Of a DNA stretch of 64,000 nt, positions 1-64,000 are shown piece after piece (within the stretch, counting starts at the first letter, position 1; every line of letters starts with the position of its first letter). The translations under genes were made by a program, and so were the position numbers. The stretch covers positions 262,292 to 326,291 of the IMG/VR virus record IMGVR_UViG_3300027804_002812, one strand, 5' to 3'. The notes beneath the pieces were generated by a model. It was given only the letters and a program-made list of their open reading frames with translations. It had not been told where the DNA came from and searched no databases. Origin of the DNA: a virus. Taxonomy: Duplodnaviria > Caudoviricetes.

Positions 1-712
1 TTCTTTTTATAATTGGTACCATTGTTTCTTCGAATGGAAAATTCTGTGAACATTTAATCTCGAATATTGGGAGGTCTTTATAAAATTCGGTTTGATTCCA
101 TTTTGAATTTGAATCAATAATTTCGGTAAGTGTCCGTTCATCAATTCCACCTTCAGATATCAAACTCAAATGTGTTCTGTTCGTGGATTTATCTTTTTTG
201 TCGGGTTTAATCTCATACTCCCACACATACATCTTTTCTTCAGACTTTCGATAGAAAAAAATGTAACCCGAGCCAGATATTAGATTTTTTTTGTTTTTTC
301 GTAAATACAAATCAATAGATTCGAATGCGATGTTCCATATTGATTTGGCAATGTTGAAGGCATCAAATAGTTTTGGTCCCGAAAACTTCAAAGTTTTATC
401 CAATTCATTTTCTTCTTGTTCGGTTAATTGTCTTGGTTTTTTTGGAGTTAATTCTTTAACAAGTATTTCATCATCAGGTGATTCAAATTTCTTATTGGTT
501 AACAAAAGTGTATTCTCCTTTGAGATTGATTGAATATTTGCTAAATGTAATGACAATTCCACAAAATTTGGGTATAGTTCAAACTTGTCAAAACTTTGGT
601 CACATTTCTGAAGATAGTTCAACAAGGTATATTTGTTGTACTCGAAATCCAATGGTTCTTTGAACATCCATTCTGGATTTAATTTGAATGATATCTTTTT
701 CTTTCTACCCAT
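1..712 (-). CDS. Conserved hypothetical protein resembling a Bacteroidota chromosomal family (3' end runs off window)
   Basis: Not in ORF track because no stop lies in the window. Manual translation from ATG at 712 is open to base 1: MGRKKKISFKLNPEWMFKEPLDFEYNKYTLLNYLQ...FPFEETMVPIIKR. The W-x5-DFEY-x-KY-x-LL-x-YLQ and FP-x-EET-x2-P-x2-KR motifs recall an uncharacterised Bacteroidota family. Confidence 0.75.
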   Translation of the reverse strand, partial: MGRKKKISFKLNPEWMFKEPLDFEYNKYTLLNYLQKCDQSFDKFELYPNFVELSLHLANIQSISKENTLLLTNKKFESPDDEILVKELTPKKPRQLTEQEENELDKTLKFSGPKLFDAFNIAKSIWNIAFESIDLYLRKNKKNLISGSGYIFFYRKSEEKMYVWEYEIKPDKKDKSTNRTHLSLISEGGIDERTLTEIIDSNSKWNQTEFYKDLPIFEIKCSQNFPFEETMVPIIKR

Positions 713-738
713 AGGGAAATTATAATAGTTATTAACTA

Positions 739-1581
739 TTAATCAATTCTCATTATATAAAATAAGTCTCCGTCAGCATAAACCTCGTGAGCCTCTCCAT
801 CATACCTTGCAAGAAAATGTCCATAACCGTCTGTATCAATCAAATCTTCGATAAGAGATTCCACATCAACAAATCGTTCCCAATTAACGTCAAATTCGTC
901 TATAAACCACCATGGGTCTCTTCTGACATCACGTAAATTATCCGCAATCCTTTCTTCAATTAATTCATCAGGAAACTCCCCTTCAGGTTCTGAATTTATT
1001 TCTTCAATTTCAATTTCGTATTCGTCAATTAATTCGTTGAATTCTACTATCTTGGATGAAAGCCAACTATCATTTTTCCCACCCATTGCATTTTGAAATT
1101 GTTTAATCCCATTTTCTAATCTCTCCTTCTTCTTGGTAAGAATTTCGACTTGCTCAAGTTGTTTTCCAGACAACATTCTATCTTTGTCATCGAAATATGC
1201 TTCAGGATAATCATTGATATCTTCAGTATAATACTCTTCCGCGTAATTAATGACTTCTTCTATATCTAAATGGCCTTCCACAAAATCTTTATTGAAAGTT
1301 TCTATCCCTTCCGTTTCTATCATATCTTTGATGTAATTATAACAAGAATCTCGGGTATCATATTCATCACCAACAGCATATTCCTTATCCTCAACAATGA
1401 TCAGATCCATATCAAAATAGTCTCCTCCATACACTATATCGTCCAAAGTTGTGTCCTCGTCCAAATCTCCAACATCTTTTAGCCAACTCAAAAGGAGTTC
1501 AGCCTTCAATTTTAATGAGGGATTTTCCAAAAATAGTTTGGTTCGGTCTTTGGCGGATTCATTTTGTTGTGAAAATTTCAT
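739..1581 (-). CDS. Highly acidic hypothetical protein with central coiled coil
   Basis: 280 aa ORF; hand count about 78 D/E of 280; C-terminal DGYGHFLARYDGE motif; TATTTAT 14 nt upstream. Confidence 0.75.
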   Translation of the reverse strand: MKFSQQNESAKDRTKLFLENPSLKLKAELLLSWLKDVGDLDEDTTLDDIVYGGDYFDMDLIIVEDKEYAVGDEYDTRDSCYNYIKDMIETEGIETFNKDFVEGHLDIEEVINYAEEYYTEDINDYPEAYFDDKDRMLSGKQLEQVEILTKKKERLENGIKQFQNAMGGKNDSWLSSKIVEFNELIDEYEIEIEEINSEPEGEFPDELIEERIADNLRDVRRDPWWFIDEFDVNWERFVDVESLIEDLIDTDGYGHFLARYDGEAHEVYADGDLFYIMRID

Positions 1582-1595
1582 CAGTTTTTTATTTA

Positions 1596-1640
1596 ATAAA
1601 TATCTTTATGCAATATAATTAAAGTAAGGAACTATTTATA
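1596..1640. promoter_or_regulatory. Divergent pair of TATTTAT(A) putative phage late-promoter motifs
   Basis: TATTTAT on - strand at 1596-1602 upstream of ATG 1581; TATTTATA on + strand at 1633-1640 upstream of ATG 1669. Confidence 0.5.
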
Positions 1641-1668
1641 GACATAAACAAATTAAATTATCACCACC

Positions 1669-1824
1669 ATGGGATGCGGATGCAAAAACAATAATCAACC
1701 TCAGCCTCAGGCTCAACAACCAACAACAACTCAATTAGTAAAAGAACAACAAAATGAGAGTGTTAAGGCGGCTATCAAAAAAACTGTAGAGAAGTATTAC
1801 AACGTAAACAAAACTTCTAACTAA
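1669..1824 (+). CDS. Small 51-aa protein starting MGCGCK, with a Gln/Pro/Thr-rich linker
   Basis: Below the ORF-track cutoff: MGCGCKNNNQPQPQAQQPTTTQLVKEQQNESVKAAIKKTVEKYYNVNKTSN*. Upstream TATTTATA and downstream terminator hairpin. Confidence 0.7.
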   Translation: MGCGCKNNNQPQPQAQQPTTTQLVKEQQNESVKAAIKKTVEKYYNVNKTSN

Positions 1825-1846
1825 GTTTTAGTGTAAGGGATTTATG

Positions 1847-1873
1847 AGAGGGACAATTTTTTGTCCCTTTTTT
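1847..1873 (+). terminator. Rho-independent terminator
   Basis: AGGGACAA-TTTT-TTGTCCCT followed by a T run, just after stop 1824. Confidence 0.7.
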
Positions 1874-1885
1874 GTATTTATTAAT

Positions 1886-2881
1886 ATGGATTTTCAAAAA
1901 ATAATAGACGATTTCAATGATGGTGAATTTGACGCTGAACTTTTTTTTGGTGATTGGGACACATTTTTTACTGTTTTGGACAAAAGAGGTTTAATTAACC
2001 AAATTGATATTGAGAATACAGAGGTACAGAATGCGTTGTTAATTTGGCTTCATGGTAGGGACCGTAAAAGGTTCCTTGAATTTGTTGAAGATAAATTGTC
2101 GGATATTTTCGTTGACGAAAATGGCGTGGTTTATTTGGATTTGGATGAAAGGTCTGATTTGGCGAATTTTTTCTGTGAACGCACCCGAAATGGTCTCTCA
2201 ACATACTATATAAATGCCATTCTTTCAGGTGAAAACGATGCCTTTTTCAATTACGACACAACTGATAGTGTTTATCGTGATGTTATTGAAGGGCTAACCC
2301 CAAAAAATATGAAACGTCTTAGAGAATATGTAGTCGAAAATCTAAAAGGCCAAAAAATAAAAACTGAAACTATCGAACTAGAAGATATTGCAAGGGAACA
2401 AGGTCATCCCGAATATGTTATAGTCGATGATTCTATAACGGCGCAAACTATCATAGACGATAAAGAGTCAATGAATTACCTTTTAGAGACTTATCTTGAA
2501 GAGTTAAATGACGAACTACTGTCCATTCATAATAATGCTTACAACCAAGCATATGAGAGTGAACTTTACGGAAAAATTTTCAGTGAATTACAAGAATATA
2601 TAAACGGTAATGGTGAATATTATTCACAACCTCACCGTTTCAAAAAAGATACAATGACTCAACGGTTTAGAGTTCCTGTTGCATCGAACTTTGACGAAAT
2701 AATTTTGGACTATTTAATTTCAAACAAGAATCGAGGATCTCGTGGATTATTAGAATATTGGGGTGATTACATACCAATGATTCAAGATGAAAAAGATTGT
2801 TTAACGGTACATTCCCCAGACTATCCTGACTTTAGAGAGGTTGAAAATAATATTAATGAAATTTTCACCGATTACATCTAA
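1886..2881 (+). CDS. Acidic hypothetical protein
   Basis: ORF track starts at 1844, inside the terminator; ATG 1886 (MDFQKIID) is preferred and follows TATTTAT at 1875-1881. Confidence 0.7.
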   Translation: MDFQKIIDDFNDGEFDAELFFGDWDTFFTVLDKRGLINQIDIENTEVQNALLIWLHGRDRKRFLEFVEDKLSDIFVDENGVVYLDLDERSDLANFFCERTRNGLSTYYINAILSGENDAFFNYDTTDSVYRDVIEGLTPKNMKRLREYVVENLKGQKIKTETIELEDIAREQGHPEYVIVDDSITAQTIIDDKESMNYLLETYLEELNDELLSIHNNAYNQAYESELYGKIFSELQEYINGNGEYYSQPHRFKKDTMTQRFRVPVASNFDEIILDYLISNKNRGSRGLLEYWGDYIPMIQDEKDCLTVHSPDYPDFREVENNINEIFTDYI

Positions 2882-2938
2882 TTATTCTATTCTTTTTGTA
2901 AGTACAATTTATTATCATTCAACAAATCAGTTAATTAA

Positions 2939-3685
2939 ATGATATTAAAGAAGACTAACAGCAGGGTTTATACAATAAATTTATTTTCAGACTATCTACT
3001 AACCAAAATCCCAAACACAGAAGAATCAATTTTCTCTGTAGCAGATTGTAAAAATTTCATTATTATAAAAGGCAAGACCTCCCATAAAGAAATTTTGGAT
3101 ATCAGTTCAATAACAAAAGAGTTCAACGAAAAATACGAACCTGAAACACCAATTTCTCACACAATAGATTTAATTGAATATGATTGTAAGTTATCCAAAG
3201 TAAAAAATTTGGAATTCATCTTACATAAGTCAGAAAACTGTTCTTACCATAAAACCCAAATTGAAAAATTCTCCTTGAATGAATCATCATTTGATTTCAA
3301 TTGTTACCCATCGAAAGTATCTGATGATGATTTGATTGTGACATCCGAATTCCCTCATGGTTATTCCTTGAATCAGGGAAGGCTTATCTATCTTTACGGA
3401 AAACATATTTTTTATAGTATTCCAACTAACTACAGAGATTCATCCATTATTTTTAATCTGTCTTTGGAAAAAAATGATGATAATGATAATATCATATCAA
3501 TCTTTGATGTGGATAAAAACTCTGAAGATGAAACCTTAAAGTCCGCAATATTAGATGTATTCGATTTTGATATGTCTTGGTTATCATCTGAAATGAAAAA
3601 AGTGGATTGGAGTGTTGAACTCACAAATCCACTCGAGGAATATCCTTTTATCAAAAAGAAAAACAAGGACTTTATTATTTTCTAA
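2939..3685 (+). CDS. Degenerate, shortened S-adenosylmethionine synthetase (MetK/MAT)-fold protein
   Basis: Segments align by eye to the MAT N- and C-domains: INLFSDYLL~DQISDAIL; FIIIKGKTS..LDISSI~VFVTGEIT..VDIPKI; GYSLNQGRLIYLYGKHIF~GKDPSKVDRSAAYMARYIA; LKSAILDVFDF~IREVFDL; EYPFIKK~FPWEK. GHPDK and GGGAFSGK are absent. Confidence 0.55.
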   Translation: MILKKTNSRVYTINLFSDYLLTKIPNTEESIFSVADCKNFIIIKGKTSHKEILDISSITKEFNEKYEPETPISHTIDLIEYDCKLSKVKNLEFILHKSENCSYHKTQIEKFSLNESSFDFNCYPSKVSDDDLIVTSEFPHGYSLNQGRLIYLYGKHIFYSIPTNYRDSSIIFNLSLEKNDDNDNIISIFDVDKNSEDETLKSAILDVFDFDMSWLSSEMKKVDWSVELTNPLEEYPFIKKKNKDFIIF

Positions 3686-3981
3686 ATAATCCCAACATTC
3701 TTTCGATGTTCATTGATTATTTGAAGTGCTTCCGTCAACTCGTTATAATTTTTTTCAGGTGTGTATAGGAAGGATTTATAATCCTTCCCACTACCTTCAA
3801 TAATCAATAATGCTGGAATCATATCATTATCAGTTATTTCACTGAAAATGTCGTATTCATCTTTATACTCATCGATATCTCTATCAAAAAATTCAACTCC
3901 CTCTTCCTTCAACATTTTTTTGAAGTCGACACAAAAGGGACATCCTTTCATAGTATAGACAATTACATTCAGATCCTTCAT
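3682..3981 (-). CDS. Glutaredoxin/NrdH-like redoxin
   Basis: VIVYTMKGCPFC active-site motif, 99 aa. Confidence 0.85.
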   Translation of the reverse strand: MKDLNVIVYTMKGCPFCVDFKKMLKEEGVEFFDRDIDEYKDEYDIFSEITDNDMIPALLIIEGSGKDYKSFLYTPEKNYNELTEALQIINEHRKNVGII

Positions 3982-3986
3982 AATCT

Positions 3987-4304
3987 TTAATCTAATAATT
4001 TAAGAAGTTGATCTGGTGACATCACACCTGGCTTTGAAAAAGTTTCCTCTCCATTCTCAAATATTTTAATCGTAGGAACTCCCCTAACATTCCACTCTTT
4101 CATAAGGTCCATATCTTGTTCAATGTCAAATTTATAGACCCCGTATTTCGGTGTTCCTTTTTGCATTAAAGATTCATTAACTTTTTCAAGGTTTCCCAAC
4201 ATTATTTTGCACGGTCCACACCAAGTTGCAAATAGGTCAAGGACGAAGTTTTCCTTGTTGTTAATTTTTTGTTTTAGTTCTTCACTTGTTAGTTGTTTTG
4301 TCAT
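3987..4304 (-). CDS. trxA: Thioredoxin
   Basis: DLFATWCGPC active site and cis-Pro motif VRGVPT, 105 aa. Confidence 0.92.
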   Translation of the reverse strand: MTKQLTSEELKQKINNKENFVLDLFATWCGPCKIMLGNLEKVNESLMQKGTPKYGVYKFDIEQDMDLMKEWNVRGVPTIKIFENGEETFSKPGVMSPDQLLKLLD

Positions 4305-4620
4305 TGTTAAATTGTTTTAATAGTTGTTGTATAAAAATTGTTAGTTCGCTGTATTGACTCTGATTGTAATAGACAATTAAATTCGATTCAACTTCACCTA
4401 ACAATAAATATAAATAAAATCCCTGTTTTGTTTTATAAATTTTTTTATTGAATTCAGTTTTTACATTAATAATACCTGTGAATGCCTCACTCCAAACGAC
4501 TTCTAAACTTCTATTATCAATGAATTTATAAATAGAATGTCCAGGAAAATCCAATCTTAAACTGGAAAAAACGTCCGAACCAATTTCTTTGTTTTTTATG
4601 TATTCAGGTTTTTCTACCAT
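4282..4620 (-). CDS. Hypothetical protein
   Basis: 112 aa ORF co-directional within the operon. Confidence 0.6.
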   Translation of the reverse strand: MVEKPEYIKNKEIGSDVFSSLRLDFPGHSIYKFIDNRSLEVVWSEAFTGIINVKTEFNKKIYKTKQGFYLYLLLGEVESNLIVYYNQSQYSELTIFIQQLLKQFNNDKTTNK

Positions 4621-4625
4621 AGTTA

Positions 4626-6302
4626 TTAAAAGTCTAATGTACGAGGTCCCTCGATTGTTTTATGTCTCCATTTCAAGAAACCATCCTCATCCCAATATGA
4701 GTCGGATTCAAAGAATACCCCATTATAACACTTTTTGGTTATTTTCACGGTTTCAAATCTATCATCGTTTACGTAATATAACATTTTCAAATCCAATTTC
4801 AATAGCCAGTACATCCATTCATCCGATAATTTCCCATTGTATTTCCCCAAACTTTGTACTCTACGACATTTAACCTTATCATCCTCTCGATATAACTGAT
4901 ATTCAATAGTTGCCCTTTCCTCAGAATATCTTGAACCCTTCCTGAAAGATAGTATTATATTTGACGGCTTACCAATATAGGTTTTTACACAGTTTGATTG
5001 AATTGAACTTTCTTGATTATATGAGGTTGAATCATCCAATAATACAGGATAATATTCTCCCAATGGTTGTTCCAAATGTTCGTAAGAATAGATAGGGTAA
5101 ATCCTTTCATAGTGACCATTTTTATAGAATGTCAATTTATCCGACCAATCCAAATGTTCATTTCTAAAGATGTCTACATCATTACTCATCCACCTCAAAT
5201 CGGTTTCACCATACATTTTTAATTGGGTGTAAATTTCAATGTGGTCGATGAATGTATAGGTGTCTAGCATTTCCTCAAAGTATACTTTCTTGAATAAATT
5301 GAATACCCTACGTAGTTCATCTTTACCAATTACATTTACAAACTCAGCGGGAACATCCCTATCTTTGATTTTGAACTCAGAATTCAAAGTTTGTAAAATA
5401 AAATCATCATCTTGATTAATCCAATCATCACCGAATAATTTTCTTGCTATCAAGTACAAGTCCAAGTTAAGTGATTTACAACCATGAAGACATTTTTTTA
5501 ATTTCTTTCCAGTCAATCCATTATGTATCATAAACGCATCCACCAATCGATTGTCATTCTTTTTAAGTGTCTTTCTAAAGATAGGACCAACTAATTTGGA
5601 AGAATACAAATGGAAATTGTTTGGATACTTAATCCCTTTTTTGTCTAAATAAAACTTGAATAATCTTTTGTCTAAACTAAAGAAACTAATTAATCCTCTC
5701 CCATCAATCTCATCCATAAATTTTGATGATGCATCCACAGCAACCTCTATAGAGTTATGTGAATATGACCATATTTTATCTCTTATGACATATCCTATGT
5801 TTGATATCGGTTCGTATAAGAAAAAATTTTTGTGAAGTTTTTTATGTACTTTCTTCTTATTTTGATAATTGCGTAAAAATCCTGAGTATACATCACCAGT
5901 TTTGGTGTTGACGGTGATGTAGTCTACGTTCCGAACAACTTTGAACCACTTGTTTCCAACTTTTCTTTCTCTAAACCCATTAAAGACCTTCATAGAGACC
6001 TTATCTCCATCACGTTCGACCACAATCATCAAATAAGATTTGAGTACCCTAGCTAAAGGATTTCCGTAGTGTAACACAAAGTCCTCCTCAACATTGGAAA
6101 CGAAGTTCTCTAAATAAACATCAGATTTTTTTGATAAGTTTATTTTATCATTTGCACAAAGTAGTTGGTCCCAAATATCCGCTTCATTTTCATCATCGAA
6201 AAAATATTTGTTTCTTGAGTGCGGGAAGGTAATCGGAACGGTGTCGTGAAATACGACCGTAGTGTAAGCGTCATAACTAACTTTGAAAATTTCTTCTTTC
6301 AT
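4626..6302 (-). CDS. PcfJ-like domain protein
   Basis: C-terminal PVLLDDSTSYNQESSIQSNCVKTY...RATIEY...VQSLGKYN matches the PcfJ-type E-x4-(H/N)CV-x-TY...Q-x2-G-x2-N pattern. Confidence 0.7.
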   Translation of the reverse strand: MKEEIFKVSYDAYTTVVFHDTVPITFPHSRNKYFFDDENEADIWDQLLCANDKINLSKKSDVYLENFVSNVEEDFVLHYGNPLARVLKSYLMIVVERDGDKVSMKVFNGFRERKVGNKWFKVVRNVDYITVNTKTGDVYSGFLRNYQNKKKVHKKLHKNFFLYEPISNIGYVIRDKIWSYSHNSIEVAVDASSKFMDEIDGRGLISFFSLDKRLFKFYLDKKGIKYPNNFHLYSSKLVGPIFRKTLKKNDNRLVDAFMIHNGLTGKKLKKCLHGCKSLNLDLYLIARKLFGDDWINQDDDFILQTLNSEFKIKDRDVPAEFVNVIGKDELRRVFNLFKKVYFEEMLDTYTFIDHIEIYTQLKMYGETDLRWMSNDVDIFRNEHLDWSDKLTFYKNGHYERIYPIYSYEHLEQPLGEYYPVLLDDSTSYNQESSIQSNCVKTYIGKPSNIILSFRKGSRYSEERATIEYQLYREDDKVKCRRVQSLGKYNGKLSDEWMYWLLKLDLKMLYYVNDDRFETVKITKKCYNGVFFESDSYWDEDGFLKWRHKTIEGPRTLDF

Positions 6303-6315
6303 ATTTTAATTATAA

Positions 6316-6346
6316 TAAAAAAAATGGGGGATATAAACCCCCCACT
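6316..6346 (-). terminator. Rho-independent terminator after DUF932 gene
   Basis: - strand GTGGGGG(G)-TTTATAT-CCCCCAT followed by a long T run. Confidence 0.8.
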
Positions 6347-6349
6347 TAA

Positions 6350-7099
6350 TTAACAATAAGACTCCGCCAACTCCCAAAGATTAGTATTAATCTTGTTGAT
6401 GGATTGGAAGTTTTTCAATTCTTTCATCGAAGTGAATCTTCCTTTTTCGGATTGGTATCTCAAACCTCCTCGAACAAACTTCTCTTGAATTACGTTGAAC
6501 GTAGTCCAAACTGAACTTCCTGAATCCTCATGTCTGATAGGACGAAGGAAGTCCTCAAATTTGATTTTAGGGATTGACCCTCTTTCCCAACGGATTGAAG
6601 TGGCTTTGGTTACAAAGTCAACCACTTTTTCTTCATCCAAGAATGTAGTCTCCATCTTACCTACAGACCTTTGGATTACTGGCAGTCTTTCCGCAAATTG
6701 GTCTGTGATTTGTTTCACTGTCCCCATGTCAAACTTCATGTGTTTAACAGAAATTTTATCCGAAAGGGACGTTGGTACTGTTAGACCATTGGAACAAACT
6801 AATCGATAAAGTCCAGCGCTTACTGAGAACGTACTCATTCCATTGTGGGAGTTTCTGATAATCGCCTCTACCAAAGAATCCCCTACCTGTGGAAATTCCA
6901 CATTACGTAGTCTTAACTCATGTTGAGCGTAAGATCCTCTACCATTTTGTTTAGCGGAGAACACTTTCCATCCTTCATTCTCAAAGTTTTCGAGAATGTC
7001 CATTGTCGGTACAAAAGTGTACTTGTTCGACATTTTTGGAGATGGAGAGGTGGTGAATACTGAGGGAGCGATTCTCTTAAGGTAGTCTGTCGTTATCAT
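6350..7099 (-). CDS. DUF932/DUF945 family protein
   Basis: Motifs Y.FVPT..IL, HELRL, IRNSHNG.S.F....G.YRLVCSNGL and WTTFNVIQE. Confidence 0.85.
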   Translation of the reverse strand: MITTDYLKRIAPSVFTTSPSPKMSNKYTFVPTMDILENFENEGWKVFSAKQNGRGSYAQHELRLRNVEFPQVGDSLVEAIIRNSHNGMSTFSVSAGLYRLVCSNGLTVPTSLSDKISVKHMKFDMGTVKQITDQFAERLPVIQRSVGKMETTFLDEEKVVDFVTKATSIRWERGSIPKIKFEDFLRPIRHEDSGSSVWTTFNVIQEKFVRGGLRYQSEKGRFTSMKELKNFQSINKINTNLWELAESYC

Positions 7100-7118
7100 G
7101 TCTTATTGATTTAGAATT

Positions 7119-7150
7119 CAAAGATATGATAAGAAATTTAATTTGCCAAA
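7119..7150 (-). promoter_or_regulatory. Bacteroidota sigmaA-type promoter (-33/-7)
   Basis: - strand TTTG (7150-7147), 20 nt spacer, TATCTTTG (7126-7119), 19 nt before ATG 7099; exact match to the TTTG/TAnnTTTG consensus. Confidence 0.75.
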
Positions 7151-7151
7151 C

Positions 7152-7433
7152 TCAATTCAAAAAAAGATAACCAAATTTCGTTTTTTGAATAAAATTTTTT
7201 GAAAGTTCTTCAACTACCTGTTTATCAGGTTGATTAATTTCGGAGCAGACATCAATTAATTGAGATTGGGTGAGGCTCACGTCCTCACCCTTCTCATAAT
7301 TTTCAATCGCTATTTCTTTGATTTTGGTGTAAAAGTATTCTTCCTTGTCTTTGGAGACCAAATTCAATAAGTCAGTAGGATTTTCCCTAAAAAACTTAAT
7401 GATGTTATTCATGTATATCTCAACATCAACCAT
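7152..7433 (-). CDS. Hypothetical protein
   Basis: 93 aa ORF in co-directional series. Confidence 0.6.
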   Translation of the reverse strand: MVDVEIYMNNIIKFFRENPTDLLNLVSKDKEEYFYTKIKEIAIENYEKGEDVSLTQSQLIDVCSEINQPDKQVVEELSKNFIQKTKFGYLFLN

Positions 7434-7459
7434 ATCAATTAAAATTAATTTACGAAATA

Positions 7460-8800
7460 CTAATTTTCACTTTTGTCCATATATTCCAAATCCCACATGT
7501 TAGGGCCTATTGGATCGCCTTTTTCTTCTATTTTCTTAGGTACTCTTACATTGTCACATCCTTTTAGATTCAAAAACATAAGATTCGGTAAATCAGCAAC
7601 ACAATCAGGTATTGTTCTTAATTCAGGATTTCTAGTAATCGCTAAAAAATTCAAATTTTTAAGATTACATATTGAATCAGGTATTTTTGAGAAAGTAATA
7701 TTGTCTGTAAGAATATTAGTCAAGTTTTGAAGCTTACCAATATCTTCCGGTAATTCTACATGTATAGGGTCTTTACTGTCTCTGTTTTGAATTAGAATTC
7801 TTTCCAAAGATTTAGGTAAACTGTCCATTAAGTCCTCTAAACCATATAATGCAATGAATTTACCAACAGAACCTGAACTTAAACTCTCAATTTTTAATTC
7901 TTTACCTCCGAGTACAATGCCTTTAGCAAATTCAGGTTTGAAGAAAGGTTTCAACTCGGACATAGGCCCATTCAATAGTTGAACTAAATCTTGTTGTCTG
8001 TCATCCTTATCCATGAACTGGTTAGATTGAAAATGGAATTGATATCTTTCCTTAGGAAGTCCTGTCATTGGACTGACATCGGTATCATTAGGATTAAAAA
8101 TTACATATAGAGGTCCATCTTTTATGTATCTGTCGAACCAGCTAGCACCTGGTGCTGAAGTACACCATCTCGTTTCTTGGTTGTTTCCACCATAGAAACA
8201 AGCCGCTTCCTTACCTACCGCTCCTTTATCCTCAATTTCTACAACTCTCCAATTTTCCCCGTCATAAACCAACTTTGCGCCTGGATGAACAGGTGCAGAT
8301 TTTCTTTCAGCCTTTGTTGTAGTCGCTAATGTTAAATCAAAATCTTTAACCGCGTCATAAAGTTGATCAGGTGTCAACTTATTGATGTCTCTCATTTCTT
8401 TAGGAAGTCGTCCTTTGAATCTATCAAACTTTTTAAGATCATCAGTAACCTTGTAAAGGTCTTCCATGAAAACATCCTTAGCGCGTTTTACATCTTTTTC
8501 ATAGGTATAATCACCAGGATTTGTTTCAGTTTTTGGCATCAAATAATGCTTCACCAGCCAAGGAACATAACTTCCAGCTTTAATCTTACCCAATTCCTCA
8601 GGAGTGGCAGTTTCAATGTCCACGTTGTTTAATCTAGTTGTTGGGTCTGCTAATACCAAATCAACAAACTCTTTCTTTGAAAGTTTAGGTCTTAACTTAT
8701 TACCCTCTTTGTCCTTACCAGATTTAGTTAAAGCGTTCATCAAAACCTCAAATCTTGACTGTTCAACTATGATTGACTTTAATAACGAAGTAAATTTCAT
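7460..8800 (-). CDS. Phage 'WC(T/I)S' domain protein fused to C-terminal leucine-rich repeats
   Basis: AACFYGG...TRWCTS...WFDRY core; C-terminal LxxLxxLxLxxN-like units (LPEDIGKLQNLTNI, IPDSICNLKNLNFL, IPDCVADLPNLMFLNL). Confidence 0.7.
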   Translation of the reverse strand: MKFTSLLKSIIVEQSRFEVLMNALTKSGKDKEGNKLRPKLSKKEFVDLVLADPTTRLNNVDIETATPEELGKIKAGSYVPWLVKHYLMPKTETNPGDYTYEKDVKRAKDVFMEDLYKVTDDLKKFDRFKGRLPKEMRDINKLTPDQLYDAVKDFDLTLATTTKAERKSAPVHPGAKLVYDGENWRVVEIEDKGAVGKEAACFYGGNNQETRWCTSAPGASWFDRYIKDGPLYVIFNPNDTDVSPMTGLPKERYQFHFQSNQFMDKDDRQQDLVQLLNGPMSELKPFFKPEFAKGIVLGGKELKIESLSSGSVGKFIALYGLEDLMDSLPKSLERILIQNRDSKDPIHVELPEDIGKLQNLTNILTDNITFSKIPDSICNLKNLNFLAITRNPELRTIPDCVADLPNLMFLNLKGCDNVRVPKKIEEKGDPIGPNMWDLEYMDKSEN

Positions 8801-8844
8801 TTAACTTTAATTTATTAATAAATATATTGTTATTACAAAAATAA

Positions 8845-9684
8845 TTAATAATTCAATATTAACAGCTCTTCACCCATATTTTGTTTTGTACCTTTTTTCG
8901 CTGCGGCGGCTTTAGCAAATTCTTTTTTCTCCCATCTATTTTTGGTTTCAGGAAACCAATCGTGTAATAGTTCAAAATCATAGTAGGATAAACTGAACTT
9001 ACCTTGTACCTTGTTCAAAGCAATTGCCAATCTTTCATGATCATCTCTATCAAAATCATGGTTACTATAATAATTTTCAGTTTTCCAATAAGGTGGATCA
9101 ACATAAAAATAAGTGGATGGTGAATCATATTTCTCAATCACATCTTGAAAGTCCAAATTCTCTACATCAGTAATTTTGAGAAAATGGTCAACCCATTTTG
9201 GTTTACTAAGTTTGTCTCTGAATGCAAGATATTTCGATCTATATTTACCCTTCAAATCAATGAAATTAGACGTTTCAGGTTTACTACCACTGAATACTTG
9301 TGACAATACATAAACATACTTCGCAGCGGTAAGATAATCACACTTCCCAACGTTGAACCTTTCATTGAATATCTCAGACTGAAACATGTAGAACTTATCT
9401 CTTAGTTCTATTGGAGTGTATGCCACCCCAACTTTCTGTACTTCGATTTCATCCATTACACGTTGAAGCTCTGATGGATTCTGAACACATTGAAATAGAT
9501 TGTAATTTAATGGATTAAAGTCATTGTAAACGACTTTCTTAAGGTTTGGATACTTTTCCATATCCATGTTAAAAAAACACCAAAACATACCTGAAAAAGG
9601 TTCTACATATGTTTCCATGTCTGTTGGATAAAATGGTACTATCCACTTACCTATTTTTGATTTACCTCCAATATAACTTATCAT
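8845..9684 (-). CDS. D12-class N6-adenine DNA methyltransferase (Dam-like)
   Basis: YIGGKS, EPFSG, YNDFN and YVDPPY motifs in Dam-family order; target sequence unknown. Confidence 0.9.
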   Translation of the reverse strand: MISYIGGKSKIGKWIVPFYPTDMETYVEPFSGMFWCFFNMDMEKYPNLKKVVYNDFNPLNYNLFQCVQNPSELQRVMDEIEVQKVGVAYTPIELRDKFYMFQSEIFNERFNVGKCDYLTAAKYVYVLSQVFSGSKPETSNFIDLKGKYRSKYLAFRDKLSKPKWVDHFLKITDVENLDFQDVIEKYDSPSTYFYVDPPYWKTENYYSNHDFDRDDHERLAIALNKVQGKFSLSYYDFELLHDWFPETKNRWEKKEFAKAAAAKKGTKQNMGEELLILNY

Positions 9685-9688
9685 AGCA

Positions 9689-9720
9689 CAATGATAATAA
9701 AAAAATTTAACAAAGGCAAT
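9689..9720 (-). promoter_or_regulatory. Bacteroidota-type promoter variant upstream of the methylase
   Basis: - strand ATTG, 20 nt spacer, TATCATTG (one mismatch), 4 nt before ATG 9684. Confidence 0.45.
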
Positions 9721-9893
9721 TACTTATAACAATTTTTGTAAGGGCGACAGGAGGCTTTCTGTGTAAATCCCATTTCATCACACGGTGTCGACTCACAATA
9801 GGATTTACTATACTTACGAGGTTTTTTATATTTCCCCTGTTCCTTCTCGTCAAGGTACATATAAAGGATTCTACGAATTTGTTCACTTAGCAT
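9720..9893 (-). CDS. Small 57-aa Cys-rich protein
   Basis: Below cutoff: MLSEQIRRILYMYLDEKEQGKYKKPRKYSKSYCESTPCDEMGFTQKASCRPYKNCYK* (four Cys); fills an otherwise empty gap. Confidence 0.7.
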   Translation of the reverse strand: MLSEQIRRILYMYLDEKEQGKYKKPRKYSKSYCESTPCDEMGFTQKASCRPYKNCYK

Positions 9894-9903
9894 ACTTATA
9901 ATT

Positions 9904-10044
9904 ATGGCAGAATGTAAAAAATGTAATCAAAAACCAACAAGTAAAACACAATATTACACAATTGGTATTGGTGTTTATCTTTTAGGGTCATCAATCTACG
10001 GAACAGTAAAAATATTTGAATTACTAATTGGATTAATTAAATAG
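9904..10044 (+). CDS. Small 46-aa membrane protein with N-terminal CxxC
   Basis: MAECKKCNQKPTSKTQYYTIGIGVYLLGSSIYGTVKIFELLIGLIK*; one hydrophobic helix. Confidence 0.6.
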   Translation: MAECKKCNQKPTSKTQYYTIGIGVYLLGSSIYGTVKIFELLIGLIK

Positions 10045-10951
10045 TCCTCTCGAACTTTACGTTCAATTTCAAATACATATCCCCTCCATTATAACCCTTA
10101 CCTCTTAACCTTAAGGGTTTGGACGTATCGAACACCTTTGGAGAATCTATCCTTAACTCACCATCAGGATGTGGAATATTGTATTTATCTTTTTTCAAAT
10201 CTTCCAAATTCAAAAATAAGTTATAAATTAAGTCGTTGTTGAATTTCTCGAAACCGTCTTTAGGCACCACCTCAATTTGAATTACCAAATCACCGTATTC
10301 TCCATTCTTAAAATCACCAGCTCTTTCTATTTTTAGGTATTGACCACTATCAACTCCCTTAGGGATCATAAACCTTAAGTCCGCAGCAGTTTGTTTTGTG
10401 CCTCTACCATCACACCCATAACATTTGTGAACCAAAGTATATCCTCTGCCTCCACAAGTTGGACAAGCGGATCTAACTTGTTGAGTCATAAATCCAGTTC
10501 CAAAGTATTTCATAAAGAATCCTTGTCCATTACAAGACCCACACTTTTGTTGTTCCCCACCTGCCCCACTACATACATTGCAATGAGTATCCTTCATATA
10601 TTGAATGGTCTTTTCGTCTCCCTTATATGATTCAATCGGATTGATTTGAACCCGTACAATTTTATCAGGAGCACTCTTTCGTTTCGGTTGTTGGAACCCT
10701 CCACCAAACATTTGTGAAAACATTTGTTCGTACGCAGTACCTTGAAATGGATTATTTCCTCTGTTGTCGTATTCAGCTCTTTTATCAGGATTACCTAAAA
10801 TTTCATATGCTTCTGCAATTTCTTTGAACTTCTCTTCCCCCTGAGGATTTTTGTCAGGATGGTATTGTGCCGCAAGTCTTCTATAAGACTTTTTTATTTC
10901 ATCCTGAGAGGCTTTCTCTTCAACTTCTAAAATTTTATAGTAATCTTTCAT
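10037..10951 (-). CDS. dnaJ: DnaJ chaperone (type I, with zinc finger)
   Basis: J-domain with HPD, short G/F region, four CxxCxGxG repeats, C-terminal GDL domain. Confidence 0.95.
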   Translation of the reverse strand: MKDYYKILEVEEKASQDEIKKSYRRLAAQYHPDKNPQGEEKFKEIAEAYEILGNPDKRAEYDNRGNNPFQGTAYEQMFSQMFGGGFQQPKRKSAPDKIVRVQINPIESYKGDEKTIQYMKDTHCNVCSGAGGEQQKCGSCNGQGFFMKYFGTGFMTQQVRSACPTCGGRGYTLVHKCYGCDGRGTKQTAADLRFMIPKGVDSGQYLKIERAGDFKNGEYGDLVIQIEVVPKDGFEKFNNDLIYNLFLNLEDLKKDKYNIPHPDGELRIDSPKVFDTSKPLRLRGKGYNGGDMYLKLNVKFERTI

Positions 10952-10953
10952 AT

Positions 10954-11598
10954 ATGGAGAACTACATGGTAGTCTTATTCAAGAATAAAAAAAAGAAAAA
11001 AATTATAAAGAAGTTTATAACATTCTCCCGTGCAAAACAATTTTATGATAAATTAATTAAAGAATCAAACGAAGTATTATTTGAAGTTAAAGTTGAAGGT
11101 GGCGCCGAATGTAGGTACGAAGTGGGAATTGTGGAGATGAGTTCAAAACAATTAATCCCAGTTTATATGACCGACGAGTATGGCAGAAATATCAAAGTTA
11201 AATTGGATGAAGATGGTATGACTTTGTTCAAAATTGAACCGTATAAAAAAGAAGAAACCATTTACGACATCAGGGAACAGAAAAAAATAAAAACACAAAC
11301 CTTTATTAAAAAATATTTGAAGGGGGACGGTTTGAAAATGATTTCAGTACTTAATAATAAAATTGTTCTCCAAGAAGACGAAAAGATTCACCTCTTTACA
11401 TTAAAGTCAGAAAGTGAATCTTCAAGATTTGTTGATAGTATTTCCTCGTATTTTTTCAAAATCAAAAGAGGAGATTGTTTGTTTGTAAAAGATTATTCTA
11501 CCGCACAAAGGAAATCTTTATATGCATTATTAGAATCTGCAGGTATCGATAAAAAAATATTATATAGGAAATTTACGACGCTACCTCAGTCAAAATAA
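10954..11598 (+). CDS. Hypothetical protein
   Basis: Likely start MENYMVV at 10954; the ORF-track start at 10867 lies inside dnaJ. Confidence 0.7.
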   Translation: MENYMVVLFKNKKKKKIIKKFITFSRAKQFYDKLIKESNEVLFEVKVEGGAECRYEVGIVEMSSKQLIPVYMTDEYGRNIKVKLDEDGMTLFKIEPYKKEETIYDIREQKKIKTQTFIKKYLKGDGLKMISVLNNKIVLQEDEKIHLFTLKSESESSRFVDSISSYFFKIKRGDCLFVKDYSTAQRKSLYALLESAGIDKKILYRKFTTLPQSK

Positions 11599-11803
11599 AA
11601 TGAAATTCTGTGCCTGAAATATCAATAGAAAATTGTTTGTGATGTCGATCAACCTCCCTGAAATGATTAATAACACTGGTATATTCTCCCTTTGGTAACT
11701 CGAATACAATTGTTGCCTTACCACTAAAAATAGTCTGACAGGACTCAGCAATTAATGCCAACTTTTCTAACTCCCCAAAATTAATATCTTTATCTTCTGC
11801 CAT
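11573..11803 (-). CDS. Hypothetical protein
   Basis: 76 aa ORF, last in a - strand run. Confidence 0.6.
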   Translation of the reverse strand: MAEDKDINFGELEKLALIAESCQTIFSGKATIVFELPKGEYTSVINHFREVDRHHKQFSIDISGTEFHFILTEVAS

Positions 11804-11961
11804 AATGTTAGTTTTTTAGGTTCTCGGAACAATTCTTCTTTTTTGATACCACGAATTTCCTCAATATATTTTCTTTTTGTATTTTCAATTTCCTTTGTAT
11901 CTTTCAACTTTTCACTTTCCAACCAATTCAGTATCGACTGGTTCCTGTTCGTCTTGCTCAT
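11767..11961 (-). CDS. Small hypothetical protein (C-terminal LWQKIKILILG)
   Basis: Likely start MSKTNRN at 11961. Confidence 0.55.
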   Translation of the reverse strand: MSKTNRNQSILNWLESEKLKDTKEIENTKRKYIEEIRGIKKEELFREPKKLTLWQKIKILILGS

Positions 11962-12385
11962 AGTCAGAATCATTATCGTCATCATCCAATTCAACATCTA
12001 ATTCTGGTGTATCATCACCATCATCGAAGTCAAAATATAAATTTTGAAGTTTATCTAAATCAGTTTTTTCAAATGTAGATTTCAATCGTTCAACAGTTTC
12101 TTTGAATAATCTTTCTTTTAATTCTTTTTCTTTGTTTAACTTAATGACCTTAGATATTTTTGTCATAGTCTTAGAAACTTCAGAATCATCTATAGGAGAA
12201 ACAAATGAAATCCCTTTCAGGTTTTGATTTTCTGCCTCAAATCCGACAATCTGACCTTCTTCAACAATACTTTTAGGTAAAGACCATTTAGTAGGGAAAA
12301 CCATATCAAAACTTAAGTAAGTTTTTAGTTTCCTAATCGAGTGTAGATACTCAACAAATGGTAATAATTCTTTATAAAAACTCAT
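11912..12385 (-). CDS. Hypothetical protein with acidic tail
   Basis: 157 aa; start overlaps the upstream stop (ATGA). Confidence 0.65.
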   Translation of the reverse strand: MSFYKELLPFVEYLHSIRKLKTYLSFDMVFPTKWSLPKSIVEEGQIVGFEAENQNLKGISFVSPIDDSEVSKTMTKISKVIKLNKEKELKERLFKETVERLKSTFEKTDLDKLQNLYFDFDDGDDTPELDVELDDDDNDSDYEQDEQEPVDTELVGK

Positions 12386-12570
12386 GATAGATATATGTAG
12401 GTGATGATGTAACTTATTGATAATCCTAAGGTTATAAGTTCCCTGTTAGAATAAACCAAAGGTTTTGGTTCTTTTTCTAACAGGGCTCCTATAAATTTTA
12501 ATGCGTGTCTTAGTGACACTAATATTGTAAACACAAATATAAAAAAATATATTGTATTAATATTATGCAT
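12382..12570 (-). CDS. Small two-helix membrane protein
   Basis: Likely start MHNINTIYFF at 12570; two hydrophobic stretches. Confidence 0.6.
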   Translation of the reverse strand: MHNINTIYFFIFVFTILVSLRHALKFIGALLEKEPKPLVYSNRELITLGLSISYIITYIYLS

Positions 12571-12745
12571 TTTTCTCGGTTTTGCTGTGTTCAAGAACCT
12601 CAGTTCTGAATTGTTGAAGTAAAGCTTTTAGTTCTTGTGCAGATTTTCTTGCACGGGTACCCGCACTTTTATTACCTTTATAGAATTTAGCCGCATCAAC
12701 TGACAATAGTTCAGTAAGTTCTTTAATTTGTTCTAATGTTTCCAT
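12563..12745 (-). CDS. Histone H1-like / Hc1-family small nucleoid protein
   Basis: DAAKFYKGNKSAGTRARKSAQELK matches the KF...GNK.AG.R.RK..QE.K pattern of Bacteroidota Hc1-family proteins. Confidence 0.8.
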   Translation of the reverse strand: METLEQIKELTELLSVDAAKFYKGNKSAGTRARKSAQELKALLQQFRTEVLEHSKTEKNA

Positions 12746-12825
12746 TTCTAATCTAATTAATGTTTATTGTTTATGTGATAAAAATAACTTTATTTACTCC
12801 TGTGTAAATAGAGGATGGTTTTTTT

Positions 12826-13302
12826 CTACTTAACATTTTTCTCCATCATTTTGTAAATCTCCGTAATCATATCCAAATCTGACTTGCTAAATGGTTTTGA
12901 CATATTGAATATATCATTCAGAAATATTGGAACCGAGTCTTTAACTTTCTTGTCACTTTGGTTATAAAATGTGTCCATGTAAAAAGACTTAAGATAGTCT
13001 TTATGTTCACCATTCAAGGTAATGACTATATTTTCTTTCTTAAAATTTTCAATCATTTTCTCCCAACACCAGTCAAAATGAGATTTTTTATCATCTTGAG
13101 ATAAAACTATTTTAGTTTCAATTGCATTGCCATTTGAATCACCCATATAGGTGTCAGTAATCACATAGTTCAATGATTTGAATATGTCACCATATAATTC
13201 AATTTTTTCATAAATCATATTGTGCACGTTAAACCAAATGACCACTTCGTCATTGGGAACTGGTTTGGCTATCCAATTAAAAAAATTCTCCATAGAGTTC
13301 AT
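12826..13302 (-). CDS. Hypothetical protein
   Basis: 158 aa; alternative start at 13293 (MENFF). Confidence 0.7.
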   Translation of the reverse strand: MNSMENFFNWIAKPVPNDEVVIWFNVHNMIYEKIELYGDIFKSLNYVITDTYMGDSNGNAIETKIVLSQDDKKSHFDWCWEKMIENFKKENIVITLNGEHKDYLKSFYMDTFYNQSDKKVKDSVPIFLNDIFNMSKPFSKSDLDMITEIYKMMEKNVK

Positions 13303-13341
13303 CTATGGAGAATATAATACAAATCAAATAAATGTGAATTT

Positions 13342-14802
13342 TTATTGTGTTTTTCTGTTGTATCCGATAAGATTTTTCATCTTTTCCATCTCTTCAGAAA
13401 TAACTTTAGACTTTTTGTTTTCAGTTGACTCAAGTTGGTTCATTATTTTCTGTGCCTTTGCCGTAGAACCTTTCTTCAATCCACCTGATTGTGTTTTGTC
13501 ACCAGCAATATCTACAGGTTGTGGTTGTCTCTTGTATGAAACATTCATTTGTTCCGCTCCGTACAAATTATCGTCAAAATTCTTTTTGAATCTGTCGCCA
13601 ACTTTTTCACTTCTTTTAGAAACGTTTCCTAATGCTTTACCATCTTTACCTGTTACAGCATTTCCGTTTTTAGAATCACCTTTGATTTGCTTCTCAATCA
13701 TCTCGTCATCAGGTTTGATTTCATCATAAACTAAATTAGTCATTCCAGGATATGCGAATGCCTCGATATACTCTTCTACTGCATCGGATGGATGATATTT
13801 CTTTTCCTTGTGGTCTTTTTCCATGTCGTAATTACTTTGAGGGAAATCGTCAGGGTTTTCGTCATATCCTCCATCACCTGATACCATGTCCTTCATGTAA
13901 TCCTTCATTTTCTTAATTACCTCTTTAGCGTAATCATCATTTTCTTTTTTATTAAGACCCAAAACCTTATCAGTTTTTTTCAAACCTTCAGGACTCTTGT
14001 TAGAAATATTTGATTTTTCGTCTTTATCTTTAACTGATTGTTCCAACACGATTTGTTCTATTAGGTCAATCAATTCATCCTCAGTCAATTTCAAAGAAGA
14101 TTTTCTATTTTCTTTAACCTTGTATGTTTTTCCATCAACTTCAAAGGAATCTTTACCAGATTTCTTCGCGTCAGCTAATGCCCCACTAAATGCATTCCCT
14201 TCTTCAGTTTCAGCCTCTCCCATATCTCTTGGAGTTCTAACTCTGAATGGCTTTCCATACCTTTTTTTATATAAGTCAAAGAATTTTTTACCCTCTTCAC
14301 CTTGTGCAAATAATCTTTGTTTTCCACCATACTTAGAATCAAATGAATCGAAATCGTCAAACTCTTCTTCATCATAATCAAAGTCAAAATCTCCAGTATA
14401 TTGTCTATCGTCTTCGTCATAAAATCCGTGTTCATCATCAAATGAACCAATCATTTTTGGTCTACGAGTCACATGAAACTTATCTCTACCCATTTCCATA
14501 CCCATATCTTCTTTTTCGAAGTCATCTCCACTCTCACTTTCATCATCGTAGAAATAAAACTCATCAACTTCTTTTTTGTGATTTTTAGTATCTCTAAGTT
14601 TTTTGAAGTCAGCAGCTGTGATTTTACCTTTTGGTTCTGCAACATCAATCTTTTTTTGGCCACCTTTAAGTTGTTCGTCAACTTCAATCTCAGTCCATTC
14701 TCCTTCTTCTAATTGTTCAGAAATTTGTTTTGCTTTATTTTCAATTTCCTCATTCAATATTTTGGAAACTAATTTGTCTATGTTGATTTTGAAATTACTC
14801 AT
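13342..14802 (-). CDS. Acidic low-complexity protein, probably head/scaffold-associated
   Basis: EGNAFSGALADAKKSGKDSFEVDGKTYKVKE motif of the kind seen in large-phage late proteins; TATTTAT at 14820-14826 upstream. Function inferred. Confidence 0.55.
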   Translation of the reverse strand: MSNFKINIDKLVSKILNEEIENKAKQISEQLEEGEWTEIEVDEQLKGGQKKIDVAEPKGKITAADFKKLRDTKNHKKEVDEFYFYDDESESGDDFEKEDMGMEMGRDKFHVTRRPKMIGSFDDEHGFYDEDDRQYTGDFDFDYDEEEFDDFDSFDSKYGGKQRLFAQGEEGKKFFDLYKKRYGKPFRVRTPRDMGEAETEEGNAFSGALADAKKSGKDSFEVDGKTYKVKENRKSSLKLTEDELIDLIEQIVLEQSVKDKDEKSNISNKSPEGLKKTDKVLGLNKKENDDYAKEVIKKMKDYMKDMVSGDGGYDENPDDFPQSNYDMEKDHKEKKYHPSDAVEEYIEAFAYPGMTNLVYDEIKPDDEMIEKQIKGDSKNGNAVTGKDGKALGNVSKRSEKVGDRFKKNFDDNLYGAEQMNVSYKRQPQPVDIAGDKTQSGGLKKGSTAKAQKIMNQLESTENKKSKVISEEMEKMKNLIGYNRKTQ

Positions 14803-14829
14803 TGTTTTTATTTTTTATAATAAATATCT

Positions 14830-15807
14830 TTATTTGTTACTTTTGTTCTTATTTCGGTATTCATGCTCCAAAATAGTTATAATCACAGACTCATCAATAT
14901 TCAATTTACTTGCCACTCTCTTTATTGCTTCTTTAACTGATTCATTTTTACTTAATTTCAAGTTTGTGATATCACCCTGATTACAATATGGGAATGTTGT
15001 ACATTTCTTCTTAATCTTTACAAATGACCCTCCTTTATATTGTGTCTTTCGACTTGGCCCCCAATCCTTTTTCTTTGTTGATTTTGCCCACATTGCAGGT
15101 GTTTCATATCCTCCTGATGAACCTGTTGTTGTCGCCTCTTTCGCTTCAACTTTCTCAACTTCACTCTCTTCCAATTTTGGTGTTTCACTTCTACTTCTTT
15201 CCCAAAACTGATCATCACCACCAAAAACTGGCGCTGAATATGCTCCAACAGAACCTGATCCAGTTGCTTCTTTGGGCTCCGATTTCTTAATTTGTTTGAA
15301 AGCACATCTCTTCAAAAAATCTACGTGGTCAAAATCAACTTTTTCCCTCTTCAATTTTTTAATCATATTATGTGCAACCTCTTTTCTGTTAGACGTATCT
15401 TTGATTTGCTTGATAATTTCAATTATTCCATCAACCATTTCTTTATCATTTTGGTCGGACTCATTGTGTTTAATTTCGTTTGTCTCCATCTTAGATAATT
15501 TATCGTAGTACTTTGGGTCTTCTGATATGTGGTCCATAGCAATTTCTTTTGCTTTCTCCTTATCGTCTGTATGTTCCATCTCAACTTTAACACCTTTATC
15601 AAATTGTTTGGTTAATACTTTAACATCAACTTTGTGTTTTTTTGCAATATCACTCAAACTTTTATCATCAGCAACTCCTCCTTCAAGTTTTTCCTCTGTG
15701 AATCCTTGTTTATATTTCATGTGGTCTTGTAATGTTGATGAGTTTAGACTTATCTGCGAAAACGCTTTATCTAAACTATTCTTGAATAAATCTGCTGAAC
15801 TTTTCAT
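14830..15807 (-). CDS. DUF5661-like domain protein
   Basis: LEGGVAD...KGVKVEMEHTDD...AKEIAMDHISEDPKYYDKL; two EAT..GS.G.Y..P motifs; CTTFPYCNQGD. Confidence 0.7.
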   Translation of the reverse strand: MKSSADLFKNSLDKAFSQISLNSSTLQDHMKYKQGFTEEKLEGGVADDKSLSDIAKKHKVDVKVLTKQFDKGVKVEMEHTDDKEKAKEIAMDHISEDPKYYDKLSKMETNEIKHNESDQNDKEMVDGIIEIIKQIKDTSNRKEVAHNMIKKLKREKVDFDHVDFLKRCAFKQIKKSEPKEATGSGSVGAYSAPVFGGDDQFWERSRSETPKLEESEVEKVEAKEATTTGSSGGYETPAMWAKSTKKKDWGPSRKTQYKGGSFVKIKKKCTTFPYCNQGDITNLKLSKNESVKEAIKRVASKLNIDESVIITILEHEYRNKNKSNK

Positions 15808-15818
15808 TTCACTTATTT

Positions 15819-16064
15819 TTAGGCATTCTTAAGTCTTGGCTCCCAATAACTTCTATTCATCCACATGAATTGGTAGAATTCTCGGAACATTCTTAATGTG
15901 ATGTCTTTGACTTCACCCTCGAGTTTACCTCGTTTAATTTCTTTCTGAATTCTATCCATCAACTGGTCTTCAAACTGTTTAATAGTATTATTGTTCATAA
16001 AGGATTTTATTTCTTTACGAATCATAACTTCTATTTCTTTAGCTTCTGAACTTGTAAGTGCCAT
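15819..16064 (-). CDS. Hypothetical protein
   Basis: 81 aa; start overlaps the upstream stop. Confidence 0.65.
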   Translation of the reverse strand: MALTSSEAKEIEVMIRKEIKSFMNNNTIKQFEDQLMDRIQKEIKRGKLEGEVKDITLRMFREFYQFMWMNRSYWEPRLKNA

Positions 16065-16489
16065 TAGTTACCTATTAATAAAAACGTGGTTAATCCCAAC
16101 CCTGCAAAAGTACCCAACTTCCATAAAAAAGTTTGAGCTCTTTGTCCCTTTAATTCTTTATGTAAACTATCCGTTAACTCTTTGGATAATTTAAGTTGCT
16201 CGTCCTTTTTTCCAATGATGAACTGATTATTCTCATCTTTTTGTGTCAAAATGGTAATGATATTATCTTTTTGTGACTCTCTTTCCTCCACTTTTTGAAG
16301 TTTGAGTTTCATAAATCCCATTTCTTCCTTCAATCCATCATATTTCAACAAATCTTGATAGACCAATCTGGCAACTCTAACGCTTAATACTACTTTGGAA
16401 GAATCTGTTGTCTCAGTTTGAATAACGGTCTGCGAAAAGCTTCTCGAGCTCAACATTACCAATAAAACCAACACTAATAACTTTTTCAT
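16064..16489 (-). CDS. Signal-peptide, coiled-coil and C-terminal TM protein (spanin-like candidate)
   Basis: MKKLLVLVLLVMLSSRSFSQ signal peptide, heptad region, hydrophobic C-terminus; lies near the amidase. Confidence 0.5.
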   Translation of the reverse strand: MKKLLVLVLLVMLSSRSFSQTVIQTETTDSSKVVLSVRVARLVYQDLLKYDGLKEEMGFMKLKLQKVEERESQKDNIITILTQKDENNQFIIGKKDEQLKLSKELTDSLHKELKGQRAQTFLWKLGTFAGLGLTTFLLIGN

Positions 16490-16763
16490 CAGTTTGTTCT
16501 TTTACCATTTCTATATTGTTATCGATTTCATGAATTTCTTTGGTTATAGAATTTACTGTTTCTTTTATTACCAAAACTTTTTCATCCATCTCTTTATTGA
16601 CAGATTGAGCAGAATCAATTTCAACTTGGATATTCTCAATTTTTTCTTTATAGGATTTAACATCTGTTTTAATCCCATTTGTATTCAAAATATTCCATAA
16701 CGCTAACACTAATACTATCACTAGTAATATGTTTTGTTTGTTATTGATTATTTTCTCTCTCAT
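16413..16763 (-). CDS. N-terminal TM plus coiled-coil protein (i-spanin-like candidate)
   Basis: NILLVIVLVLALWNIL anchor followed by long heptad repeats. Confidence 0.5.
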   Translation of the reverse strand: MREKIINNKQNILLVIVLVLALWNILNTNGIKTDVKSYKEKIENIQVEIDSAQSVNKEMDEKVLVIKETVNSITKEIHEIDNNIEMVKEQTDEKVISVGFIGNVELEKLFADRYSN

Positions 16764-16764
16764 C

Positions 16765-17337
16765 TTAAACTGGTGATTCCGATGTCTTCTTTCTATTCGC
16801 CAAAACTTTACCCCACTTGGACTTAAATTTTTGGTAGAATTGTTGAAGTTTATTTATTAAAGTTAAAAACTCCTCATCGACTTTTATCATTTCTCCATTG
16901 ATGTATATTCCACTGTTCTCTCCAATTGTTAGGATGAAATCAATGTCTTCATCAATAAGTTTCCCCGACCACTCAACGCTATTTTTATATACATTCAATG
17001 TGTTGAAATCAACCAAGTCGGAAACCTCCTCAACGAATTCGTCCATCGTCTCTTGGAAAGCAACTTTCTCATCTGTGGTGATATCCAAATCACTTCTATC
17101 TTTACCGTGAAGTTTCAAAATACCACCAGAAATTCTGTATTTTTGGGACTTGTCTTTTGGAGTTGGTTCTTCACCAGCTTCAATATCAGTCTCAGCAGTA
17201 TCATACTCAACATCTTGTTGGATCCTACTTTCAACATCTTTAGCAACGTTTATTTGTCCGTCTTGCTCAAAGAGTAATTTGGACTTCTTTAATAGAGATT
17301 TAATCTCATCGTACCTTTCGTTATGCAAATTGCTCAT
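16765..17337 (-). CDS. Hypothetical protein
   Basis: 190 aa ORF in operon. Confidence 0.65.
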   Translation of the reverse strand: MSNLHNERYDEIKSLLKKSKLLFEQDGQINVAKDVESRIQQDVEYDTAETDIEAGEEPTPKDKSQKYRISGGILKLHGKDRSDLDITTDEKVAFQETMDEFVEEVSDLVDFNTLNVYKNSVEWSGKLIDEDIDFILTIGENSGIYINGEMIKVDEEFLTLINKLQQFYQKFKSKWGKVLANRKKTSESPV

Positions 17338-17926
17338 TTTCTAAAAATTTAATAAAGGTTTCGAAATTGAATGATGGGCTCAAGTCTGTGAATGTGGAGT
17401 TATAGTTACTTCTCGAGCAAATACCCTCGAAGTTTTCTATATTATCCACTTTCGTATTATGACCTACACACGTCTTTTCAATCTGAAGAGTATCTGTCAA
17501 ATACTTACACAACTCAGCAGTCATTTGAATTTGCTCAGGAGTGTAAGGTTGCCAAAAATAATAGTCTCTCCATTTTTTTTCGTAAACCTGTTGATTATAA
17601 ATACTTCCTTTCCAGTTAATATAATGATTGGATAATGGTTTCTTTTCCAACCATCCCAAATTCTCCAAACTCACAATTATCGAAAGTTTATTTGTTATTA
17701 CATCGTCAAAGAAATTACTATGTCCTTCATTGGACAATAATTGTAATACCCTTCCATCTCGAGTCACAACATAGTTTGGTATTTTATCGTATTTGGTGTT
17801 GTACCTAAACGTAAGGGAAGCCAAGTATTCCTCGACTTCCCTTGAAGTATGACACAAAATTATTTGCGTCTTTTGTTTGTATTTTCCTGTTGGTTTGAAT
17901 TTTCCGTATCTTTCAATATTAACCAT
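17321..17926 (-). CDS. N-acetylmuramoyl-L-alanine amidase (Amidase_2), probable endolysin
   Basis: IILCHT, YVVTRDGRVLQL, SIIVSLENLG, VGH, DLSPSF; the first Zn-ligand position reads C-H instead of H-H. Confidence 0.8.
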   Translation of the reverse strand: MVNIERYGKFKPTGKYKQKTQIILCHTSREVEEYLASLTFRYNTKYDKIPNYVVTRDGRVLQLLSNEGHSNFFDDVITNKLSIIVSLENLGWLEKKPLSNHYINWKGSIYNQQVYEKKWRDYYFWQPYTPEQIQMTAELCKYLTDTLQIEKTCVGHNTKVDNIENFEGICSRSNYNSTFTDLSPSFNFETFIKFLENEQFA

Positions 17927-18629
17927 GACTTCTCAAATAACTGAGCCTTTTAACTTCAGAATCAGAATTTGATTCTTCTTTGAGTTCATTTTCTAAAACT
18001 CCAAATTTTTGTTCATTCAGTTTTCTTAATTCATTTTCCAACTTTTCCAGTTCTTCTTGAGTTGGTGTATATTTTTCTTTATCGACTTCCGCCTCCATCT
18101 TACCCGCCTGAATACTTAATTGGTCAATATCCAAAACTTGAGGTTGTGGAGTTGGCGTTTTTTTCTTTTCCTCTTCTTCAAACTTAACTAACATGTGCAA
18201 GAATGAAAGAGAAATTATTGGTAACATACCTCCAGCAAACAAAGCCAAAAATCTTTTATGACCAACAAAATCACCAGATTCAACACCCAAATAACTAACA
18301 AAAGGATCAACTAAATCAACCCAATCCTTAAATGATTGTGAATCAACATCGATGTATTGATAGGCAAAGAAAATATTTCCAATGAACTGAATAAGTGTCA
18401 CAATACCGAATGGGAAATATACCTTAGATCCCATCTGTGCTGAGATTGCCGCCAATGCAGAAAGAGCAGCGATTTCAATACCCACTGACAAATAAATCGC
18501 CCAACTTAATGGATTTGATAATCCATACCAAGAAGTTACGTGAGATATGGATACAAATGCAACGGTTAAGATTGGAACTAAAAAGGAAATATAAATTATT
18601 GCCTTGAAATTCTTCTGAACCCAATTCAT
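17919..18629 (-). CDS. Multi-pass membrane protein (about 4 TM) with cytoplasmic coiled tail
   Basis: Four hydrophobic segments then a charged tail; immediately upstream of the amidase, so a holin-like candidate. Confidence 0.6.
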   Translation of the reverse strand: MNWVQKNFKAIIYISFLVPILTVAFVSISHVTSWYGLSNPLSWAIYLSVGIEIAALSALAAISAQMGSKVYFPFGIVTLIQFIGNIFFAYQYIDVDSQSFKDWVDLVDPFVSYLGVESGDFVGHKRFLALFAGGMLPIISLSFLHMLVKFEEEEKKKTPTPQPQVLDIDQLSIQAGKMEAEVDKEKYTPTQEELEKLENELRKLNEQKFGVLENELKEESNSDSEVKRLSYLRSHG

Positions 18630-18913
18630 TTCCTCTGTGATTTAAGTTTTTTTATCTCATCTTCGATTTCAGTTTGTCTTCTGACATCAAATAATTTTCT
18701 ATCGGTAGCCTGAATCATTCTTTTTTCTGCCTCCAATCCTGAGATTTGTAATTCAATGTTTAATTCTTGTTTGGTATATGTCGAATCTTTAATTGCGGTA
18801 ATCTCTTGTCTTACTTTGGTTAATTCTCTTGAATCACCACAAGACTTGAACAATGTGAGTAAGGTGATTACCAAAACAATAATAACAAAGTTGTTTTCAA
18901 TAAATTTTTTCAT
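18626..18913 (-). CDS. N-terminal TM protein with FKSC, possible lipoprotein
   Basis: VIIVLVITLLTLFKSCG followed by coiled coil. Confidence 0.55.
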   Translation of the reverse strand: MKKFIENNFVIIVLVITLLTLFKSCGDSRELTKVRQEITAIKDSTYTKQELNIELQISGLEAEKRMIQATDRKLFDVRRQTEIEDEIKKLKSQRK

Positions 18914-18943
18914 AACAATTTTATTTTGATTTATCCTTAAAAT

Positions 18944-18973
18944 ATAAAAGGTGTATTAAATAAATACACCCTT
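18944..18973 (-). terminator. Hairpin terminator after the sigma gene, containing TATTTAT
   Basis: - strand GGTGTATT-TATTT-AATACACC followed by TTTT; TATTTAT at 18960-18966. Confidence 0.65.
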
Positions 18974-18982
18974 TATCCTAAT

Positions 18983-19780
18983 TTACAGATAGTCGAAGAG
19001 AATACCCGTTTCGTTTCGTAACTTTCTCAAAGCTTTTTCTTTGATTTGTCTAACCCTTTCTTTGGTCAAATCGAAGTCAGTTCCAATGTCCTCAAGGGTT
19101 CTTGTTGAACCTGATAACCCAAAATAATCTTCAATAATCACCTTTTCTCTCTCGTCTAAGACATCCAACATATTCAAAAGTTTTTCTTTCAAAGTGTCTT
19201 CAGTGGATAAATTTTTGTCAGCCAAATCAGCGTTTGGATTAACCAAAATGTCCAATAATGTATCACCTTCTTCATTAAGTGGATTATCCAAGTTAATGGT
19301 ATAAGGTAGATTCACCATCTTTTCGGGTAATTCAACACCAGCCTTTTCAAGTTCTTTCTTAGCCTTATGAAGTTCTTGGACAACATTGACAGGAAGACGA
19401 ATGGTTCTCGCGTTCTCATTCAAAGATTGCAATATGGATTGTCTAACCCACCATACAGCATAAGAAATGAATCTTAATCTTTTAGTCCAATCAAAGTTTT
19501 CGATCGCCTTCATCAATCCAAGATTACCTTCAGCAATCAAATCACATAAATCCAAACCTTGATTCTGATATTGTTTGGACACGGTGATAACGAAACGCAA
19601 GTTACCTTCCAATAATTCTTTTTGGATTTCTTTCTTCTCTTCTTCAGTAATAAACCCTGATAACATTCTTTCAGCAAGTTCACGTTCCCTCTCAGGAGTC
19701 ATGACCTTAATTTTTCGAATGTCTTTCAGATAATGACTGATTTCTTCTTGATTAATTGGAATTGAGGATTTTTCTTTCAT
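18983..19780 (-). CDS. rpoD: Sigma-70 family primary-type sigma factor (Bacteroidota sigmaA-like, no region 1.1)
   Basis: NLRFVITVSKQYQNQGL, EGNLGLMKA, RFISYAVWWVRQSILQ, RTIRLPVN; region 4 TLEDIG..FDLTKERVRQIKEKALRKLR. Confidence 0.92.
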   Translation of the reverse strand: MKEKSSIPINQEEISHYLKDIRKIKVMTPERERELAERMLSGFITEEEKKEIQKELLEGNLRFVITVSKQYQNQGLDLCDLIAEGNLGLMKAIENFDWTKRLRFISYAVWWVRQSILQSLNENARTIRLPVNVVQELHKAKKELEKAGVELPEKMVNLPYTINLDNPLNEEGDTLLDILVNPNADLADKNLSTEDTLKEKLLNMLDVLDEREKVIIEDYFGLSGSTRTLEDIGTDFDLTKERVRQIKEKALRKLRNETGILFDYL

Positions 19781-19781
19781 A

Positions 19782-20336
19782 TTAGTTATTACTGTAGTTT
19801 TGAAGTAGAGTTAATTCGTGTTTGGTAAGGGAGTCCATTCCTAAGACATTAATCTTATCCAAGATGGTATCCAAAGTTGTTTTCACTGCTGGAGTACCCA
19901 TCCAAGGTGCAAGCTTGGACTTGAATTGTGACTCCAATTCATTTGAAAAACTCATATCGATATCATCCTCATCATAGTCATTATACAAATCAGTATTCTC
20001 AACAACACCTTTCATGTCGATTGAATAGTCATTATTTTGTCCAGGATTATCTAAATCAAATAAATGTCCAGATTTTTCGTAAGGGACATGAACTGACACT
20101 TTGTCAGATACTTCTGTCAAAATTAGTATTTCACTATCTACATGGATAAGTCCAGTGATATATTCAAAGATTTCGTCTTTAGGAACATCTGTTGCGAAGT
20201 ACATCATTATAATTCCTCCTCCGAATTGAAACTTCATGTTTGGTGAATCCACCAATGGTGCGACTGACATTACCATTTGATTACAACTTTCGTCTGTAAT
20301 GAAATTACCAATAACTGTGGCTAAGTAGTTTTTCAT
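19782..20336 (-). CDS. Hypothetical protein with C-terminal DUF6576-like helix pair
   Basis: C-terminal LDTILDKINVLGMDSLTKHELTLL. Confidence 0.65.
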   Translation of the reverse strand: MKNYLATVIGNFITDESCNQMVMSVAPLVDSPNMKFQFGGGIIMMYFATDVPKDEIFEYITGLIHVDSEILILTEVSDKVSVHVPYEKSGHLFDLDNPGQNNDYSIDMKGVVENTDLYNDYDEDDIDMSFSNELESQFKSKLAPWMGTPAVKTTLDTILDKINVLGMDSLTKHELTLLQNYSNN

Positions 20337-20351
20337 GTGTTTGATTATTTT

Positions 20352-20852
20352 TTACAAAGATACTGATTTAATATTACTAACAAAATATACTCTTCCTTTA
20401 GTTCCCGAATGTTGCTCGTACCACTTACCTTCTTTATCTTTCCAAACATATGGATTGTTTGGGTCGACATCCCATCGATACTGTGAATAGAAGTCGAAAT
20501 CTTTTTTTAATAGATTGGATTTGTGTGAGTCATGAAACTTTTGATTACCGAACCAATCAGGATAGATTACTGGTTCATCAATATCCTCCTTATCCATAGT
20601 GTTCTTGAACCCACGTTTAACCCACTCGTCAATACTTGCATTCAAGTACATCTTCAAAAGTGGAACATGGTTCCTCCACATAACAGAGCATGGATGGTTT
20701 ACCCACCCTTTGTAGGGGGTACCATCCAACTTTAATCTGCCAGTGATTGCACTGATAATTTGATAGGTTTCAACTCGTTGTTTACCGAGTCTCTTGTTGT
20801 CAAGGACTCTCATTGATTCAGTAATGTCTGAGTATGGTAGGAATGTTTGCAT
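20352..20852 (-). CDS. Pyrimidine-dimer DNA glycosylase / MSMEG_6728-like protein
   Basis: MQTFLPY, LDNKRLGKQRVE, HPCSVMW, HKSNLLKK motifs. Confidence 0.85.
   Translation of the reverse strand: MQTFLPYSDITESMRVLDNKRLGKQRVETYQIISAITGRLKLDGTPYKGWVNHPCSVMWRNHVPLLKMYLNASIDEWVKRGFKNTMDKEDIDEPVIYPDWFGNQKFHDSHKSNLLKKDFDFYSQYRWDVDPNNPYVWKDKEGKWYEQHSGTKGRVYFVSNIKSVSL
20355..20384 (-). promoter_or_regulatory. Bacteroidota sigmaA-type promoter
   Basis: - strand TTTG, 18 nt spacer, TATCTTTG; 18 nt before ATG 20336. Confidence 0.6.
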
Positions 20853-20856
20853 ACCA

Positions 20857-20864
20857 CAAAGATA
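20857..20864 (-). promoter_or_regulatory. Bacteroidota -7 element (possibly leaderless transcript)
   Basis: TATCTTTG ends 4 nt before ATG 20852; no clear -33 element. Confidence 0.5.
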
Positions 20865-20885
20865 TACATTATGAATTGAATTGCA

Positions 20886-21491
20886 CTATTCCCACTCCAA
20901 AATTTGTTTGTTAATTTTGATAATTTGTTTTCTTAGATATTCTTGAACCAACTTTTTGAAATCACTATACCACTTTTGTTTTCCCTTGTCTGTGAATACC
21001 AAGTCTTTTTTCGCGTTTTTGATTTGAAGTTGACCTTTACCTAATGCTCCTACACCTAATACGGAAATATCCAATTCCCAAATGAAAAATACTTTGATGT
21101 CAACAATATTTACCCACCCATTTTCGAGTTTATATTTCACAGATACATAAATAAGTTCTTTCTTATCGGATGAGAATAATTTCTTAATCTTATCTATAGA
21201 AGTAAGATTTGGCATCGAGAAACCAGAGTCCATGTCGTGAGTCTTAGGGTCGATATAGAACGATACCAAGTCAGAAACTAATGTAACATCTTCGATGGAT
21301 TTTTTACTCCTTGGTCCCTTAGTTTCAGTAATCAAATCACTTTTGGCATTCATTAAAATTTCAGTCACCTTACTTTCTACCAAATCACCTACTGTTCTTT
21401 GCATGCCACCATTAACCAATTCAAAACTTCTCAAGTTTTCGGTTAGCAAATTCTGAATGTACTCTTTTACCATTACTTTCTTTTTTTTCAT
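20886..21491 (-). CDS. PD-(D/E)XK restriction-endonuclease-like protein
   Basis: GDLVE...EDV...YIDPKT...SMPNL pattern; own TATATTTG element at 21520-21527. Confidence 0.55.
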   Translation of the reverse strand: MKKKKVMVKEYIQNLLTENLRSFELVNGGMQRTVGDLVESKVTEILMNAKSDLITETKGPRSKKSIEDVTLVSDLVSFYIDPKTHDMDSGFSMPNLTSIDKIKKLFSSDKKELIYVSVKYKLENGWVNIVDIKVFFIWELDISVLGVGALGKGQLQIKNAKKDLVFTDKGKQKWYSDFKKLVQEYLRKQIIKINKQILEWE

Positions 21492-21542
21492 ATCGTTTAT
21501 TTTTGGTTAACTTATTTTTCAAATATACTAAAAATTTTCGAA

Positions 21543-21570
21543 TAAAAAAATCTCACAATTATTGTGAGAC
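21543..21570 (-). terminator. Rho-independent terminator overlapping the sbcC stop
   Basis: - strand TCTCACAA-TAA-TTGTGAGA followed by T7. Confidence 0.7.
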
Positions 21571-23940
21571 TTTTGAAATATTATCAACCTTACTTATCCT
21601 GACCACGTTATTGGACCAGTTATTTACAAGTGGATTGTGAGTGATTACAAATATCTTCTCAAAGTAATCTCTCATTTTGGTAAAGAATTCCCCAACCATT
21701 TCAAGATTATCATTAGAAATTTTTCCGAACACTTCGTCCCACACAATTATGTTTGGTTTTGGAAGTGAACAAACTTTTGATAGTACCGCTCTCAATGCCA
21801 TCGCTGCAATCGTTCTTTCATAACCAGATCCTGACACCATCAGTTTTTCAACACCAGTGGAGTTATCTATCATGATGAACTCAACCTCATTCTTGTCATT
21901 GATACGGATTTCCAAACTGAAGTACGCTGAGTCCTGAAGCAATCTCTGAAGTTCAGAATTAATCAATGGCATCATGGTCTTCATAATCATTTTGGTGATT
22001 CCATTCTTACCATAAATTTCAACGTAGATTTTATAAATCTTTTCACGTTCAAACTCCTCAGCAATCTTAAGAATGATGTCGTTGTTCTTTTCGATTCTTG
22101 ACTCCAAAGATTCTATCCGTGTTGAATTTGTGGTCTGCGTTCTTTCATATCCCCGCTTTTCATTAATAAGTTCATCAATACGTAAACCAGCCTTAACTAA
22201 CTGAGCGTCAATCTCATTATTTTTCTTAATCTTGTCTTGAACTTCCTCGTATCTTCTGAGTTTATCTTTAACTTGAGTCAATTTGAGTTCAGTGGATTCC
22301 AAAGATAGTTCATACTTCTCCTTGATGAGTTTGTTTCTTTCATATTCATCAAAGTCTTTCTTGAGTTGTGTGAAGGATTGTTCTTTCTTTTCGTACCCAT
22401 CAATTTCTTCTTTGAAATCCTCAACAAGTCTTTTGAATGAATCGAGTTGTTTAATTTTCTCGTTGGTCAATTTAGCCTCCATCAATTTGATTCCACAATG
22501 TTCGCATTGAATTCCGTCACCATATTTTTCAATAAGGTCTTGGATTTCCTCAACTTTGTTCTCACAAGTAACCAGTTCGGCAAATCTTGATTTGATTACC
22601 TCTTTTACATTATCATGTTTATCTTCATGATAAAACTCTTTTGGTTCAACGATTTTGATTTCGTTGATTTGTCTTGTGGTTTTATCTCTGGACTCTTCGA
22701 GGTCAGAGATTTCTGATTGAAGTTTAATTGGATTCAAAGTAACCAATTCCTTATCCAAATCCATGAATTTAGATTTGAGAAGATTATCCTTGTATTCTTG
22801 TCCCTTCTGAAGTCTTGCATCCACGTCTGAGATGTTTTTGGACATCAAGTTAATCTCATCCTTCATTCTACCTATCTCCTCACCAGAGTTGATGTTATCT
22901 TGTTTCAGAGACTCTGTGTTATAGACATTGGACACCATCCCTTTGGAAAACTCAGAATAAATTTCTTTACCAGTTTCTTCCTTTTTCTTTAGGAATTCCA
23001 ATCCAAGGAATCTACTCAAGACCTGTCCTCTCGCAGTTGGTTTTGCCTCCAACAAGTCCTCAAGATTGGACGCGGTCGTAACAATAGTCATCAAGAAATC
23101 TTCCATACTTCCGATGGACTTCTTCATGAAATTTTCAGTCTCCCTTCTTTGTTCACCTGTGAAGTTTTGTAGTTGTCCGTCAGCAAGTTTTTTGAAAAAC
23201 TCCAATTCAGTTTTGATATTCCATTCACCAGCCTTGGACTTCTTTCTTTCTATTTGACGCAAGATAACATAGTCTTCACCATCAATAGTAATATCACCTT
23301 GAACACTAACTTTGTTTACATCGGTAAACCTATTGAAGATTTCTTCAGCCTTCTGAGTTTTGGTTGTTGTATTGAAGAATAAAAACAATAGAAGGTCAAC
23401 GGTTAATACCGTCTTCCCTCCAAAGTTTGGTGGATCTGATTCAACTACCGTAATCCCATTACACTTTTCAAAATCAATTACCTGATTCTGCCCGTAGGAA
23501 AGAAAATTACTGAATTCAATCTTCTTGATGTACCATCTTTTGAATGGTGTCACCTCAACCTCATTCGCTAACATTCTGTTTTCAACCGCAAGGTCAATGT
23601 TCATAAGTTGGTCGAAGTATTGGTCTTGACCTTTGGATTCCAAATAACTTTTTACCAACTCTTTTTGATAATTCTTATCCATGATGTTTACTGAAACATC
23701 AATAGTCTGTTGGGATTCGTCATCAGAACTTTTCACTTTAGTAATAACGTTTATATTCGTTGAAGAATACTTTTTCATAAAGTATTGCTTCACAGACTTT
23801 ATTCGTTCCTGAGTAAAGTTTTCTGGTGTGTCTTCCCAAATTACCTGTATATAAGGATTTTCCAAAATAGACGTATCTATATTATTTGGCATATTCGTGT
23901 AGTTGTAAGTTGGATATGGATTAAACAAATCCCATTTCAT
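21559..23940 (-). CDS. sbcC: SbcC/Rad50/gp46-like SMC ATPase with N-terminal extension
   Basis: IEFSNFLSYG, variant Walker A NFGGKT, zinc hook CEHC, signature SGSGYE, Walker B IVWDE, H-loop ITHN; alternative start at 23892. Confidence 0.9.
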   Translation of the reverse strand: MKWDLFNPYPTYNYTNMPNNIDTSILENPYIQVIWEDTPENFTQERIKSVKQYFMKKYSSTNINVITKVKSSDDESQQTIDVSVNIMDKNYQKELVKSYLESKGQDQYFDQLMNIDLAVENRMLANEVEVTPFKRWYIKKIEFSNFLSYGQNQVIDFEKCNGITVVESDPPNFGGKTVLTVDLLLFLFFNTTTKTQKAEEIFNRFTDVNKVSVQGDITIDGEDYVILRQIERKKSKAGEWNIKTELEFFKKLADGQLQNFTGEQRRETENFMKKSIGSMEDFLMTIVTTASNLEDLLEAKPTARGQVLSRFLGLEFLKKKEETGKEIYSEFSKGMVSNVYNTESLKQDNINSGEEIGRMKDEINLMSKNISDVDARLQKGQEYKDNLLKSKFMDLDKELVTLNPIKLQSEISDLEESRDKTTRQINEIKIVEPKEFYHEDKHDNVKEVIKSRFAELVTCENKVEEIQDLIEKYGDGIQCEHCGIKLMEAKLTNEKIKQLDSFKRLVEDFKEEIDGYEKKEQSFTQLKKDFDEYERNKLIKEKYELSLESTELKLTQVKDKLRRYEEVQDKIKKNNEIDAQLVKAGLRIDELINEKRGYERTQTTNSTRIESLESRIEKNNDIILKIAEEFEREKIYKIYVEIYGKNGITKMIMKTMMPLINSELQRLLQDSAYFSLEIRINDKNEVEFIMIDNSTGVEKLMVSGSGYERTIAAMALRAVLSKVCSLPKPNIIVWDEVFGKISNDNLEMVGEFFTKMRDYFEKIFVITHNPLVNNWSNNVVRISKVDNISKVSQ

Positions 23941-23942
23941 TT

Positions 23943-24131
23943 TTATTGTTGTGTTTCAGAAGTTCCGTTTTGTTCAGACTCTTGTTTTTTCTTAAATTCT
24001 TCCATCTGAAGTTTCATTGTCTCATTAAACAACTTCTGAATTGCCGATTGTTGTGTCTTGATAGATTGATTTCTATTTTCAACTCTTTTTCTGTGAGCTT
24101 TAGCTCCACCTCTTACTTTTGATTTTCCCAT
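23943..24131 (-). CDS. Small basic hypothetical protein
   Basis: 62 aa, MGKSKVRGGAKAHRKRV. Confidence 0.65.
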   Translation of the reverse strand: MGKSKVRGGAKAHRKRVENRNQSIKTQQSAIQKLFNETMKLQMEEFKKKQESEQNGTSETQQ

Positions 24132-24135
24132 TTTG

Positions 24136-24729
24136 TTAGTCGTTTAATGTAAATAATTGAACGGTAACTCCCTTACCATTGGTCGCCTGAAAGTCATAAT
24201 CAACTTCCAATTCAGTTCCCTTGAAGAAAACTTTGTTAATAAAGTCCCAGTCTGCATAATCAGTCCCTATTGTACCAGGGATATATGAAAAATCTTTTGG
24301 TGATGGAACTTCTTCAGATTCAAAATTAAATCCATAAACCATTCCTTTGTTCTCTTCCATAAACAGCAAAACATTCTCATTCTCACCTTCAGAAGGAAAT
24401 CCATGATAATCAACACTTTCATAATTTTCATCAATTTCATAGTGGTCAGTCATTTCATCCAATTTGAATGTAACAATGTCCTCACCATTTTCATCTGCAA
24501 TTATGAAACTAAGTCCATCATTGTCCATAGGTTTGTCAATAACCCACATATTTGTGTTAAAGGGTTCATAACCTTCAACGATTGTTTCCAAGTCCCAAGC
24601 CATTTCACTCAGGTCCTCATATCCATTTTCTTCTTGATATTCTTGAATATCTTGAACCTGTTGGTCGGTAAGGGATTGTGCGGATGCGTTCAATTCCCAC
24701 CCGTAAACTTTTAATTGATACTTTGCCAT
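24136..24729 (-). CDS. Acidic hypothetical protein
   Basis: Likely start MAKYQLKV at 24729; roughly a quarter D/E. Confidence 0.7.
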   Translation of the reverse strand: MAKYQLKVYGWELNASAQSLTDQQVQDIQEYQEENGYEDLSEMAWDLETIVEGYEPFNTNMWVIDKPMDNDGLSFIIADENGEDIVTFKLDEMTDHYEIDENYESVDYHGFPSEGENENVLLFMEENKGMVYGFNFESEEVPSPKDFSYIPGTIGTDYADWDFINKVFFKGTELEVDYDFQATNGKGVTVQLFTLND

Positions 24730-24755
24730 TTTGTTTTTATTTTGTTGTTTGTTTT

Positions 24756-25106
24756 TTATTCTGATTTTGGTCGATTTACTTCGAACCATTCTACAATTGC
24801 ATTTATTGCCCATACGGCTCCTGAGGCAAACATTCCATCAAAAAACCAAGAGTACCATAATGATTCCCCAATGATTATATTCCAAGGAGAATATACAAAA
24901 ATTCCAATAAAGAATCCAACCCAAGTTGACGTACACATCATACATCTTAGCATATCGGATAAGAATATCCAAAAATCTTGGAAAATTGAGTCAACATCTG
25001 CCGCCCATTTGTTTATCGCGTTTCTTGGTCTATTGAAAATACTTCCATAAACGAGGATGTTGCTCATACCATAAGCCATTATCATCCATATTAATATTTG
25101 TACCAT
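24756..25106 (-). CDS. DUF1360-like membrane protein
   Basis: Three hydrophobic segments with CMMCTSTWVG. Confidence 0.65.
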   Translation of the reverse strand: MVQILIWMIMAYGMSNILVYGSIFNRPRNAINKWAADVDSIFQDFWIFLSDMLRCMMCTSTWVGFFIGIFVYSPWNIIIGESLWYSWFFDGMFASGAVWAINAIVEWFEVNRPKSE

Positions 25107-25111
25107 AATTT

Positions 25112-25999
25112 TTATTTATATAATGTGTCGTCCAAATTTGAACCTTTGAGGAATGCCGCTTTTCTATCTTGTTGGAATTTTTGAATTTCTTCAATAGTTT
25201 TTTGGTATTCCATAATCTGTTTATCTTTCTCGATATTGTCTTGTTTCAACTTTTGAACAGTATTTTGAATTGCCTCTAACTTTGATTTCAATCCAATATC
25301 AGTACTCTCTTTTTCAATAACTACTTCTTTGATAATTTCTACAGGAACCTCCTTAATCACTTCAATTACTTTTTCGAGTGGTGGAGTTTGTCTAAGAATG
25401 TCTAAAGAATGTCTAAGTTCGTCTAATTCTTTATCCTTTTTAGACATTTCTTCTTGGAAAATATTTTCCATTTCTTGAGTTTTAGTGGAAAATACTTTGC
25501 GTTGTTGTTCGAATTCCTGTTCTTTTTGGAAAATTTTTGTGTTCATCTCTTCTTGGTCAGTAACATAAACTACCTTATCAACAGGAACCTCTTTGATGAC
25601 ATCCTTGATTACCACCTTCTCAACGGGTATTTCTTTGATAATCTCAACAACTTTTTCAACCACCCTTTCAACAGGAACTTCTTTAATAATTTCTACAACC
25701 TTTTCGACTGGTACTTCTTTGATGATTTCAACAATCTTTTCTATAGGAACCTCGACGTATTCTACCCTTACTACTTCTTTAATAACCTCCACAGGAATCT
25801 CCACTCGTTTTTCAACAATGACCTCCTTTTCCACCTGTTTTTCGCGAGTTCCACCCACATTTAATAAACCATACCTCTCAATATTAAATCCCTCAAGGTA
25901 AGATTTCTTAATCACCTCACTAATTCTCAAGTCATTCATATTACAATATGATATGAGATCTTTGTTTTCAGTGGAAGAAAGGTTTAGTTTATATTCCAT
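25112..25999 (-). CDS. Protein with VPVEKVVEIIKE (articulin/alveolin-like) repeats and coiled coil
   Basis: About 12-residue repeats (EIIKEVPVEKVV) followed by a heptad coiled coil. Confidence 0.7.
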   Translation of the reverse strand: MEYKLNLSSTENKDLISYCNMNDLRISEVIKKSYLEGFNIERYGLLNVGGTREKQVEKEVIVEKRVEIPVEVIKEVVRVEYVEVPIEKIVEIIKEVPVEKVVEIIKEVPVERVVEKVVEIIKEIPVEKVVIKDVIKEVPVDKVVYVTDQEEMNTKIFQKEQEFEQQRKVFSTKTQEMENIFQEEMSKKDKELDELRHSLDILRQTPPLEKVIEVIKEVPVEIIKEVVIEKESTDIGLKSKLEAIQNTVQKLKQDNIEKDKQIMEYQKTIEEIQKFQQDRKAAFLKGSNLDDTLYK

Positions 26000-26779
26000 T
26001 TAGTAATTTACAAGTTTTTCGGTTCCGTCAACTAAGTTATCAATTGAGTTTATATAAAATGATAGGAAAGGTTTTGGGTTCGGAAGGTCAACAAAGTCAT
26101 ACTGGTCTTTCTCAATATCATAAACACCATAACCATGTTTGGTTACTCTCTCTCCGAAGTTCTGTTGGATAGTTGACCCAACCATGTACGCTTTCTTTCC
26201 ACCAGGAATGTCAAACACTTGTCTCTTGTGAATGTCTCCACAAAGTACCAAGTCACACCCCTTGAACTTACTCGTATCAAACCCATCCTCAAATTTATAT
26301 CCAATATCGGTGTAAAGACCAGTGACAGGTCCGTGAAATAGACCAATGTTCTTGTTTTTGGACTTTTCAATATTAGGTTGAATGTTGTGTTCCATCAAAG
26401 AATACACACACCAGTTAACATTCTCATCCTCATATACACCACGATTCTTGTAATAAACTATGTTATCATTCTTCAACGAATCGATAATAGGAGTTAGAGC
26501 GTCCAAACGAGTATTGTTATTCTCAAGGAAGTCGTGGTTACCAATAATTACAATAGTCTTTGTAATTTTTGCGCACTCAGTCAATATCCAAGCAACAAAC
26601 TCCACCAACTCTGGTGTCATCTGATTTTTGGAATGAACCAAATCACCAGTAAAAACTATTCGGTCAGGTTGTAAGGTTGTCCATTCCTTTAACGCAGATT
26701 CAAGGATTCCACGATATAAATCATGGTCCTTGAATAATCTTACGTGTAAGTCAGAAAAATGAATTAATCTGTTAATCAT
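26000..26779 (-). CDS. sbcD: SbcD/Mre11/gp47-like metallophosphoesterase nuclease
   Basis: SDLH, GDLVH, GNHD, LFHG, GDIH motifs; only 259 aa. Confidence 0.88.
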   Translation of the reverse strand: MINRLIHFSDLHVRLFKDHDLYRGILESALKEWTTLQPDRIVFTGDLVHSKNQMTPELVEFVAWILTECAKITKTIVIIGNHDFLENNNTRLDALTPIIDSLKNDNIVYYKNRGVYEDENVNWCVYSLMEHNIQPNIEKSKNKNIGLFHGPVTGLYTDIGYKFEDGFDTSKFKGCDLVLCGDIHKRQVFDIPGGKKAYMVGSTIQQNFGERVTKHGYGVYDIEKDQYDFVDLPNPKPFLSFYINSIDNLVDGTEKLVNY

Positions 26780-27008
26780 TTATTATAACTTTCATATCTT
26801 CTTCAAAAGGATTAAATCCTTTGTTTATGTGTCCACAGAAATCACACGCATATATCGGGAAAGGTACTGTGGTATCTTCGGGAGAACCAGTCATTAACTT
26901 CGGAACTAATTTCAAATAAATTACTTCTTTGAAGTACATATGTTGACACTGCTCACACTTAATTGTTGGTACGTCCCGTAAATTGATTTTAGGTTTTTCT
27001 AAATCCAT
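26772..27008 (-). CDS. Small zinc-ribbon protein
   Basis: CEQC...CDFCGH. Confidence 0.75.
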   Translation of the reverse strand: MDLEKPKINLRDVPTIKCEQCQHMYFKEVIYLKLVPKLMTGSPEDTTVPFPIYACDFCGHINKGFNPFEEDMKVIIND

Positions 27009-27870
27009 ATTTTGTATTGTTTAATGTTTCTATAAATGATTCTACTTTTGTCTGTGCTTTCCTAATATACGACAAATCTCCTCCTTCATCAAGTTTAGAC
27101 AAGTGTAGCTCGAACTTTGTAAAATCAAGCTTACTGATTGTATTAACAAACGAGTTGACAAAATCTCTACTCAGTTTAGATTCCCTCGTCTTAATAAAGT
27201 GATACCTAAAGGTTGTGAAAATTTGAAATAACTTTTCAAGTTCCCATTCACTAGCAATTAAATGACTCTCATGGGCATACTTATCTTTCACATCATATAA
27301 TTTGATACTTTCATTCAACCCTCCTTGAGCAAACTCAAGGTAAAAAGCAACTTTCCTGTAGTTCTCATTCTTAGTTTCCGTTTTATCAATCAGGTATGCA
27401 AGAAATCCGTCTCGAGTGTAGTTCTTAAAAATTGATTCGTTGTTTTTAGTTGTAGTGCACCATTTTGTGTTTGCTCCATACTTCATGGAACCTTTATGGG
27501 TTTTAGGTTGAAGTAAAATGAACTCTTCCGTCTCGAGGAGAACATTGATATGGTCTTCTTTTACGAAATATTTTTCTTCTTTTATTTGTTCCGCAATTTC
27601 AATAACATCTTTTAACTTTTGATAATTTCCATATTCTTTGGAATAAATGTCTTTGTTGTTGATGTATGGAAGCATCTCATTAAACTTAATGACATCTTTA
27701 ATGATTCCACCAGTAGTTCTGTAAGATCCTCCAAGTTTTCTATCCTCCCAAGTCTTCAACATGAAGTCCAAATACTTTTTTGTGGGTGTAGTATCCCCTT
27801 CAACAAATTTGGTGAAACTTGCCGTGGAAACCTCAGGATATTTCTTTTTCAAATCATCTACCTTTGACAT
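26989..27870 (-). CDS. Phage 'WC(T/I)' domain protein, paralogous to the N-part of 7460-8800
   Basis: PKTHKGSMKYGANTKWCTT...FKNY...LAYLIDK. Confidence 0.7.
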   Translation of the reverse strand: MSKVDDLKKKYPEVSTASFTKFVEGDTTPTKKYLDFMLKTWEDRKLGGSYRTTGGIIKDVIKFNEMLPYINNKDIYSKEYGNYQKLKDVIEIAEQIKEEKYFVKEDHINVLLETEEFILLQPKTHKGSMKYGANTKWCTTTKNNESIFKNYTRDGFLAYLIDKTETKNENYRKVAFYLEFAQGGLNESIKLYDVKDKYAHESHLIASEWELEKLFQIFTTFRYHFIKTRESKLSRDFVNSFVNTISKLDFTKFELHLSKLDEGGDLSYIRKAQTKVESFIETLNNTKYGFRKT

Positions 27871-27898
27871 ATCAATTCTATAATTTTAATGTTAAACA

Positions 27899-27929
27899 CA
27901 ATAATACGAATAATTTTTTACTTATCAAA
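27899..27929 (-). promoter_or_regulatory. Bacteroidota-type promoter variant
   Basis: - strand TTTG, 19 nt spacer, TATTATTG (one mismatch). Confidence 0.5.
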
Positions 27930-27953
27930 AAAATAACCACCCTTCGGTGGTCA
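27926..27953 (-). terminator. Rho-independent terminator
   Basis: - strand ACCACC-GAAG-GGTGGT followed by TATTTTTTTT. Confidence 0.75.
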
Positions 27954-28796
27954 TTTCTTTAGATACTTTTTCATATCCATTCCCATAATAATATCGATTA
28001 CTTCTTGAGGAACTTTATATTCATCATAAACTGAATCTTCTTTCAAGTGAGAGATGACACATCCATATAACTTCAGATTCTCGTATTTGGTTCCCTGTAA
28101 CATTTTAACAAGTAACTTCCCATAGAATGGTAATTGAAGGTAATAGTGCCCCAACGCTGTATTCGGATACTTTTGAAATGGTTCGTACATTCTATCAGTA
28201 TAACCCGTTTCAACAAAGTTTTTTGGTTTGTTTGTTTTCCAATCCGTAATCACCAATCCAAACTCCGTATTCTGTCTGTTTGGAATAATCCAAACTTTAT
28301 CTGGTTGTCCAACATATCCCAACTCAGGGTCACCCAAAACCATTTCGGTGTCAAGAAGAACTGCTCCCCTCTCTTCCATCAGTTTGATATATTGTTCACC
28401 CGCCCTAATCATCGCATCTCCTTTGATAAGTTGGGATGGGTCACAAGTGAAAATGGGTTGTCTGACTTCCTTATAGTTTCCGTTTCTCTCGATGGTTTTT
28501 TTCTCCAACACAAAGTGAACACGAGACCCCATATTTGTGGAATATTCTCCAGCTGCAGCCCACACCTCTTTCAGTTTCTCAGCTTCTTCAGGGTCGCCAC
28601 CAGCCTTCTTCAAAGCCGCTTCATCTATAGGAAACTCCCGATAGAACTTCTTAAGTATTTTGGATACTGAAGGGTAGTCTTGTCTACCACCCATAGTGTA
28701 AATGTGATTGTCTTCTTCAAAGACCAATCCCAAACTTTTTTGTCTCTCAGAGATAATTTCACGTATCTCTGATACGACCGATTTCAAATCTATCAT
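27951..28796 (-). CDS. PD-(D/E)XK exonuclease (Cas4/RecB-like phage exonuclease)
   Basis: GSRVH, TEMVL, GQPDKV, DWKTNK, YYLQLPFY motifs. Confidence 0.85.
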   Translation of the reverse strand: MIDLKSVVSEIREIISERQKSLGLVFEEDNHIYTMGGRQDYPSVSKILKKFYREFPIDEAALKKAGGDPEEAEKLKEVWAAAGEYSTNMGSRVHFVLEKKTIERNGNYKEVRQPIFTCDPSQLIKGDAMIRAGEQYIKLMEERGAVLLDTEMVLGDPELGYVGQPDKVWIIPNRQNTEFGLVITDWKTNKPKNFVETGYTDRMYEPFQKYPNTALGHYYLQLPFYGKLLVKMLQGTKYENLKLYGCVISHLKEDSVYDEYKVPQEVIDIIMGMDMKKYLKK

Positions 28797-28797
28797 T

Positions 28798-29712
28798 CTA
28801 TCTTATTTCGTAATAATACTCATCAATTTGTCCCCGTAGGTCACAAACGTCTTTATCGACTGGCAATTTAACTATTTTAATTTTATTGTACAACCTCCCC
28901 CCATTTAGTTCATGATACACTCGTAGTCCATCTTCAAACGCATCTCCATCACAACAGATGATGACTTGAGCGTTCGCCTTGGTATATAAAGTTTCAAATA
29001 ACAACTTACTCATCTTTTTCCCCAACATCACAATAGAGTTGGATAGGAAGAAGGAGTCGAATGCCCCTTCACACAAATATATATCTTTATCCCAGTCAAT
29101 CAAACTCTCATTGAAAATTATCTCATCTTTGGGAACTGAGGGGTTCTTATACTTCATCTTCTTGGGTACCCAAGATCTTGCGACAAAATAGTTCAACACA
29201 TTCTCTTTATTAAATGAAGGTACAATAATTCTATAGGCAAAGTCACCACTTACGGTATAACCTATCTTGAACCTCTCAATCATCTCATCAGTGATACCTC
29301 TTGATTGGAGGTATCTGTATGCTTCCATGTGTGGAATAAATCTTGGGTTGGAATCTTGAAATGTGGTATAACCTTCAGGTAGTCTAAGTTTGGGTCGTTT
29401 GACATCCTCTTGTTTGAGCTCCTCTGGTTTGATTAAGTTGTATACTTTCTTTTGACCTTTGGTCGCATACTGGTCAAATAGTTTCCCCAACGGTCCGTGA
29501 GTTCCGTGGGTCTCACCACAAGACCAACACTTATAAACGTGTTTACCATAGTTGATTTCCAAGTTACCCTTACCATCACCACCATCCAAACCTTTTTCTT
29601 CAGCGCAGACAGGACAGTCAAAAGATATTTGACCTTTTGATTCGTAGTGTTGGTGGAAGTCACCAAGAAACTCCGTGAGTAATTCTACTAATACGTCAAC
29701 CTCGTCTGTCAT
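28798..29712 (-). CDS. DNA primase (zinc finger plus TOPRIM)
   Basis: CPVC...CWSC, YL.SRGI, RIIVP, CEGAFD, CCDGD, DVCD. Confidence 0.9.
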   Translation of the reverse strand: MTDEVDVLVELLTEFLGDFHQHYESKGQISFDCPVCAEEKGLDGGDGKGNLEINYGKHVYKCWSCGETHGTHGPLGKLFDQYATKGQKKVYNLIKPEELKQEDVKRPKLRLPEGYTTFQDSNPRFIPHMEAYRYLQSRGITDEMIERFKIGYTVSGDFAYRIIVPSFNKENVLNYFVARSWVPKKMKYKNPSVPKDEIIFNESLIDWDKDIYLCEGAFDSFFLSNSIVMLGKKMSKLLFETLYTKANAQVIICCDGDAFEDGLRVYHELNGGRLYNKIKIVKLPVDKDVCDLRGQIDEYYYEIR

Positions 29713-29729
29713 TCTACAAGTATAATCAA

Positions 29730-29897
29730 TTATTCCTCATTATCATCAGGATAGGGATTCAATCCAACAATGTTTTTTCTCCACCACTTCATAACAGGGT
29801 GAGTTTCATCAAGATACTTCTCAATAAAATAATAAGCAATCGCGAATACGGTTGTTATAGTCAAACAACCGAAATAGAATAAAATTAACCAATCCAT
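29730..29897 (-). CDS. Small 55-aa membrane protein
   Basis: Below cutoff: MDWLILFYFGCLTITTVFAIAYYFIEKYLDETHPVMKWWRKNIVGLNPYPDDNEE*. Confidence 0.6.
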   Translation of the reverse strand: MDWLILFYFGCLTITTVFAIAYYFIEKYLDETHPVMKWWRKNIVGLNPYPDDNEE

Positions 29898-30250
29898 TTT
29901 ATGGTTTTTATATCTGCGGCGTAGTTCAATCGAACACTAAAAATCGACAGGTGTGGACGTAGGTGATTGATAAAGAATTTTCGTAAAACTCTATTGAGTT
30001 TCAACTTGGAAATACGTTTGAAATCTTTTGTGTATAGTTGGTGGTCGAACCATACGTAAGATCCTCCGCATTTAACATGAATTTTACCCACGAAAGTAAC
30101 ATCAACTTCTTCTTGGAAGTCATACTGACGATAGTGAGTAATCTGAATGGTCCCTTCGATATTATCATCCTTGATATTCAAAGTGCCGTACTTTTTGACT
30201 ACTCGTCTGAGTGCTTTTGCCTCGGGGGTTTTTATCACGTATCCTTTCAT
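29885..30250 (-). CDS. Basic hypothetical protein
   Basis: 121 aa; preceded by a host-type promoter. Confidence 0.65.
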   Translation of the reverse strand: MKGYVIKTPEAKALRRVVKKYGTLNIKDDNIEGTIQITHYRQYDFQEEVDVTFVGKIHVKCGGSYVWFDHQLYTKDFKRISKLKLNRVLRKFFINHLRPHLSIFSVRLNYAADIKTIKWIG

Positions 30251-30254
30251 AAAG

Positions 30255-30286
30255 CTAAGATACTATAAAAAAATTAACCTACCAAA
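30255..30286 (-). promoter_or_regulatory. Bacteroidota-type promoter variant
   Basis: - strand TTTG, 20 nt spacer, TATCTTAG (one mismatch), 4 nt before ATG 30250. Confidence 0.55.
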
Positions 30287-30881
30287 TTTCTTTCATCTTC
30301 ATATAACCAAGTGCAGCGCAATATGCATCCGTTTGGTCATAGTTTTCTTTTTTAAGAGTATTGTTCTTTGTGTATTGCCAAGTAATTTGTGGTTCTCTCT
30401 TTGCAACTAACTCCCATATAACCACTTTCTTATCAATATCCTTTGACATCCCACCAAACAAAACATATTTATCTTTGTCATTGGGTTGAACTAAATGAGG
30501 GAACGCAAATTTTCGTGAGTTGTACGTTGAAATAAATTCAGGAACCACTCCCAATACGTCATATACTTCTTTACAAATTAATGTATTGAATCTCATCAAA
30601 GTACTGACAGTGTAAACGTTATTGGAGTTCAATAAAGGTTCTTCAATGACAACATACTGAATACCAAGTTCTTTGTAGGATAATAATTTTTCTCTGAAGA
30701 TTTGTGCTTTGAGTAGTAATTCTTCAATTTTATTTTCTACCTTTGGTTTTGGAACTGGAGAGATGTGAGTTAATTCTAATAAATTTCCAGTACCGATGTC
30801 GAATAAAGACCAACCTATCGTTTTGGTCGACACATCAAGCCCAAGTACTTTGGGCGAATCTTTCCTAATGTTTTTTGACAT
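30279..30881 (-). CDS. RuvC-like Holliday junction resolvase
   Basis: VLGLDVST, VIEEP and YDQTDA catalytic acidic motifs. Confidence 0.8.
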   Translation of the reverse strand: MSKNIRKDSPKVLGLDVSTKTIGWSLFDIGTGNLLELTHISPVPKPKVENKIEELLLKAQIFREKLLSYKELGIQYVVIEEPLLNSNNVYTVSTLMRFNTLICKEVYDVLGVVPEFISTYNSRKFAFPHLVQPNDKDKYVLFGGMSKDIDKKVVIWELVAKREPQITWQYTKNNTLKKENYDQTDAYCAALGYMKMKEIW

Positions 30882-30883
30882 AA

Positions 30884-33070
30884 TTAAAAATCTAGCTTTA
30901 CTACAAATTGTTGAATACCCTGTCTTAATTCAGGGGATTGTAGCTTAGATATAACAATAAGATCATTATTTTGATCGTAAAGCCCTATTTCAGTAATATA
31001 TGATTTTGTTCCTTGTGTCCACGTAGGGTTAGACGTATTTGTAAACTGATTTCTATTCAAGTTCACCAAATATTTCATCTCATAAATCGTTGCCGAGATG
31101 TCAGTTTCAAAATTCCCATAAAAATAATACTCATCACCAAAGTTTAACACATCCGTTTGTCCATTCAATGGAATGTCCAAATAATTCTGCAGTTGGTATG
31201 CCGCGGCGTTGTTGTAATCGTCAGGTCCTATTTGGAATGTTGTCCCTGTCAATGATGTTTGAGTTATGTATCCATTTGATAATGTCATTGCGGAGGTTAC
31301 ATCTATCTGTCTCCAAGCCGTTGGTGAAGGTCTTGTATCTCCCGTAACCATTTGACAAATGATTTTCATGGATGTTGCGGTATATCCTGTAAACTCATTA
31401 ACTCCCAAGAATCCAAACTCTCCTCCGAATCTTACTGCAACGTTTTGAGTGTTTGCCGTAACCGAACTTGTTGGTTGCACCACGGAATAATAATTACAGT
31501 GAAGGGAACTTGTAACACCTGTTTGTGATTCAAATAAATAACTCACCCAAAATCTCTGATCCGGATTTGTCATGAGTCCGTTAGAATTGTTTCCTGTATC
31601 ACAAATGTTTGGAGTTAATAAACTCAACTTTGGCGCAGGTAATGTAAAGTTCCTGTTTGATTTGTATGATAAAGCAGCAATTACTTCTTCATCATCAACC
31701 ACAATAATTTCTTGGTCAGGGAATACTTTACCGATTCTATTCAAATTACCATTACTATCCGCATTAGTATCCCACAAATGATAGTATCTTATACCAGGGT
31801 CATTCATGTCAATGTTTTTTGTTGACTTAATGTAATATGGTATACATAAATTGTATCCTGGAGGGTCAATATAAAAATTTTGCCCGATTGTGGTCCCTGT
31901 TGATTTATGCCACATCAATGTTGGCATACTCAATTTGAAATGTCTTGCCAATCCAATATCATCAGTCGGATTCTGTGGGTCAAATGGTTGTGTCGAAAAC
32001 TTCTCCCCATAGATATGATCTATATCTTGGTTGGTGTAATGAATAATTGCAATGGCTTTTTGGTCCTGAGGTCTTACAACAATTTTCTCATCGAAGGAAT
32101 TATAATAAAATACTTGACTCGTATCAGTTTGTCCTGATGGTTCGTTGTATCCCAAATATTCTTTAGTACCTATGTATGATACTGACCCAAACTTAGTATA
32201 GTCTTCGTATGTACTACTGAATAATCCAGCCGGACTCTCAGTCCAAGGAATGTTCATGTTCCAAATAAGAGTATTCTCTCGATTACTTACGTCACAAGGA
32301 GATTCAAAGTTGAGAGTATCTGTTTGCCAATAAGGTGCTGGCGTTACAAAGTCATATAACTCTGTCATCCCTGACGGATAAACGTATAATCTAGCAAAGT
32401 TTGTTTGGTCTGGTAGATTATCAAACGTTGGTAAGGATCTGTCTAAAGTTAATGTAAATGTACTTCCTGTCGTTCCTGTAACAGGACTCATGTTTTGAAT
32501 TTTATATGTTAAAATTTGGTTTGTAGTAAAATCGCCACATCCACCATTTCCATCATATACAATCGTAACAAAATCATTAATAGACGGAGTACCTGATGTC
32601 AAACAACTTGTTGGTGAACTATCAAATTCGATTTGCATGGAAGTTTGTCCTGACAACGTTGACATATCAACCCAATAACTTGTGGTCATTGTATATGCCG
32701 TACTTGTCTGTATTTGAGTAACTCCAGTTGTGAAAAATCCTTTTACTCCCGCAGAATTATAGACCTGTTGGAAGTTACTATCCATAAAAGGTATTCCATA
32801 AGTGTTACCTGTTGAACCTTGTACATAGTATGGATATTTTATATTTTGTTTGTTCGACTGTGGTGACCCTGTATCATTTTGTGCGTTAAACGCTGGCATC
32901 AAAATATTATTATTGGTCTGATTATAGTTCGGTACTGCAGTATAACTCACCTCACTATCTCCAATTTGGAAATAGGAAATATTGAAGTTACCTTGAGAAA
33001 GGTTTCTACGTCCAACATCTGTAAGTCGGGTGTTAATAAGTCCTGCAGTATTTTTAATAATATAAGCCAT
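30884..33070 (-). CDS. Virion structural protein (baseplate/tail-fibre attachment type)
   Basis: N-terminal LTDVGRRNLSQG..NISYFQIGDSEV and C-terminal YITEIGLYD.NNDLI.ISKL..P.....VVKLDF, patterns typical of tail-collar/fibre attachment proteins; TATTTATA 4 nt before ATG. Confidence 0.65.
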   Translation of the reverse strand: MAYIIKNTAGLINTRLTDVGRRNLSQGNFNISYFQIGDSEVSYTAVPNYNQTNNNILMPAFNAQNDTGSPQSNKQNIKYPYYVQGSTGNTYGIPFMDSNFQQVYNSAGVKGFFTTGVTQIQTSTAYTMTTSYWVDMSTLSGQTSMQIEFDSSPTSCLTSGTPSINDFVTIVYDGNGGCGDFTTNQILTYKIQNMSPVTGTTGSTFTLTLDRSLPTFDNLPDQTNFARLYVYPSGMTELYDFVTPAPYWQTDTLNFESPCDVSNRENTLIWNMNIPWTESPAGLFSSTYEDYTKFGSVSYIGTKEYLGYNEPSGQTDTSQVFYYNSFDEKIVVRPQDQKAIAIIHYTNQDIDHIYGEKFSTQPFDPQNPTDDIGLARHFKLSMPTLMWHKSTGTTIGQNFYIDPPGYNLCIPYYIKSTKNIDMNDPGIRYYHLWDTNADSNGNLNRIGKVFPDQEIIVVDDEEVIAALSYKSNRNFTLPAPKLSLLTPNICDTGNNSNGLMTNPDQRFWVSYLFESQTGVTSSLHCNYYSVVQPTSSVTANTQNVAVRFGGEFGFLGVNEFTGYTATSMKIICQMVTGDTRPSPTAWRQIDVTSAMTLSNGYITQTSLTGTTFQIGPDDYNNAAAYQLQNYLDIPLNGQTDVLNFGDEYYFYGNFETDISATIYEMKYLVNLNRNQFTNTSNPTWTQGTKSYITEIGLYDQNNDLIVISKLQSPELRQGIQQFVVKLDF

Positions 33071-33096
33071 TGTCTATAAATAGTTGTTCTGTTTTT

Positions 33097-35586
33097 TTAT
33101 GATATCGGTCCGAAGTCGCAATTTACTACAACAGTTATACAAGTAACGTTGGTTGGATTATTCGTATCTCTTAAACCAAAATAAACCGTTCCATTTGGTA
33201 CGTAAAGATAATCTGTTGTATTTCCTTGTAGCGAGTTGAATACCCCGTTCAACGCATCATTACAAGTTGTGTAATATGTGTCTGTCATGTCGTACTGACC
33301 AGATCCGCCAGCAATACCTGTGATGAACACAGAATTAATTCCTCCAAATCCACAAAGTACATTAGATGTTGCGACCAATGGTTTAGACGGGATATTACCT
33401 GTTGAACTAAAGTTCACACTGTTACTATTAATTGTATTTGAAGTTGTGTCAGAAATCACCGTACAACATCTACATCCATTAATACTTGATTGAGTGAACT
33501 GAGCACTAATTTGTTGTTGAAGATTGGTTATGCAGTTGCTTTGAGTGTTAGTTTGTCCACTTGTAATAGACAATACAGAAGTACTGGTGATTAAGACAGG
33601 AGAGTTTATCCCAATCTGTAATTGGTATGTATCCGCATCAGTAACCGCAGTAAATGTTTCAGGGCTACAATTTGGTCTGCTACCAGTCTGAACTACTGTC
33701 TGAGTTGTTGTTGGAGTTTTAGTAACTCCATTCTCAGTGATGGTGAACGTATCATTGATTAATCCAGTACCAGGCCCGTTATAAGTTTTTATGGATGATA
33801 GGGTCAAATTGAATGGTATGGTAACTCCAGGTGGTAATGGTGGAGTACTTACAACTTGATAATATGTTGTATTAGAATTGTAATTACTCAAATTAATAGT
33901 TTGAGTTGCTAACGTATTAGCACTCAAGGACAATTGATAAGTCACCGGTTGTTGTGTAAACCCAACTGTAATACTTTCTATTTCAGTATTACCCGCAGAA
34001 TCTCTTACCGTTATTGTATATGTTCCAGCACACAAGTCTTCAAAAACATTTGTCGACTGATATGTAGATCCTCCATTAATAGAGAATAGATATGGAGGAT
34101 ATCCATATTGAGCGTTGACCGTTATATCACCATCACAATTCACAACACTATCACATGAGTTATTGTTTACAGACAAGGCTACTTGCATTGGTATCACCGA
34201 AGGACAAACACCTTGAGTCATAGTTACACTATATGTATTAACTCCACCAGCAATTACCCATCCTGAAAGTGGAACTGAAGATGAAGATGTACTAATGAAT
34301 ATACCTCCACCTACAGGGTTGAATGGTATTGTCGGATTAGATCCGGTTACTTCCCATCTAGTTAATGTGGAGTTCCAAACAATATTGTATTGGCCATTAT
34401 CAGTTGTCCAAGTTGTTCGACCATTTCTCATTCCATTGCAGTTAAATTGTAACGGACCATAAGCGGTTGAAGTACTTAAAGCAATTAAACACAATTGAGG
34501 ACAAACTCCTGATGGAGTAACTGTTGGTGTTGCAGTTGGACTCGGAGTAATAGTTGCAGTTGGAGGAAACAAACTACAAACAGTATTTGCGGTATAATCT
34601 CCATAATAATCGACAACAGTTACTTGATAATTTCCTTGTGGTATGCCAACCAAAGTTTGTGTTCTTTGTCCTCCATCCCAATAAATAGAATAAGGACTTG
34701 TACCTCCAGTGATTTTCAAAGATAAAATTCCATCCAAAGAACTTGAAGAACTTGGCATTGATATAGGAAAACAAGTTACACCCATATCAAAAAGAGTGAA
34801 TACTTCACAATCATTCTTTAATCTCACCACCGCTTCATTTGTTGGTGTCTGAGTTGGAGTTTTAGTTACAGATGGAGTTAATGAACTTGTCGGAGTTATG
34901 GTTGGAGTTGCAGTATTAGTTGGCGTTAAAGTCGGAGTTTGTGTAGGTGTTGGAGTTGGACAAGTGACTGAAGCAGTTATATTTAATTTTACAACACCAT
35001 TCGATGGCTTAGTATAATCCATTGTTATGGATAGTCCACTCTGAGTTCCTTGTTGGAAGTTACCACAACAGTCGGTATAAAAATAACTCGAACCTGGATT
35101 GACTAATGTGTATGCCTGTCCACATAAAATTGGCGTTGGTGATGGTGTCGCATTTGGAGTCCTTGTTTGGGTTGGTGTTACCGTTGGAGAAGAGGTAATC
35201 GTTGGAGTTGGTCTTGGAGTCCTTGTTGGTGTTACACTAGGTGTTTGAGTTGGAGTGTTAGATGGAGTATTAGTTGGTGTTGAGGTTTGACTTGGTGTGA
35301 CAGAAGGATAACAACTCGAATCATCCGTACATTCATTACCAGTGTCTGTGACGGTGATACCGTCAATTACTTCAATTTCCCCAAAGAAACCATATTTGAA
35401 AGTTGGAGTGTTAGATAAAAATGAACAAATATAAAATGCAAATCCTCCCGAAATATTTACAGTCGGAATAGTTGCAGTGTTCGTATTTTGAGTCGCCCCA
35501 TTACAGTCGGTATAGACAACATACAATTGTTGACCTCCACTGGTGGACAATTCAAATGGGACTTCAATGTAAAAACAAGTACACAT
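33097..35586 (-). CDS. Fibre-like protein: Cys modules, Thr-Pro linkers and two SprB-type repeats
   Basis: GGTSPYSIYWDGG..TQTLVGIPQGNYQVTVVD and GYPPYLFSINGG..YQ..NVFEDLCAGTYTITVRD; (TP)n tracts. Confidence 0.7.
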   Translation of the reverse strand: MCTCFYIEVPFELSTSGGQQLYVVYTDCNGATQNTNTATIPTVNISGGFAFYICSFLSNTPTFKYGFFGEIEVIDGITVTDTGNECTDDSSCYPSVTPSQTSTPTNTPSNTPTQTPSVTPTRTPRPTPTITSSPTVTPTQTRTPNATPSPTPILCGQAYTLVNPGSSYFYTDCCGNFQQGTQSGLSITMDYTKPSNGVVKLNITASVTCPTPTPTQTPTLTPTNTATPTITPTSSLTPSVTKTPTQTPTNEAVVRLKNDCEVFTLFDMGVTCFPISMPSSSSSLDGILSLKITGGTSPYSIYWDGGQRTQTLVGIPQGNYQVTVVDYYGDYTANTVCSLFPPTATITPSPTATPTVTPSGVCPQLCLIALSTSTAYGPLQFNCNGMRNGRTTWTTDNGQYNIVWNSTLTRWEVTGSNPTIPFNPVGGGIFISTSSSSVPLSGWVIAGGVNTYSVTMTQGVCPSVIPMQVALSVNNNSCDSVVNCDGDITVNAQYGYPPYLFSINGGSTYQSTNVFEDLCAGTYTITVRDSAGNTEIESITVGFTQQPVTYQLSLSANTLATQTINLSNYNSNTTYYQVVSTPPLPPGVTIPFNLTLSSIKTYNGPGTGLINDTFTITENGVTKTPTTTQTVVQTGSRPNCSPETFTAVTDADTYQLQIGINSPVLITSTSVLSITSGQTNTQSNCITNLQQQISAQFTQSSINGCRCCTVISDTTSNTINSNSVNFSSTGNIPSKPLVATSNVLCGFGGINSVFITGIAGGSGQYDMTDTYYTTCNDALNGVFNSLQGNTTDYLYVPNGTVYFGLRDTNNPTNVTCITVVVNCDFGPIS

Positions 35587-35649
35587 CTAGTAATTTATTA
35601 TATCTTATAATTATAAGAACTCACAATATTTTGTATACATTTGTGAAGT

Positions 35650-36297
35650 TTATGGACACGCAACAAAACTTGTTATAGTCCCGCTAGTATCCACTTGTAC
35701 AGCATAATTATTTCCTCCGAAAGTGAATTTTGTGAATCTATTGTTTCCGTTATATGGATTAAATAATGCCCCACCAAATGCCGTTTGATAAATTTTCACA
35801 CCAATTACAGGAATTGTATTCGCCTCATTGATGAAAGTATAATAATTAACCGAAGTAAATGTATCACTACAAGTGTTAGCAGAAGTCGGAAATGTATTCT
35901 GTCCGACCAAATGAAGTGAAAATACTGGTGTTACCGATGGAGTCGGAGTAAATGTTGGTGTAGTTGTTGGAGTTGATGTTTGTGTTGGACTTACTGTTGG
36001 AGTATTCGTTTGAGTTTGAGTTGTAGTTGGTGTTTGAGTTGGTGTTAGAGTCGGTGACGCGGTAATACTTGGTGTCGGAGTTGGTGTGATAAAAATAACC
36101 TCCCCATCAACACACCCATTGTTGTCCTCAATTTTTATTACAATGTTAGTCTCATCATAAGGTGGTGGGACTGTAAAAGTGTAAGGAAAAACCGAAACAG
36201 TTGCAACAGACACACAACTTCCACTCGAAGAATTACAATAGAAAATGTCGACTGGTGTATTTGCAGTTACTGAAGTTATTGTTACTTGTTGACTCAT
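35650..36297 (-). CDS. Two-domain virion-like protein with Thr-Pro linker
   Basis: Likely start MSQQVTI at 36297; N-domain paralogous to that of 36315-37739. Confidence 0.7.
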   Translation of the reverse strand: MSQQVTITSVTANTPVDIFYCNSSSGSCVSVATVSVFPYTFTVPPPYDETNIVIKIEDNNGCVDGEVIFITPTPTPSITASPTLTPTQTPTTTQTQTNTPTVSPTQTSTPTTTPTFTPTPSVTPVFSLHLVGQNTFPTSANTCSDTFTSVNYYTFINEANTIPVIGVKIYQTAFGGALFNPYNGNNRFTKFTFGGNNYAVQVDTSGTITSFVACP

Positions 36298-36314
36298 GTT
36301 AATATAATTAATAT

Positions 36315-37739
36315 TTAAGTTGAGGTTGGTGTTGGAGTATACGTCGGAGTTGTGGTTGGCGTTGGTGTCGGATAAGGACAATTTAATAATGTTCCGAATG
36401 GACTCAAGAATGCTATATCATTAACATTAACTCCATTATATTGTGAAAATTCTCCAAAAACAATGTGTACCCCATTATTCAATATAATACCGGTGTTAAA
36501 AGAATTTCCTGAATAAGCTAAACCAGTTCCATAATCAAACGTGTTATCAATGCTTCCATTTTGATTTAGTCGTACTAAACCATTAGCGGACACACCACTG
36601 TAAGTATCAAAGTCACCAATAACAAAATATTTGTTATTATATTTCAAAATAGTTGTCGAATATGTTAGTCCACTGAATCGATTAAATCCAGGTCCAGAAT
36701 TGAATGTCCCATCAATCGAACCGTCAGTATTTAATCTTACAATTTGTCGATTTGTTTGTCCACTATATTCAAAAAATGCCCCTACTGCAAGTATTTTACC
36801 CTCATCAAGTACACCTGAATAGACTGTTCCATTAAATCCAGTCCCACTACTAAATGTATTATCAACAGATCCATCATCATTCAATCTAACAATTCGAACA
36901 TGGGAGTTCCCATTTACAGTTGTAAAATCACCAAGGATTATTTTTTTCCCATCACTTTGTAAAATAATATCGAAAACCTGTCCATTCAATCCAAGTCCTG
37001 TATTGAATGAATTATCAACACTTCCATCACTGTTTAACCTGATTAAATTTGAATGTGGATTTCCATTATATTGTGTGTAATTCCCACCGACTAATATTTT
37101 ACCATTCGTTTGAACTTTAATAACCCAAACCGTATTATTAAATCCAGTACCGGCACTAAAAGTATTATCAATCGATCCATTAGTATTCAACCTGATAATC
37201 TTTCCGTTGGATGCTCCACTGTAAGAACTAAAAAATCCTCCGACCATTATTTTGCCGTCAGCCTGTAATTCTATGTCATACACTGCATCGTTAAATCCTG
37301 TACCTATATTAAATGTATTATCAATACTTACATCACTGTTAACCCTTACAATTCTATTGAAAGATTGTCCACTATAACTAGTGAAAAGTCCTCCAAAAAT
37401 AATTCTACCACTACTATCTTCAACCGCAGCTTCAGCTTGGTCGTTGAACCCTCCATTAAAACTATAACAATAGTTCCAAGGGGTTGAACTTGGAGTTGGT
37501 GTTGGTGTTACAGAATAATTTACCGAACTTGTTCCGGATATGATACAATTGTTTGCATCAATTGCCTTTATCATATAATTCGCAGATGTGTCGTAAGGTA
37601 CTGGTATATCAAACACATATGGAAATGATGAATCCGTAATTGTTGATATATAAAAACAACCAGATCCGTCGACTTGACAAACATAAATGTCATATGGGGT
37701 TTGTCCTGAAATATCGTTTATAGTTACTTGTACTGCCAT
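36315..37739 (-). CDS. Delta-60 repeat seven-bladed beta-propeller protein
   Basis: Seven units of the type LQ.DGKI.VGG.F..Y.G.....I.RLN.DGS.D.TF..G.GFN; (TP)n flanks. Confidence 0.85.
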   Translation of the reverse strand: MAVQVTINDISGQTPYDIYVCQVDGSGCFYISTITDSSFPYVFDIPVPYDTSANYMIKAIDANNCIISGTSSVNYSVTPTPTPSSTPWNYCYSFNGGFNDQAEAAVEDSSGRIIFGGLFTSYSGQSFNRIVRVNSDVSIDNTFNIGTGFNDAVYDIELQADGKIMVGGFFSSYSGASNGKIIRLNTNGSIDNTFSAGTGFNNTVWVIKVQTNGKILVGGNYTQYNGNPHSNLIRLNSDGSVDNSFNTGLGLNGQVFDIILQSDGKKIILGDFTTVNGNSHVRIVRLNDDGSVDNTFSSGTGFNGTVYSGVLDEGKILAVGAFFEYSGQTNRQIVRLNTDGSIDGTFNSGPGFNRFSGLTYSTTILKYNNKYFVIGDFDTYSGVSANGLVRLNQNGSIDNTFDYGTGLAYSGNSFNTGIILNNGVHIVFGEFSQYNGVNVNDIAFLSPFGTLLNCPYPTPTPTTTPTYTPTPTST

Positions 37740-37752
37740 ATTAATATTTTAT

Positions 37753-40700
37753 TTAACATTGTGTTGATGATAATCCGATTACAACTCCCGATCCATTCAA
37801 GTCCCAATTCGCTCCTTGGTGGAATACATATATTTGACTAACCACTGTTGTTAAAGTTGAATCTGTATATAATATACATCCAGCGCTAATTGTTTGGCAA
37901 TTCGAATACAATGTTTTCGGATTAATAATAGCGTCAGAACAAGCATCAAACACACTTATGTCACTCACACCACTGTTTCCAAATGCCCCAATGTTTCCTG
38001 TAGCACAAGTCTCACAATTAGAATAAGTTTGACTCGGAACCCCTGTGAAATAATTCCCTCCAAAGTTTATCGGTGTAACTTTTGGTGATGGTATATAGGA
38101 TGTATTAAACTGTCCAACAAAGTACCAACAATTTCCGTCATTATCTTTGAATGTTTCATTCACTGCAATTGGGAAAGATATTGGTTGAGTTTGAATAACT
38201 TGAGTTATTGTTCCTCTTCCTCCGCCGATACGATTACAAGATTGATAAACGTATAGGTAGTTAGGAGTTGCCGATGGTGACGCAGTTATAGATGGTGTTG
38301 GAGTGTTTGTAGCGGTTGGAGTTCTAGTTTGAGTTGGTGTAGGTGGAGGTGTGGTTCCAACGGTTGCCGTCTGAGACGGTGTCGCGGTTTGTGTTGCAGT
38401 TACACTTGGCGTAATACCCGCAGTTGATGTTGGAGTGTTAGTCGGTGTTGATGTCGTAGTTGGTGTAGGTGTTGGAACATTACTACAGAATTCACATGAA
38501 GAATAAATTTGTACAATACTTCCAAGAGTACTATTAGATGACAAGTTACTATCATCTCTCGTATATACAACACAACGATTTACTCCGTTAACTTGTACAA
38601 ACATTGTCATACCAATTGATACAGGTGTACCCGCAAATGATAATGAATCTGTGGTATAGAATTCTTCACCCGTATTACATTCAGTCAATACTTTTACAGA
38701 TACACAACTGAATGTTTCATCTAACATTTCAAATGTTACATTACCTCCAATAGACACTGTTCTTGTAAGTGTCACCGAAGGAGTCAAGGTTACAGTTGGT
38801 GTCGTAGAAGTATAACCACTTAATGTAAAGTTTATTCCAACTCCACTACAGAAGTTACCTGTTGGAGATGGTGTTGGAGTAACACCGAATGAGCTTATTG
38901 TGAAATTAACATCATTACAACCAATACTCGGAGTTGGAGTAACTGGTGGAACGTAAGCACAATCGAAATACGCATTGAAATCAAATGTTGAACAATCAAC
39001 TCCAGTAGGTGTTGGAGTTGGACAAATCCCGCCATTGAAATCATTTGCAGATATATCAGGACATTGCGAATAACATGGGTAAGAACCTCTTAATAAACAA
39101 GTTCCTCCTGGAGTTGCTCCACTAGCTAAACACCAGTAATCACCAGTATAATAGATAACCGCTGAAGTTATTCCATCTCCAGAATAATAAATTCTTGAAT
39201 TATATGTTCCGGCAGATTCATAGTTTCCATTGTATCCTGAAAAAGAAGGTAAAGTTGTATAGAAACAAAAATCAGTGAATGCACATGCTGAAGGTGAAGG
39301 TGATACGGTTGGTGTTTGAGTCGGAGTCGGTTGTGGTGTGTTAGTTGGCGTTGGAGTCGGAACACAGAATGAACAATCATCAAAATCGGGGTCACCGAAG
39401 TCAGGGCCACCAGGTCCAGATAATTCAACAAAACTATAACACTCACCGTTGTAAAGATAAGCGGCTCCAACAAATGCAGTATCCTCATTTACATTAGCGT
39501 AGAAAACATCCCCATTTGAACACTTGGTTAATAATGCAGCAGTCACAGCTGTTCTTGGACACAGAGAATCCGCACATGTTGGAACTTGTGTAAATGTAAC
39601 ACCAAGGGAGTTATATATCGTACCGACAGTAAATCCACTTACGATTGTGGCACATCCTTCGAATTCAACACTACCAGTAATATAGTAAGTGTTTCCAATT
39701 ACAGTAGGAATACTTGGTCCTCCGAATCTGAATATGTTTGAACCATTTGTACAATCTTGAAATTGTACAACAATACTATTCGTTGGCGTCGGTGTTTGTG
39801 TTTGTGTTGGAGTCTGTGTTGAAGTATTAGTTGGAGTTTGAGTCTGTGTTGAAGTATTAGTTGGAGTTTGAGTCTGTGTTGAAGTATTAGTTGGAGTTTG
39901 AGTCTGTGTTGAAGTATTAGTTGGAGTTTGAGTCTGTGTTGAAGTATTGGTAGGAGTATTCGTTGGAGTTTGAGTCTGTGTTGAAGTATTGGTAGGAGTA
40001 TTCGTTGGAGTCTCGGTAGGAGTCACAGTAGGCGTGTTTGTGGGTGTTTCAGATGGAGTTTGTGTTGGAGTTTGTGTTGGTGTTTCAGTATTAGTCGCCG
40101 TCTGAGTTGGTGTCTCAGTCGGAGTATTAGTTGGAGTCTCACTCGGAGTGTTTGTCGGTGTCTCTGTTGGAGTTGGTGTCTGAGTTTCTGTCGCAGTAGG
40201 CGTTAATCCAACCGTAGCTGTGGGGGTCGAAGTTTCAGTTGGAGTCGGAGTTTGAGTTGGCGTCTCTGTAGGGGTTTCTGTTTGTGTTGCGGTTGGGGTT
40301 GGGGTCAATCCTTCAAAACATCCACCGCAGAAACTTTCATCAACTTGAATAATAGTCAATCCAACCGATGCCGTAACACTCCCTAAAATTGCACAGAAAT
40401 ATCCTGTACCACCAGGATATGGAACGTTAGTTATAGATTGAGAAACGTGATTACAATTCAAATAAGTTATTGTATTAACACCAGAAGGATCTCCATCATT
40501 CGTATATTGATAACAAACACATCCATCCGCAGAAGGTGTTATTGTGGGAGTTGCGGTAATTGTGGGAGTAGGACTTGGAGTTTCACTTGGTGTTACTGGC
40601 GGAGTTTCAGTTGGAGTTGGTGTAGTTCCGACTGTTGCCGTTGGAGTTGGGGTCACGGACAAACAACACTCAGTTAAAGTTTGACTGACTGTAGAAACAG

Positions 40701-40947
40701 GCCCAACTATTTGAGTATTATTTTTATAGTAATAAATGTTAGGTGAAGGAGAACCTGTAGTATCAATACAAAGGTCATTCAAAAATGTACCCGAAAGTGT
40801 ATAAAGTTCTTGTTGTGAGTTTCCACTACAATCAATATAATCGACGTATACTGTGCCATCAAACTTACCAGGGTCGGTATTCCCCGTTGAGTCATCCAAA
40901 TCTAATTGGTCGATAATTACATCATAATAGAAACACGTACACGCCAT
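37753..40947 (-). CDS. Large mucin-like virion protein: Cys modules joined by long Thr-Pro linkers
   Basis: 1064 aa; repeated Y/F.DC.G modules; T/P/Q/E/N/S tract at about residues 217-389; TATTTATA 18 nt upstream. Confidence 0.75.
39811..40011. repeat. Coding tandem repeat: four perfect 30-nt units plus about two 42-nt units
   Basis: AGTCTGTGTTGAAGTATTAGTTGGAGTTTG at 39811, 39841, 39871 and 39901, then a 42-nt variant twice; encodes [10 protein letters not shown]. Confidence 0.95.
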
Positions 40948-40965
40948 AAATTTTTTAGCTTACAA

Positions 40966-41053
40966 TATAAATAACCAGACATCAGGTTTTTATACATCCA
41001 ATAATATAGTTTTGTTGAAAACTAAATAAAGTAGTATCTCGATAATATTTATA
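40966..41053. promoter_or_regulatory. Divergent TATTTATA motifs serving the fibre operon (-) and the glycosyltransferase operon (+)
   Basis: - strand TATTTATA at 40966-40973; + strand TATTTATA at 41046-41053, 5 nt before ATG 41059. Confidence 0.55.
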
Positions 41054-41058
41054 GTTGT

Positions 41059-41229
41059 ATGAAACTTCTAAACACAATTCAAAATATTATTAAAGAGGCT
41101 GAAGAACAATATAACAATGCCTGTGATTCATGTGTCCCTGTTGAAGAATTGGACAGACTTGAAAAACGCTACAAAGATTCCCTCAAACTACTGAAGTTAT
41201 ACCAGTCTGAAGAAAAAAAGAAACAATAA
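41059..41229 (+). CDS. Small 56-aa protein with CxxC
   Basis: Below cutoff: MKLLNTIQNIIKEAEEQYNNACDSCVPVEELDRLEKRYKDSLKLLKLYQSEEKKKQ*. Confidence 0.65.
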   Translation: MKLLNTIQNIIKEAEEQYNNACDSCVPVEELDRLEKRYKDSLKLLKLYQSEEKKKQ

Positions 41230-41282
41230 TTTCAACCCAAGTCAATAGATTTTTTTGAAAACCTTTCATATATTCTAACAAT

Positions 41283-42224
41283 ATGAAAGACCCACTTTTG
41301 GATTTACACCTTTGTAGAGGACTTGGAGATACTATTTGTTCAACCCCAACTTTACGTAAATTATTTTTTGCATACGGAAAAAAAATATCCGTATTAACTG
41401 AACACCCCTATATTTTTAAGAACAATAAATACGTTAACAAGATTTTTAATTCTTCAGAAACTACTCGAGAAAGTTTAGAAGAACAATATGAATTGTTAGT
41501 CAGTTTTGCACCAAATTTAGAAAATGCATATAAATTAGGGCTACGTCATAATGTAATGGACATTCGGCAGTTTCACTCATCAGGATTGGGGTTTCAATTA
41601 TTACCTGAAGAATGTACCGTAGAATATACTCCCGATGAATGGGAACCAATTGAAAATCTTCCTGATAAATTTGTTTTAATACATCCAGTACAAAGTTGGG
41701 CGGCAAGAACATGGGACGCGGATAAATGGAAACTATTGTCCAATATGTTGAACGACAATGACATTGCCGTTGTATCCGTTGGAAAGTCCTCGAGTGAAAT
41801 AGGATTTCATATGGTTCAAAAACCTGTTTTCGATTTTCCTATAAAGTTGGGATTAAACCTAATGAACCATACCACCATTTCACAAACATGGTGGTTAATA
41901 CAAAAAAGTTTGGCATTTATAACGATGGATTCAGGCCTTCTACATTTAGCGGGATCTACAGATGCAAACATTATTCAACTTGGTAGTTCAATAAATTGGA
42001 AACTTAGAGCTCCATTCAGGAATGGACGACAAGATTATAAGTACCATTATGTTGATGGTGATTGTAAAATTGCTTGTGCCTCAGACATGAGATATGGTGT
42101 CAGAGAATGGAACTCCATACGTGGAATTCCACCATTGGTTAATTGTTTAGAAAATAAAAAAGAATTTGTTTGCCATCCGAATGTGTCACAGGTATTCAAT
42201 AAAGTTAATGAAATAATAAAGTAA
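41283..42224 (+). CDS. GT-B glycosyltransferase, GT9/heptosyltransferase-like, with four C-terminal Cys
   Basis: GLGDTICSTP, FVLIHP....ART.W, ITMDSGLLHLAG; C-terminal CKIAC...C...CHP. Confidence 0.8.
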   Translation: MKDPLLDLHLCRGLGDTICSTPTLRKLFFAYGKKISVLTEHPYIFKNNKYVNKIFNSSETTRESLEEQYELLVSFAPNLENAYKLGLRHNVMDIRQFHSSGLGFQLLPEECTVEYTPDEWEPIENLPDKFVLIHPVQSWAARTWDADKWKLLSNMLNDNDIAVVSVGKSSSEIGFHMVQKPVFDFPIKLGLNLMNHTTISQTWWLIQKSLAFITMDSGLLHLAGSTDANIIQLGSSINWKLRAPFRNGRQDYKYHYVDGDCKIACASDMRYGVREWNSIRGIPPLVNCLENKKEFVCHPNVSQVFNKVNEIIK

Positions 42225-42228
42225 AAAA

Positions 42229-45200
42229 ATGCCAGAAAGTTATAAATTTTTCAAAGAAGAAGTAAAAAATTACTTAATCAATAATGTCTCCCTTTCATCA
42301 AAAATATTAGATGTTGGACCAGGTGTTGGTACTTATTCTGAACTCATACGAAATTTTGGTTATAAAATTGATTGTGTCGAAATATGGGAACCATACGTAG
42401 AAACCTATAACTTGAAAGAAAAATACGACAACGTATTTGTCGGAGATATCATGGATTTTGACATATCTAACTACGATTTCATTATCTTGGGGGATGTTTT
42501 AGAACATCTCCCAAAAGAACAAGGTATGTCTTTGATTCAAAGAATTCATAAATTAGGTAAACAATGTTTAGTAGCAGTACCTTATCAAATGGAACAAGGT
42601 GAACATAATGGAAACATCTATGAAACTCATCATCAGTCCGATTTGACTATACAGTTAATGACAGAAAGATACCCTGAACTAACTATGATTTATTCTAATC
42701 ATTACTATGGATATTATGTCTCTACAGAAAAAATAACTATTGGAACTAAATTTGAAAAATCATTTGTTTTATACTCAACTGAAAATTATTTTGATATCCT
42801 CACAGAATGTGTGAAATCAATTAGAGAGTTCAGTGAACTTCCAATCATTGTTTACCTTATTAATTCAGATAGACAAATTGAAGTCCCCAAGACCAAAACA
42901 ATAAGATGGGATTTACAGATTGATGATTTATCTGATGACTTATACCTAAATCATAATAATAATTTTTATATTGATAGAAAAAATCCAACAATCTATAAGA
43001 TTCTAATTCAAAGACCATTAATCGTAAAAGATGCTCTATCAAAATATTCCGATACTATTTGTTATGTTGATAGTGATTCAATTGCAACTCCATTAGTAGA
43101 TACAATATTTTCATATTTCAACCAAACGTCTAATTACCCTTATTTTGTGGAAGGGATTTATGAATTTTTAATACTCAATGGGATAGGAGTCGGAGGCGAG
43201 TTAAATGAAACTTTAGAACATAATGCATGTGAACTTTTTGGAGTAGACCAATCAGTTAGAAAAAATTATAGACAAACTGGCTATTTTATTGCAGGTCAAA
43301 ACACTTATGACTTTTTAGATGAATGGTATTGGATGTGTAATCACCCAAAAATTCTGAATAATATCGGTCATTACACACCATTTAATGAAGAAACAATCGC
43401 AAACGTTTTGCTTTGGAAGTATAATATCCAAGAAGGCCTTCCATATATATATGTCAACGGAACTTTTGACACAATAAATAAAATGTATAATGAAGTAGAG
43501 TACAAAGGAGATGGAATTCGTAATTTTCAAGGAGACTGGCTGAGAGTCCCATATCATAAAGAACACCTTTTGTTTTTTCATGGAGAAAAAAAACCTGAAA
43601 CTATGAGACAAATGGTAGAAGAAATAAAAAAACACAATAACGTATCTGAAGAAATTCAAGTACACTCTCCCGAATCAAATTCAGAAAAACTACGAATTTT
43701 ATTTTTAGCCCCTCACTTATCTACGGGCGGGATGCCAGCATATTTACTCAAAAGAATTGAATCCCTGTCATTACATTATCCATTTATAGAATTTTTCTTG
43801 GCTGAGTTTTGTCAATATTCCACACTATATACGGTTCAACGAGATAGAATAAAAGAAATAGTACCCGAAGAAAGATTTTGGACTATTAATACCTTGAATG
43901 ACCATAATGTTGAGAACTCTATGAAAGTAATTGACCTCATCAAAACTCATTTTATTGATATTGTTCACATAGATGAAATGATTGAAGGTTTTGATTCATT
44001 CAACAAAGTCCCTGACGAACTCAAACATGCTCTATATGACAATAATAGAACTTGGAGAGTTGTTGAAACCTGTCATAATATTTGGTTCGATCCAGAATCT
44101 TCCAAACTATTTCATCCTGACGCTTACGCATTATGTACTCCTTACCACTTGGAAAAAACATTCAAGAAAATGCCTTCACATATGGAAGTTTTTGAATTCC
44201 CAATCGAAAATAGATTTCGATCTAGAGTTGAACAAGTAAGGGCACAAGAGGAATTAGGATTGGACATTTCAAAAGTACACATAATTAATGTTGGACTTTG
44301 GACTTCGGGTAAAAATCAAAGAGAAGGAATTGAAATTGCCAAACATTTTGAAGGAGGAAATGTTGAGTTTCATTTCGTAGGTAATCAAGCATCAAACTTT
44401 GAAAGTTACTGGAAACCCTTGATGTCCGATCTACCATCAAACGTCAGAATTTGGGGAGAAAGAAGTGATGTAGATACATTCATGAAAGCTTCAGATATTT
44501 TGATGTTCAACTCAACTTGGGAATGTAATCCTCTTGTGATACGCGAAGCAGCATCATTAGGTTTGAAAATTATTGCAAGAGACCTTCCACAATATGTCGG
44601 CATGTTTAATGGATTGATTACCCCTCTTACTGATGACATTCCCACAAATGTCAACAATTTACGTAGATTGATTTCCTCAAGTCGTGACTATCAAATTTTA
44701 GATGGTATGACTGAAGAATTTGCAGTAAAACATTATAATCTATATAAATTCTTACTAACTCAAGAACCAAGAAAAAAAACAAAAAGTAATACCAAAGTGC
44801 AGATTAAACAATTTTTTATAAACGAACCTTTCTTGGAAATTGTTGGTCAAAGTGATAGTGAATATGATGTTAAGTTTTTTGACGAGTTCGGTGTCTGTAA
44901 TTATCATAATACGATAAAATCAAACCATTGGATTAAATTAAATCGGAAATACTTTACTAAATGGAATACAAAAATCCTTGAGGATAAAGTTTTAATCTAT
45001 GACGAAACCCTAAATTATGAAAGCAAACGGGTTTTCATAAATTTTGATAGTAGTTCTTTAGGAGATACTGTATCATGGATACCTTATGTCTTAGAATTCA
45101 AAAATACCCATAAATGTGAGGTGATTGTTTCGACATATTGGAACCATTTATTCCGCGAAGCTTATCCTGAATTGGAATTTGTTGAACCAGGAAGTGTTGT

Positions 45201-45861
45201 ACATAATATTCACGGGCAATATAATCTTGGGTGGTTTTATGATAACAATAGAGAACCTACCTTACCAAATACAATTCCGTTACAACAAGCTGCAACAAAT
45301 ATATTGGGGCTACCTTATAAAGAGATTAAACCAAGAATCTCTTATAAAATTCTCGAAAGACCTTATGAAGAAAAATATGTTACAATTGCCACCAACTCAA
45401 CCGCAGGATGTAAGTTTTGGACAAAAGAGGGATGGCAAGGCCTTATCAATTATCTTCATTCTCTCGGATATAAAGTTATCAATGTATCTAAAGAAAACAA
45501 TCGATTTGACAACTGTGAAAAAATAAAAGATACTGCAATGGATTATACAATGAATGTCATCCATCACAGTGAATTCTTCATTGGGTTATCCAGCGGATTA
45601 TCTTGGTTATCTTGGGCAATGGGTAAACACGTTGTGATGATTAGTAATTTCACAGAACCTGACCACGAATTTACTTCTAACTGTACAAGAATAACAAATC
45701 CAAATGTTTGTAACGGATGTTGGAATAGTCCTATATATAAATTTGATAAAGGAGATTGGAATTGGTGTCCAGTTCACAAAGGAACAAACCGACAATTTGA
45801 ATGTCATACATCAATAACACCAGAAATGGTAATAAATAAAATACAACACTTATTAATATGA
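42229..45861 (+). CDS. Four-domain enzyme: SAM methyltransferase + GT-A + GT-B (GT4-like) + TibC/Aah-like protein O-glycosyltransferase
   Basis: ILDVGPGVG (MTase); YVDSDS (DxD); ILFLAPHLSTGG...FNSTWECNPLV..EA (GT4); FDSSSLGDTVSWIPY...FIGLSSGLSWLSW..GK.VVMISNF...CNGCW...WCP...EC (Aah/TibC-like). Confidence 0.8.
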   Translation: MPESYKFFKEEVKNYLINNVSLSSKILDVGPGVGTYSELIRNFGYKIDCVEIWEPYVETYNLKEKYDNVFVGDIMDFDISNYDFIILGDVLEHLPKEQGMSLIQRIHKLGKQCLVAVPYQMEQGEHNGNIYETHHQSDLTIQLMTERYPELTMIYSNHYYGYYVSTEKITIGTKFEKSFVLYSTENYFDILTECVKSIREFSELPIIVYLINSDRQIEVPKTKTIRWDLQIDDLSDDLYLNHNNNFYIDRKNPTIYKILIQRPLIVKDALSKYSDTICYVDSDSIATPLVDTIFSYFNQTSNYPYFVEGIYEFLILNGIGVGGELNETLEHNACELFGVDQSVRKNYRQTGYFIAGQNTYDFLDEWYWMCNHPKILNNIGHYTPFNEETIANVLLWKYNIQEGLPYIYVNGTFDTINKMYNEVEYKGDGIRNFQGDWLRVPYHKEHLLFFHGEKKPETMRQMVEEIKKHNNVSEEIQVHSPESNSEKLRILFLAPHLSTGGMPAYLLKRIESLSLHYPFIEFFLAEFCQYSTLYTVQRDRIKEIVPEERFWTINTLNDHNVENSMKVIDLIKTHFIDIVHIDEMIEGFDSFNKVPDELKHALYDNNRTWRVVETCHNIWFDPESSKLFHPDAYALCTPYHLEKTFKKMPSHMEVFEFPIENRFRSRVEQVRAQEELGLDISKVHIINVGLWTSGKNQREGIEIAKHFEGGNVEFHFVGNQASNFESYWKPLMSDLPSNVRIWGERSDVDTFMKASDILMFNSTWECNPLVIREAASLGLKIIARDLPQYVGMFNGLITPLTDDIPTNVNNLRRLISSSRDYQILDGMTEEFAVKHYNLYKFLLTQEPRKKTKSNTKVQIKQFFINEPFLEIVGQSDSEYDVKFFDEFGVCNYHNTIKSNHWIKLNRKYFTKWNTKILEDKVLIYDETLNYESKRVFINFDSSSLGDTVSWIPYVLEFKNTHKCEVIVSTYWNHLFREAYPELEFVEPGSVVHNIHGQYNLGWFYDNNREPTLPNTIPLQQAATNILGLPYKEIKPRISYKILERPYEEKYVTIATNSTAGCKFWTKEGWQGLINYLHSLGYKVINVSKENNRFDNCEKIKDTAMDYTMNVIHHSEFFIGLSSGLSWLSWAMGKHVVMISNFTEPDHEFTSNCTRITNPNVCNGCWNSPIYKFDKGDWNWCPVHKGTNRQFECHTSITPEMVINKIQHLLI

Positions 45862-46532
45862 ATTTAGAAAACTTTGTTTGGGAACCTAAATGTTATGAAG
45901 GATTCCGAGAAACCGTTGAAAAAGAAATTTTCGTGGATAAAATTTACGAAAGATTTTTTGAAGTTGAAGAGGGAGATGTGGTATTTGATATTGGTGCGAG
46001 TCTTGGTCCATTCACCTATTCTATTTTACACAAAAATCCTTCACAGGTGTTTGCCTTTGAACCAAGTTTTGAAGAATTCAAGACATTAGTTTTGAACACC
46101 AGACATGGAAATGTTACTCACATAAACAAAGGTATTTCCAACACCATTGGAGAATTCGAATTTTCAGAAGTATTTGATGTTTCAGGTAATCATAAACTTT
46201 ATTCAACCACATTTAATAAAGTAATCCAAGATTACAATATTAAAAAAATTGATTTCTTAAAAACTGACTGTGAAACTGGAGAATACGACATTTTCACTTT
46301 GGAAAATTTGTTTTGGATTAAAAATAATGTGAGAAAAATTTCAGGTGAATGGCATTTAAGAGAAGAATGGATGAAGGAAAAGTTCAGAATATTTAGAGAT
46401 GTTTATTTAAGATTTTTCCCTAACTTCAAAGTATATTCATTTGATGGTATTGACATTACTTGGTCAATTTGGAATGAAAATTTTATTCCTTATTACAACG
46501 AAATTATGATTTATATCGATAATAGAAATTAA
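45858..46532 (+). CDS. FkbM family methyltransferase
   Basis: VVFDIGASLG, AFEP, IDFLKTDCETGE. Confidence 0.85.
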   Translation: MNLENFVWEPKCYEGFRETVEKEIFVDKIYERFFEVEEGDVVFDIGASLGPFTYSILHKNPSQVFAFEPSFEEFKTLVLNTRHGNVTHINKGISNTIGEFEFSEVFDVSGNHKLYSTTFNKVIQDYNIKKIDFLKTDCETGEYDIFTLENLFWIKNNVRKISGEWHLREEWMKEKFRIFRDVYLRFFPNFKVYSFDGIDITWSIWNENFIPYYNEIMIYIDNRN

Positions 46533-47338
46533 ATCAAACTACTTGGTACGTAATTTCTGAAGTTTGAATAAATGTGATTCAATAATGATTTTGAATAATT
46601 TTGATTGTGTTTCGGTCCCGGATGAATATTATCAACCGCATCATCTATGAATGACCCATATGTCCCATCAAACCTATTGAACTCATTATGTGTTGTAGGA
46701 ATACCCATCCATCCATTCCACAACCAATTACATTTTTTGGATTCTAAAAAATATTTTATTAAGAGGTGATTTTTATACCAATTCATAAAATCTTGATAAT
46801 CATTCTGAATCGTTGTTAAACTATGTTGGATTTCTCTTCCCTCTTCAGTTTCCTCTGTGTAACCCCACTGTGAAGTTATCATAAATGGTTCTAATCCTCC
46901 ATCTTTGGTGTATAGTTCTCTTCTTTGTGGAGAAGTATACATAATCAAAACTAAATCAGGTTTGATAAAATCATAATAAGTTATCAAACATCTTGATATG
47001 TAATCATTACTTCTCCCTCCCATACCAAAATTATGGTTTACTCCATTCGAAATTAATTTAGAAAATTGAGCCGGCCACGTTTCATCATTATTAACACCAA
47101 CCCCTTCTGTATTTGAGTCCCCAATACTCATTATCTTAAATCCGTCTTTATGAATAGAGTCTCCTCTGAACCCCAATTCATTATATGTATAGGTACATAA
47201 ACGAGTTTTGTCAGATCCAGATGTTTGATACGACTTGTTGACCTTCTCAGATAAATTCCATTTATAGCTCGAAATTTCAAATCCTTCAGGTGTCCAATAT
47301 TTCAAATTATCTACACAGGGGTAATAGGTTTGATTCAT
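46529..47338 (-). CDS. SGNH/GDSL-like hydrolase or O-acyltransferase-fold protein
   Basis: GDSNTEG, NFGMGGRSN, DNIHPG blocks. Confidence 0.7.
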   Translation of the reverse strand: MNQTYYPCVDNLKYWTPEGFEISSYKWNLSEKVNKSYQTSGSDKTRLCTYTYNELGFRGDSIHKDGFKIMSIGDSNTEGVGVNNDETWPAQFSKLISNGVNHNFGMGGRSNDYISRCLITYYDFIKPDLVLIMYTSPQRRELYTKDGGLEPFMITSQWGYTEETEEGREIQHSLTTIQNDYQDFMNWYKNHLLIKYFLESKKCNWLWNGWMGIPTTHNEFNRFDGTYGSFIDDAVDNIHPGPKHNQNYSKSLLNHIYSNFRNYVPSSLI

Positions 47339-48414
47339 TATATTAAAGTTTTAACAGGCGTAATAAATTCTTGTAGGTTACTCCAACTATAATTGTTTGG
47401 TAAGAAAGAATTAACTTCTTTTATAAATTCATTATACTCCGAATGAGATTCATTCCAAATTTGTTCTAATAAAAAATCCTCTTCACTAAATGTACCCCAA
47501 TTAGTTATCTTACCAAAAAACACATTTACCTTTTCACCAAAAATAGAATACATCAAATCGTAGAATAACTTCATTTCTTTATAATTTTTTTGTTGAACTA
47601 CAAATGAAGTTTTTATGGTCCTTAAAGTTGGTATTGTTGAAATAAACTTTAAGTTATCTAATAATATATCCCAATTGCCATTTATTCTTGTTTTTGTTTC
47701 ATAGGTTTCTTTAGTTCCTGCATCAACACTAATTTCACAACTTGTAACATATTGATGTATGTTCGGCATCGATTCCCACATTTCTTTAGTCCAACGTGTA
47801 GCATTAGTGTGTAAGTGAATTGATTTCAGTTTTGGCCATTTGGATTTATCAAAATTTCTTAAAAAATCTCTAAAACCAACTGACACAAATGGATCTCCAC
47901 TACCCGTTATATATAATGTATTCACCTCGTTTCCATATGCATCTTCAATATCTTGTATGTCTTGTTTTACTTTTTTTATTTTATTACTGTCCGCAATAAT
48001 CATATTTAATCGACATGAAGGACATTCAAGATTACAGCTCCTGTCCATTGAAAATTGTACTAACTGTGGCGAAGTTAATTTTCCTTCCTTATATTTTTTT
48101 ATTTTTATATCTAAATTAGAGCTTAATTTATCTTTGTGGTAAAGAGGATAGACTCTACCAACATCTCCAAAGGTTTTCAATTGATGTATAAACGGGCAAT
48201 GATTATGATCACAATATCTATATGACCCATCTAATATACTATCTCGAATATCATTTGCTTCTTCTGAATTCCATGCGTCGTATGGTTTAGTATTTTCAGG
48301 TAAAAATTTAGTTAACCATGACGCACAACATAAAAATCTTTGATGGTCATGAATTTCTATAGAAGTGAAGGGAACCGCACAAATATAATTTTTTAATAAA
48401 TTTTTTTTCACCAT
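47338..48414 (-). CDS. Radical SAM enzyme with N-terminal SPASM/twitch-like domain
   Basis: CAVPF...LCC...C..CP N-domain; CNLECPSC; TGSGDPF, HTNA, ISVDA. Confidence 0.85.
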   Translation of the reverse strand: MVKKNLLKNYICAVPFTSIEIHDHQRFLCCASWLTKFLPENTKPYDAWNSEEANDIRDSILDGSYRYCDHNHCPFIHQLKTFGDVGRVYPLYHKDKLSSNLDIKIKKYKEGKLTSPQLVQFSMDRSCNLECPSCRLNMIIADSNKIKKVKQDIQDIEDAYGNEVNTLYITGSGDPFVSVGFRDFLRNFDKSKWPKLKSIHLHTNATRWTKEMWESMPNIHQYVTSCEISVDAGTKETYETKTRINGNWDILLDNLKFISTIPTLRTIKTSFVVQQKNYKEMKLFYDLMYSIFGEKVNVFFGKITNWGTFSEEDFLLEQIWNESHSEYNEFIKEVNSFLPNNYSWSNLQEFITPVKTLI

Positions 48415-48471
48415 AAAATTATCTCAATTTATTTTTCGTATCTAATAGACACACAGAAATTTTCTATCATT

Positions 48472-48921
48472 TTATAAAAAATTTCTTTGGCTTTCTACAT
48501 CAAGAGGATTATTCATCATAAACCCAATCAAAGTATACCTTTTTCCAACACAATTATTTACTCGATGGTATTCTTCTCCGCTAAAATATACCATATCTCC
48601 AACCTTTGGAGTGAATTCATTGTTGTCAAAAATAAGCTCACCTCCCGTAAAATCTTCATTAAGAAAAACAATGAAAGACCATGGATTATGATGCAAGTGT
48701 GGAATTTCAACCTGATTAATACTGTCATCCACCATTTGAACTCTGAACTTTTTGAAAGAAAAATTTGAGAACTTTTTTACTTCTAATTCTCTTCCCATTA
48801 AATCAACAAAATAAAATTTATAATATTCATCCCCATAATATTTTTTATCTTCATTGTGGAAAATATCCATGAAATAATTAATTTCATCAGAAGTTAAAAA
48901 AGATGGAATATATTTTATCAT
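48472..48921 (-). CDS. 2OG-Fe(II) oxygenase
   Basis: PHLH..WSFIVFLN..FTGGEL...HRV....GKRYTL. Confidence 0.85.
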   Translation of the reverse strand: MIKYIPSFLTSDEINYFMDIFHNEDKKYYGDEYYKFYFVDLMGRELEVKKFSNFSFKKFRVQMVDDSINQVEIPHLHHNPWSFIVFLNEDFTGGELIFDNNEFTPKVGDMVYFSGEEYHRVNNCVGKRYTLIGFMMNNPLDVESQRNFL

Positions 48922-48923
48922 TG

Positions 48924-49451
48924 TTAAAATAGTTTTGTTTCAGTTCCTAATTCTTTATAAGTTATAAAATAAACAAAAGAATATCGTGTACCTTTGGTGA
49001 TTTCGGTAACTTCATGAAGAACTTCAGAATCCATTTTATATAATAATCCCTTTTCTGTCGCCAACTTTCCATCAGGATTATAGGTGATAAGTTCACCTCC
49101 CTCAAAATCATCATTTAATTTGGCTCCAATGATTAAGGCCCAATCATTTTGTCTTTCTCTATCAACGTGTTTGGTAAATTTACCACCCGTAAAAAATTCA
49201 TGAGCATAAAAATAGTTGCCTTCTTTTATTTTATTGTTTGGATACTCGTCTTTCAAAAAATCAGAAATCAAATCGAAAAACCATTGTGTCGACTCTTCTC
49301 GTTTGACTTCACAAATATTATAATCTAATCTAGATTTATGTAATCCCGCAGGTGAACAAACATCAGGGCAATATCTAACATTAGATTTACCAAAATAGGA
49401 AATCCATGATATTACTTCGTCACACTGCTCATTTGTCAATTTCATAATCAT
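48924..49451 (-). CDS. 2OG-Fe(II) oxygenase (prolyl-hydroxylase-like)
   Basis: KHVD...LN.DFEGGEL...HEV..ITKGTRYS. Confidence 0.88.
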   Translation of the reverse strand: MIMKLTNEQCDEVISWISYFGKSNVRYCPDVCSPAGLHKSRLDYNICEVKREESTQWFFDLISDFLKDEYPNNKIKEGNYFYAHEFFTGGKFTKHVDRERQNDWALIIGAKLNDDFEGGELITYNPDGKLATEKGLLYKMDSEVLHEVTEITKGTRYSFVYFITYKELGTETKLF

Positions 49452-49993
49452 TATATAATTTGTTGAGGTATCATTAAATCACTTTTTTTCACCCAAAATA
49501 CCATAGAGTATCTTACACCTTCAGTAACTTCACTAACCCAATGTGGTATTTTTGAGTCAAAACTGATACAATTTCCTCTTGAGGAGTTAGCAATATAATC
49601 TTCAAACATCAAGTCACCCCCTACATAAGATCCATGTTCAGACAATTGGATAATATACGACCTATATCTTTCCCCTCTTTCCTTGTCACCAGAATCATAA
49701 TTAAGAACATTATTATCCCTATGAACAGGGAAAGAATCTCCAACGACATATTTCCTTACCAATAAGTTATGAACCTGTTCTTCATTTGAGAATGTAAATG
49801 GTTTTAGATTCAACTCAGGAAAGATAGAAAAAAACTCTTCGGGTATATCTTCGTGTGATACTAGCCCTTCTTGCCCACATTTACCATATCTCCTCCCCCT
49901 TTCAATAACATCCAAAACTCCACTTTCAAAGTATTGAATGAAATAATCACACAAACTATGACTCAATAAAATTTTTTCTTCAATTGATTTCAT
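49451..49993 (-). CDS. 2OG-Fe(II) oxygenase (prolyl-hydroxylase-like)
   Basis: HRD...YVGGDL...PHWV..VTEGVRYSMV; likely start MKSIEEK at 49993 (ATGA overlap). Confidence 0.88.
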   Translation of the reverse strand: MKSIEEKILLSHSLCDYFIQYFESGVLDVIERGRRYGKCGQEGLVSHEDIPEEFFSIFPELNLKPFTFSNEEQVHNLLVRKYVVGDSFPVHRDNNVLNYDSGDKERGERYRSYIIQLSEHGSYVGGDLMFEDYIANSSRGNCISFDSKIPHWVSEVTEGVRYSMVFWVKKSDLMIPQQII

Positions 49994-50571
49994 ATGATTT
50001 GTTTCTCTATTTGTTTTTGATTGAGTATATCGATACAAAAACTTCCAGCATAAACTATCCTCTTTTTTTCCGAGTTTGGAGTCGGTATTGCAGTATGTCG
50101 TATGTCTGCTGGAAATATAAATATATCCCCAACTTCAGGTAAAAATTTATATCTTTGTTTATTTTCGTCTTCAAATACTATACATCCTTCATCCCCACTT
50201 ATTTCATCTGTTGTCTGTAAATAAAACGTGAAAGTATAATCTGTTAAAATATTTGACCTACCAGAAGGATGAACTTGAATGTGTTGATGCATCCATTCTA
50301 AATTGAACCCTTTTTTTTGAGTATACACCCAATAATGTTGAGCATAATTGGTGAATTTTTTATTAGATATATTCTCTATTTGATTTTTAATATATGAATT
50401 TATCGATTGAAAACACTCCGTTTCTATTTCTATCCAAACAGAATTATCATTGGTATGTGTTGCCATTCCATCATTTAACTCAACATATTTCAAAAATTCA
50501 TCAATAGAATACTCATTATTGTACTTCCCTTTATATATTGTGAACTTTTCAGATAACTTTATTGGCGTCAT
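49990..50571 (-). CDS. Putative 2OG-Fe(II) oxygenase (TIGR02466-like)
   Basis: MHQH...FYL...G.I.F...PEVGDIFIFPADIRHTA.P...RIV. Confidence 0.8.
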   Translation of the reverse strand: MTPIKLSEKFTIYKGKYNNEYSIDEFLKYVELNDGMATHTNDNSVWIEIETECFQSINSYIKNQIENISNKKFTNYAQHYWVYTQKKGFNLEWMHQHIQVHPSGRSNILTDYTFTFYLQTTDEISGDEGCIVFEDENKQRYKFLPEVGDIFIFPADIRHTAIPTPNSEKKRIVYAGSFCIDILNQKQIEKQII

Positions 50572-51170
50572 ATGATAGATGTTGGTGACTTGAATTTTAT
50601 AATACCATCTCCCTTTACGAAAATTCCATTCTTAAAATAAGTCCAGTTAATCGTATGAATTGGAGTAACTATTTTTGTAAATTTATGTGGGTCAATCTTA
50701 TATTCATAATAATTCAACTCACTTTGTTTTCTAAATGTAAAATAATTAAAAATCGATAAAATACAATTATCATTAGCAATAGTTTTACAATAATCTTCAA
50801 ATTTTTCGTAATTGATATCGTCATGTGTATCCATGAATATTCCATCAAATTTTTGATTAAGTTTTGGGATAACCTCCACCCAATCTCCAAATATAATGGT
50901 TACATTTGATTTGTTTTTAGCCCAATTTTGAGCTTTTTCATAAATCTGAGGATTAATTTCAATACAGGTATAATGATTAGCTAAACTACTCATTTTGTTT
51001 GCAGAAAATCCCATACCAAAACCAACATCTAAAACGTTACCCCCATTTTGACAAACTATATATGAGTACATTTCCATCAAAGATTTTGATGCAGAATCCA
51101 TAACAATAGATCTCGGGTTATTCTTAAAATGAATATTTTTATCCGTAAAAACGACTACTTCATCTTTCAT
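50568..51170 (-). CDS. Class I SAM methyltransferase, RMT2/guanidinoacetate-methyltransferase-like
   Basis: VMD....LME, GGNVLDVGFGMG, CIEINP, GDW, FDGIFMDT. Confidence 0.75.
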   Translation of the reverse strand: MKDEVVVFTDKNIHFKNNPRSIVMDSASKSLMEMYSYIVCQNGGNVLDVGFGMGFSANKMSSLANHYTCIEINPQIYEKAQNWAKNKSNVTIIFGDWVEVIPKLNQKFDGIFMDTHDDINYEKFEDYCKTIANDNCILSIFNYFTFRKQSELNYYEYKIDPHKFTKIVTPIHTINWTYFKNGIFVKGDGIIKFKSPTSII

Positions 51171-51182
51171 GTGTATTATACA

Positions 51183-51614
51183 TTATAGTAAATCTTTTTT
51201 ATTAAAACGCTCGTATCTCCCATAATTACTCAATAATTCTTCGCCCTTATATATTATTCGGTTAGTAAGGAATGTGTCCTTATCTATGTTGGACTTATCG
51301 AATCCACTATTAATAAAGTAGTATGGTGTAGTATAAATCCAATGGCATCCTTTTGTCAACTTTACATAGGTACGGTTATCTGACGGAAAATCAGGTCCAT
51401 ATAAAAATATGTCTTTGATATGAGTATAAAGTTCGTTAGGTAATAGAAGTAATTCAGATTCTAATATTGGATACAAACCTGTTTCTCCATTCCAAACTTC
51501 AAATGGATTAATTTGAGATGGAATGTCTTTGATTGCAAATACACCAATTCCTTGGACTCTACTTGGTTTTAACCTTACAAAAATTTTGGTAGATATATAC
51601 TCGAAGGGAGTCAT
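51183..51614 (-). CDS. SET domain protein
   Basis: LKPSRVQGIGVFAIKDIP, YFINS (NH motif altered), I.KGEELLSNYG. Confidence 0.8.
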   Translation of the reverse strand: MTPFEYISTKIFVRLKPSRVQGIGVFAIKDIPSQINPFEVWNGETGLYPILESELLLLPNELYTHIKDIFLYGPDFPSDNRTYVKLTKGCHWIYTTPYYFINSGFDKSNIDKDTFLTNRIIYKGEELLSNYGRYERFNKKDLL

Positions 51615-51757
51615 TACATATGCTTTGCAATAAACAATTCAAAAAACTTGGCAACTGTTTGATTGACTTGTGTTTTTTCAGTTTGACTTAAAGCACTTGT
51701 TTTTCTTGTCTCAACTTGAGACATAGTTACTTTCTTATATAATGATGGATTTGTCAT
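51614..51757 (-). CDS. Unannotated 47-aa peptide between the ATP-grasp/Hint gene and the SET gene
   Basis: MTNPSLYKKVTMSQVETRKTSALSQTEKTQVNQTVAKFFELFIAKHM*; starts 7 nt after the upstream stop, and its TAA overlaps the SET ATG (TAATG). Confidence 0.75.
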   Translation of the reverse strand: MTNPSLYKKVTMSQVETRKTSALSQTEKTQVNQTVAKFFELFIAKHM

Positions 51758-51764
51758 GTTTTTA

Positions 51765-54020
51765 TTATTTATTGTGAACTAAAATTTTATTTGCAAAAAA
51801 GTTATGATTTTCCGAAACACTTAATAGATTGTAAACAGTATGTGAGCTTACATCTTCTTTAACACTAATAATGGTTATATCAGTTTTATCATCTTTAATA
51901 CATACATCACCTTCTTGAAGATTTTTCGCTTCAACCCAACCTTTTTCTTTTACGAAGAATGGATGTTCAGGAGTTGTAGTTAATAATGTCGTATCATCAA
52001 ATACCAAATCAATAACATCTTCAACATTATGTATTTTCAAATCACCAACAATACCTAATTCAGTTTCTCCAGTCAATTCATTATAAGTAAGAACTTTTTC
52101 CCCAACAACAACATCTTCAATATTTTTGTATTCTCCATCAAGTAAAGTTATTTTGGTACCCGCAACAAAACAACGATTGTGTACTAATCGATTGTTTGCA
52201 AAAAAGTTATGGTTGTTTTCCACTACTTTTACATTATAAACAATTACTGCCTCTGAAATAATATCAATTGATTTAATAAGGGACTCTGTACCATCTTCCT
52301 TAAGGATTTTAATTCCGACTTCAGCTTGTCTAGTGGTCAACCCATAAACGTTAAGTGTATACTTAGGGTCTTGTGATATCCAACCGATTTGACGTGAATA
52401 AATTGGGTGGTCCAACGTTGACTCCAAAATTGTATCATCCTCGAATGTATACTTTACTGTTTTGTCAACTTTTCTAGAACCAACACCTCTAACTTTTTGT
52501 TTTTCAACCATAGAGGTATTAAAATTATAAGATAAAACTACATCACCAATTTGAATATTTTCAACATTTTTTTGTGTTTTATCTTCCAAAGTTATTTTTG
52601 TACCAGCAACAAAACAAGGTGCGTTATGTGAAATTACTCCGTTGAATGGTGTTGACCCACTAATAATATAGGTATCAGTATCTTCAGCGTCAAGTTCTAC
52701 TAATTTCAAACTAGTATCCGTAGTGACATAAAAATTGACCTCATCGATCCCAATCAAATCGCCATCGATGTCATACAAATAATCAACTTCAGGTCTCAAA
52801 TAAACGGAAAGTTTATATTTGGAAATGTTTGTGGAAGAATCATAAACTAAAAAGTGTTTATTTGCCCCGATAAATTTAGATTCTGAATCAACCACGATTT
52901 CAACTAACCCCCCATACTTCAATTGTTTCTCATCCTTAAAAACAACTTCAGATGTAGTCATATAAGACCCTTCGGGAAAATATTGTCCTTCAAATGTCCA
53001 ATTCATAATTTCTGAATTTATTTCAACTTGAGGAGACCCTGAAATGAAAAACGATTTAATAAATTCTCCGACACCAACATCTGCAATCGGCTTATACTCC
53101 TCATCCTCCATTAAAATTTGATGAGTTGACAATAGTCCACCACAATCCAATTTTATGAAATTTGTGGTGTATTCATAATAATGATGGTCAGATATTTTAT
53201 TAACATATTGAGTATCATCAACTTCAGATTGAATACTGGTTGGCAATTCGAATATTGAGCTAATCTTATAATTGTGTAATGTAATTATATCTAAATTACC
53301 TCCATACACAATATGAAAACTTCTAACCGAGATGATATGATCATCCTCATCTAAACTAGAAGGCCCATAATGATATTGTTGAATAATTTTATTTTCGGTA
53401 TTTATTGAACTTAAAAAAGATGCCCATCTGTCCTCGTCACTTTCACCTTCAACAGTAGAACCTATTTTATAAAAATCTATTGGATTGAATTGTTCAATCA
53501 TGTCCTTAACCGCAACATCAGGGACATTTGGTGAATTAATTATTGAATCTAAACTATTGTTAGATTCTGTTGAGGACGAATAAAAGTACGAAACTACTTT
53601 GGATGATTCATTATTTGACGTAAATAAATTAAGAAGTTCTACAGTACCTTTACAATAGGTACTATCAAAAAGTGCAGACTCGTCATAAGCCAATCTCAGT
53701 ATAAATTTATCACTTGAGTCAGGAATCGTCGCAGGATAAATTGTATTAATATCTTCATCATGTAAATTTATAACCGTAACAAATGGTGCGTCAGCAGTTA
53801 TAGTATTTGAAATATGAGTTACAATTTTATCATGAATGAAAGGCTTATATACAATATCAAGTTGAGTAATGTTATTTGTCTGAAGTACACTTATAAATTC
53901 GGTAAAATCGAAATTATATAATTCATTACCAACGATACTTGTATCGGTGTTAAACTCCAATAATCTTAAATTATCATTCGTGTCTTTAACAAAGTCAGCC
54001 GAAAATAAAGTTCCTTTCAT
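51765..54020 (-). CDS. Circularly permuted ATP-grasp ligase fused to three tandem Hint domains
   Basis: N-terminal SADF...LLEFNTD (D9/E22/N24), AVK, IIQQY, SVR; Hint1 about G295-N466, Hint2 C469-N615, Hint3 C617-N750, then K751. Confidence 0.8.
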   Translation of the reverse strand: MKGTLFSADFVKDTNDNLRLLEFNTDTSIVGNELYNFDFTEFISVLQTNNITQLDIVYKPFIHDKIVTHISNTITADAPFVTVINLHDEDINTIYPATIPDSSDKFILRLAYDESALFDSTYCKGTVELLNLFTSNNESSKVVSYFYSSSTESNNSLDSIINSPNVPDVAVKDMIEQFNPIDFYKIGSTVEGESDEDRWASFLSSINTENKIIQQYHYGPSSLDEDDHIISVRSFHIVYGGNLDIITLHNYKISSIFELPTSIQSEVDDTQYVNKISDHHYYEYTTNFIKLDCGGLLSTHQILMEDEEYKPIADVGVGEFIKSFFISGSPQVEINSEIMNWTFEGQYFPEGSYMTTSEVVFKDEKQLKYGGLVEIVVDSESKFIGANKHFLVYDSSTNISKYKLSVYLRPEVDYLYDIDGDLIGIDEVNFYVTTDTSLKLVELDAEDTDTYIISGSTPFNGVISHNAPCFVAGTKITLEDKTQKNVENIQIGDVVLSYNFNTSMVEKQKVRGVGSRKVDKTVKYTFEDDTILESTLDHPIYSRQIGWISQDPKYTLNVYGLTTRQAEVGIKILKEDGTESLIKSIDIISEAVIVYNVKVVENNHNFFANNRLVHNRCFVAGTKITLLDGEYKNIEDVVVGEKVLTYNELTGETELGIVGDLKIHNVEDVIDLVFDDTTLLTTTPEHPFFVKEKGWVEAKNLQEGDVCIKDDKTDITIISVKEDVSSHTVYNLLSVSENHNFFANKILVHNK

Positions 54021-54076
54021 AATCTTTTTGGTTATATATTAAATATCTTGCAAGGATTTAATCTGTTTATGTTATT

Positions 54077-54619
54077 CTACAAAAGGGTCTTGCCCTTAGA
54101 AGTTGTAGTTCTCGAAATACAAATGTGAGTTAGTTCCAAACTTTGCGGTAATTTTAACTGAAAATCGATAACATCGTATATTTCAGAAAAATTAACCTTA
54201 TTAAAACCAACTCTTTTATTGTGTTCCAAAGTATTCGGATATAAATTAACAATTCTCACTTTTTTATCGAGATTTGAATTAATCATCTTCAAAGAGGATT
54301 GTTGTAACTTTAACTTACTTTCCCGATAATCGTCAAAACTTCCATTATTAAAAATGGCCGATGTCAGAATGTTGAAAATTGTCTTATCCTTGTATTTCCA
54401 CTGGTCGAAAAGTTCTTCGAATATTTTCTGTTGGTAACTCGGATGATAAGTATTATTTATGAAAACATCTAAATCAACAACATCATTCAATATTTTTTCG
54501 TAATTTTTCAAGTCATATCCATTACTTCTTGAAAATCCGATAACTTCATGATTTTTTCCCAACAAATCAAACAACCCTTTTCCTAAGAAATCACTGTGTC
54601 CTGTTATTCCTATCCTCAT
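54077..54619 (-). CDS. Short SDR-type NAD(P)-dependent oxidoreductase
   Basis: IGITGHSDFLG, FINN, YRESK (YxxxK). Confidence 0.75.
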   Translation of the reverse strand: MRIGITGHSDFLGKGLFDLLGKNHEVIGFSRSNGYDLKNYEKILNDVVDLDVFINNTYHPSYQQKIFEELFDQWKYKDKTIFNILTSAIFNNGSFDDYRESKLKLQQSSLKMINSNLDKKVRIVNLYPNTLEHNKRVGFNKVNFSEIYDVIDFQLKLPQSLELTHICISRTTTSKGKTLL

Positions 54620-55128
54620 ATCAAACTAACTGGTTCTTTGATATTTTCCTTGAATAAAAATATTATTAGTGAATATCTAATCCCATTTTCAATTTTGGTC
54701 ACCTCGTGTTCTCTAGTATTTCTGAAAGAATATATCGTCCCCGCTTTTTTCGGAATAATCTCTTTCGGTCCATACAAAATAAAATCACCTCCATCATAGT
54801 CATCATTCAAACAAACTCCGACATTTAATTTTTGATTAGGATAGTATATATCACTATGTCTTTCAAATTGATTTCCGGACTCGTATTTGTGTAAATGTAT
54901 TACTTCAAACGGTTTGACTATTTCAACATTCTCATCTAAAAGCAAAAATTCAGTTATTTTATCAAAAATCCAAGAGACATTTTCATTTCTAAAAATGTTG
55001 TAATACGTATATGTTATTTTTTCTCTTGGTCTTTCAACATGTATACTATTTGCATCTCGATGAGTACCTTCAATTTCTTGAGTTAATTTTATTATCTTAT
55101 CACACTCTTCTTTTGAAAACGATACCAT
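54616..55128 (-). CDS. 2OG-Fe(II) oxygenase (prolyl-hydroxylase-like)
   Basis: RHSD...LNDDYDGGDF...HEV..IENGIRYSL. Confidence 0.88.
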   Translation of the reverse strand: MVSFSKEECDKIIKLTQEIEGTHRDANSIHVERPREKITYTYYNIFRNENVSWIFDKITEFLLLDENVEIVKPFEVIHLHKYESGNQFERHSDIYYPNQKLNVGVCLNDDYDGGDFILYGPKEIIPKKAGTIYSFRNTREHEVTKIENGIRYSLIIFLFKENIKEPVSLI

Positions 55129-55164
55129 GTTTTAATAATAAAATAATTTGATTAAAAATCAAAT

Positions 55165-55281
55165 TTAATGGTTGTAAATAAAAGGGTCTCTCTTTTTCAA
55201 CTCTTCAATTTTCTTTTTTAATTCTTTTTTCCTTTTGCGGTCTTTAATTTTTTTCAAAAACCAGTCAATAATTTTCTTCAT
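55165..55281 (-). CDS. Small basic 38-aa 'KRDPFIY' protein
   Basis: MKKIIDWFLKKIKDRKRKKELKKKIEELKKRDPFIYNH*; start overlaps the carbamoyltransferase stop (ATGA). Confidence 0.7.
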   Translation of the reverse strand: MKKIIDWFLKKIKDRKRKKELKKKIEELKKRDPFIYNH

Positions 55282-56945
55282 AGTATTTTGTGTATTATAT
55301 AATTATCTAAAACTAACAAGTCCAAGTCAGTATCCTTGAAAGTTTCTATTGCATTAAACGGATTCAGTACCATTGTTTTATCTTTAACGTTGAATGATGT
55401 ATTCAATATAATTGGATACCCACTTAGTTTTTCAAACTCAATTAATAAGTCGTGAATAACAGTATTTTCATATACAGTTTGAATTCTTGACGTTCCGTCC
55501 ACGTGAACAACTGCCGATAATTTATCTGCGTATTCTTCTCTAACTTTAACAATTTGATTCATGTATGGTACATCATCAATTGTGTAGAAAAACTCATTCT
55601 GTTTCTCTTTAATAACCATAGGGGCAAAAGGACGAAACCCCTCTCTTTTCTTAATCAATTTATTAATTCTGGATTTCATATCGGGTACAGTAGGGTCGGC
55701 TAAAATAGACCTGTGTCCTAATGCTCTTGCTCCGAATTCGATTCTATCTCTATACCACCCAACTACTTTACCTTCATGGATTTTTTTGGCTACGTATTTT
55801 ATTAATATATTGTAATCGTGAATTTCAAAAAAGTTCAAATTTTTAATGTGACCCATATAAAATTCAACATCATACTTTGGTCCCAAAAAAGGATTCTTGG
55901 TAACTCTTTTTGTTAATTTTTTATTTTGTACAAGGTAATGAATACAAGCTCCAACACAGGATCCAGCATCAGATGGTGCGACTGGTATCCAAATTTTTTC
56001 AAACTCAGAATTGGATACTATCTTCCCATTCGCAGTACCATTGTACGCCGAACCACCTCCTAAGCAAAGATTATTACTACCAAGATTTTTCAAACTTTTG
56101 ATAATATCAAATAAAACTTCTTCGTATCTTAGTTGAACTGCCGCTGCTAAATTTTGATGAATTGTAGTAATTTCTTCTTCAGTTAATCTTGGTGAAATAC
56201 CTAAATGTTCTATTAGTTTTTCGTTGAACATCAATTTTTCTGACTTATCCCAACAAAAAACATCCATATCACAGATTAATTCTCCATCTTTGAATTCTAT
56301 TAAACTTCTAATTTTTTCAATATACTCTTTAGGGTCTCCGTATGACGCTAATCCCATTAATTTATATTCTCCTTCATTTGGTTTGAATCCCAAATACGAA
56401 GTCATTGTAGAATAATAAAGTCCTAATGAATGTGGATATTTACCCAAATCATGATATTCAATTCCATCATTATCCGCCAAACCAAAAGATAATGTGTCAA
56501 TTTCACCAACACCATCAATAGATAAACAGATTGCCCTTTCAAAATCGGAAGTGAAAAAAGAATAATACTGATGTGCCAAATGGTGTTCGGAGTAAAATAC
56601 TCTTCCCTTAAATGGCTTCAAATGTTTATTTACATCTGATATATTTTTTAAGATTTTAACTAAAGATTTCAAAGAATATTTCGGTGACGTAAAAAAGTTT
56701 TTCTTGATGTTACTCAATACTCTTTTTAGTTTCAGATTGAGGTCTTCATAATAACAAACCATTTCAATATCATCATAGGTTATGTTATAATATCCGAAAA
56801 TATGTTGAATCGTATTAATTGGAAAAGAACTGTCGTGTTTGATTCCCGTAAATTTTTCCTCTTCACAAGCAAACACCAACTCCCCGTTTTTGAATAGACA
56901 GGCGGATGAATCGTGATAAAAGGATGAAATGCCAAGTACGTACAT
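55278..56945 (-). CDS. NodU/CmcH-family carbamoyltransferase
   Basis: LGISSFYHDSSACL, EEEKF, HHLAH, DGVGE, SLGLYY, GEYKLMGLASYG, EFGARALGHRSILADP, FRPFAP, LNTSFN. Confidence 0.95.
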   Translation of the reverse strand: MYVLGISSFYHDSSACLFKNGELVFACEEEKFTGIKHDSSFPINTIQHIFGYYNITYDDIEMVCYYEDLNLKLKRVLSNIKKNFFTSPKYSLKSLVKILKNISDVNKHLKPFKGRVFYSEHHLAHQYYSFFTSDFERAICLSIDGVGEIDTLSFGLADNDGIEYHDLGKYPHSLGLYYSTMTSYLGFKPNEGEYKLMGLASYGDPKEYIEKIRSLIEFKDGELICDMDVFCWDKSEKLMFNEKLIEHLGISPRLTEEEITTIHQNLAAAVQLRYEEVLFDIIKSLKNLGSNNLCLGGGSAYNGTANGKIVSNSEFEKIWIPVAPSDAGSCVGACIHYLVQNKKLTKRVTKNPFLGPKYDVEFYMGHIKNLNFFEIHDYNILIKYVAKKIHEGKVVGWYRDRIEFGARALGHRSILADPTVPDMKSRINKLIKKREGFRPFAPMVIKEKQNEFFYTIDDVPYMNQIVKVREEYADKLSAVVHVDGTSRIQTVYENTVIHDLLIEFEKLSGYPIILNTSFNVKDKTMVLNPFNAIETFKDTDLDLLVLDNYIIHKIL

Positions 56946-57472
56946 TATGAATTATATTTTTCAGGATATTCGTTAATTAAGGTTATCCCTCCCTCATTTA
57001 TTGCATGGTCATAAGCGTTTTTAACATCATCCGCAGTCAAACAATCAAAAAATTTTATTGTTTGAGTTATTGACTGAAACTCTTTGAAATAATTATTTCT
57101 GTGTTGAGGGCCTGGATTCAAAGGTATTTCCGATCCTTTACCAACTCTAATAATCATATTTGGTTTCCACTGACCATTGCTCATTAATTCCATCTTATCA
57201 ACATGGTTTATTAATTGATTAGCCGCACAAATCAAAAAGTCCCATCTCGGATAAAATGTAATCACAAATTTTCCTGTCATTGCAATACCCAAAGACATTC
57301 CCATTTGAGAATCTTCCATCACCGGTAATTCAACCATTTTTTCTTTTGGAACATCGACCAAAGTTGAACTCATCGGGTTTCCCGGAAATAATATCTGTTG
57401 TCCAAGAAAAATAGTATCATCCATTTTTCCTAACTTGGTCATTGCGATTGTTAATGAATCTTTGTATTCCAT
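56945..57472 (-). CDS. TPP-dependent E1-beta/transketolase pyrimidine-binding domain (no C-terminal domain)
   Basis: IFLGQ, ELPVME..QMGMSLG.AM.G, DFLICA.NQL.NH, GPQH; only 175 aa. Confidence 0.8.
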   Translation of the reverse strand: MEYKDSLTIAMTKLGKMDDTIFLGQQILFPGNPMSSTLVDVPKEKMVELPVMEDSQMGMSLGIAMTGKFVITFYPRWDFLICAANQLINHVDKMELMSNGQWKPNMIIRVGKGSEIPLNPGPQHRNNYFKEFQSITQTIKFFDCLTADDVKNAYDHAINEGGITLINEYPEKYNS

Positions 57473-58668
57473 TATATTAAACTTTTGAAAAACTTATAAT
57501 CAGTTTCATCTTGTAATATACTCGTAACTTTTTTCTTATTAAGTTCAAATCTTTCCTGATTATTTTTATAAAAATTAATTATTTCGTCTTTGATAGAATT
57601 TAATCTTTTCACTTCATCAACAAACATAAAAAGCCGTTTTCTCGGGTCTTTTTCATTGTCATAAGAATAATCAATAATATCATCAAACAAATCAAAATCA
57701 TATCTTTCTTTCAAGAACTTATTATGTTCAAAATTAGCCAATATCAAAGGAATTTGAGAATAATAAATTGGCATCAATGATTTTTCTGTAATATGGATTA
57801 CATCTGTGGATATGTAACCAGTTTCGGTAACAATATTAACATATGAATTTCTATAAGGATTCATTTCATATGTTTTATAAAAGTCAATGAAGTAAGGTGG
57901 CTGGTCAACTCTATAATCTTCTTCAAACCTACTTTTTTTAATCCCTGATTTTTGAAGAAACAATATTTCATTATAATATTCTTTGAAATCGTCCCTATCA
58001 AAAACTTCAAAAAATAAGTTGTATGATGGTGTTCCATCTGGATCAGAGAATCGTTCGTTTAATTCATTACCTCGTAACATCGTCCAATCAACTTCATCTA
58101 ATATCCCTTCTCGTTTCAGTAAAGCTAACAGAGACACTCTATGTGGTTTTAACATTCTGTTATAACACATAAAAAATGATTCTTTATCTTTTTGAAATTC
58201 GTACTTGAATGAGGTCATTCCTTCGACCGCCACATAAGGTAATCTATTTGAAGTATGTCCAACAACTTTACTATTCAACTCATTGATTAATTTTTTTATT
58301 TTCTGATTTCCATTGATTGCAATTATCTGATTCGAATTAATCGATTCTTCATTACAATATTTTTCGATAAGTTTTATTACGTTTCCATTGTCGGACTCAT
58401 GTTCCGCTAAAATAACAAGAAAACAATTGGAGTATAATTTCATTAACTCTTTTACTTTTGAGGATGCAGGAAGTGATTGGAAATTTTCCATATAAGTTCC
58501 TGTTATTGTAAATGAATAATATTTTTGTTCGGAGTCAACCTCAAAATTATTTATATCAATCATTTTAATCCCGTCAACTTTGTTAGCGGTCAAAGTGTTA
58601 AAAATATGTTCCTTTTCGTTTTCGATATTACTATCAAACAATAAATTAAAATACTTCATAATCTTCAA
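57472..58668 (-). CDS. Putative GT-B glycosyltransferase (GT10-like TEK motif)
   Basis: YNR..KPHR..LL; YVNIVTET...ITEKSLMPI...IPLIL; FDLFDDIIDYSYD. Confidence 0.5.
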   Translation of the reverse strand: MKIMKYFNLLFDSNIENEKEHIFNTLTANKVDGIKMIDINNFEVDSEQKYYSFTITGTYMENFQSLPASSKVKELMKLYSNCFLVILAEHESDNGNVIKLIEKYCNEESINSNQIIAINGNQKIKKLINELNSKVVGHTSNRLPYVAVEGMTSFKYEFQKDKESFFMCYNRMLKPHRVSLLALLKREGILDEVDWTMLRGNELNERFSDPDGTPSYNLFFEVFDRDDFKEYYNEILFLQKSGIKKSRFEEDYRVDQPPYFIDFYKTYEMNPYRNSYVNIVTETGYISTDVIHITEKSLMPIYYSQIPLILANFEHNKFLKERYDFDLFDDIIDYSYDNEKDPRKRLFMFVDEVKRLNSIKDEIINFYKNNQERFELNKKKVTSILQDETDYKFFKSLI

Positions 58669-59298
58669 TTAAAATACAACCCACTTACCTGTTCCATAAT
58701 GAGGCCAATGTTTTTCATACTCGTAGTAAACTACTTCATTAGGTATTTCCTCTTTTTTGCCCCATGTTTCGATTGTTGGAGTATTTGTAGAAACTCCATT
58801 ATCTTCAACAACAAATCTAACAGGTAATTCAAAGTTTTTTATATATTTGTAGTTTTCCATAAAAGTACCTGTCTCAAAAGTCATGTCCCCAATAAAACAC
58901 CAAACAATTTCATTCTTATTATCTCGTTTATTAGACATTGCAACGCCAGTAGCAATTGGAATTATTCCACCGACAATCGCCGAACTATAGAATTTTTTTT
59001 CTTTATTGATGATACTAATCGATCTCCCATCCAAAATTTCTGATTCTAACCAATCAGGTGATACTCCTTTAAGTAAAGCATGATAATGAGACCTCCATGT
59101 AGAAAATACCCAATCATTCTCTGAAATTCTTTTGAAGATTTCAATAAGATGTTTTTCATTACCTCCACTCAAATGAACAGGGCCTCGTATTTTACCAGTT
59201 TCCCAACTTTCAACTATTTTATTTTCAAAATGAATAAGTTCTTCTTCATTCCAGTTGTGTTCTCTAACTATTGGATACTGTTCTAAATTTTTTATCAT
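58669..59298 (-). CDS. TPP-dependent E1-alpha-like subunit (short)
   Basis: GPVHLSGGNE, STWRSHYH, SAIVGG, GDMTFETG...EDNG TPP-binding motif; 209 aa. Confidence 0.85.
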   Translation of the reverse strand: MIKNLEQYPIVREHNWNEEELIHFENKIVESWETGKIRGPVHLSGGNEKHLIEIFKRISENDWVFSTWRSHYHALLKGVSPDWLESEILDGRSISIINKEKKFYSSAIVGGIIPIATGVAMSNKRDNKNEIVWCFIGDMTFETGTFMENYKYIKNFELPVRFVVEDNGVSTNTPTIETWGKKEEIPNEVVYYEYEKHWPHYGTGKWVVF

Positions 59299-59312
59299 AT
59301 ATTTTAATAAAA

Positions 59313-59924
59313 TTACTTGTTAAAGGATACTATACTAAACCTTGGCGTTTTCGCATAACTTTCAACTGAACTTACAAAATGAGGTTGTCTGAAAACTTTA
59401 TTATTCAATAATACTACTCTATTGAATTTAGGAAAAATTTGTTGGTTAAACTCTTCATCTGCTTCAGAACAAATGTTAAGAATACCACCCCAATCCCAAA
59501 TCCACTCTTTATTTACGTAATAGATTAAATTAATTTTTCCTGCATAGTCATCCATGTGCATTCTGTAATGGTCTCCACTATCAAGTTTATAACATCTTAT
59601 GTCAAACTGATTCAAGATAAATGGTGATACTTTTTCAAGGGCATCAATAAAGTAATCTTCGAATATTTTCGATATGTAATCATCTTTCTCCAAATCAGAT
59701 GACCTACTGAAACTAGAAGTATAAACCTCGGTTTCTTTTGGTAATGTTGATGACTCAGTTTTGAATACATGCGAATAATGATTTTCTCTTTCCTGTAAAG
59801 TTTTTTCCCACGTGTTCGCATTAACAAATAACTCATGTAAATTATTTGCATAATCATTGGGTAAAAAATTATCGATTACAGAATATCCCTGTTCGTTCAG
59901 TTCCTGTTTAACTCTATCTAACAT
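59313..59924 (-). CDS. 2OG-Fe(II) oxygenase (EGLN/prolyl-3-hydroxylase-like)
   Basis: HMD...[14 protein letters not shown]...PKFNR...HFVS...RFS. Confidence 0.88.
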
Positions 59925-59934
59925 ATTAACTTAG

Positions 59935-60342
59935 TTACTCCCAACTAATACCCCAATCCTTAAACTCCGCAGCCAAACAATCAGTTTTATAGTCTTTTCT
60001 ACCACCTACAATTTCTTGTATTCTATTTTTTGCAGTATTACGAACTCCATTTAATCCATGTGTCAACTCCAAATTATTACCTTCTTTGATTCCCTTACGA
60101 TAGTTGGACTCATTATGCCAAATGTGTAAGTTTGTTTGAGCTAAAACAACAATAGACCTTACGGTCTTTGCATCAATAACACCTTTCTGTTCTTTAAGAA
60201 TCAAATCAATGTCGTGTTCGATGTCTCTAATTTCTTGAGCATATTCCTCTTTGTGTTCGGGAATAAAAACTTCTTTTAATTGTGAAATACTGAGTCTATC
60301 AATTAACTCGGCAAGTGTTGGTAAGTATTTTCTCTTCTCCAT
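59935..60342 (-). CDS. Conserved helical protein of sugar-biosynthesis clusters (DUF6165-like)
   Basis: PTLAELIDRLSI.QLK...N..IW..E...R....N..RN..KN.I pattern. Confidence 0.6.
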   Translation of the reverse strand: MEKRKYLPTLAELIDRLSISQLKEVFIPEHKEEYAQEIRDIEHDIDLILKEQKGVIDAKTVRSIVVLAQTNLHIWHNESNYRKGIKEGNNLELTHGLNGVRNTAKNRIQEIVGGRKDYKTDCLAAEFKDWGISWE

Positions 60343-60343
60343 A

Positions 60344-61351
60344 TTATCTGTTCAAAAATTTTCTTCCTTTATTTATTCTTTCTCTCCAATATTCTAATAG
60401 GTCATCCATTGTTTGATTGAAGGTTATTTTGGGTTCCCATCCAGTCATTTCTCTGAATTTAGTTGTGTCAGGTATTTGTAAATCCGCATCTATGGGCCGT
60501 AATCTATTTTGGTCAACTACTACTTCTATATTCTTAACCGTAGATTTTGATAATAGATAATTCAACGTATCACCAACTTTACAAGTATAAGACCCCCCAA
60601 TATTATAATATGCACCTGCAGATGGATTAATATTTAATAACATCCAGTATGCTCTGACAGCATCCCTAACATCGGCGTATGTCCTAAGTGAGTCCAAATT
60701 ACCCACAAATATTTTTGGTTCTTGTAATCCATATTCTATCATTGCGATTTGTTTTGCAAATGTTGATTCATGAAATACATCTCCTCTTCTCGGTCCTGTA
60801 TGTGTAAACATTCTGGTAGTCATCACCTTCATGTTATAAGCTTCCCCATAATACCGACCAATCAAATCTGTACCCACTTTAGATATCGCATACGGAGATG
60901 CAGGATGTAACGAGCACTCCTCATTGATGGGTAATTTATCTTTACTAACCCTACCAAAAATTTCGCTTGATGCACACACATGTATAAGAGCATCTTTATA
61001 CTGAGATTTTCTAAGCGCTTCTAATAAATTTGCGGTACCAATTATATTTGTTTGTAATGTTTCAATCGGAGAATCAAAACTAGTTTGTGGATAGGATTGT
61101 GCTCCAAGGTGGAAAACATAGTCAGGTTTAGAAATATCTATCGCGTTTACAATTGAACTATAGTCATTCAAATCTCCATATATCAACTTAATTCTATCTG
61201 TGGTATTAATGATATCAGTTAAATGTTCGATGTTATCCATAGATTCATTCCACCTACAAAACCCATAGATTTTTATAGTTGTTTTTTCTAAAAGAAAATC
61301 AACCATGTGAGATCCGACCATCCCTAAAACACCTGTGATTAATACATTCAT
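60344..61351 (-). CDS. gmd: GDP-mannose 4,6-dehydratase family
   Basis: LITGVLGMVGSH, HLGAQS, SSEIFG, SPYAISK, FTHTGPRRG.VF, RDAVRAY, LRPID. Confidence 0.85.
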   Translation of the reverse strand: MNVLITGVLGMVGSHMVDFLLEKTTIKIYGFCRWNESMDNIEHLTDIINTTDRIKLIYGDLNDYSSIVNAIDISKPDYVFHLGAQSYPQTSFDSPIETLQTNIIGTANLLEALRKSQYKDALIHVCASSEIFGRVSKDKLPINEECSLHPASPYAISKVGTDLIGRYYGEAYNMKVMTTRMFTHTGPRRGDVFHESTFAKQIAMIEYGLQEPKIFVGNLDSLRTYADVRDAVRAYWMLLNINPSAGAYYNIGGSYTCKVGDTLNYLLSKSTVKNIEVVVDQNRLRPIDADLQIPDTTKFREMTGWEPKITFNQTMDDLLEYWRERINKGRKFLNR

Positions 61352-62523
61352 TGATATATTTCTTTGAAGATTTTTTCAGTTATCCTCCAGTTATCCTGCA
61401 ATTCAAAAGATCCGGCATAATTACTATCAAAGTCCCTAAGTAGAATGTTATATTCATCTTTGTTTTCTTCGATTATCGTTTTTAATTGATTTGGAATATA
61501 CTCATCATTATAAACAATTGCCGTCGCCGTGTCAATATTTGACTGTGATAAACCCATCACGCTATCTCGGACTTCCCCAAAATTTTTGTTTTTTATCGAG
61601 TACAGATTATCAATTATCCCAAAACATCTTGAAGAGATTAAACTAGCCTTATCAAATTCATAATCAAAAATATCCCCATATAATCCAAAATTATACTTAT
61701 ATAAATTGGTATTTTGACCTTTAGCACCTAATACTAAAAAAGGTTTACCGAATAAAATACTCTTAAATGTTTTTTCAGTATGGAACATAAACTCTTTAGT
61801 CAATTCAGGAAATTCATGATTGTACGCAAGGTATGGGTAGGTTTCCGCTACAACATCAATTAAATTAGGTGCATTTAGTATTTTTTCCGAAAATATACGT
61901 TGGGGAACGTCGTCAGATTTATCATAAAAATCATCGAATGATAACTTCCTCGGTGTGAAATACTTGAAATCCCATCGAGAGAATTCAGAATGTTGCCATG
62001 TATTTATTCCATAATCAAATAGTTCAAATTTATATAAATAATCCAATAATATCGCCCTATGGTTCCTTTCATGGTTATTTAGATTTAGATAAAGTTTATC
62101 GATTGGTCTATATTGATTGAATAATTCAGAAGGTTTTTTACCATAAAAATTAACCATCCCATAAAAAGTGTAATGGAGTAATGCGGTAGGCCAAAACAAA
62201 ACTTCAAAGTTTTTGATTGGATTTGTTTTAATATTCGAATATGCATCACTGTAATCACAACCAACAAGTAGATAAAACTTAATATTATTTTTTAATAAAG
62301 TATCTTCTAAATTTTGATAATCTTCAGAATGATTTGGATTATTTACGTAATCGTGTGTGAGATAACTCAAAAATCTTTCATCAAACGCTTCCCAAGGTTG
62401 CCAAATTATAGCATGACTTTCAGGTTTTATTTTATCTATCAATTCACTAATCTCTCTCACATTAATAGAACTATTAGACGGATTGATTAACAAAACACTT
62501 TTATGGAACCTATAATCGATCAT
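61348..62523 (-). CDS. Putative GT-B glycosyltransferase (GT10-like TEK motif), paralogue of 57472-58668
   Basis: LNN..RNHR..LL; IDVVAET...HTEKTFKSI..GKPFLVLG; FGLYGDIFDYEFD. Confidence 0.5.
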   Translation of the reverse strand: MIDYRFHKSVLLINPSNSSINVREISELIDKIKPESHAIIWQPWEAFDERFLSYLTHDYVNNPNHSEDYQNLEDTLLKNNIKFYLLVGCDYSDAYSNIKTNPIKNFEVLFWPTALLHYTFYGMVNFYGKKPSELFNQYRPIDKLYLNLNNHERNHRAILLDYLYKFELFDYGINTWQHSEFSRWDFKYFTPRKLSFDDFYDKSDDVPQRIFSEKILNAPNLIDVVAETYPYLAYNHEFPELTKEFMFHTEKTFKSILFGKPFLVLGAKGQNTNLYKYNFGLYGDIFDYEFDKASLISSRCFGIIDNLYSIKNKNFGEVRDSVMGLSQSNIDTATAIVYNDEYIPNQLKTIIEENKDEYNILLRDFDSNYAGSFELQDNWRITEKIFKEIYQ

Positions 62524-63469
62524 GGCCCTTAAACCAATTAATTGTTTCAGTTATCCCTTGTTTGAAAGTATAAGTTGGCACAAATCCGATCTCAGTATTT
62601 ATTCTCTCCGTACTCACCGCTCTGAAAGGAATTGTCGTTGGCTTAGAATCGTCCCAAATTACATCAGGTTTTAATTCACTTACTTCTATAATTGTATCAA
62701 CAATTTCACCAATAGTAATACCTCCACCATATCCCAAATTATAAGGTCTCATGGATTCTCCCTTCTCAATAATCAAAAGGCCACCTTTAACTACGTCTTT
62801 AACATATAGAAAATCTCTAACAATATCAGGTGACCCCCACACTACAAATGGATTTTCACCACTTAATAATCTTTTAATTAATGCAGGCACAACATGACAG
62901 GTTTTCAAATCGAAGTTATCATAAGGTCCAAATATCGCAGTACCTCTTGCAATACAAATTTCCATTTCACCTAATCGTGAAACGTGTTCCATCAACTTCT
63001 CTCGATATCTCCTCATCCATCCATACCCATAGTAAGATTTATAAGGTTCATCCACCCAAAACTCATCTTCGGTTAGTGGTCTTCTGATGTCAGGATATCC
63101 TGTAGAACTATTAAGATCTAAAAATCTTTTTACTTTTGATTTGTACGATGCTTCCAATACATTTCCAATTATTTGGATTTGTTTCAATGAAATTTGTACA
63201 TCAGTTGGTACTGTGGAAGGATGAGCAATTTGTCCCGCACAATGAATTACATAATCACAACCTTCAACAAGCTTGAAACAATCTTCTAACTTTGTTAGGT
63301 CTAAATTTTCATGAACAATGATACTATCATGCGTATATTGTAATGGAGATTTGTGAGTATGAGTAATAACTTTCGCACCTTGTTTGACAAGTTCAATTAA
63401 ATAATGAGTACCTATGAATCCGGATCCGCCAGTTACTACAACCTTTTTACCTTTGAAAAATTCACTCAT
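62510..63469 (-). CDS. GDP-L-fucose-synthase-like extended SDR (epimerase/reductase)
   Basis: VTGGSGFIG, HCAG, FGPYDNF....HVVPALI, VWG...RDFLYV; the YxxxK position reads YGWMR. Confidence 0.8.
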   Translation of the reverse strand: MSEFFKGKKVVVTGGSGFIGTHYLIELVKQGAKVITHTHKSPLQYTHDSIIVHENLDLTKLEDCFKLVEGCDYVIHCAGQIAHPSTVPTDVQISLKQIQIIGNVLEASYKSKVKRFLDLNSSTGYPDIRRPLTEDEFWVDEPYKSYYGYGWMRRYREKLMEHVSRLGEMEICIARGTAIFGPYDNFDLKTCHVVPALIKRLLSGENPFVVWGSPDIVRDFLYVKDVVKGGLLIIEKGESMRPYNLGYGGGITIGEIVDTIIEVSELKPDVIWDDSKPTTIPFRAVSTERINTEIGFVPTYTFKQGITETINWFKGHDRL

Positions 63470-63470
63470 A

Positions 63471-64000
63471 TCAATGGTTCACAAATGGATTATATCGTTT
63501 ATCTAAAATGTCTTTGTTGTTCAAAAACCACTCTGTAGTTTTTTTAACACCCTCTTCCAATGAAGTATAACTTTTGAACCCATATTTATTCATCTTATTC
63601 ATACTCATCAATCTTTGTTTATCACCACTCGGTACATCGGTATACCACTTAACATCAATGTCTTTTCCTGAATGTTTGATGACTAATTCAACAAGTTCTT
63701 TAATTGAATTACCTTCTCCCGAACCCAAGTTAACAGGTTCAGTAATTTTATTTTCAACAGTAAAAATCATACCTTCAGCAACATCTTCAGCATAAATAAA
63801 ATCACGAATTGGAGACCCATCTCCAAAAACATCTAAAACATCGTTCTCCTGAGCTTTACGTATCAATGAAGGTACAACCATTGCATTAGCAGGATTAAAG
63901 TTGTCATACGGTCCATAAACGTTTGCAGGTCTAACTATTGATATCCTATCCCACCCGTATTGTTTTTTATAGGTTTCAGTTTGTAATTCTCCAATTCTTT
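63471..64000 (-). CDS. Second GDP-L-fucose-synthase-like SDR (5' end outside window)
   Basis: Frame is open to the window edge: KRIGELQ...VRPANVYGPYDNF...VVPSLI...VFGDGSPIRDFIYAEDVA...VNLGSG. Confidence 0.85.
   Translation of the reverse strand, partial: RIGELQTETYKKQYGWDRISIVRPANVYGPYDNFNPANAMVVPSLIRKAQENDVLDVFGDGSPIRDFIYAEDVAEGMIFTVENKITEPVNLGSGEGNSIKELVELVIKHSGKDIDVKWYTDVPSGDKQRLMSMNKMNKYGFKSYTSLEEGVKKTTEWFLNNKDILDKRYNPFVNH

Follow-up and report, generated by a model that had tools for sequence, protein, structure and literature searches.

A possible peptide-ligase module with a C-terminal array of Hint domains in a giant marine phage genome

We analysed a window of 64,000 nucleotides from a tailed-phage record (IMG/VR record IMGVR_UViG_3300027804_002812, positions 262,292 to 326,291), in which one open reading frame encodes a predicted ATP-grasp enzyme followed by three Hint domains and a single lysine (Table 1). 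The gene is part of a giant marine phage genome, follows an undescribed design almost restricted to viruses and probably belongs to a peptide-modifying pathway. An earlier reading made from the letters alone (here called the sequence-only reading) had placed the metal-binding motif at the extreme N-terminus. In nearly all relatives the aligned sequence starts at the same residue as the N-terminus MKGTLFSADF..., so the motif is truly N-terminal, residue 1 aligning with residue 1 family-wide. A truncated or split gene as the source of this position is excluded by the same alignment together with the upstream sequence, which is open for only 6 codons before the ATG. The junctions SHN-AP-CF (N466/C469), VHN-R-CF (N615/C617) and VHN-K-stop are all found as that reading gave them, and spacers of 1–2 residues are a true property of the window's own lineage. 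Residues 1–468 gave zero matches in Pfam, NCBIfam and PHROGs. An AF2 model of the protein reached a pLDDT of 93.3 and a pTM of 0.89; single-sequence AF2 of the whole protein gave a pLDDT of only 30.

Table 1. Features of the ligase gene and its surroundings, with coordinates as positions in the window.
Feature	Coordinates	Strand	Remark
Radical SAM enzyme, twitch-domain type	47338..48414	-	
Four tandem 2OG-Fe(II) oxygenases	48472..50571	-	
SAM methyltransferase, weakly PIMT-like	50568..51170	-	
SET-like protein, 143 aa	51183..51614	-	Pfam SET E 0.066
Candidate partner peptide, 47 aa	51614..51757	-	Tyr-Lys near N-terminus; C-terminus K-x-K-H plus one residue
ORF, 751 aa (permuted ATP-grasp-Hint1-AP-Hint2-R-Hint3-K)	51765..54020	-	
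Terminal Lys751	51768..51770	-	Conserved in 93/93 two-Hint relatives
Hint3, residues 617–750, type-A BIL-like	51771..52172	-	Cys1 (C617), TPEH, HN (H749-N750)
Spacer 2, Arg616	52173..52175	-	
Hint2, residues 469–615, type-A BIL-like	52176..52616	-	Cys1 (C469), TLDH, HN (H614-N615)
Spacer 1, Ala467-Pro468	52617..52622	-	
Hint1, residues 295–466 (predicted fold)	52623..53138	-	Gly at position 1; without TxxH; conserved E446/D449; terminal H465-N466
Predicted circularly permuted ATP-grasp, GspS/YgiC type, residues 1–290	53151..54020	-	Metal triad D9/E22/N24 N-terminal
Upstream 180-aa Rossmann-like protein and fifth 2OG oxygenase	54077..55128	-	

With the AF2 model as query, VIA matched residues 1–288 to YgiC and GSS-like proteins at Z 9.7, to GspS at 8.9 and to a CP-ATP-grasp at 8.6; the whole group of YgiC, GspS, eukaryotic GSH synthetases, CP-ATP-grasp and Cp1B lay between Z 8.1 and 9.7. 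These permuted enzymes are collinear with the phage protein from residue 1 (YgiC 94–379, GspS 311–608), which is the permuted order. Among canonical ATP-grasps the best matches (ArgX/LysX, RimK, TTLL) scored Z 5.5–6.5, and the alignment of this group starts only at residue 47–52. Foldseek paired the domain with YgiC at E 1.6e-5, and hhalign found the motif LLExNxDT common to both (YgiC 101–163; E 0.0012, probability 19%). Among relatives D9 and E22 (130/130 each) and D119 are invariant, N24 and R109 are kept in 129 of 130, R233 in 128 and K172 in 125; K59, like R109, K172 and R233, is retained at 90% or above. Pfam, NCBIfam and PHROG models gave no match to residues 1–300 at E values up to 1, and the Pfam GSP_synth profile (PF03738) had none in the whole genome of the window. 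Since no curated model matches, the assignment rests on the predicted structure, one motif-level profile alignment and the conserved residues. They indicate that residues 1–290 are a minimal ATP-grasp, circularly permuted as in the acid-amine ligases of the GspS/YgiC type and still equipped with its metal and ATP residues, and the VIA, Foldseek and hhalign matches agree with the sequence-only reading on this point. By analogy, the domain would carry out ATP-dependent carboxylate-amine ligation. Like YgiC, YjfC and GspS it has the Mg-binding D...ExN hairpin at the front of the permuted fold, and it is collinear with them over residues 1–288, but it is about 90 residues shorter N-terminally, has no GSP_synth match, is fused to Hints, is accompanied by a dedicated small peptide and occurs almost only in viruses. 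YgiC and YjfC are described as ligating an amine to peptide carboxylates (Pederick 2023, cited in PMC12568646), a function that the RefSeq name also gives.

Directly after the ligase domain, the model shows a Hint fold for Hint1. VIA superimposed it on the C. thermocellum BIL with Z 19.8 (rmsd 1.4 Å over 138 residues), Foldseek matched it to Tetrahymena BIL2 at E 5e-10, a Hint1 profile found BIL2 at E 1e-5, and the family Hint HMM covers it end to end (i-E 5.5e-6). Position 1 is Gly295 in 122/130 relatives and a conserved TxxH is absent, leaving Hint1 without the thioester-forming pair of N-terminal nucleophile and block-B His. Its C-terminal Asn is present, and N466 is retained in nearly all relatives, including those with YN, SN or RN variants and Hint-less members. 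As modelled, Hint1 is a true Hint fold with nucleophile and block B lost and the C-terminal Asn kept. The sequence-only reading had seen the Gly, the missing TxxH and the retained HN correctly; Cys293, to which it also pointed, is not conserved in relatives and was dropped as a displaced nucleophile.

The other two Hints match Pfam PT-HINT (1.3e-20) and Intein_splicing (1.7e-12), as well as Vint and Hint_2, so that all three Hint folds hold up, with graded competence. The solved sequence nearest to Hint2 is Tetrahymena BIL2 (E 5e-11), that nearest to Hint3 the C. thermocellum BIL (E 1.5e-10). Both domains carry Cys1, TxxH and a terminal HN, as had been read from the sequence, and are followed by Arg616 and Lys751, with R or K at +1 across relatives. 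Judged by the Hint match, Cys1, TxxH, HN and the lack of a +1 nucleophile, they are type-A BIL-like domains. A canonical intein looks different: the phage Hints have no +1 Cys, Ser or Thr and are placed beyond the end of the conserved core. Mini-inteins share the fold with blocks A, B, F and G, but the domains described here sit in a terminal tail and are free of a homing endonuclease. Cys1, TxxH, the terminal His-Asn and the missing +1 nucleophile are common to type-A BILs such as that of C. thermocellum (PDB 2LWY), but the phage copies stand in tandem, with 1–2-residue spacers, at the C-terminus of an enzyme and with a strictly basic +1 residue. BILs have been described in variable bacterial surface and secreted proteins, not in phage enzymes (PMC4031507). 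The statement that splicing requires C/S/T at +1 does not hold for type-A BILs, which end in HN without a +1 nucleophile and whose flanks are ligated by amine attack on the thioester (PMC4031507). For Hint2 and Hint3 autocleavage or splicing is, by analogy, the most likely predicted activity.

Conservation of the catalytic ends is high. Family Hint copies have Cys1 in 290/291, the block-B Thr in 289/291 and the block-B His in 291/291 cases, and the terminal HN is found in 93/93 two-Hint members; selection on these ends, which had been proposed from nucleotide identity, is thereby borne out at the protein level. The nucleotide argument itself fared less well: the first 30 nt of Hint2 and Hint3 do differ at only three synonymous positions, but they are not evidence of selection by themselves because local codon usage alone gives at least 7/10 identical codons with P = 0.088. 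The dN/dS of Hint2 and Hint3, computed over pairs with an ATP-grasp pS below 0.55 since saturated pairs are uninformative, is about 0.05–0.2 and similar to that of the core. Hint copies inside one protein are positionally orthologous as first and last Hints, and they must be old because they are only 23–46% identical.

A conserved gene for a peptide of 44–53 aa lies directly downstream of the ligase gene in 83/86 related loci. The predicted complex of this peptide with the ATP-grasp/Hint1 core, built on our own small alignment, reached an ipSAE of 0.89, the best control 0.02; in calibration the ipSAE mark was reached by 58/80 solved complexes and 2/110 mismatched pairs. The peptide is predicted to bind across both core domains, with contacts at Hint1 near the junction residues 297 and 299 and contacts at residues 8, 10 and 23 that flank the metal ligands. 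Since these contacts do not include any metal ligand, the peptide may serve as a structural subunit and not as a substrate. It is the likeliest candidate for a substrate or partner of the ligase.

Next to the peptide gene follows a cassette of SET-like, methyltransferase, 2OG-oxygenase and radical-SAM genes that is conserved across related loci. 2OG-Fe(II) oxygenases accompany the core gene in most of the 86 loci and a radical SAM enzyme in 43/86; a SET protein is called at the same position in locus L004, with a homologue in 24/86 loci. A small peptide beside an ATP-dependent amide ligase and tailoring enzymes is also known from LysW-LysX/ArgX, RimK-S6, Pup-PafA and graspetide clusters. The likeness is a functional analogy only: the window's ligase belongs to the permuted GspS clade, its peptide resembles neither LysW nor Pup nor microviridin leaders, and modification of the peptide is a prediction. 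Graspetide models gave no match except a sub-threshold one to the methyltransferase, and the ligase differs from the RimK/microviridin type.

The family is large, almost exclusively viral and without name or description in the literature searched. Among 8000 scored candidates from 90%-identity clusters 909 matched, and at 50% identity there are 263 representatives. Its viral loci number 119 and the ESM Atlas clusters are viral, while 185,579 cellular genomes contained one match, located on a 2.8-kb contig. No DNA match was found among GenBank phages, a search from which the genome's own or very close records were possibly excluded; since it gave intein-type matches to the Hints only, no cultured relative was seen. 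The literature searched gave no description of a phage ATP-grasp joined to a Hint, intein or BIL, in agreement with the sequence-only reading, to which no described system of this architecture was known.

Homologues were tabulated by Hint number, by which we mean the BIL-like Hints after Asn466 with Hint1 excluded (two in the window's protein). The outcome is divided: Hint number and spacers are variable, but the catalytic residues and the terminal Lys are near-perfectly conserved. In about 220 relatives the Hint number ranges from 0 to 3 and the first spacer from 0 to 57 residues, and the core tree requires at least 56 architecture changes. Hint-less relatives are common, retain ligase, peptide and cassette, and end in short tails that are often Lys-terminated. 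In some relatives the last Hint is replaced by a Vint-type Hint without HN (Pfam Vint 28–38 bits), which would resolve the thioester via an external nucleophile. Hedgehog and Vint autoprocessing domains likewise place a Hint at the C-terminus of a cargo, but the window's own Hints are all HN-type and no sterol-recognition region is present.

The reading we tentatively prefer, giving it slightly less than an even chance, is a peptide-ligase module of the phage whose C-terminal Hint appendage is exchangeable and processes itself, the gene encoding the catalytic subunit. The ligase would form an ATP-dependent amide on the partner peptide, the likeliest site being the fixed-length peptide C-terminus, by analogy with the peptide-spermidine ligases YgiC/YjfC, and the conserved Tyr-Lys the alternative. 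The SET-like, methyltransferase, 2OG-oxygenase and radical-SAM enzymes would then tailor the product. Beyond Asn466 the protein would carry an exchangeable set of 0–3 type-A BIL-like Hints, sometimes with a Vint-type last one, which would most likely process themselves through an N-S acyl shift and Asn cyclisation, either excising themselves or joining their flanks via amine attack, as in BILs. What remains would be a short tail ending in Lys (...HN-AP-R-K) and resembling those of Hint-less relatives, and the 1–2-residue spacers would therefore be pieces of this tail rather than defined aminoacyl donors. If Hint1 severs everything downstream, however, self-removal fails to explain the conservation of Cys1, TxxH and HN in Hint2 and Hint3, and it likewise leaves their low dN/dS and the 93/93 terminal Lys without explanation. 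The chemistry of the two domains probably serves some further purpose.

Alternatively, the extra Hints could be neutral or selfish self-cleaving passengers, i.e. degenerate mini-inteins or BILs that duplicate and recombine in a tolerant tail. Copy number is indeed labile between 0 and 3, with Hint-less forms common, and Hint modules are exchanged by recombination between nearly identical cores: in the pair L059 and L060 the core pS is 0.03–0.05, while the Hints differ with a pN of 0.38 and a pS of 0.57. A relative that is 86% identical over residues 1–468 even has a TGA stop within Hint3. We nevertheless consider passengers unlikely, as the copies within a protein are old and positionally orthologous, their whole-domain dN/dS resembles that of enzyme domains, no homing endonuclease is found, and catalytic residues and the +1 Lys are conserved at close to 100% even in the last Hint, which Hint1 or Hint2 alone could remove.

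Rather than passengers, the Hints could be a platform like BIL2, in which a target attacks the Hint2 thioester through a Lys or another amine and the ligase core or tail becomes covalently attached. Targets would be the partner peptide, a virion protein or a host protein, further enzymes would not be needed, and the terminal Lys would be a built-in splicing nucleophile. BIL2 and the C. thermocellum BIL are the nearest solved relatives by both sequence and structure, BIL2 of the Tetrahymena BUBL locus (PDB 6TMM/6Y75) giving the best sequence and Foldseek match; it resolves its thioester by a Lys amine, forming a Lys-epsilon isopeptide, and conjugates its N-extein to other proteins (PMC8616854). 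It is also a member of an autoprocessing Hint array with short modules between the Hints, as in the window's protein. The BUBL spacers, however, are ubiquitin-like and the platform ATP-independent, whereas the spacers here have 0–2 residues, an ATP-dependent ligase is fused, and a Pfam search found no Ubl domains between the Hints. In favour of such conjugation are also the terminal Lys in 93/93 relatives and a partner peptide with a conserved Lys and predicted contacts to Hint1 near 297 and 299. Arg, the most frequent internal +1 residue, is nevertheless a poor nucleophile, Asn cyclisation at Hint1 would separate the core from any thioester, and Hint-less relatives lack this route but keep all else, which makes the platform quite unlikely.

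The sequence-only reading had itself proposed that the array dispenses activated residues: thioester-bound Ala-Pro at Cys469, Arg at Cys617 and free Lys, an assembly beside the ligase independent of tRNA and NRPS. In such a model the units would pass to an acceptor, for instance a Lys in the partner peptide. The near-perfect Cys1, TxxH and HN of 291 Hints, all of which Hint1 could remove, would fit this, as would the old, positionally orthologous first and last Hints, the availability of the partner peptide as an acceptor and the transfer of an acyl group to Lys by BIL2 (PMC8616854). Of about 190 sequences in the close subfamily, 134 have x-Pro as spacer 1; spacer 2 begins with Arg there and the protein ends in Lys. 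Across relatives, spacer 1 is AP in 100, SP in 25 and NP in 7, and spacer 2 of two-Hint relatives is R in 77/93 and K in 7/93. Yet spacer 1 is missing in 17 relatives and consists of 2–57 residues of unrelated sequence in about 30, spacer 2 is R or K plus 0–29 residues (1–30 in total), and Hint number changes too, which makes fixed Ala-Pro and Arg donors unlikely. Ligase, peptide and cassette persist without Hints, each spacer would supply one unit per protein in a single turnover, and the ATP-grasp already activates carboxylates, so that an ATP-dependent ligase has no need of pre-activated donors. We regard the dispenser as improbable.

A broader combination of these ideas, which we hold to be improbable as well, is a new kind of virus-encoded machine for peptide assembly or tagging. 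The GspS-type ligase and the C-cleaving Hint would hold the 47-aa peptide as a scaffold, the swappable BIL-type Hints would deliver micro-peptides, and the cassette would tailor the product. Ala-Pro, Arg and Lys, or Cys-rich peptides in relatives, would be activated as thioesters or amines and joined to the scaffold or cyclised.

That the tail is itself the product, Hint1 Asn cyclisation freeing an N-terminus and a downstream Hint leaving a C-terminal thioester so that the spacer peptides are released activated for SICLOPPS-like head-to-tail cyclisation or ligation (cyclo(Ala-Pro) here, Cys-rich peptides in distant relatives), is very improbable: distant relatives do have Cys-rich stretches, either as spacers of 27–57 aa that separate the Asn of Hint1 from the following Cys1 or as tails of 30–50 aa, Hint1 almost never lacks its terminal Asn, and by general peptide chemistry an x-Pro thioester should be prone to diketopiperazine formation, but the spacer is lacking in 17 relatives, some tails are a single Lys, the yield would be one small molecule per 751-aa protein, and the conserved ligase and partner peptide would be left without a role.

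The residues after the first Hint (R, K, L, F or Y at +1) could also be read as N-degrons; this was set aside, as it leaves the invariant terminal Lys unexplained.

ATP-dependent amide ligation and Hint thioester/Asn-cyclisation chemistry are not known to have been reported together before, and here they are joined by a partner peptide and a tailoring cassette. If the Hints were to deliver activated peptides, a new route to peptide products would be at hand, and the assembly machine, if true, would amount to peptide chemistry templated by the ribosome that needs neither tRNA nor NRPS. The locus is also an entry point to the many 2OG-oxygenase, SET and radical-SAM genes that marine phages carry, and its BIL-type Hints, which are compact, naturally arranged in tandem, minimally flanked and followed by a basic +1 residue, are possible parts for protein engineering.

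The window is the final 64 kb of a 326-kb viral record, rated complete by CheckV, which encodes a T4-type gp23 capsid protein; psbA was not found in the record. Since just six open codons lie upstream of the ATG of the ligase-Hint gene, and residue 1 of its product aligns to residue 1 in nearly all full-length relatives, the N-terminus is genuine, and a truncation was rejected on these grounds.

Residues 1-468, comprising the N-terminal domain and Hint1 and referred to here as the core, had no match in Pfam, NCBIfam or PHROG models. An AF2 model of the core was computed from an alignment of 130 diverse core modules (pLDDT 93.3, pTM 0.89). Structure comparison matched model residues 1-288 to circularly permuted ATP-grasps, namely a GSS-like effector and YgiC (Z 9.7), GspS (Z 8.9), the CP-ATP-grasp 3n6x (Z 8.6) and Cp1B (Z 8.1), and Foldseek matched the core model to YgiC (E 1.6e-5). 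The permuted enzymes are collinear with the model from residue 1 (YgiC 94-379, GspS 311-608), whereas the alignment of canonical ATP-grasps (ArgX/LysX, RimK, TTLL; Z 5.5-6.5) starts only at residue 47-52, which is the signature of a permuted domain. D9, E22 and D119 are invariant among the 130 cores, and N24, R109, K172 and R233 near-invariant. These results establish the permuted ATP-grasp fold that the sequence-only reading had proposed from D9/E22/N24, together with conserved catalytic residues. In a low-probability profile-sequence alignment (E 0.0012) positions 8-71 of the core alignment fall on YgiC 101-163 and share an LLExNxDT motif with it. YgiC and YjfC are described as peptide-spermidine ligases (Pederick 2023, as cited in PMC12568646), which is also their RefSeq name.

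Model residues 292-468 superpose on a bacterial intein-like domain (BIL) of C. thermocellum (Z 19.8, rmsd 1.4 Å over 138 residues) and on Tetrahymena BIL2 (Z 18.8), which the core profile also matched (E 1e-5). An HMM built from the canonical Hints of the family covers residues 296-466 end to end (i-E 5.5e-6). As had been noticed for this protein, Hint1 begins with Gly (Gly295 in 122 of the 130 cores) and has no conserved TxxH; Cys293 upstream of it is not conserved in the alignment either, so that Hint1 cannot form a thioester. E446, D449 and the terminal H465-N466 are conserved, variants ending in YN, SN or RN retain the Asn, and the requirements for C-terminal Asn cyclisation are thus preserved.

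Pfam recognizes two canonical Hints at 469-615 and 617-750 (PT-HINT, 1.3e-20). Both keep Cys1, TxxH and the terminal HN, as first described, and lack a +1 nucleophile, which places Hint2 and Hint3 by sequence among the type-A BILs. Their closest solved relatives are BIL2 (5e-11) and the C. thermocellum BIL (1.5e-10). Type-A BILs mainly cleave, although their flanks can be ligated through attack of the released amine on the thioester (PMC4031507), and BIL2 forms an isopeptide with Lys-epsilon and couples other proteins to its N-extein (PMC8616854). The earlier assumption that the lack of C/S/T at +1 means no splicing therefore fails for Hint2 and Hint3. The near-identity of their first 30 nt (27/30) was confirmed, but as a sign of selection it did not hold, since codon usage could account for it (P = 0.088).

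A word-indexed search yielded 909 relatives among 8000 candidates scored, an exhaustive search 263 representatives at 50% identity. Classified by script, 219 full cores carry two Hints (93), one Hint (47), one Hint and a Vint-type domain without HN (36; Pfam Vint 28-38 bits), no Hint (17), three Hints (9), a Vint-type domain only (5) or two Hints and a Vint-type domain (1); the script left 11 unclassified, in which Hint1 ends in YN, SN or RN instead of HN, and 10 of these have two or three Hints. The Hint-less form is common, as seen from clusters of about 490-500 aa in the ESM Atlas, where every cluster is viral. On the core tree at least 56 architecture changes are required, compared with 113 for shuffled labels. 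About 40 relatives (e.g. P0012, P0080, P0138) end in a Vint-type Hint of ~140 aa with Cys1 and block-B His, lacking the terminal HN; by analogy with Hedgehog, such a domain would be expected to stop at the thioester and to leave its resolution to an external nucleophile. IMG/VR holds 119 loci of the family. Among 185,579 cellular genomes a single match was found, on a 2.8-kb contig (CAYNGR010000277.1) binned in a Cyanobium MAG; the contig is probably a viral or phage fragment and at most a weak hint at the host.

The spacer between Hint1 and the next domain is AP in 100 cases, SP in 25, absent in 17, NP in 7, A in 6 and GP in 2; about 30 further unique spacers of 2-57 residues occur, some aromatic/Gly-rich and some Cys-rich. 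The second spacer has R at its start, in some cases K or xR, and continues for another 0-29 residues. All two-Hint members end in Lys (93/93). The tails of Hint-less members are short and often Lys-terminated, as a hypothetical spliced tail would be, which suggests that the Hints lie within an ancestral tail immediately before its conserved Lys. In distant members the tail is Cys-rich and 30-50 aa long. In the distant relatives P0239, P0246, P0258 and P0268 (loci L004, L006) the stretch that separates the Hint1 Asn from the Cys of the next Hint, or else the C-terminal tail, is a Cys-rich peptide of 27-57 aa, reminiscent of a disulfide-rich or metal-binding peptide that is released.

Among 291 canonical Hint copies Cys1 is kept in 290, block-B Thr in 289 and block-B His in 291. 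Whole-domain dN/dS of orthologous Hints resembles that of enzyme domains; among loci L047, L057 and L058, for example, Hint pN is 0.05-0.07 at a pS of about 0.5-0.66. Copies inside one protein are only 23-46% identical, and in 79% of between-protein pairs identity is higher at the same position than across positions, so the duplication is old and was retained. Loci L059 and L060 have nearly identical cores (pS 0.03-0.05) and unrelated Hints (pN 0.38, pS 0.57); with comparable mosaics in L073/L079, L086/L081 and L016/L037, the sequences show that Hint cassettes are swapped through recombination. Relative L008 shares 86% identity with the window over residues 1-468. Hint1 is the most conserved part of this pair (pN 0.028 versus 0.12 in the ATP-grasp), and pS is about 0.75-0.78 in ATP-grasp and Hint1 and about 0.56-0.57 in Hint2 and Hint3, a difference that suggests a mosaic history even here. 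Hint3 of L008 contains a TGA stop at codon 721 (L008:9161-9163) with the remainder still in frame; the stop arose by a recent nonsense mutation or else reflects an error in sequencing.

Features of the ligase-Hint locus in the window
Feature	Coordinates	Strand	Length	Remark
Ligase-Hint ORF	51765..54020	minus	751 aa	
Partner peptide	51614..51757	minus	47 aa	directly 3' of ligase-Hint gene
SET-like protein	51183-51614	minus	143 aa	weak SET similarity, E 0.066
Methyltransferase	50568-51170	minus	200 aa	
Surrounding region	55278-63469	minus		
Surrounding region	42229-45861	plus		

The partner-peptide ORF escapes a 60-aa cut-off. Homologous ORFs of 44-53 aa, at 0-100 nt downstream of the gene, occur in 83 of 86 related loci, Hint-less loci included. 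The 62 unique sequences have in common a Tyr-Lys near the N-terminus and a C-terminal K-F-x-x-Y/L-F-K-x-K-H followed by exactly one residue. The peptide is predicted to bind the core, with an ipSAE of 0.89 versus 0.02 for the best control; 58/80 solved complexes and 2/110 mismatched pairs reach this mark, counts that are only rough here since custom alignments were used. The predicted interface comprises the strands bearing the metal ligands, the most conserved motif (117-142), residues 224-257 and, in Hint1, residues 297-299, 370-383, 406-410 and 427-438. In L004, the most distant of the loci examined, the place of the partner ORF is taken by a 92-aa protein (L004:9647-9925) whose CxxC...CxxC motifs resemble a zinc ribbon.

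We propose that the ATP-grasp would amidate the partner peptide, that Hint1 would cleave at Asn466, and that Hint2 and Hint3 would autoprocess in a BIL-like manner, so that a short AP-R-K tail would remain or be set free. That the extra Hints are neutral passengers seems unlikely. Models in which the array serves as acyl donor, in conjugation or in peptide release are each somewhat less probable still; what speaks for them is the strict retention of Hint chemistry and of the C-terminal Lys, which would be puzzling if Hint1 alone could discard the array. The component domains belong to known families; our literature search found no description of the ATP-grasp/Hint fusion, the dedicated peptide or the cassette.

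Downstream of the ligase gene lie the SET-like protein, the methyltransferase, four 2OG oxygenases and a twitch-type radical-SAM enzyme. Homologues adjoin the core gene repeatedly among the 86 loci, with 2OG oxygenases in most of them, radical SAM in 43, SET in 24 and carbamoyltransferase in 20 (upstream of the ligase), all lower bounds from single-sequence searches. The SET-like gene is present in two copies in some loci, and at the corresponding position in L004 a SET domain is called. The methyltransferase shows sub-threshold similarity to protein-L-isoaspartate O-methyltransferase and to the ATP-grasp peptide-maturase methyltransferase family, of interest beside an Asn-cyclising Hint. The surrounding regions encode a carbamoyltransferase, split TPP-dependent E1-like subunits, a GDP-mannose dehydratase, epimerases and a 1210-aa methyltransferase and double-glycosyltransferase protein.
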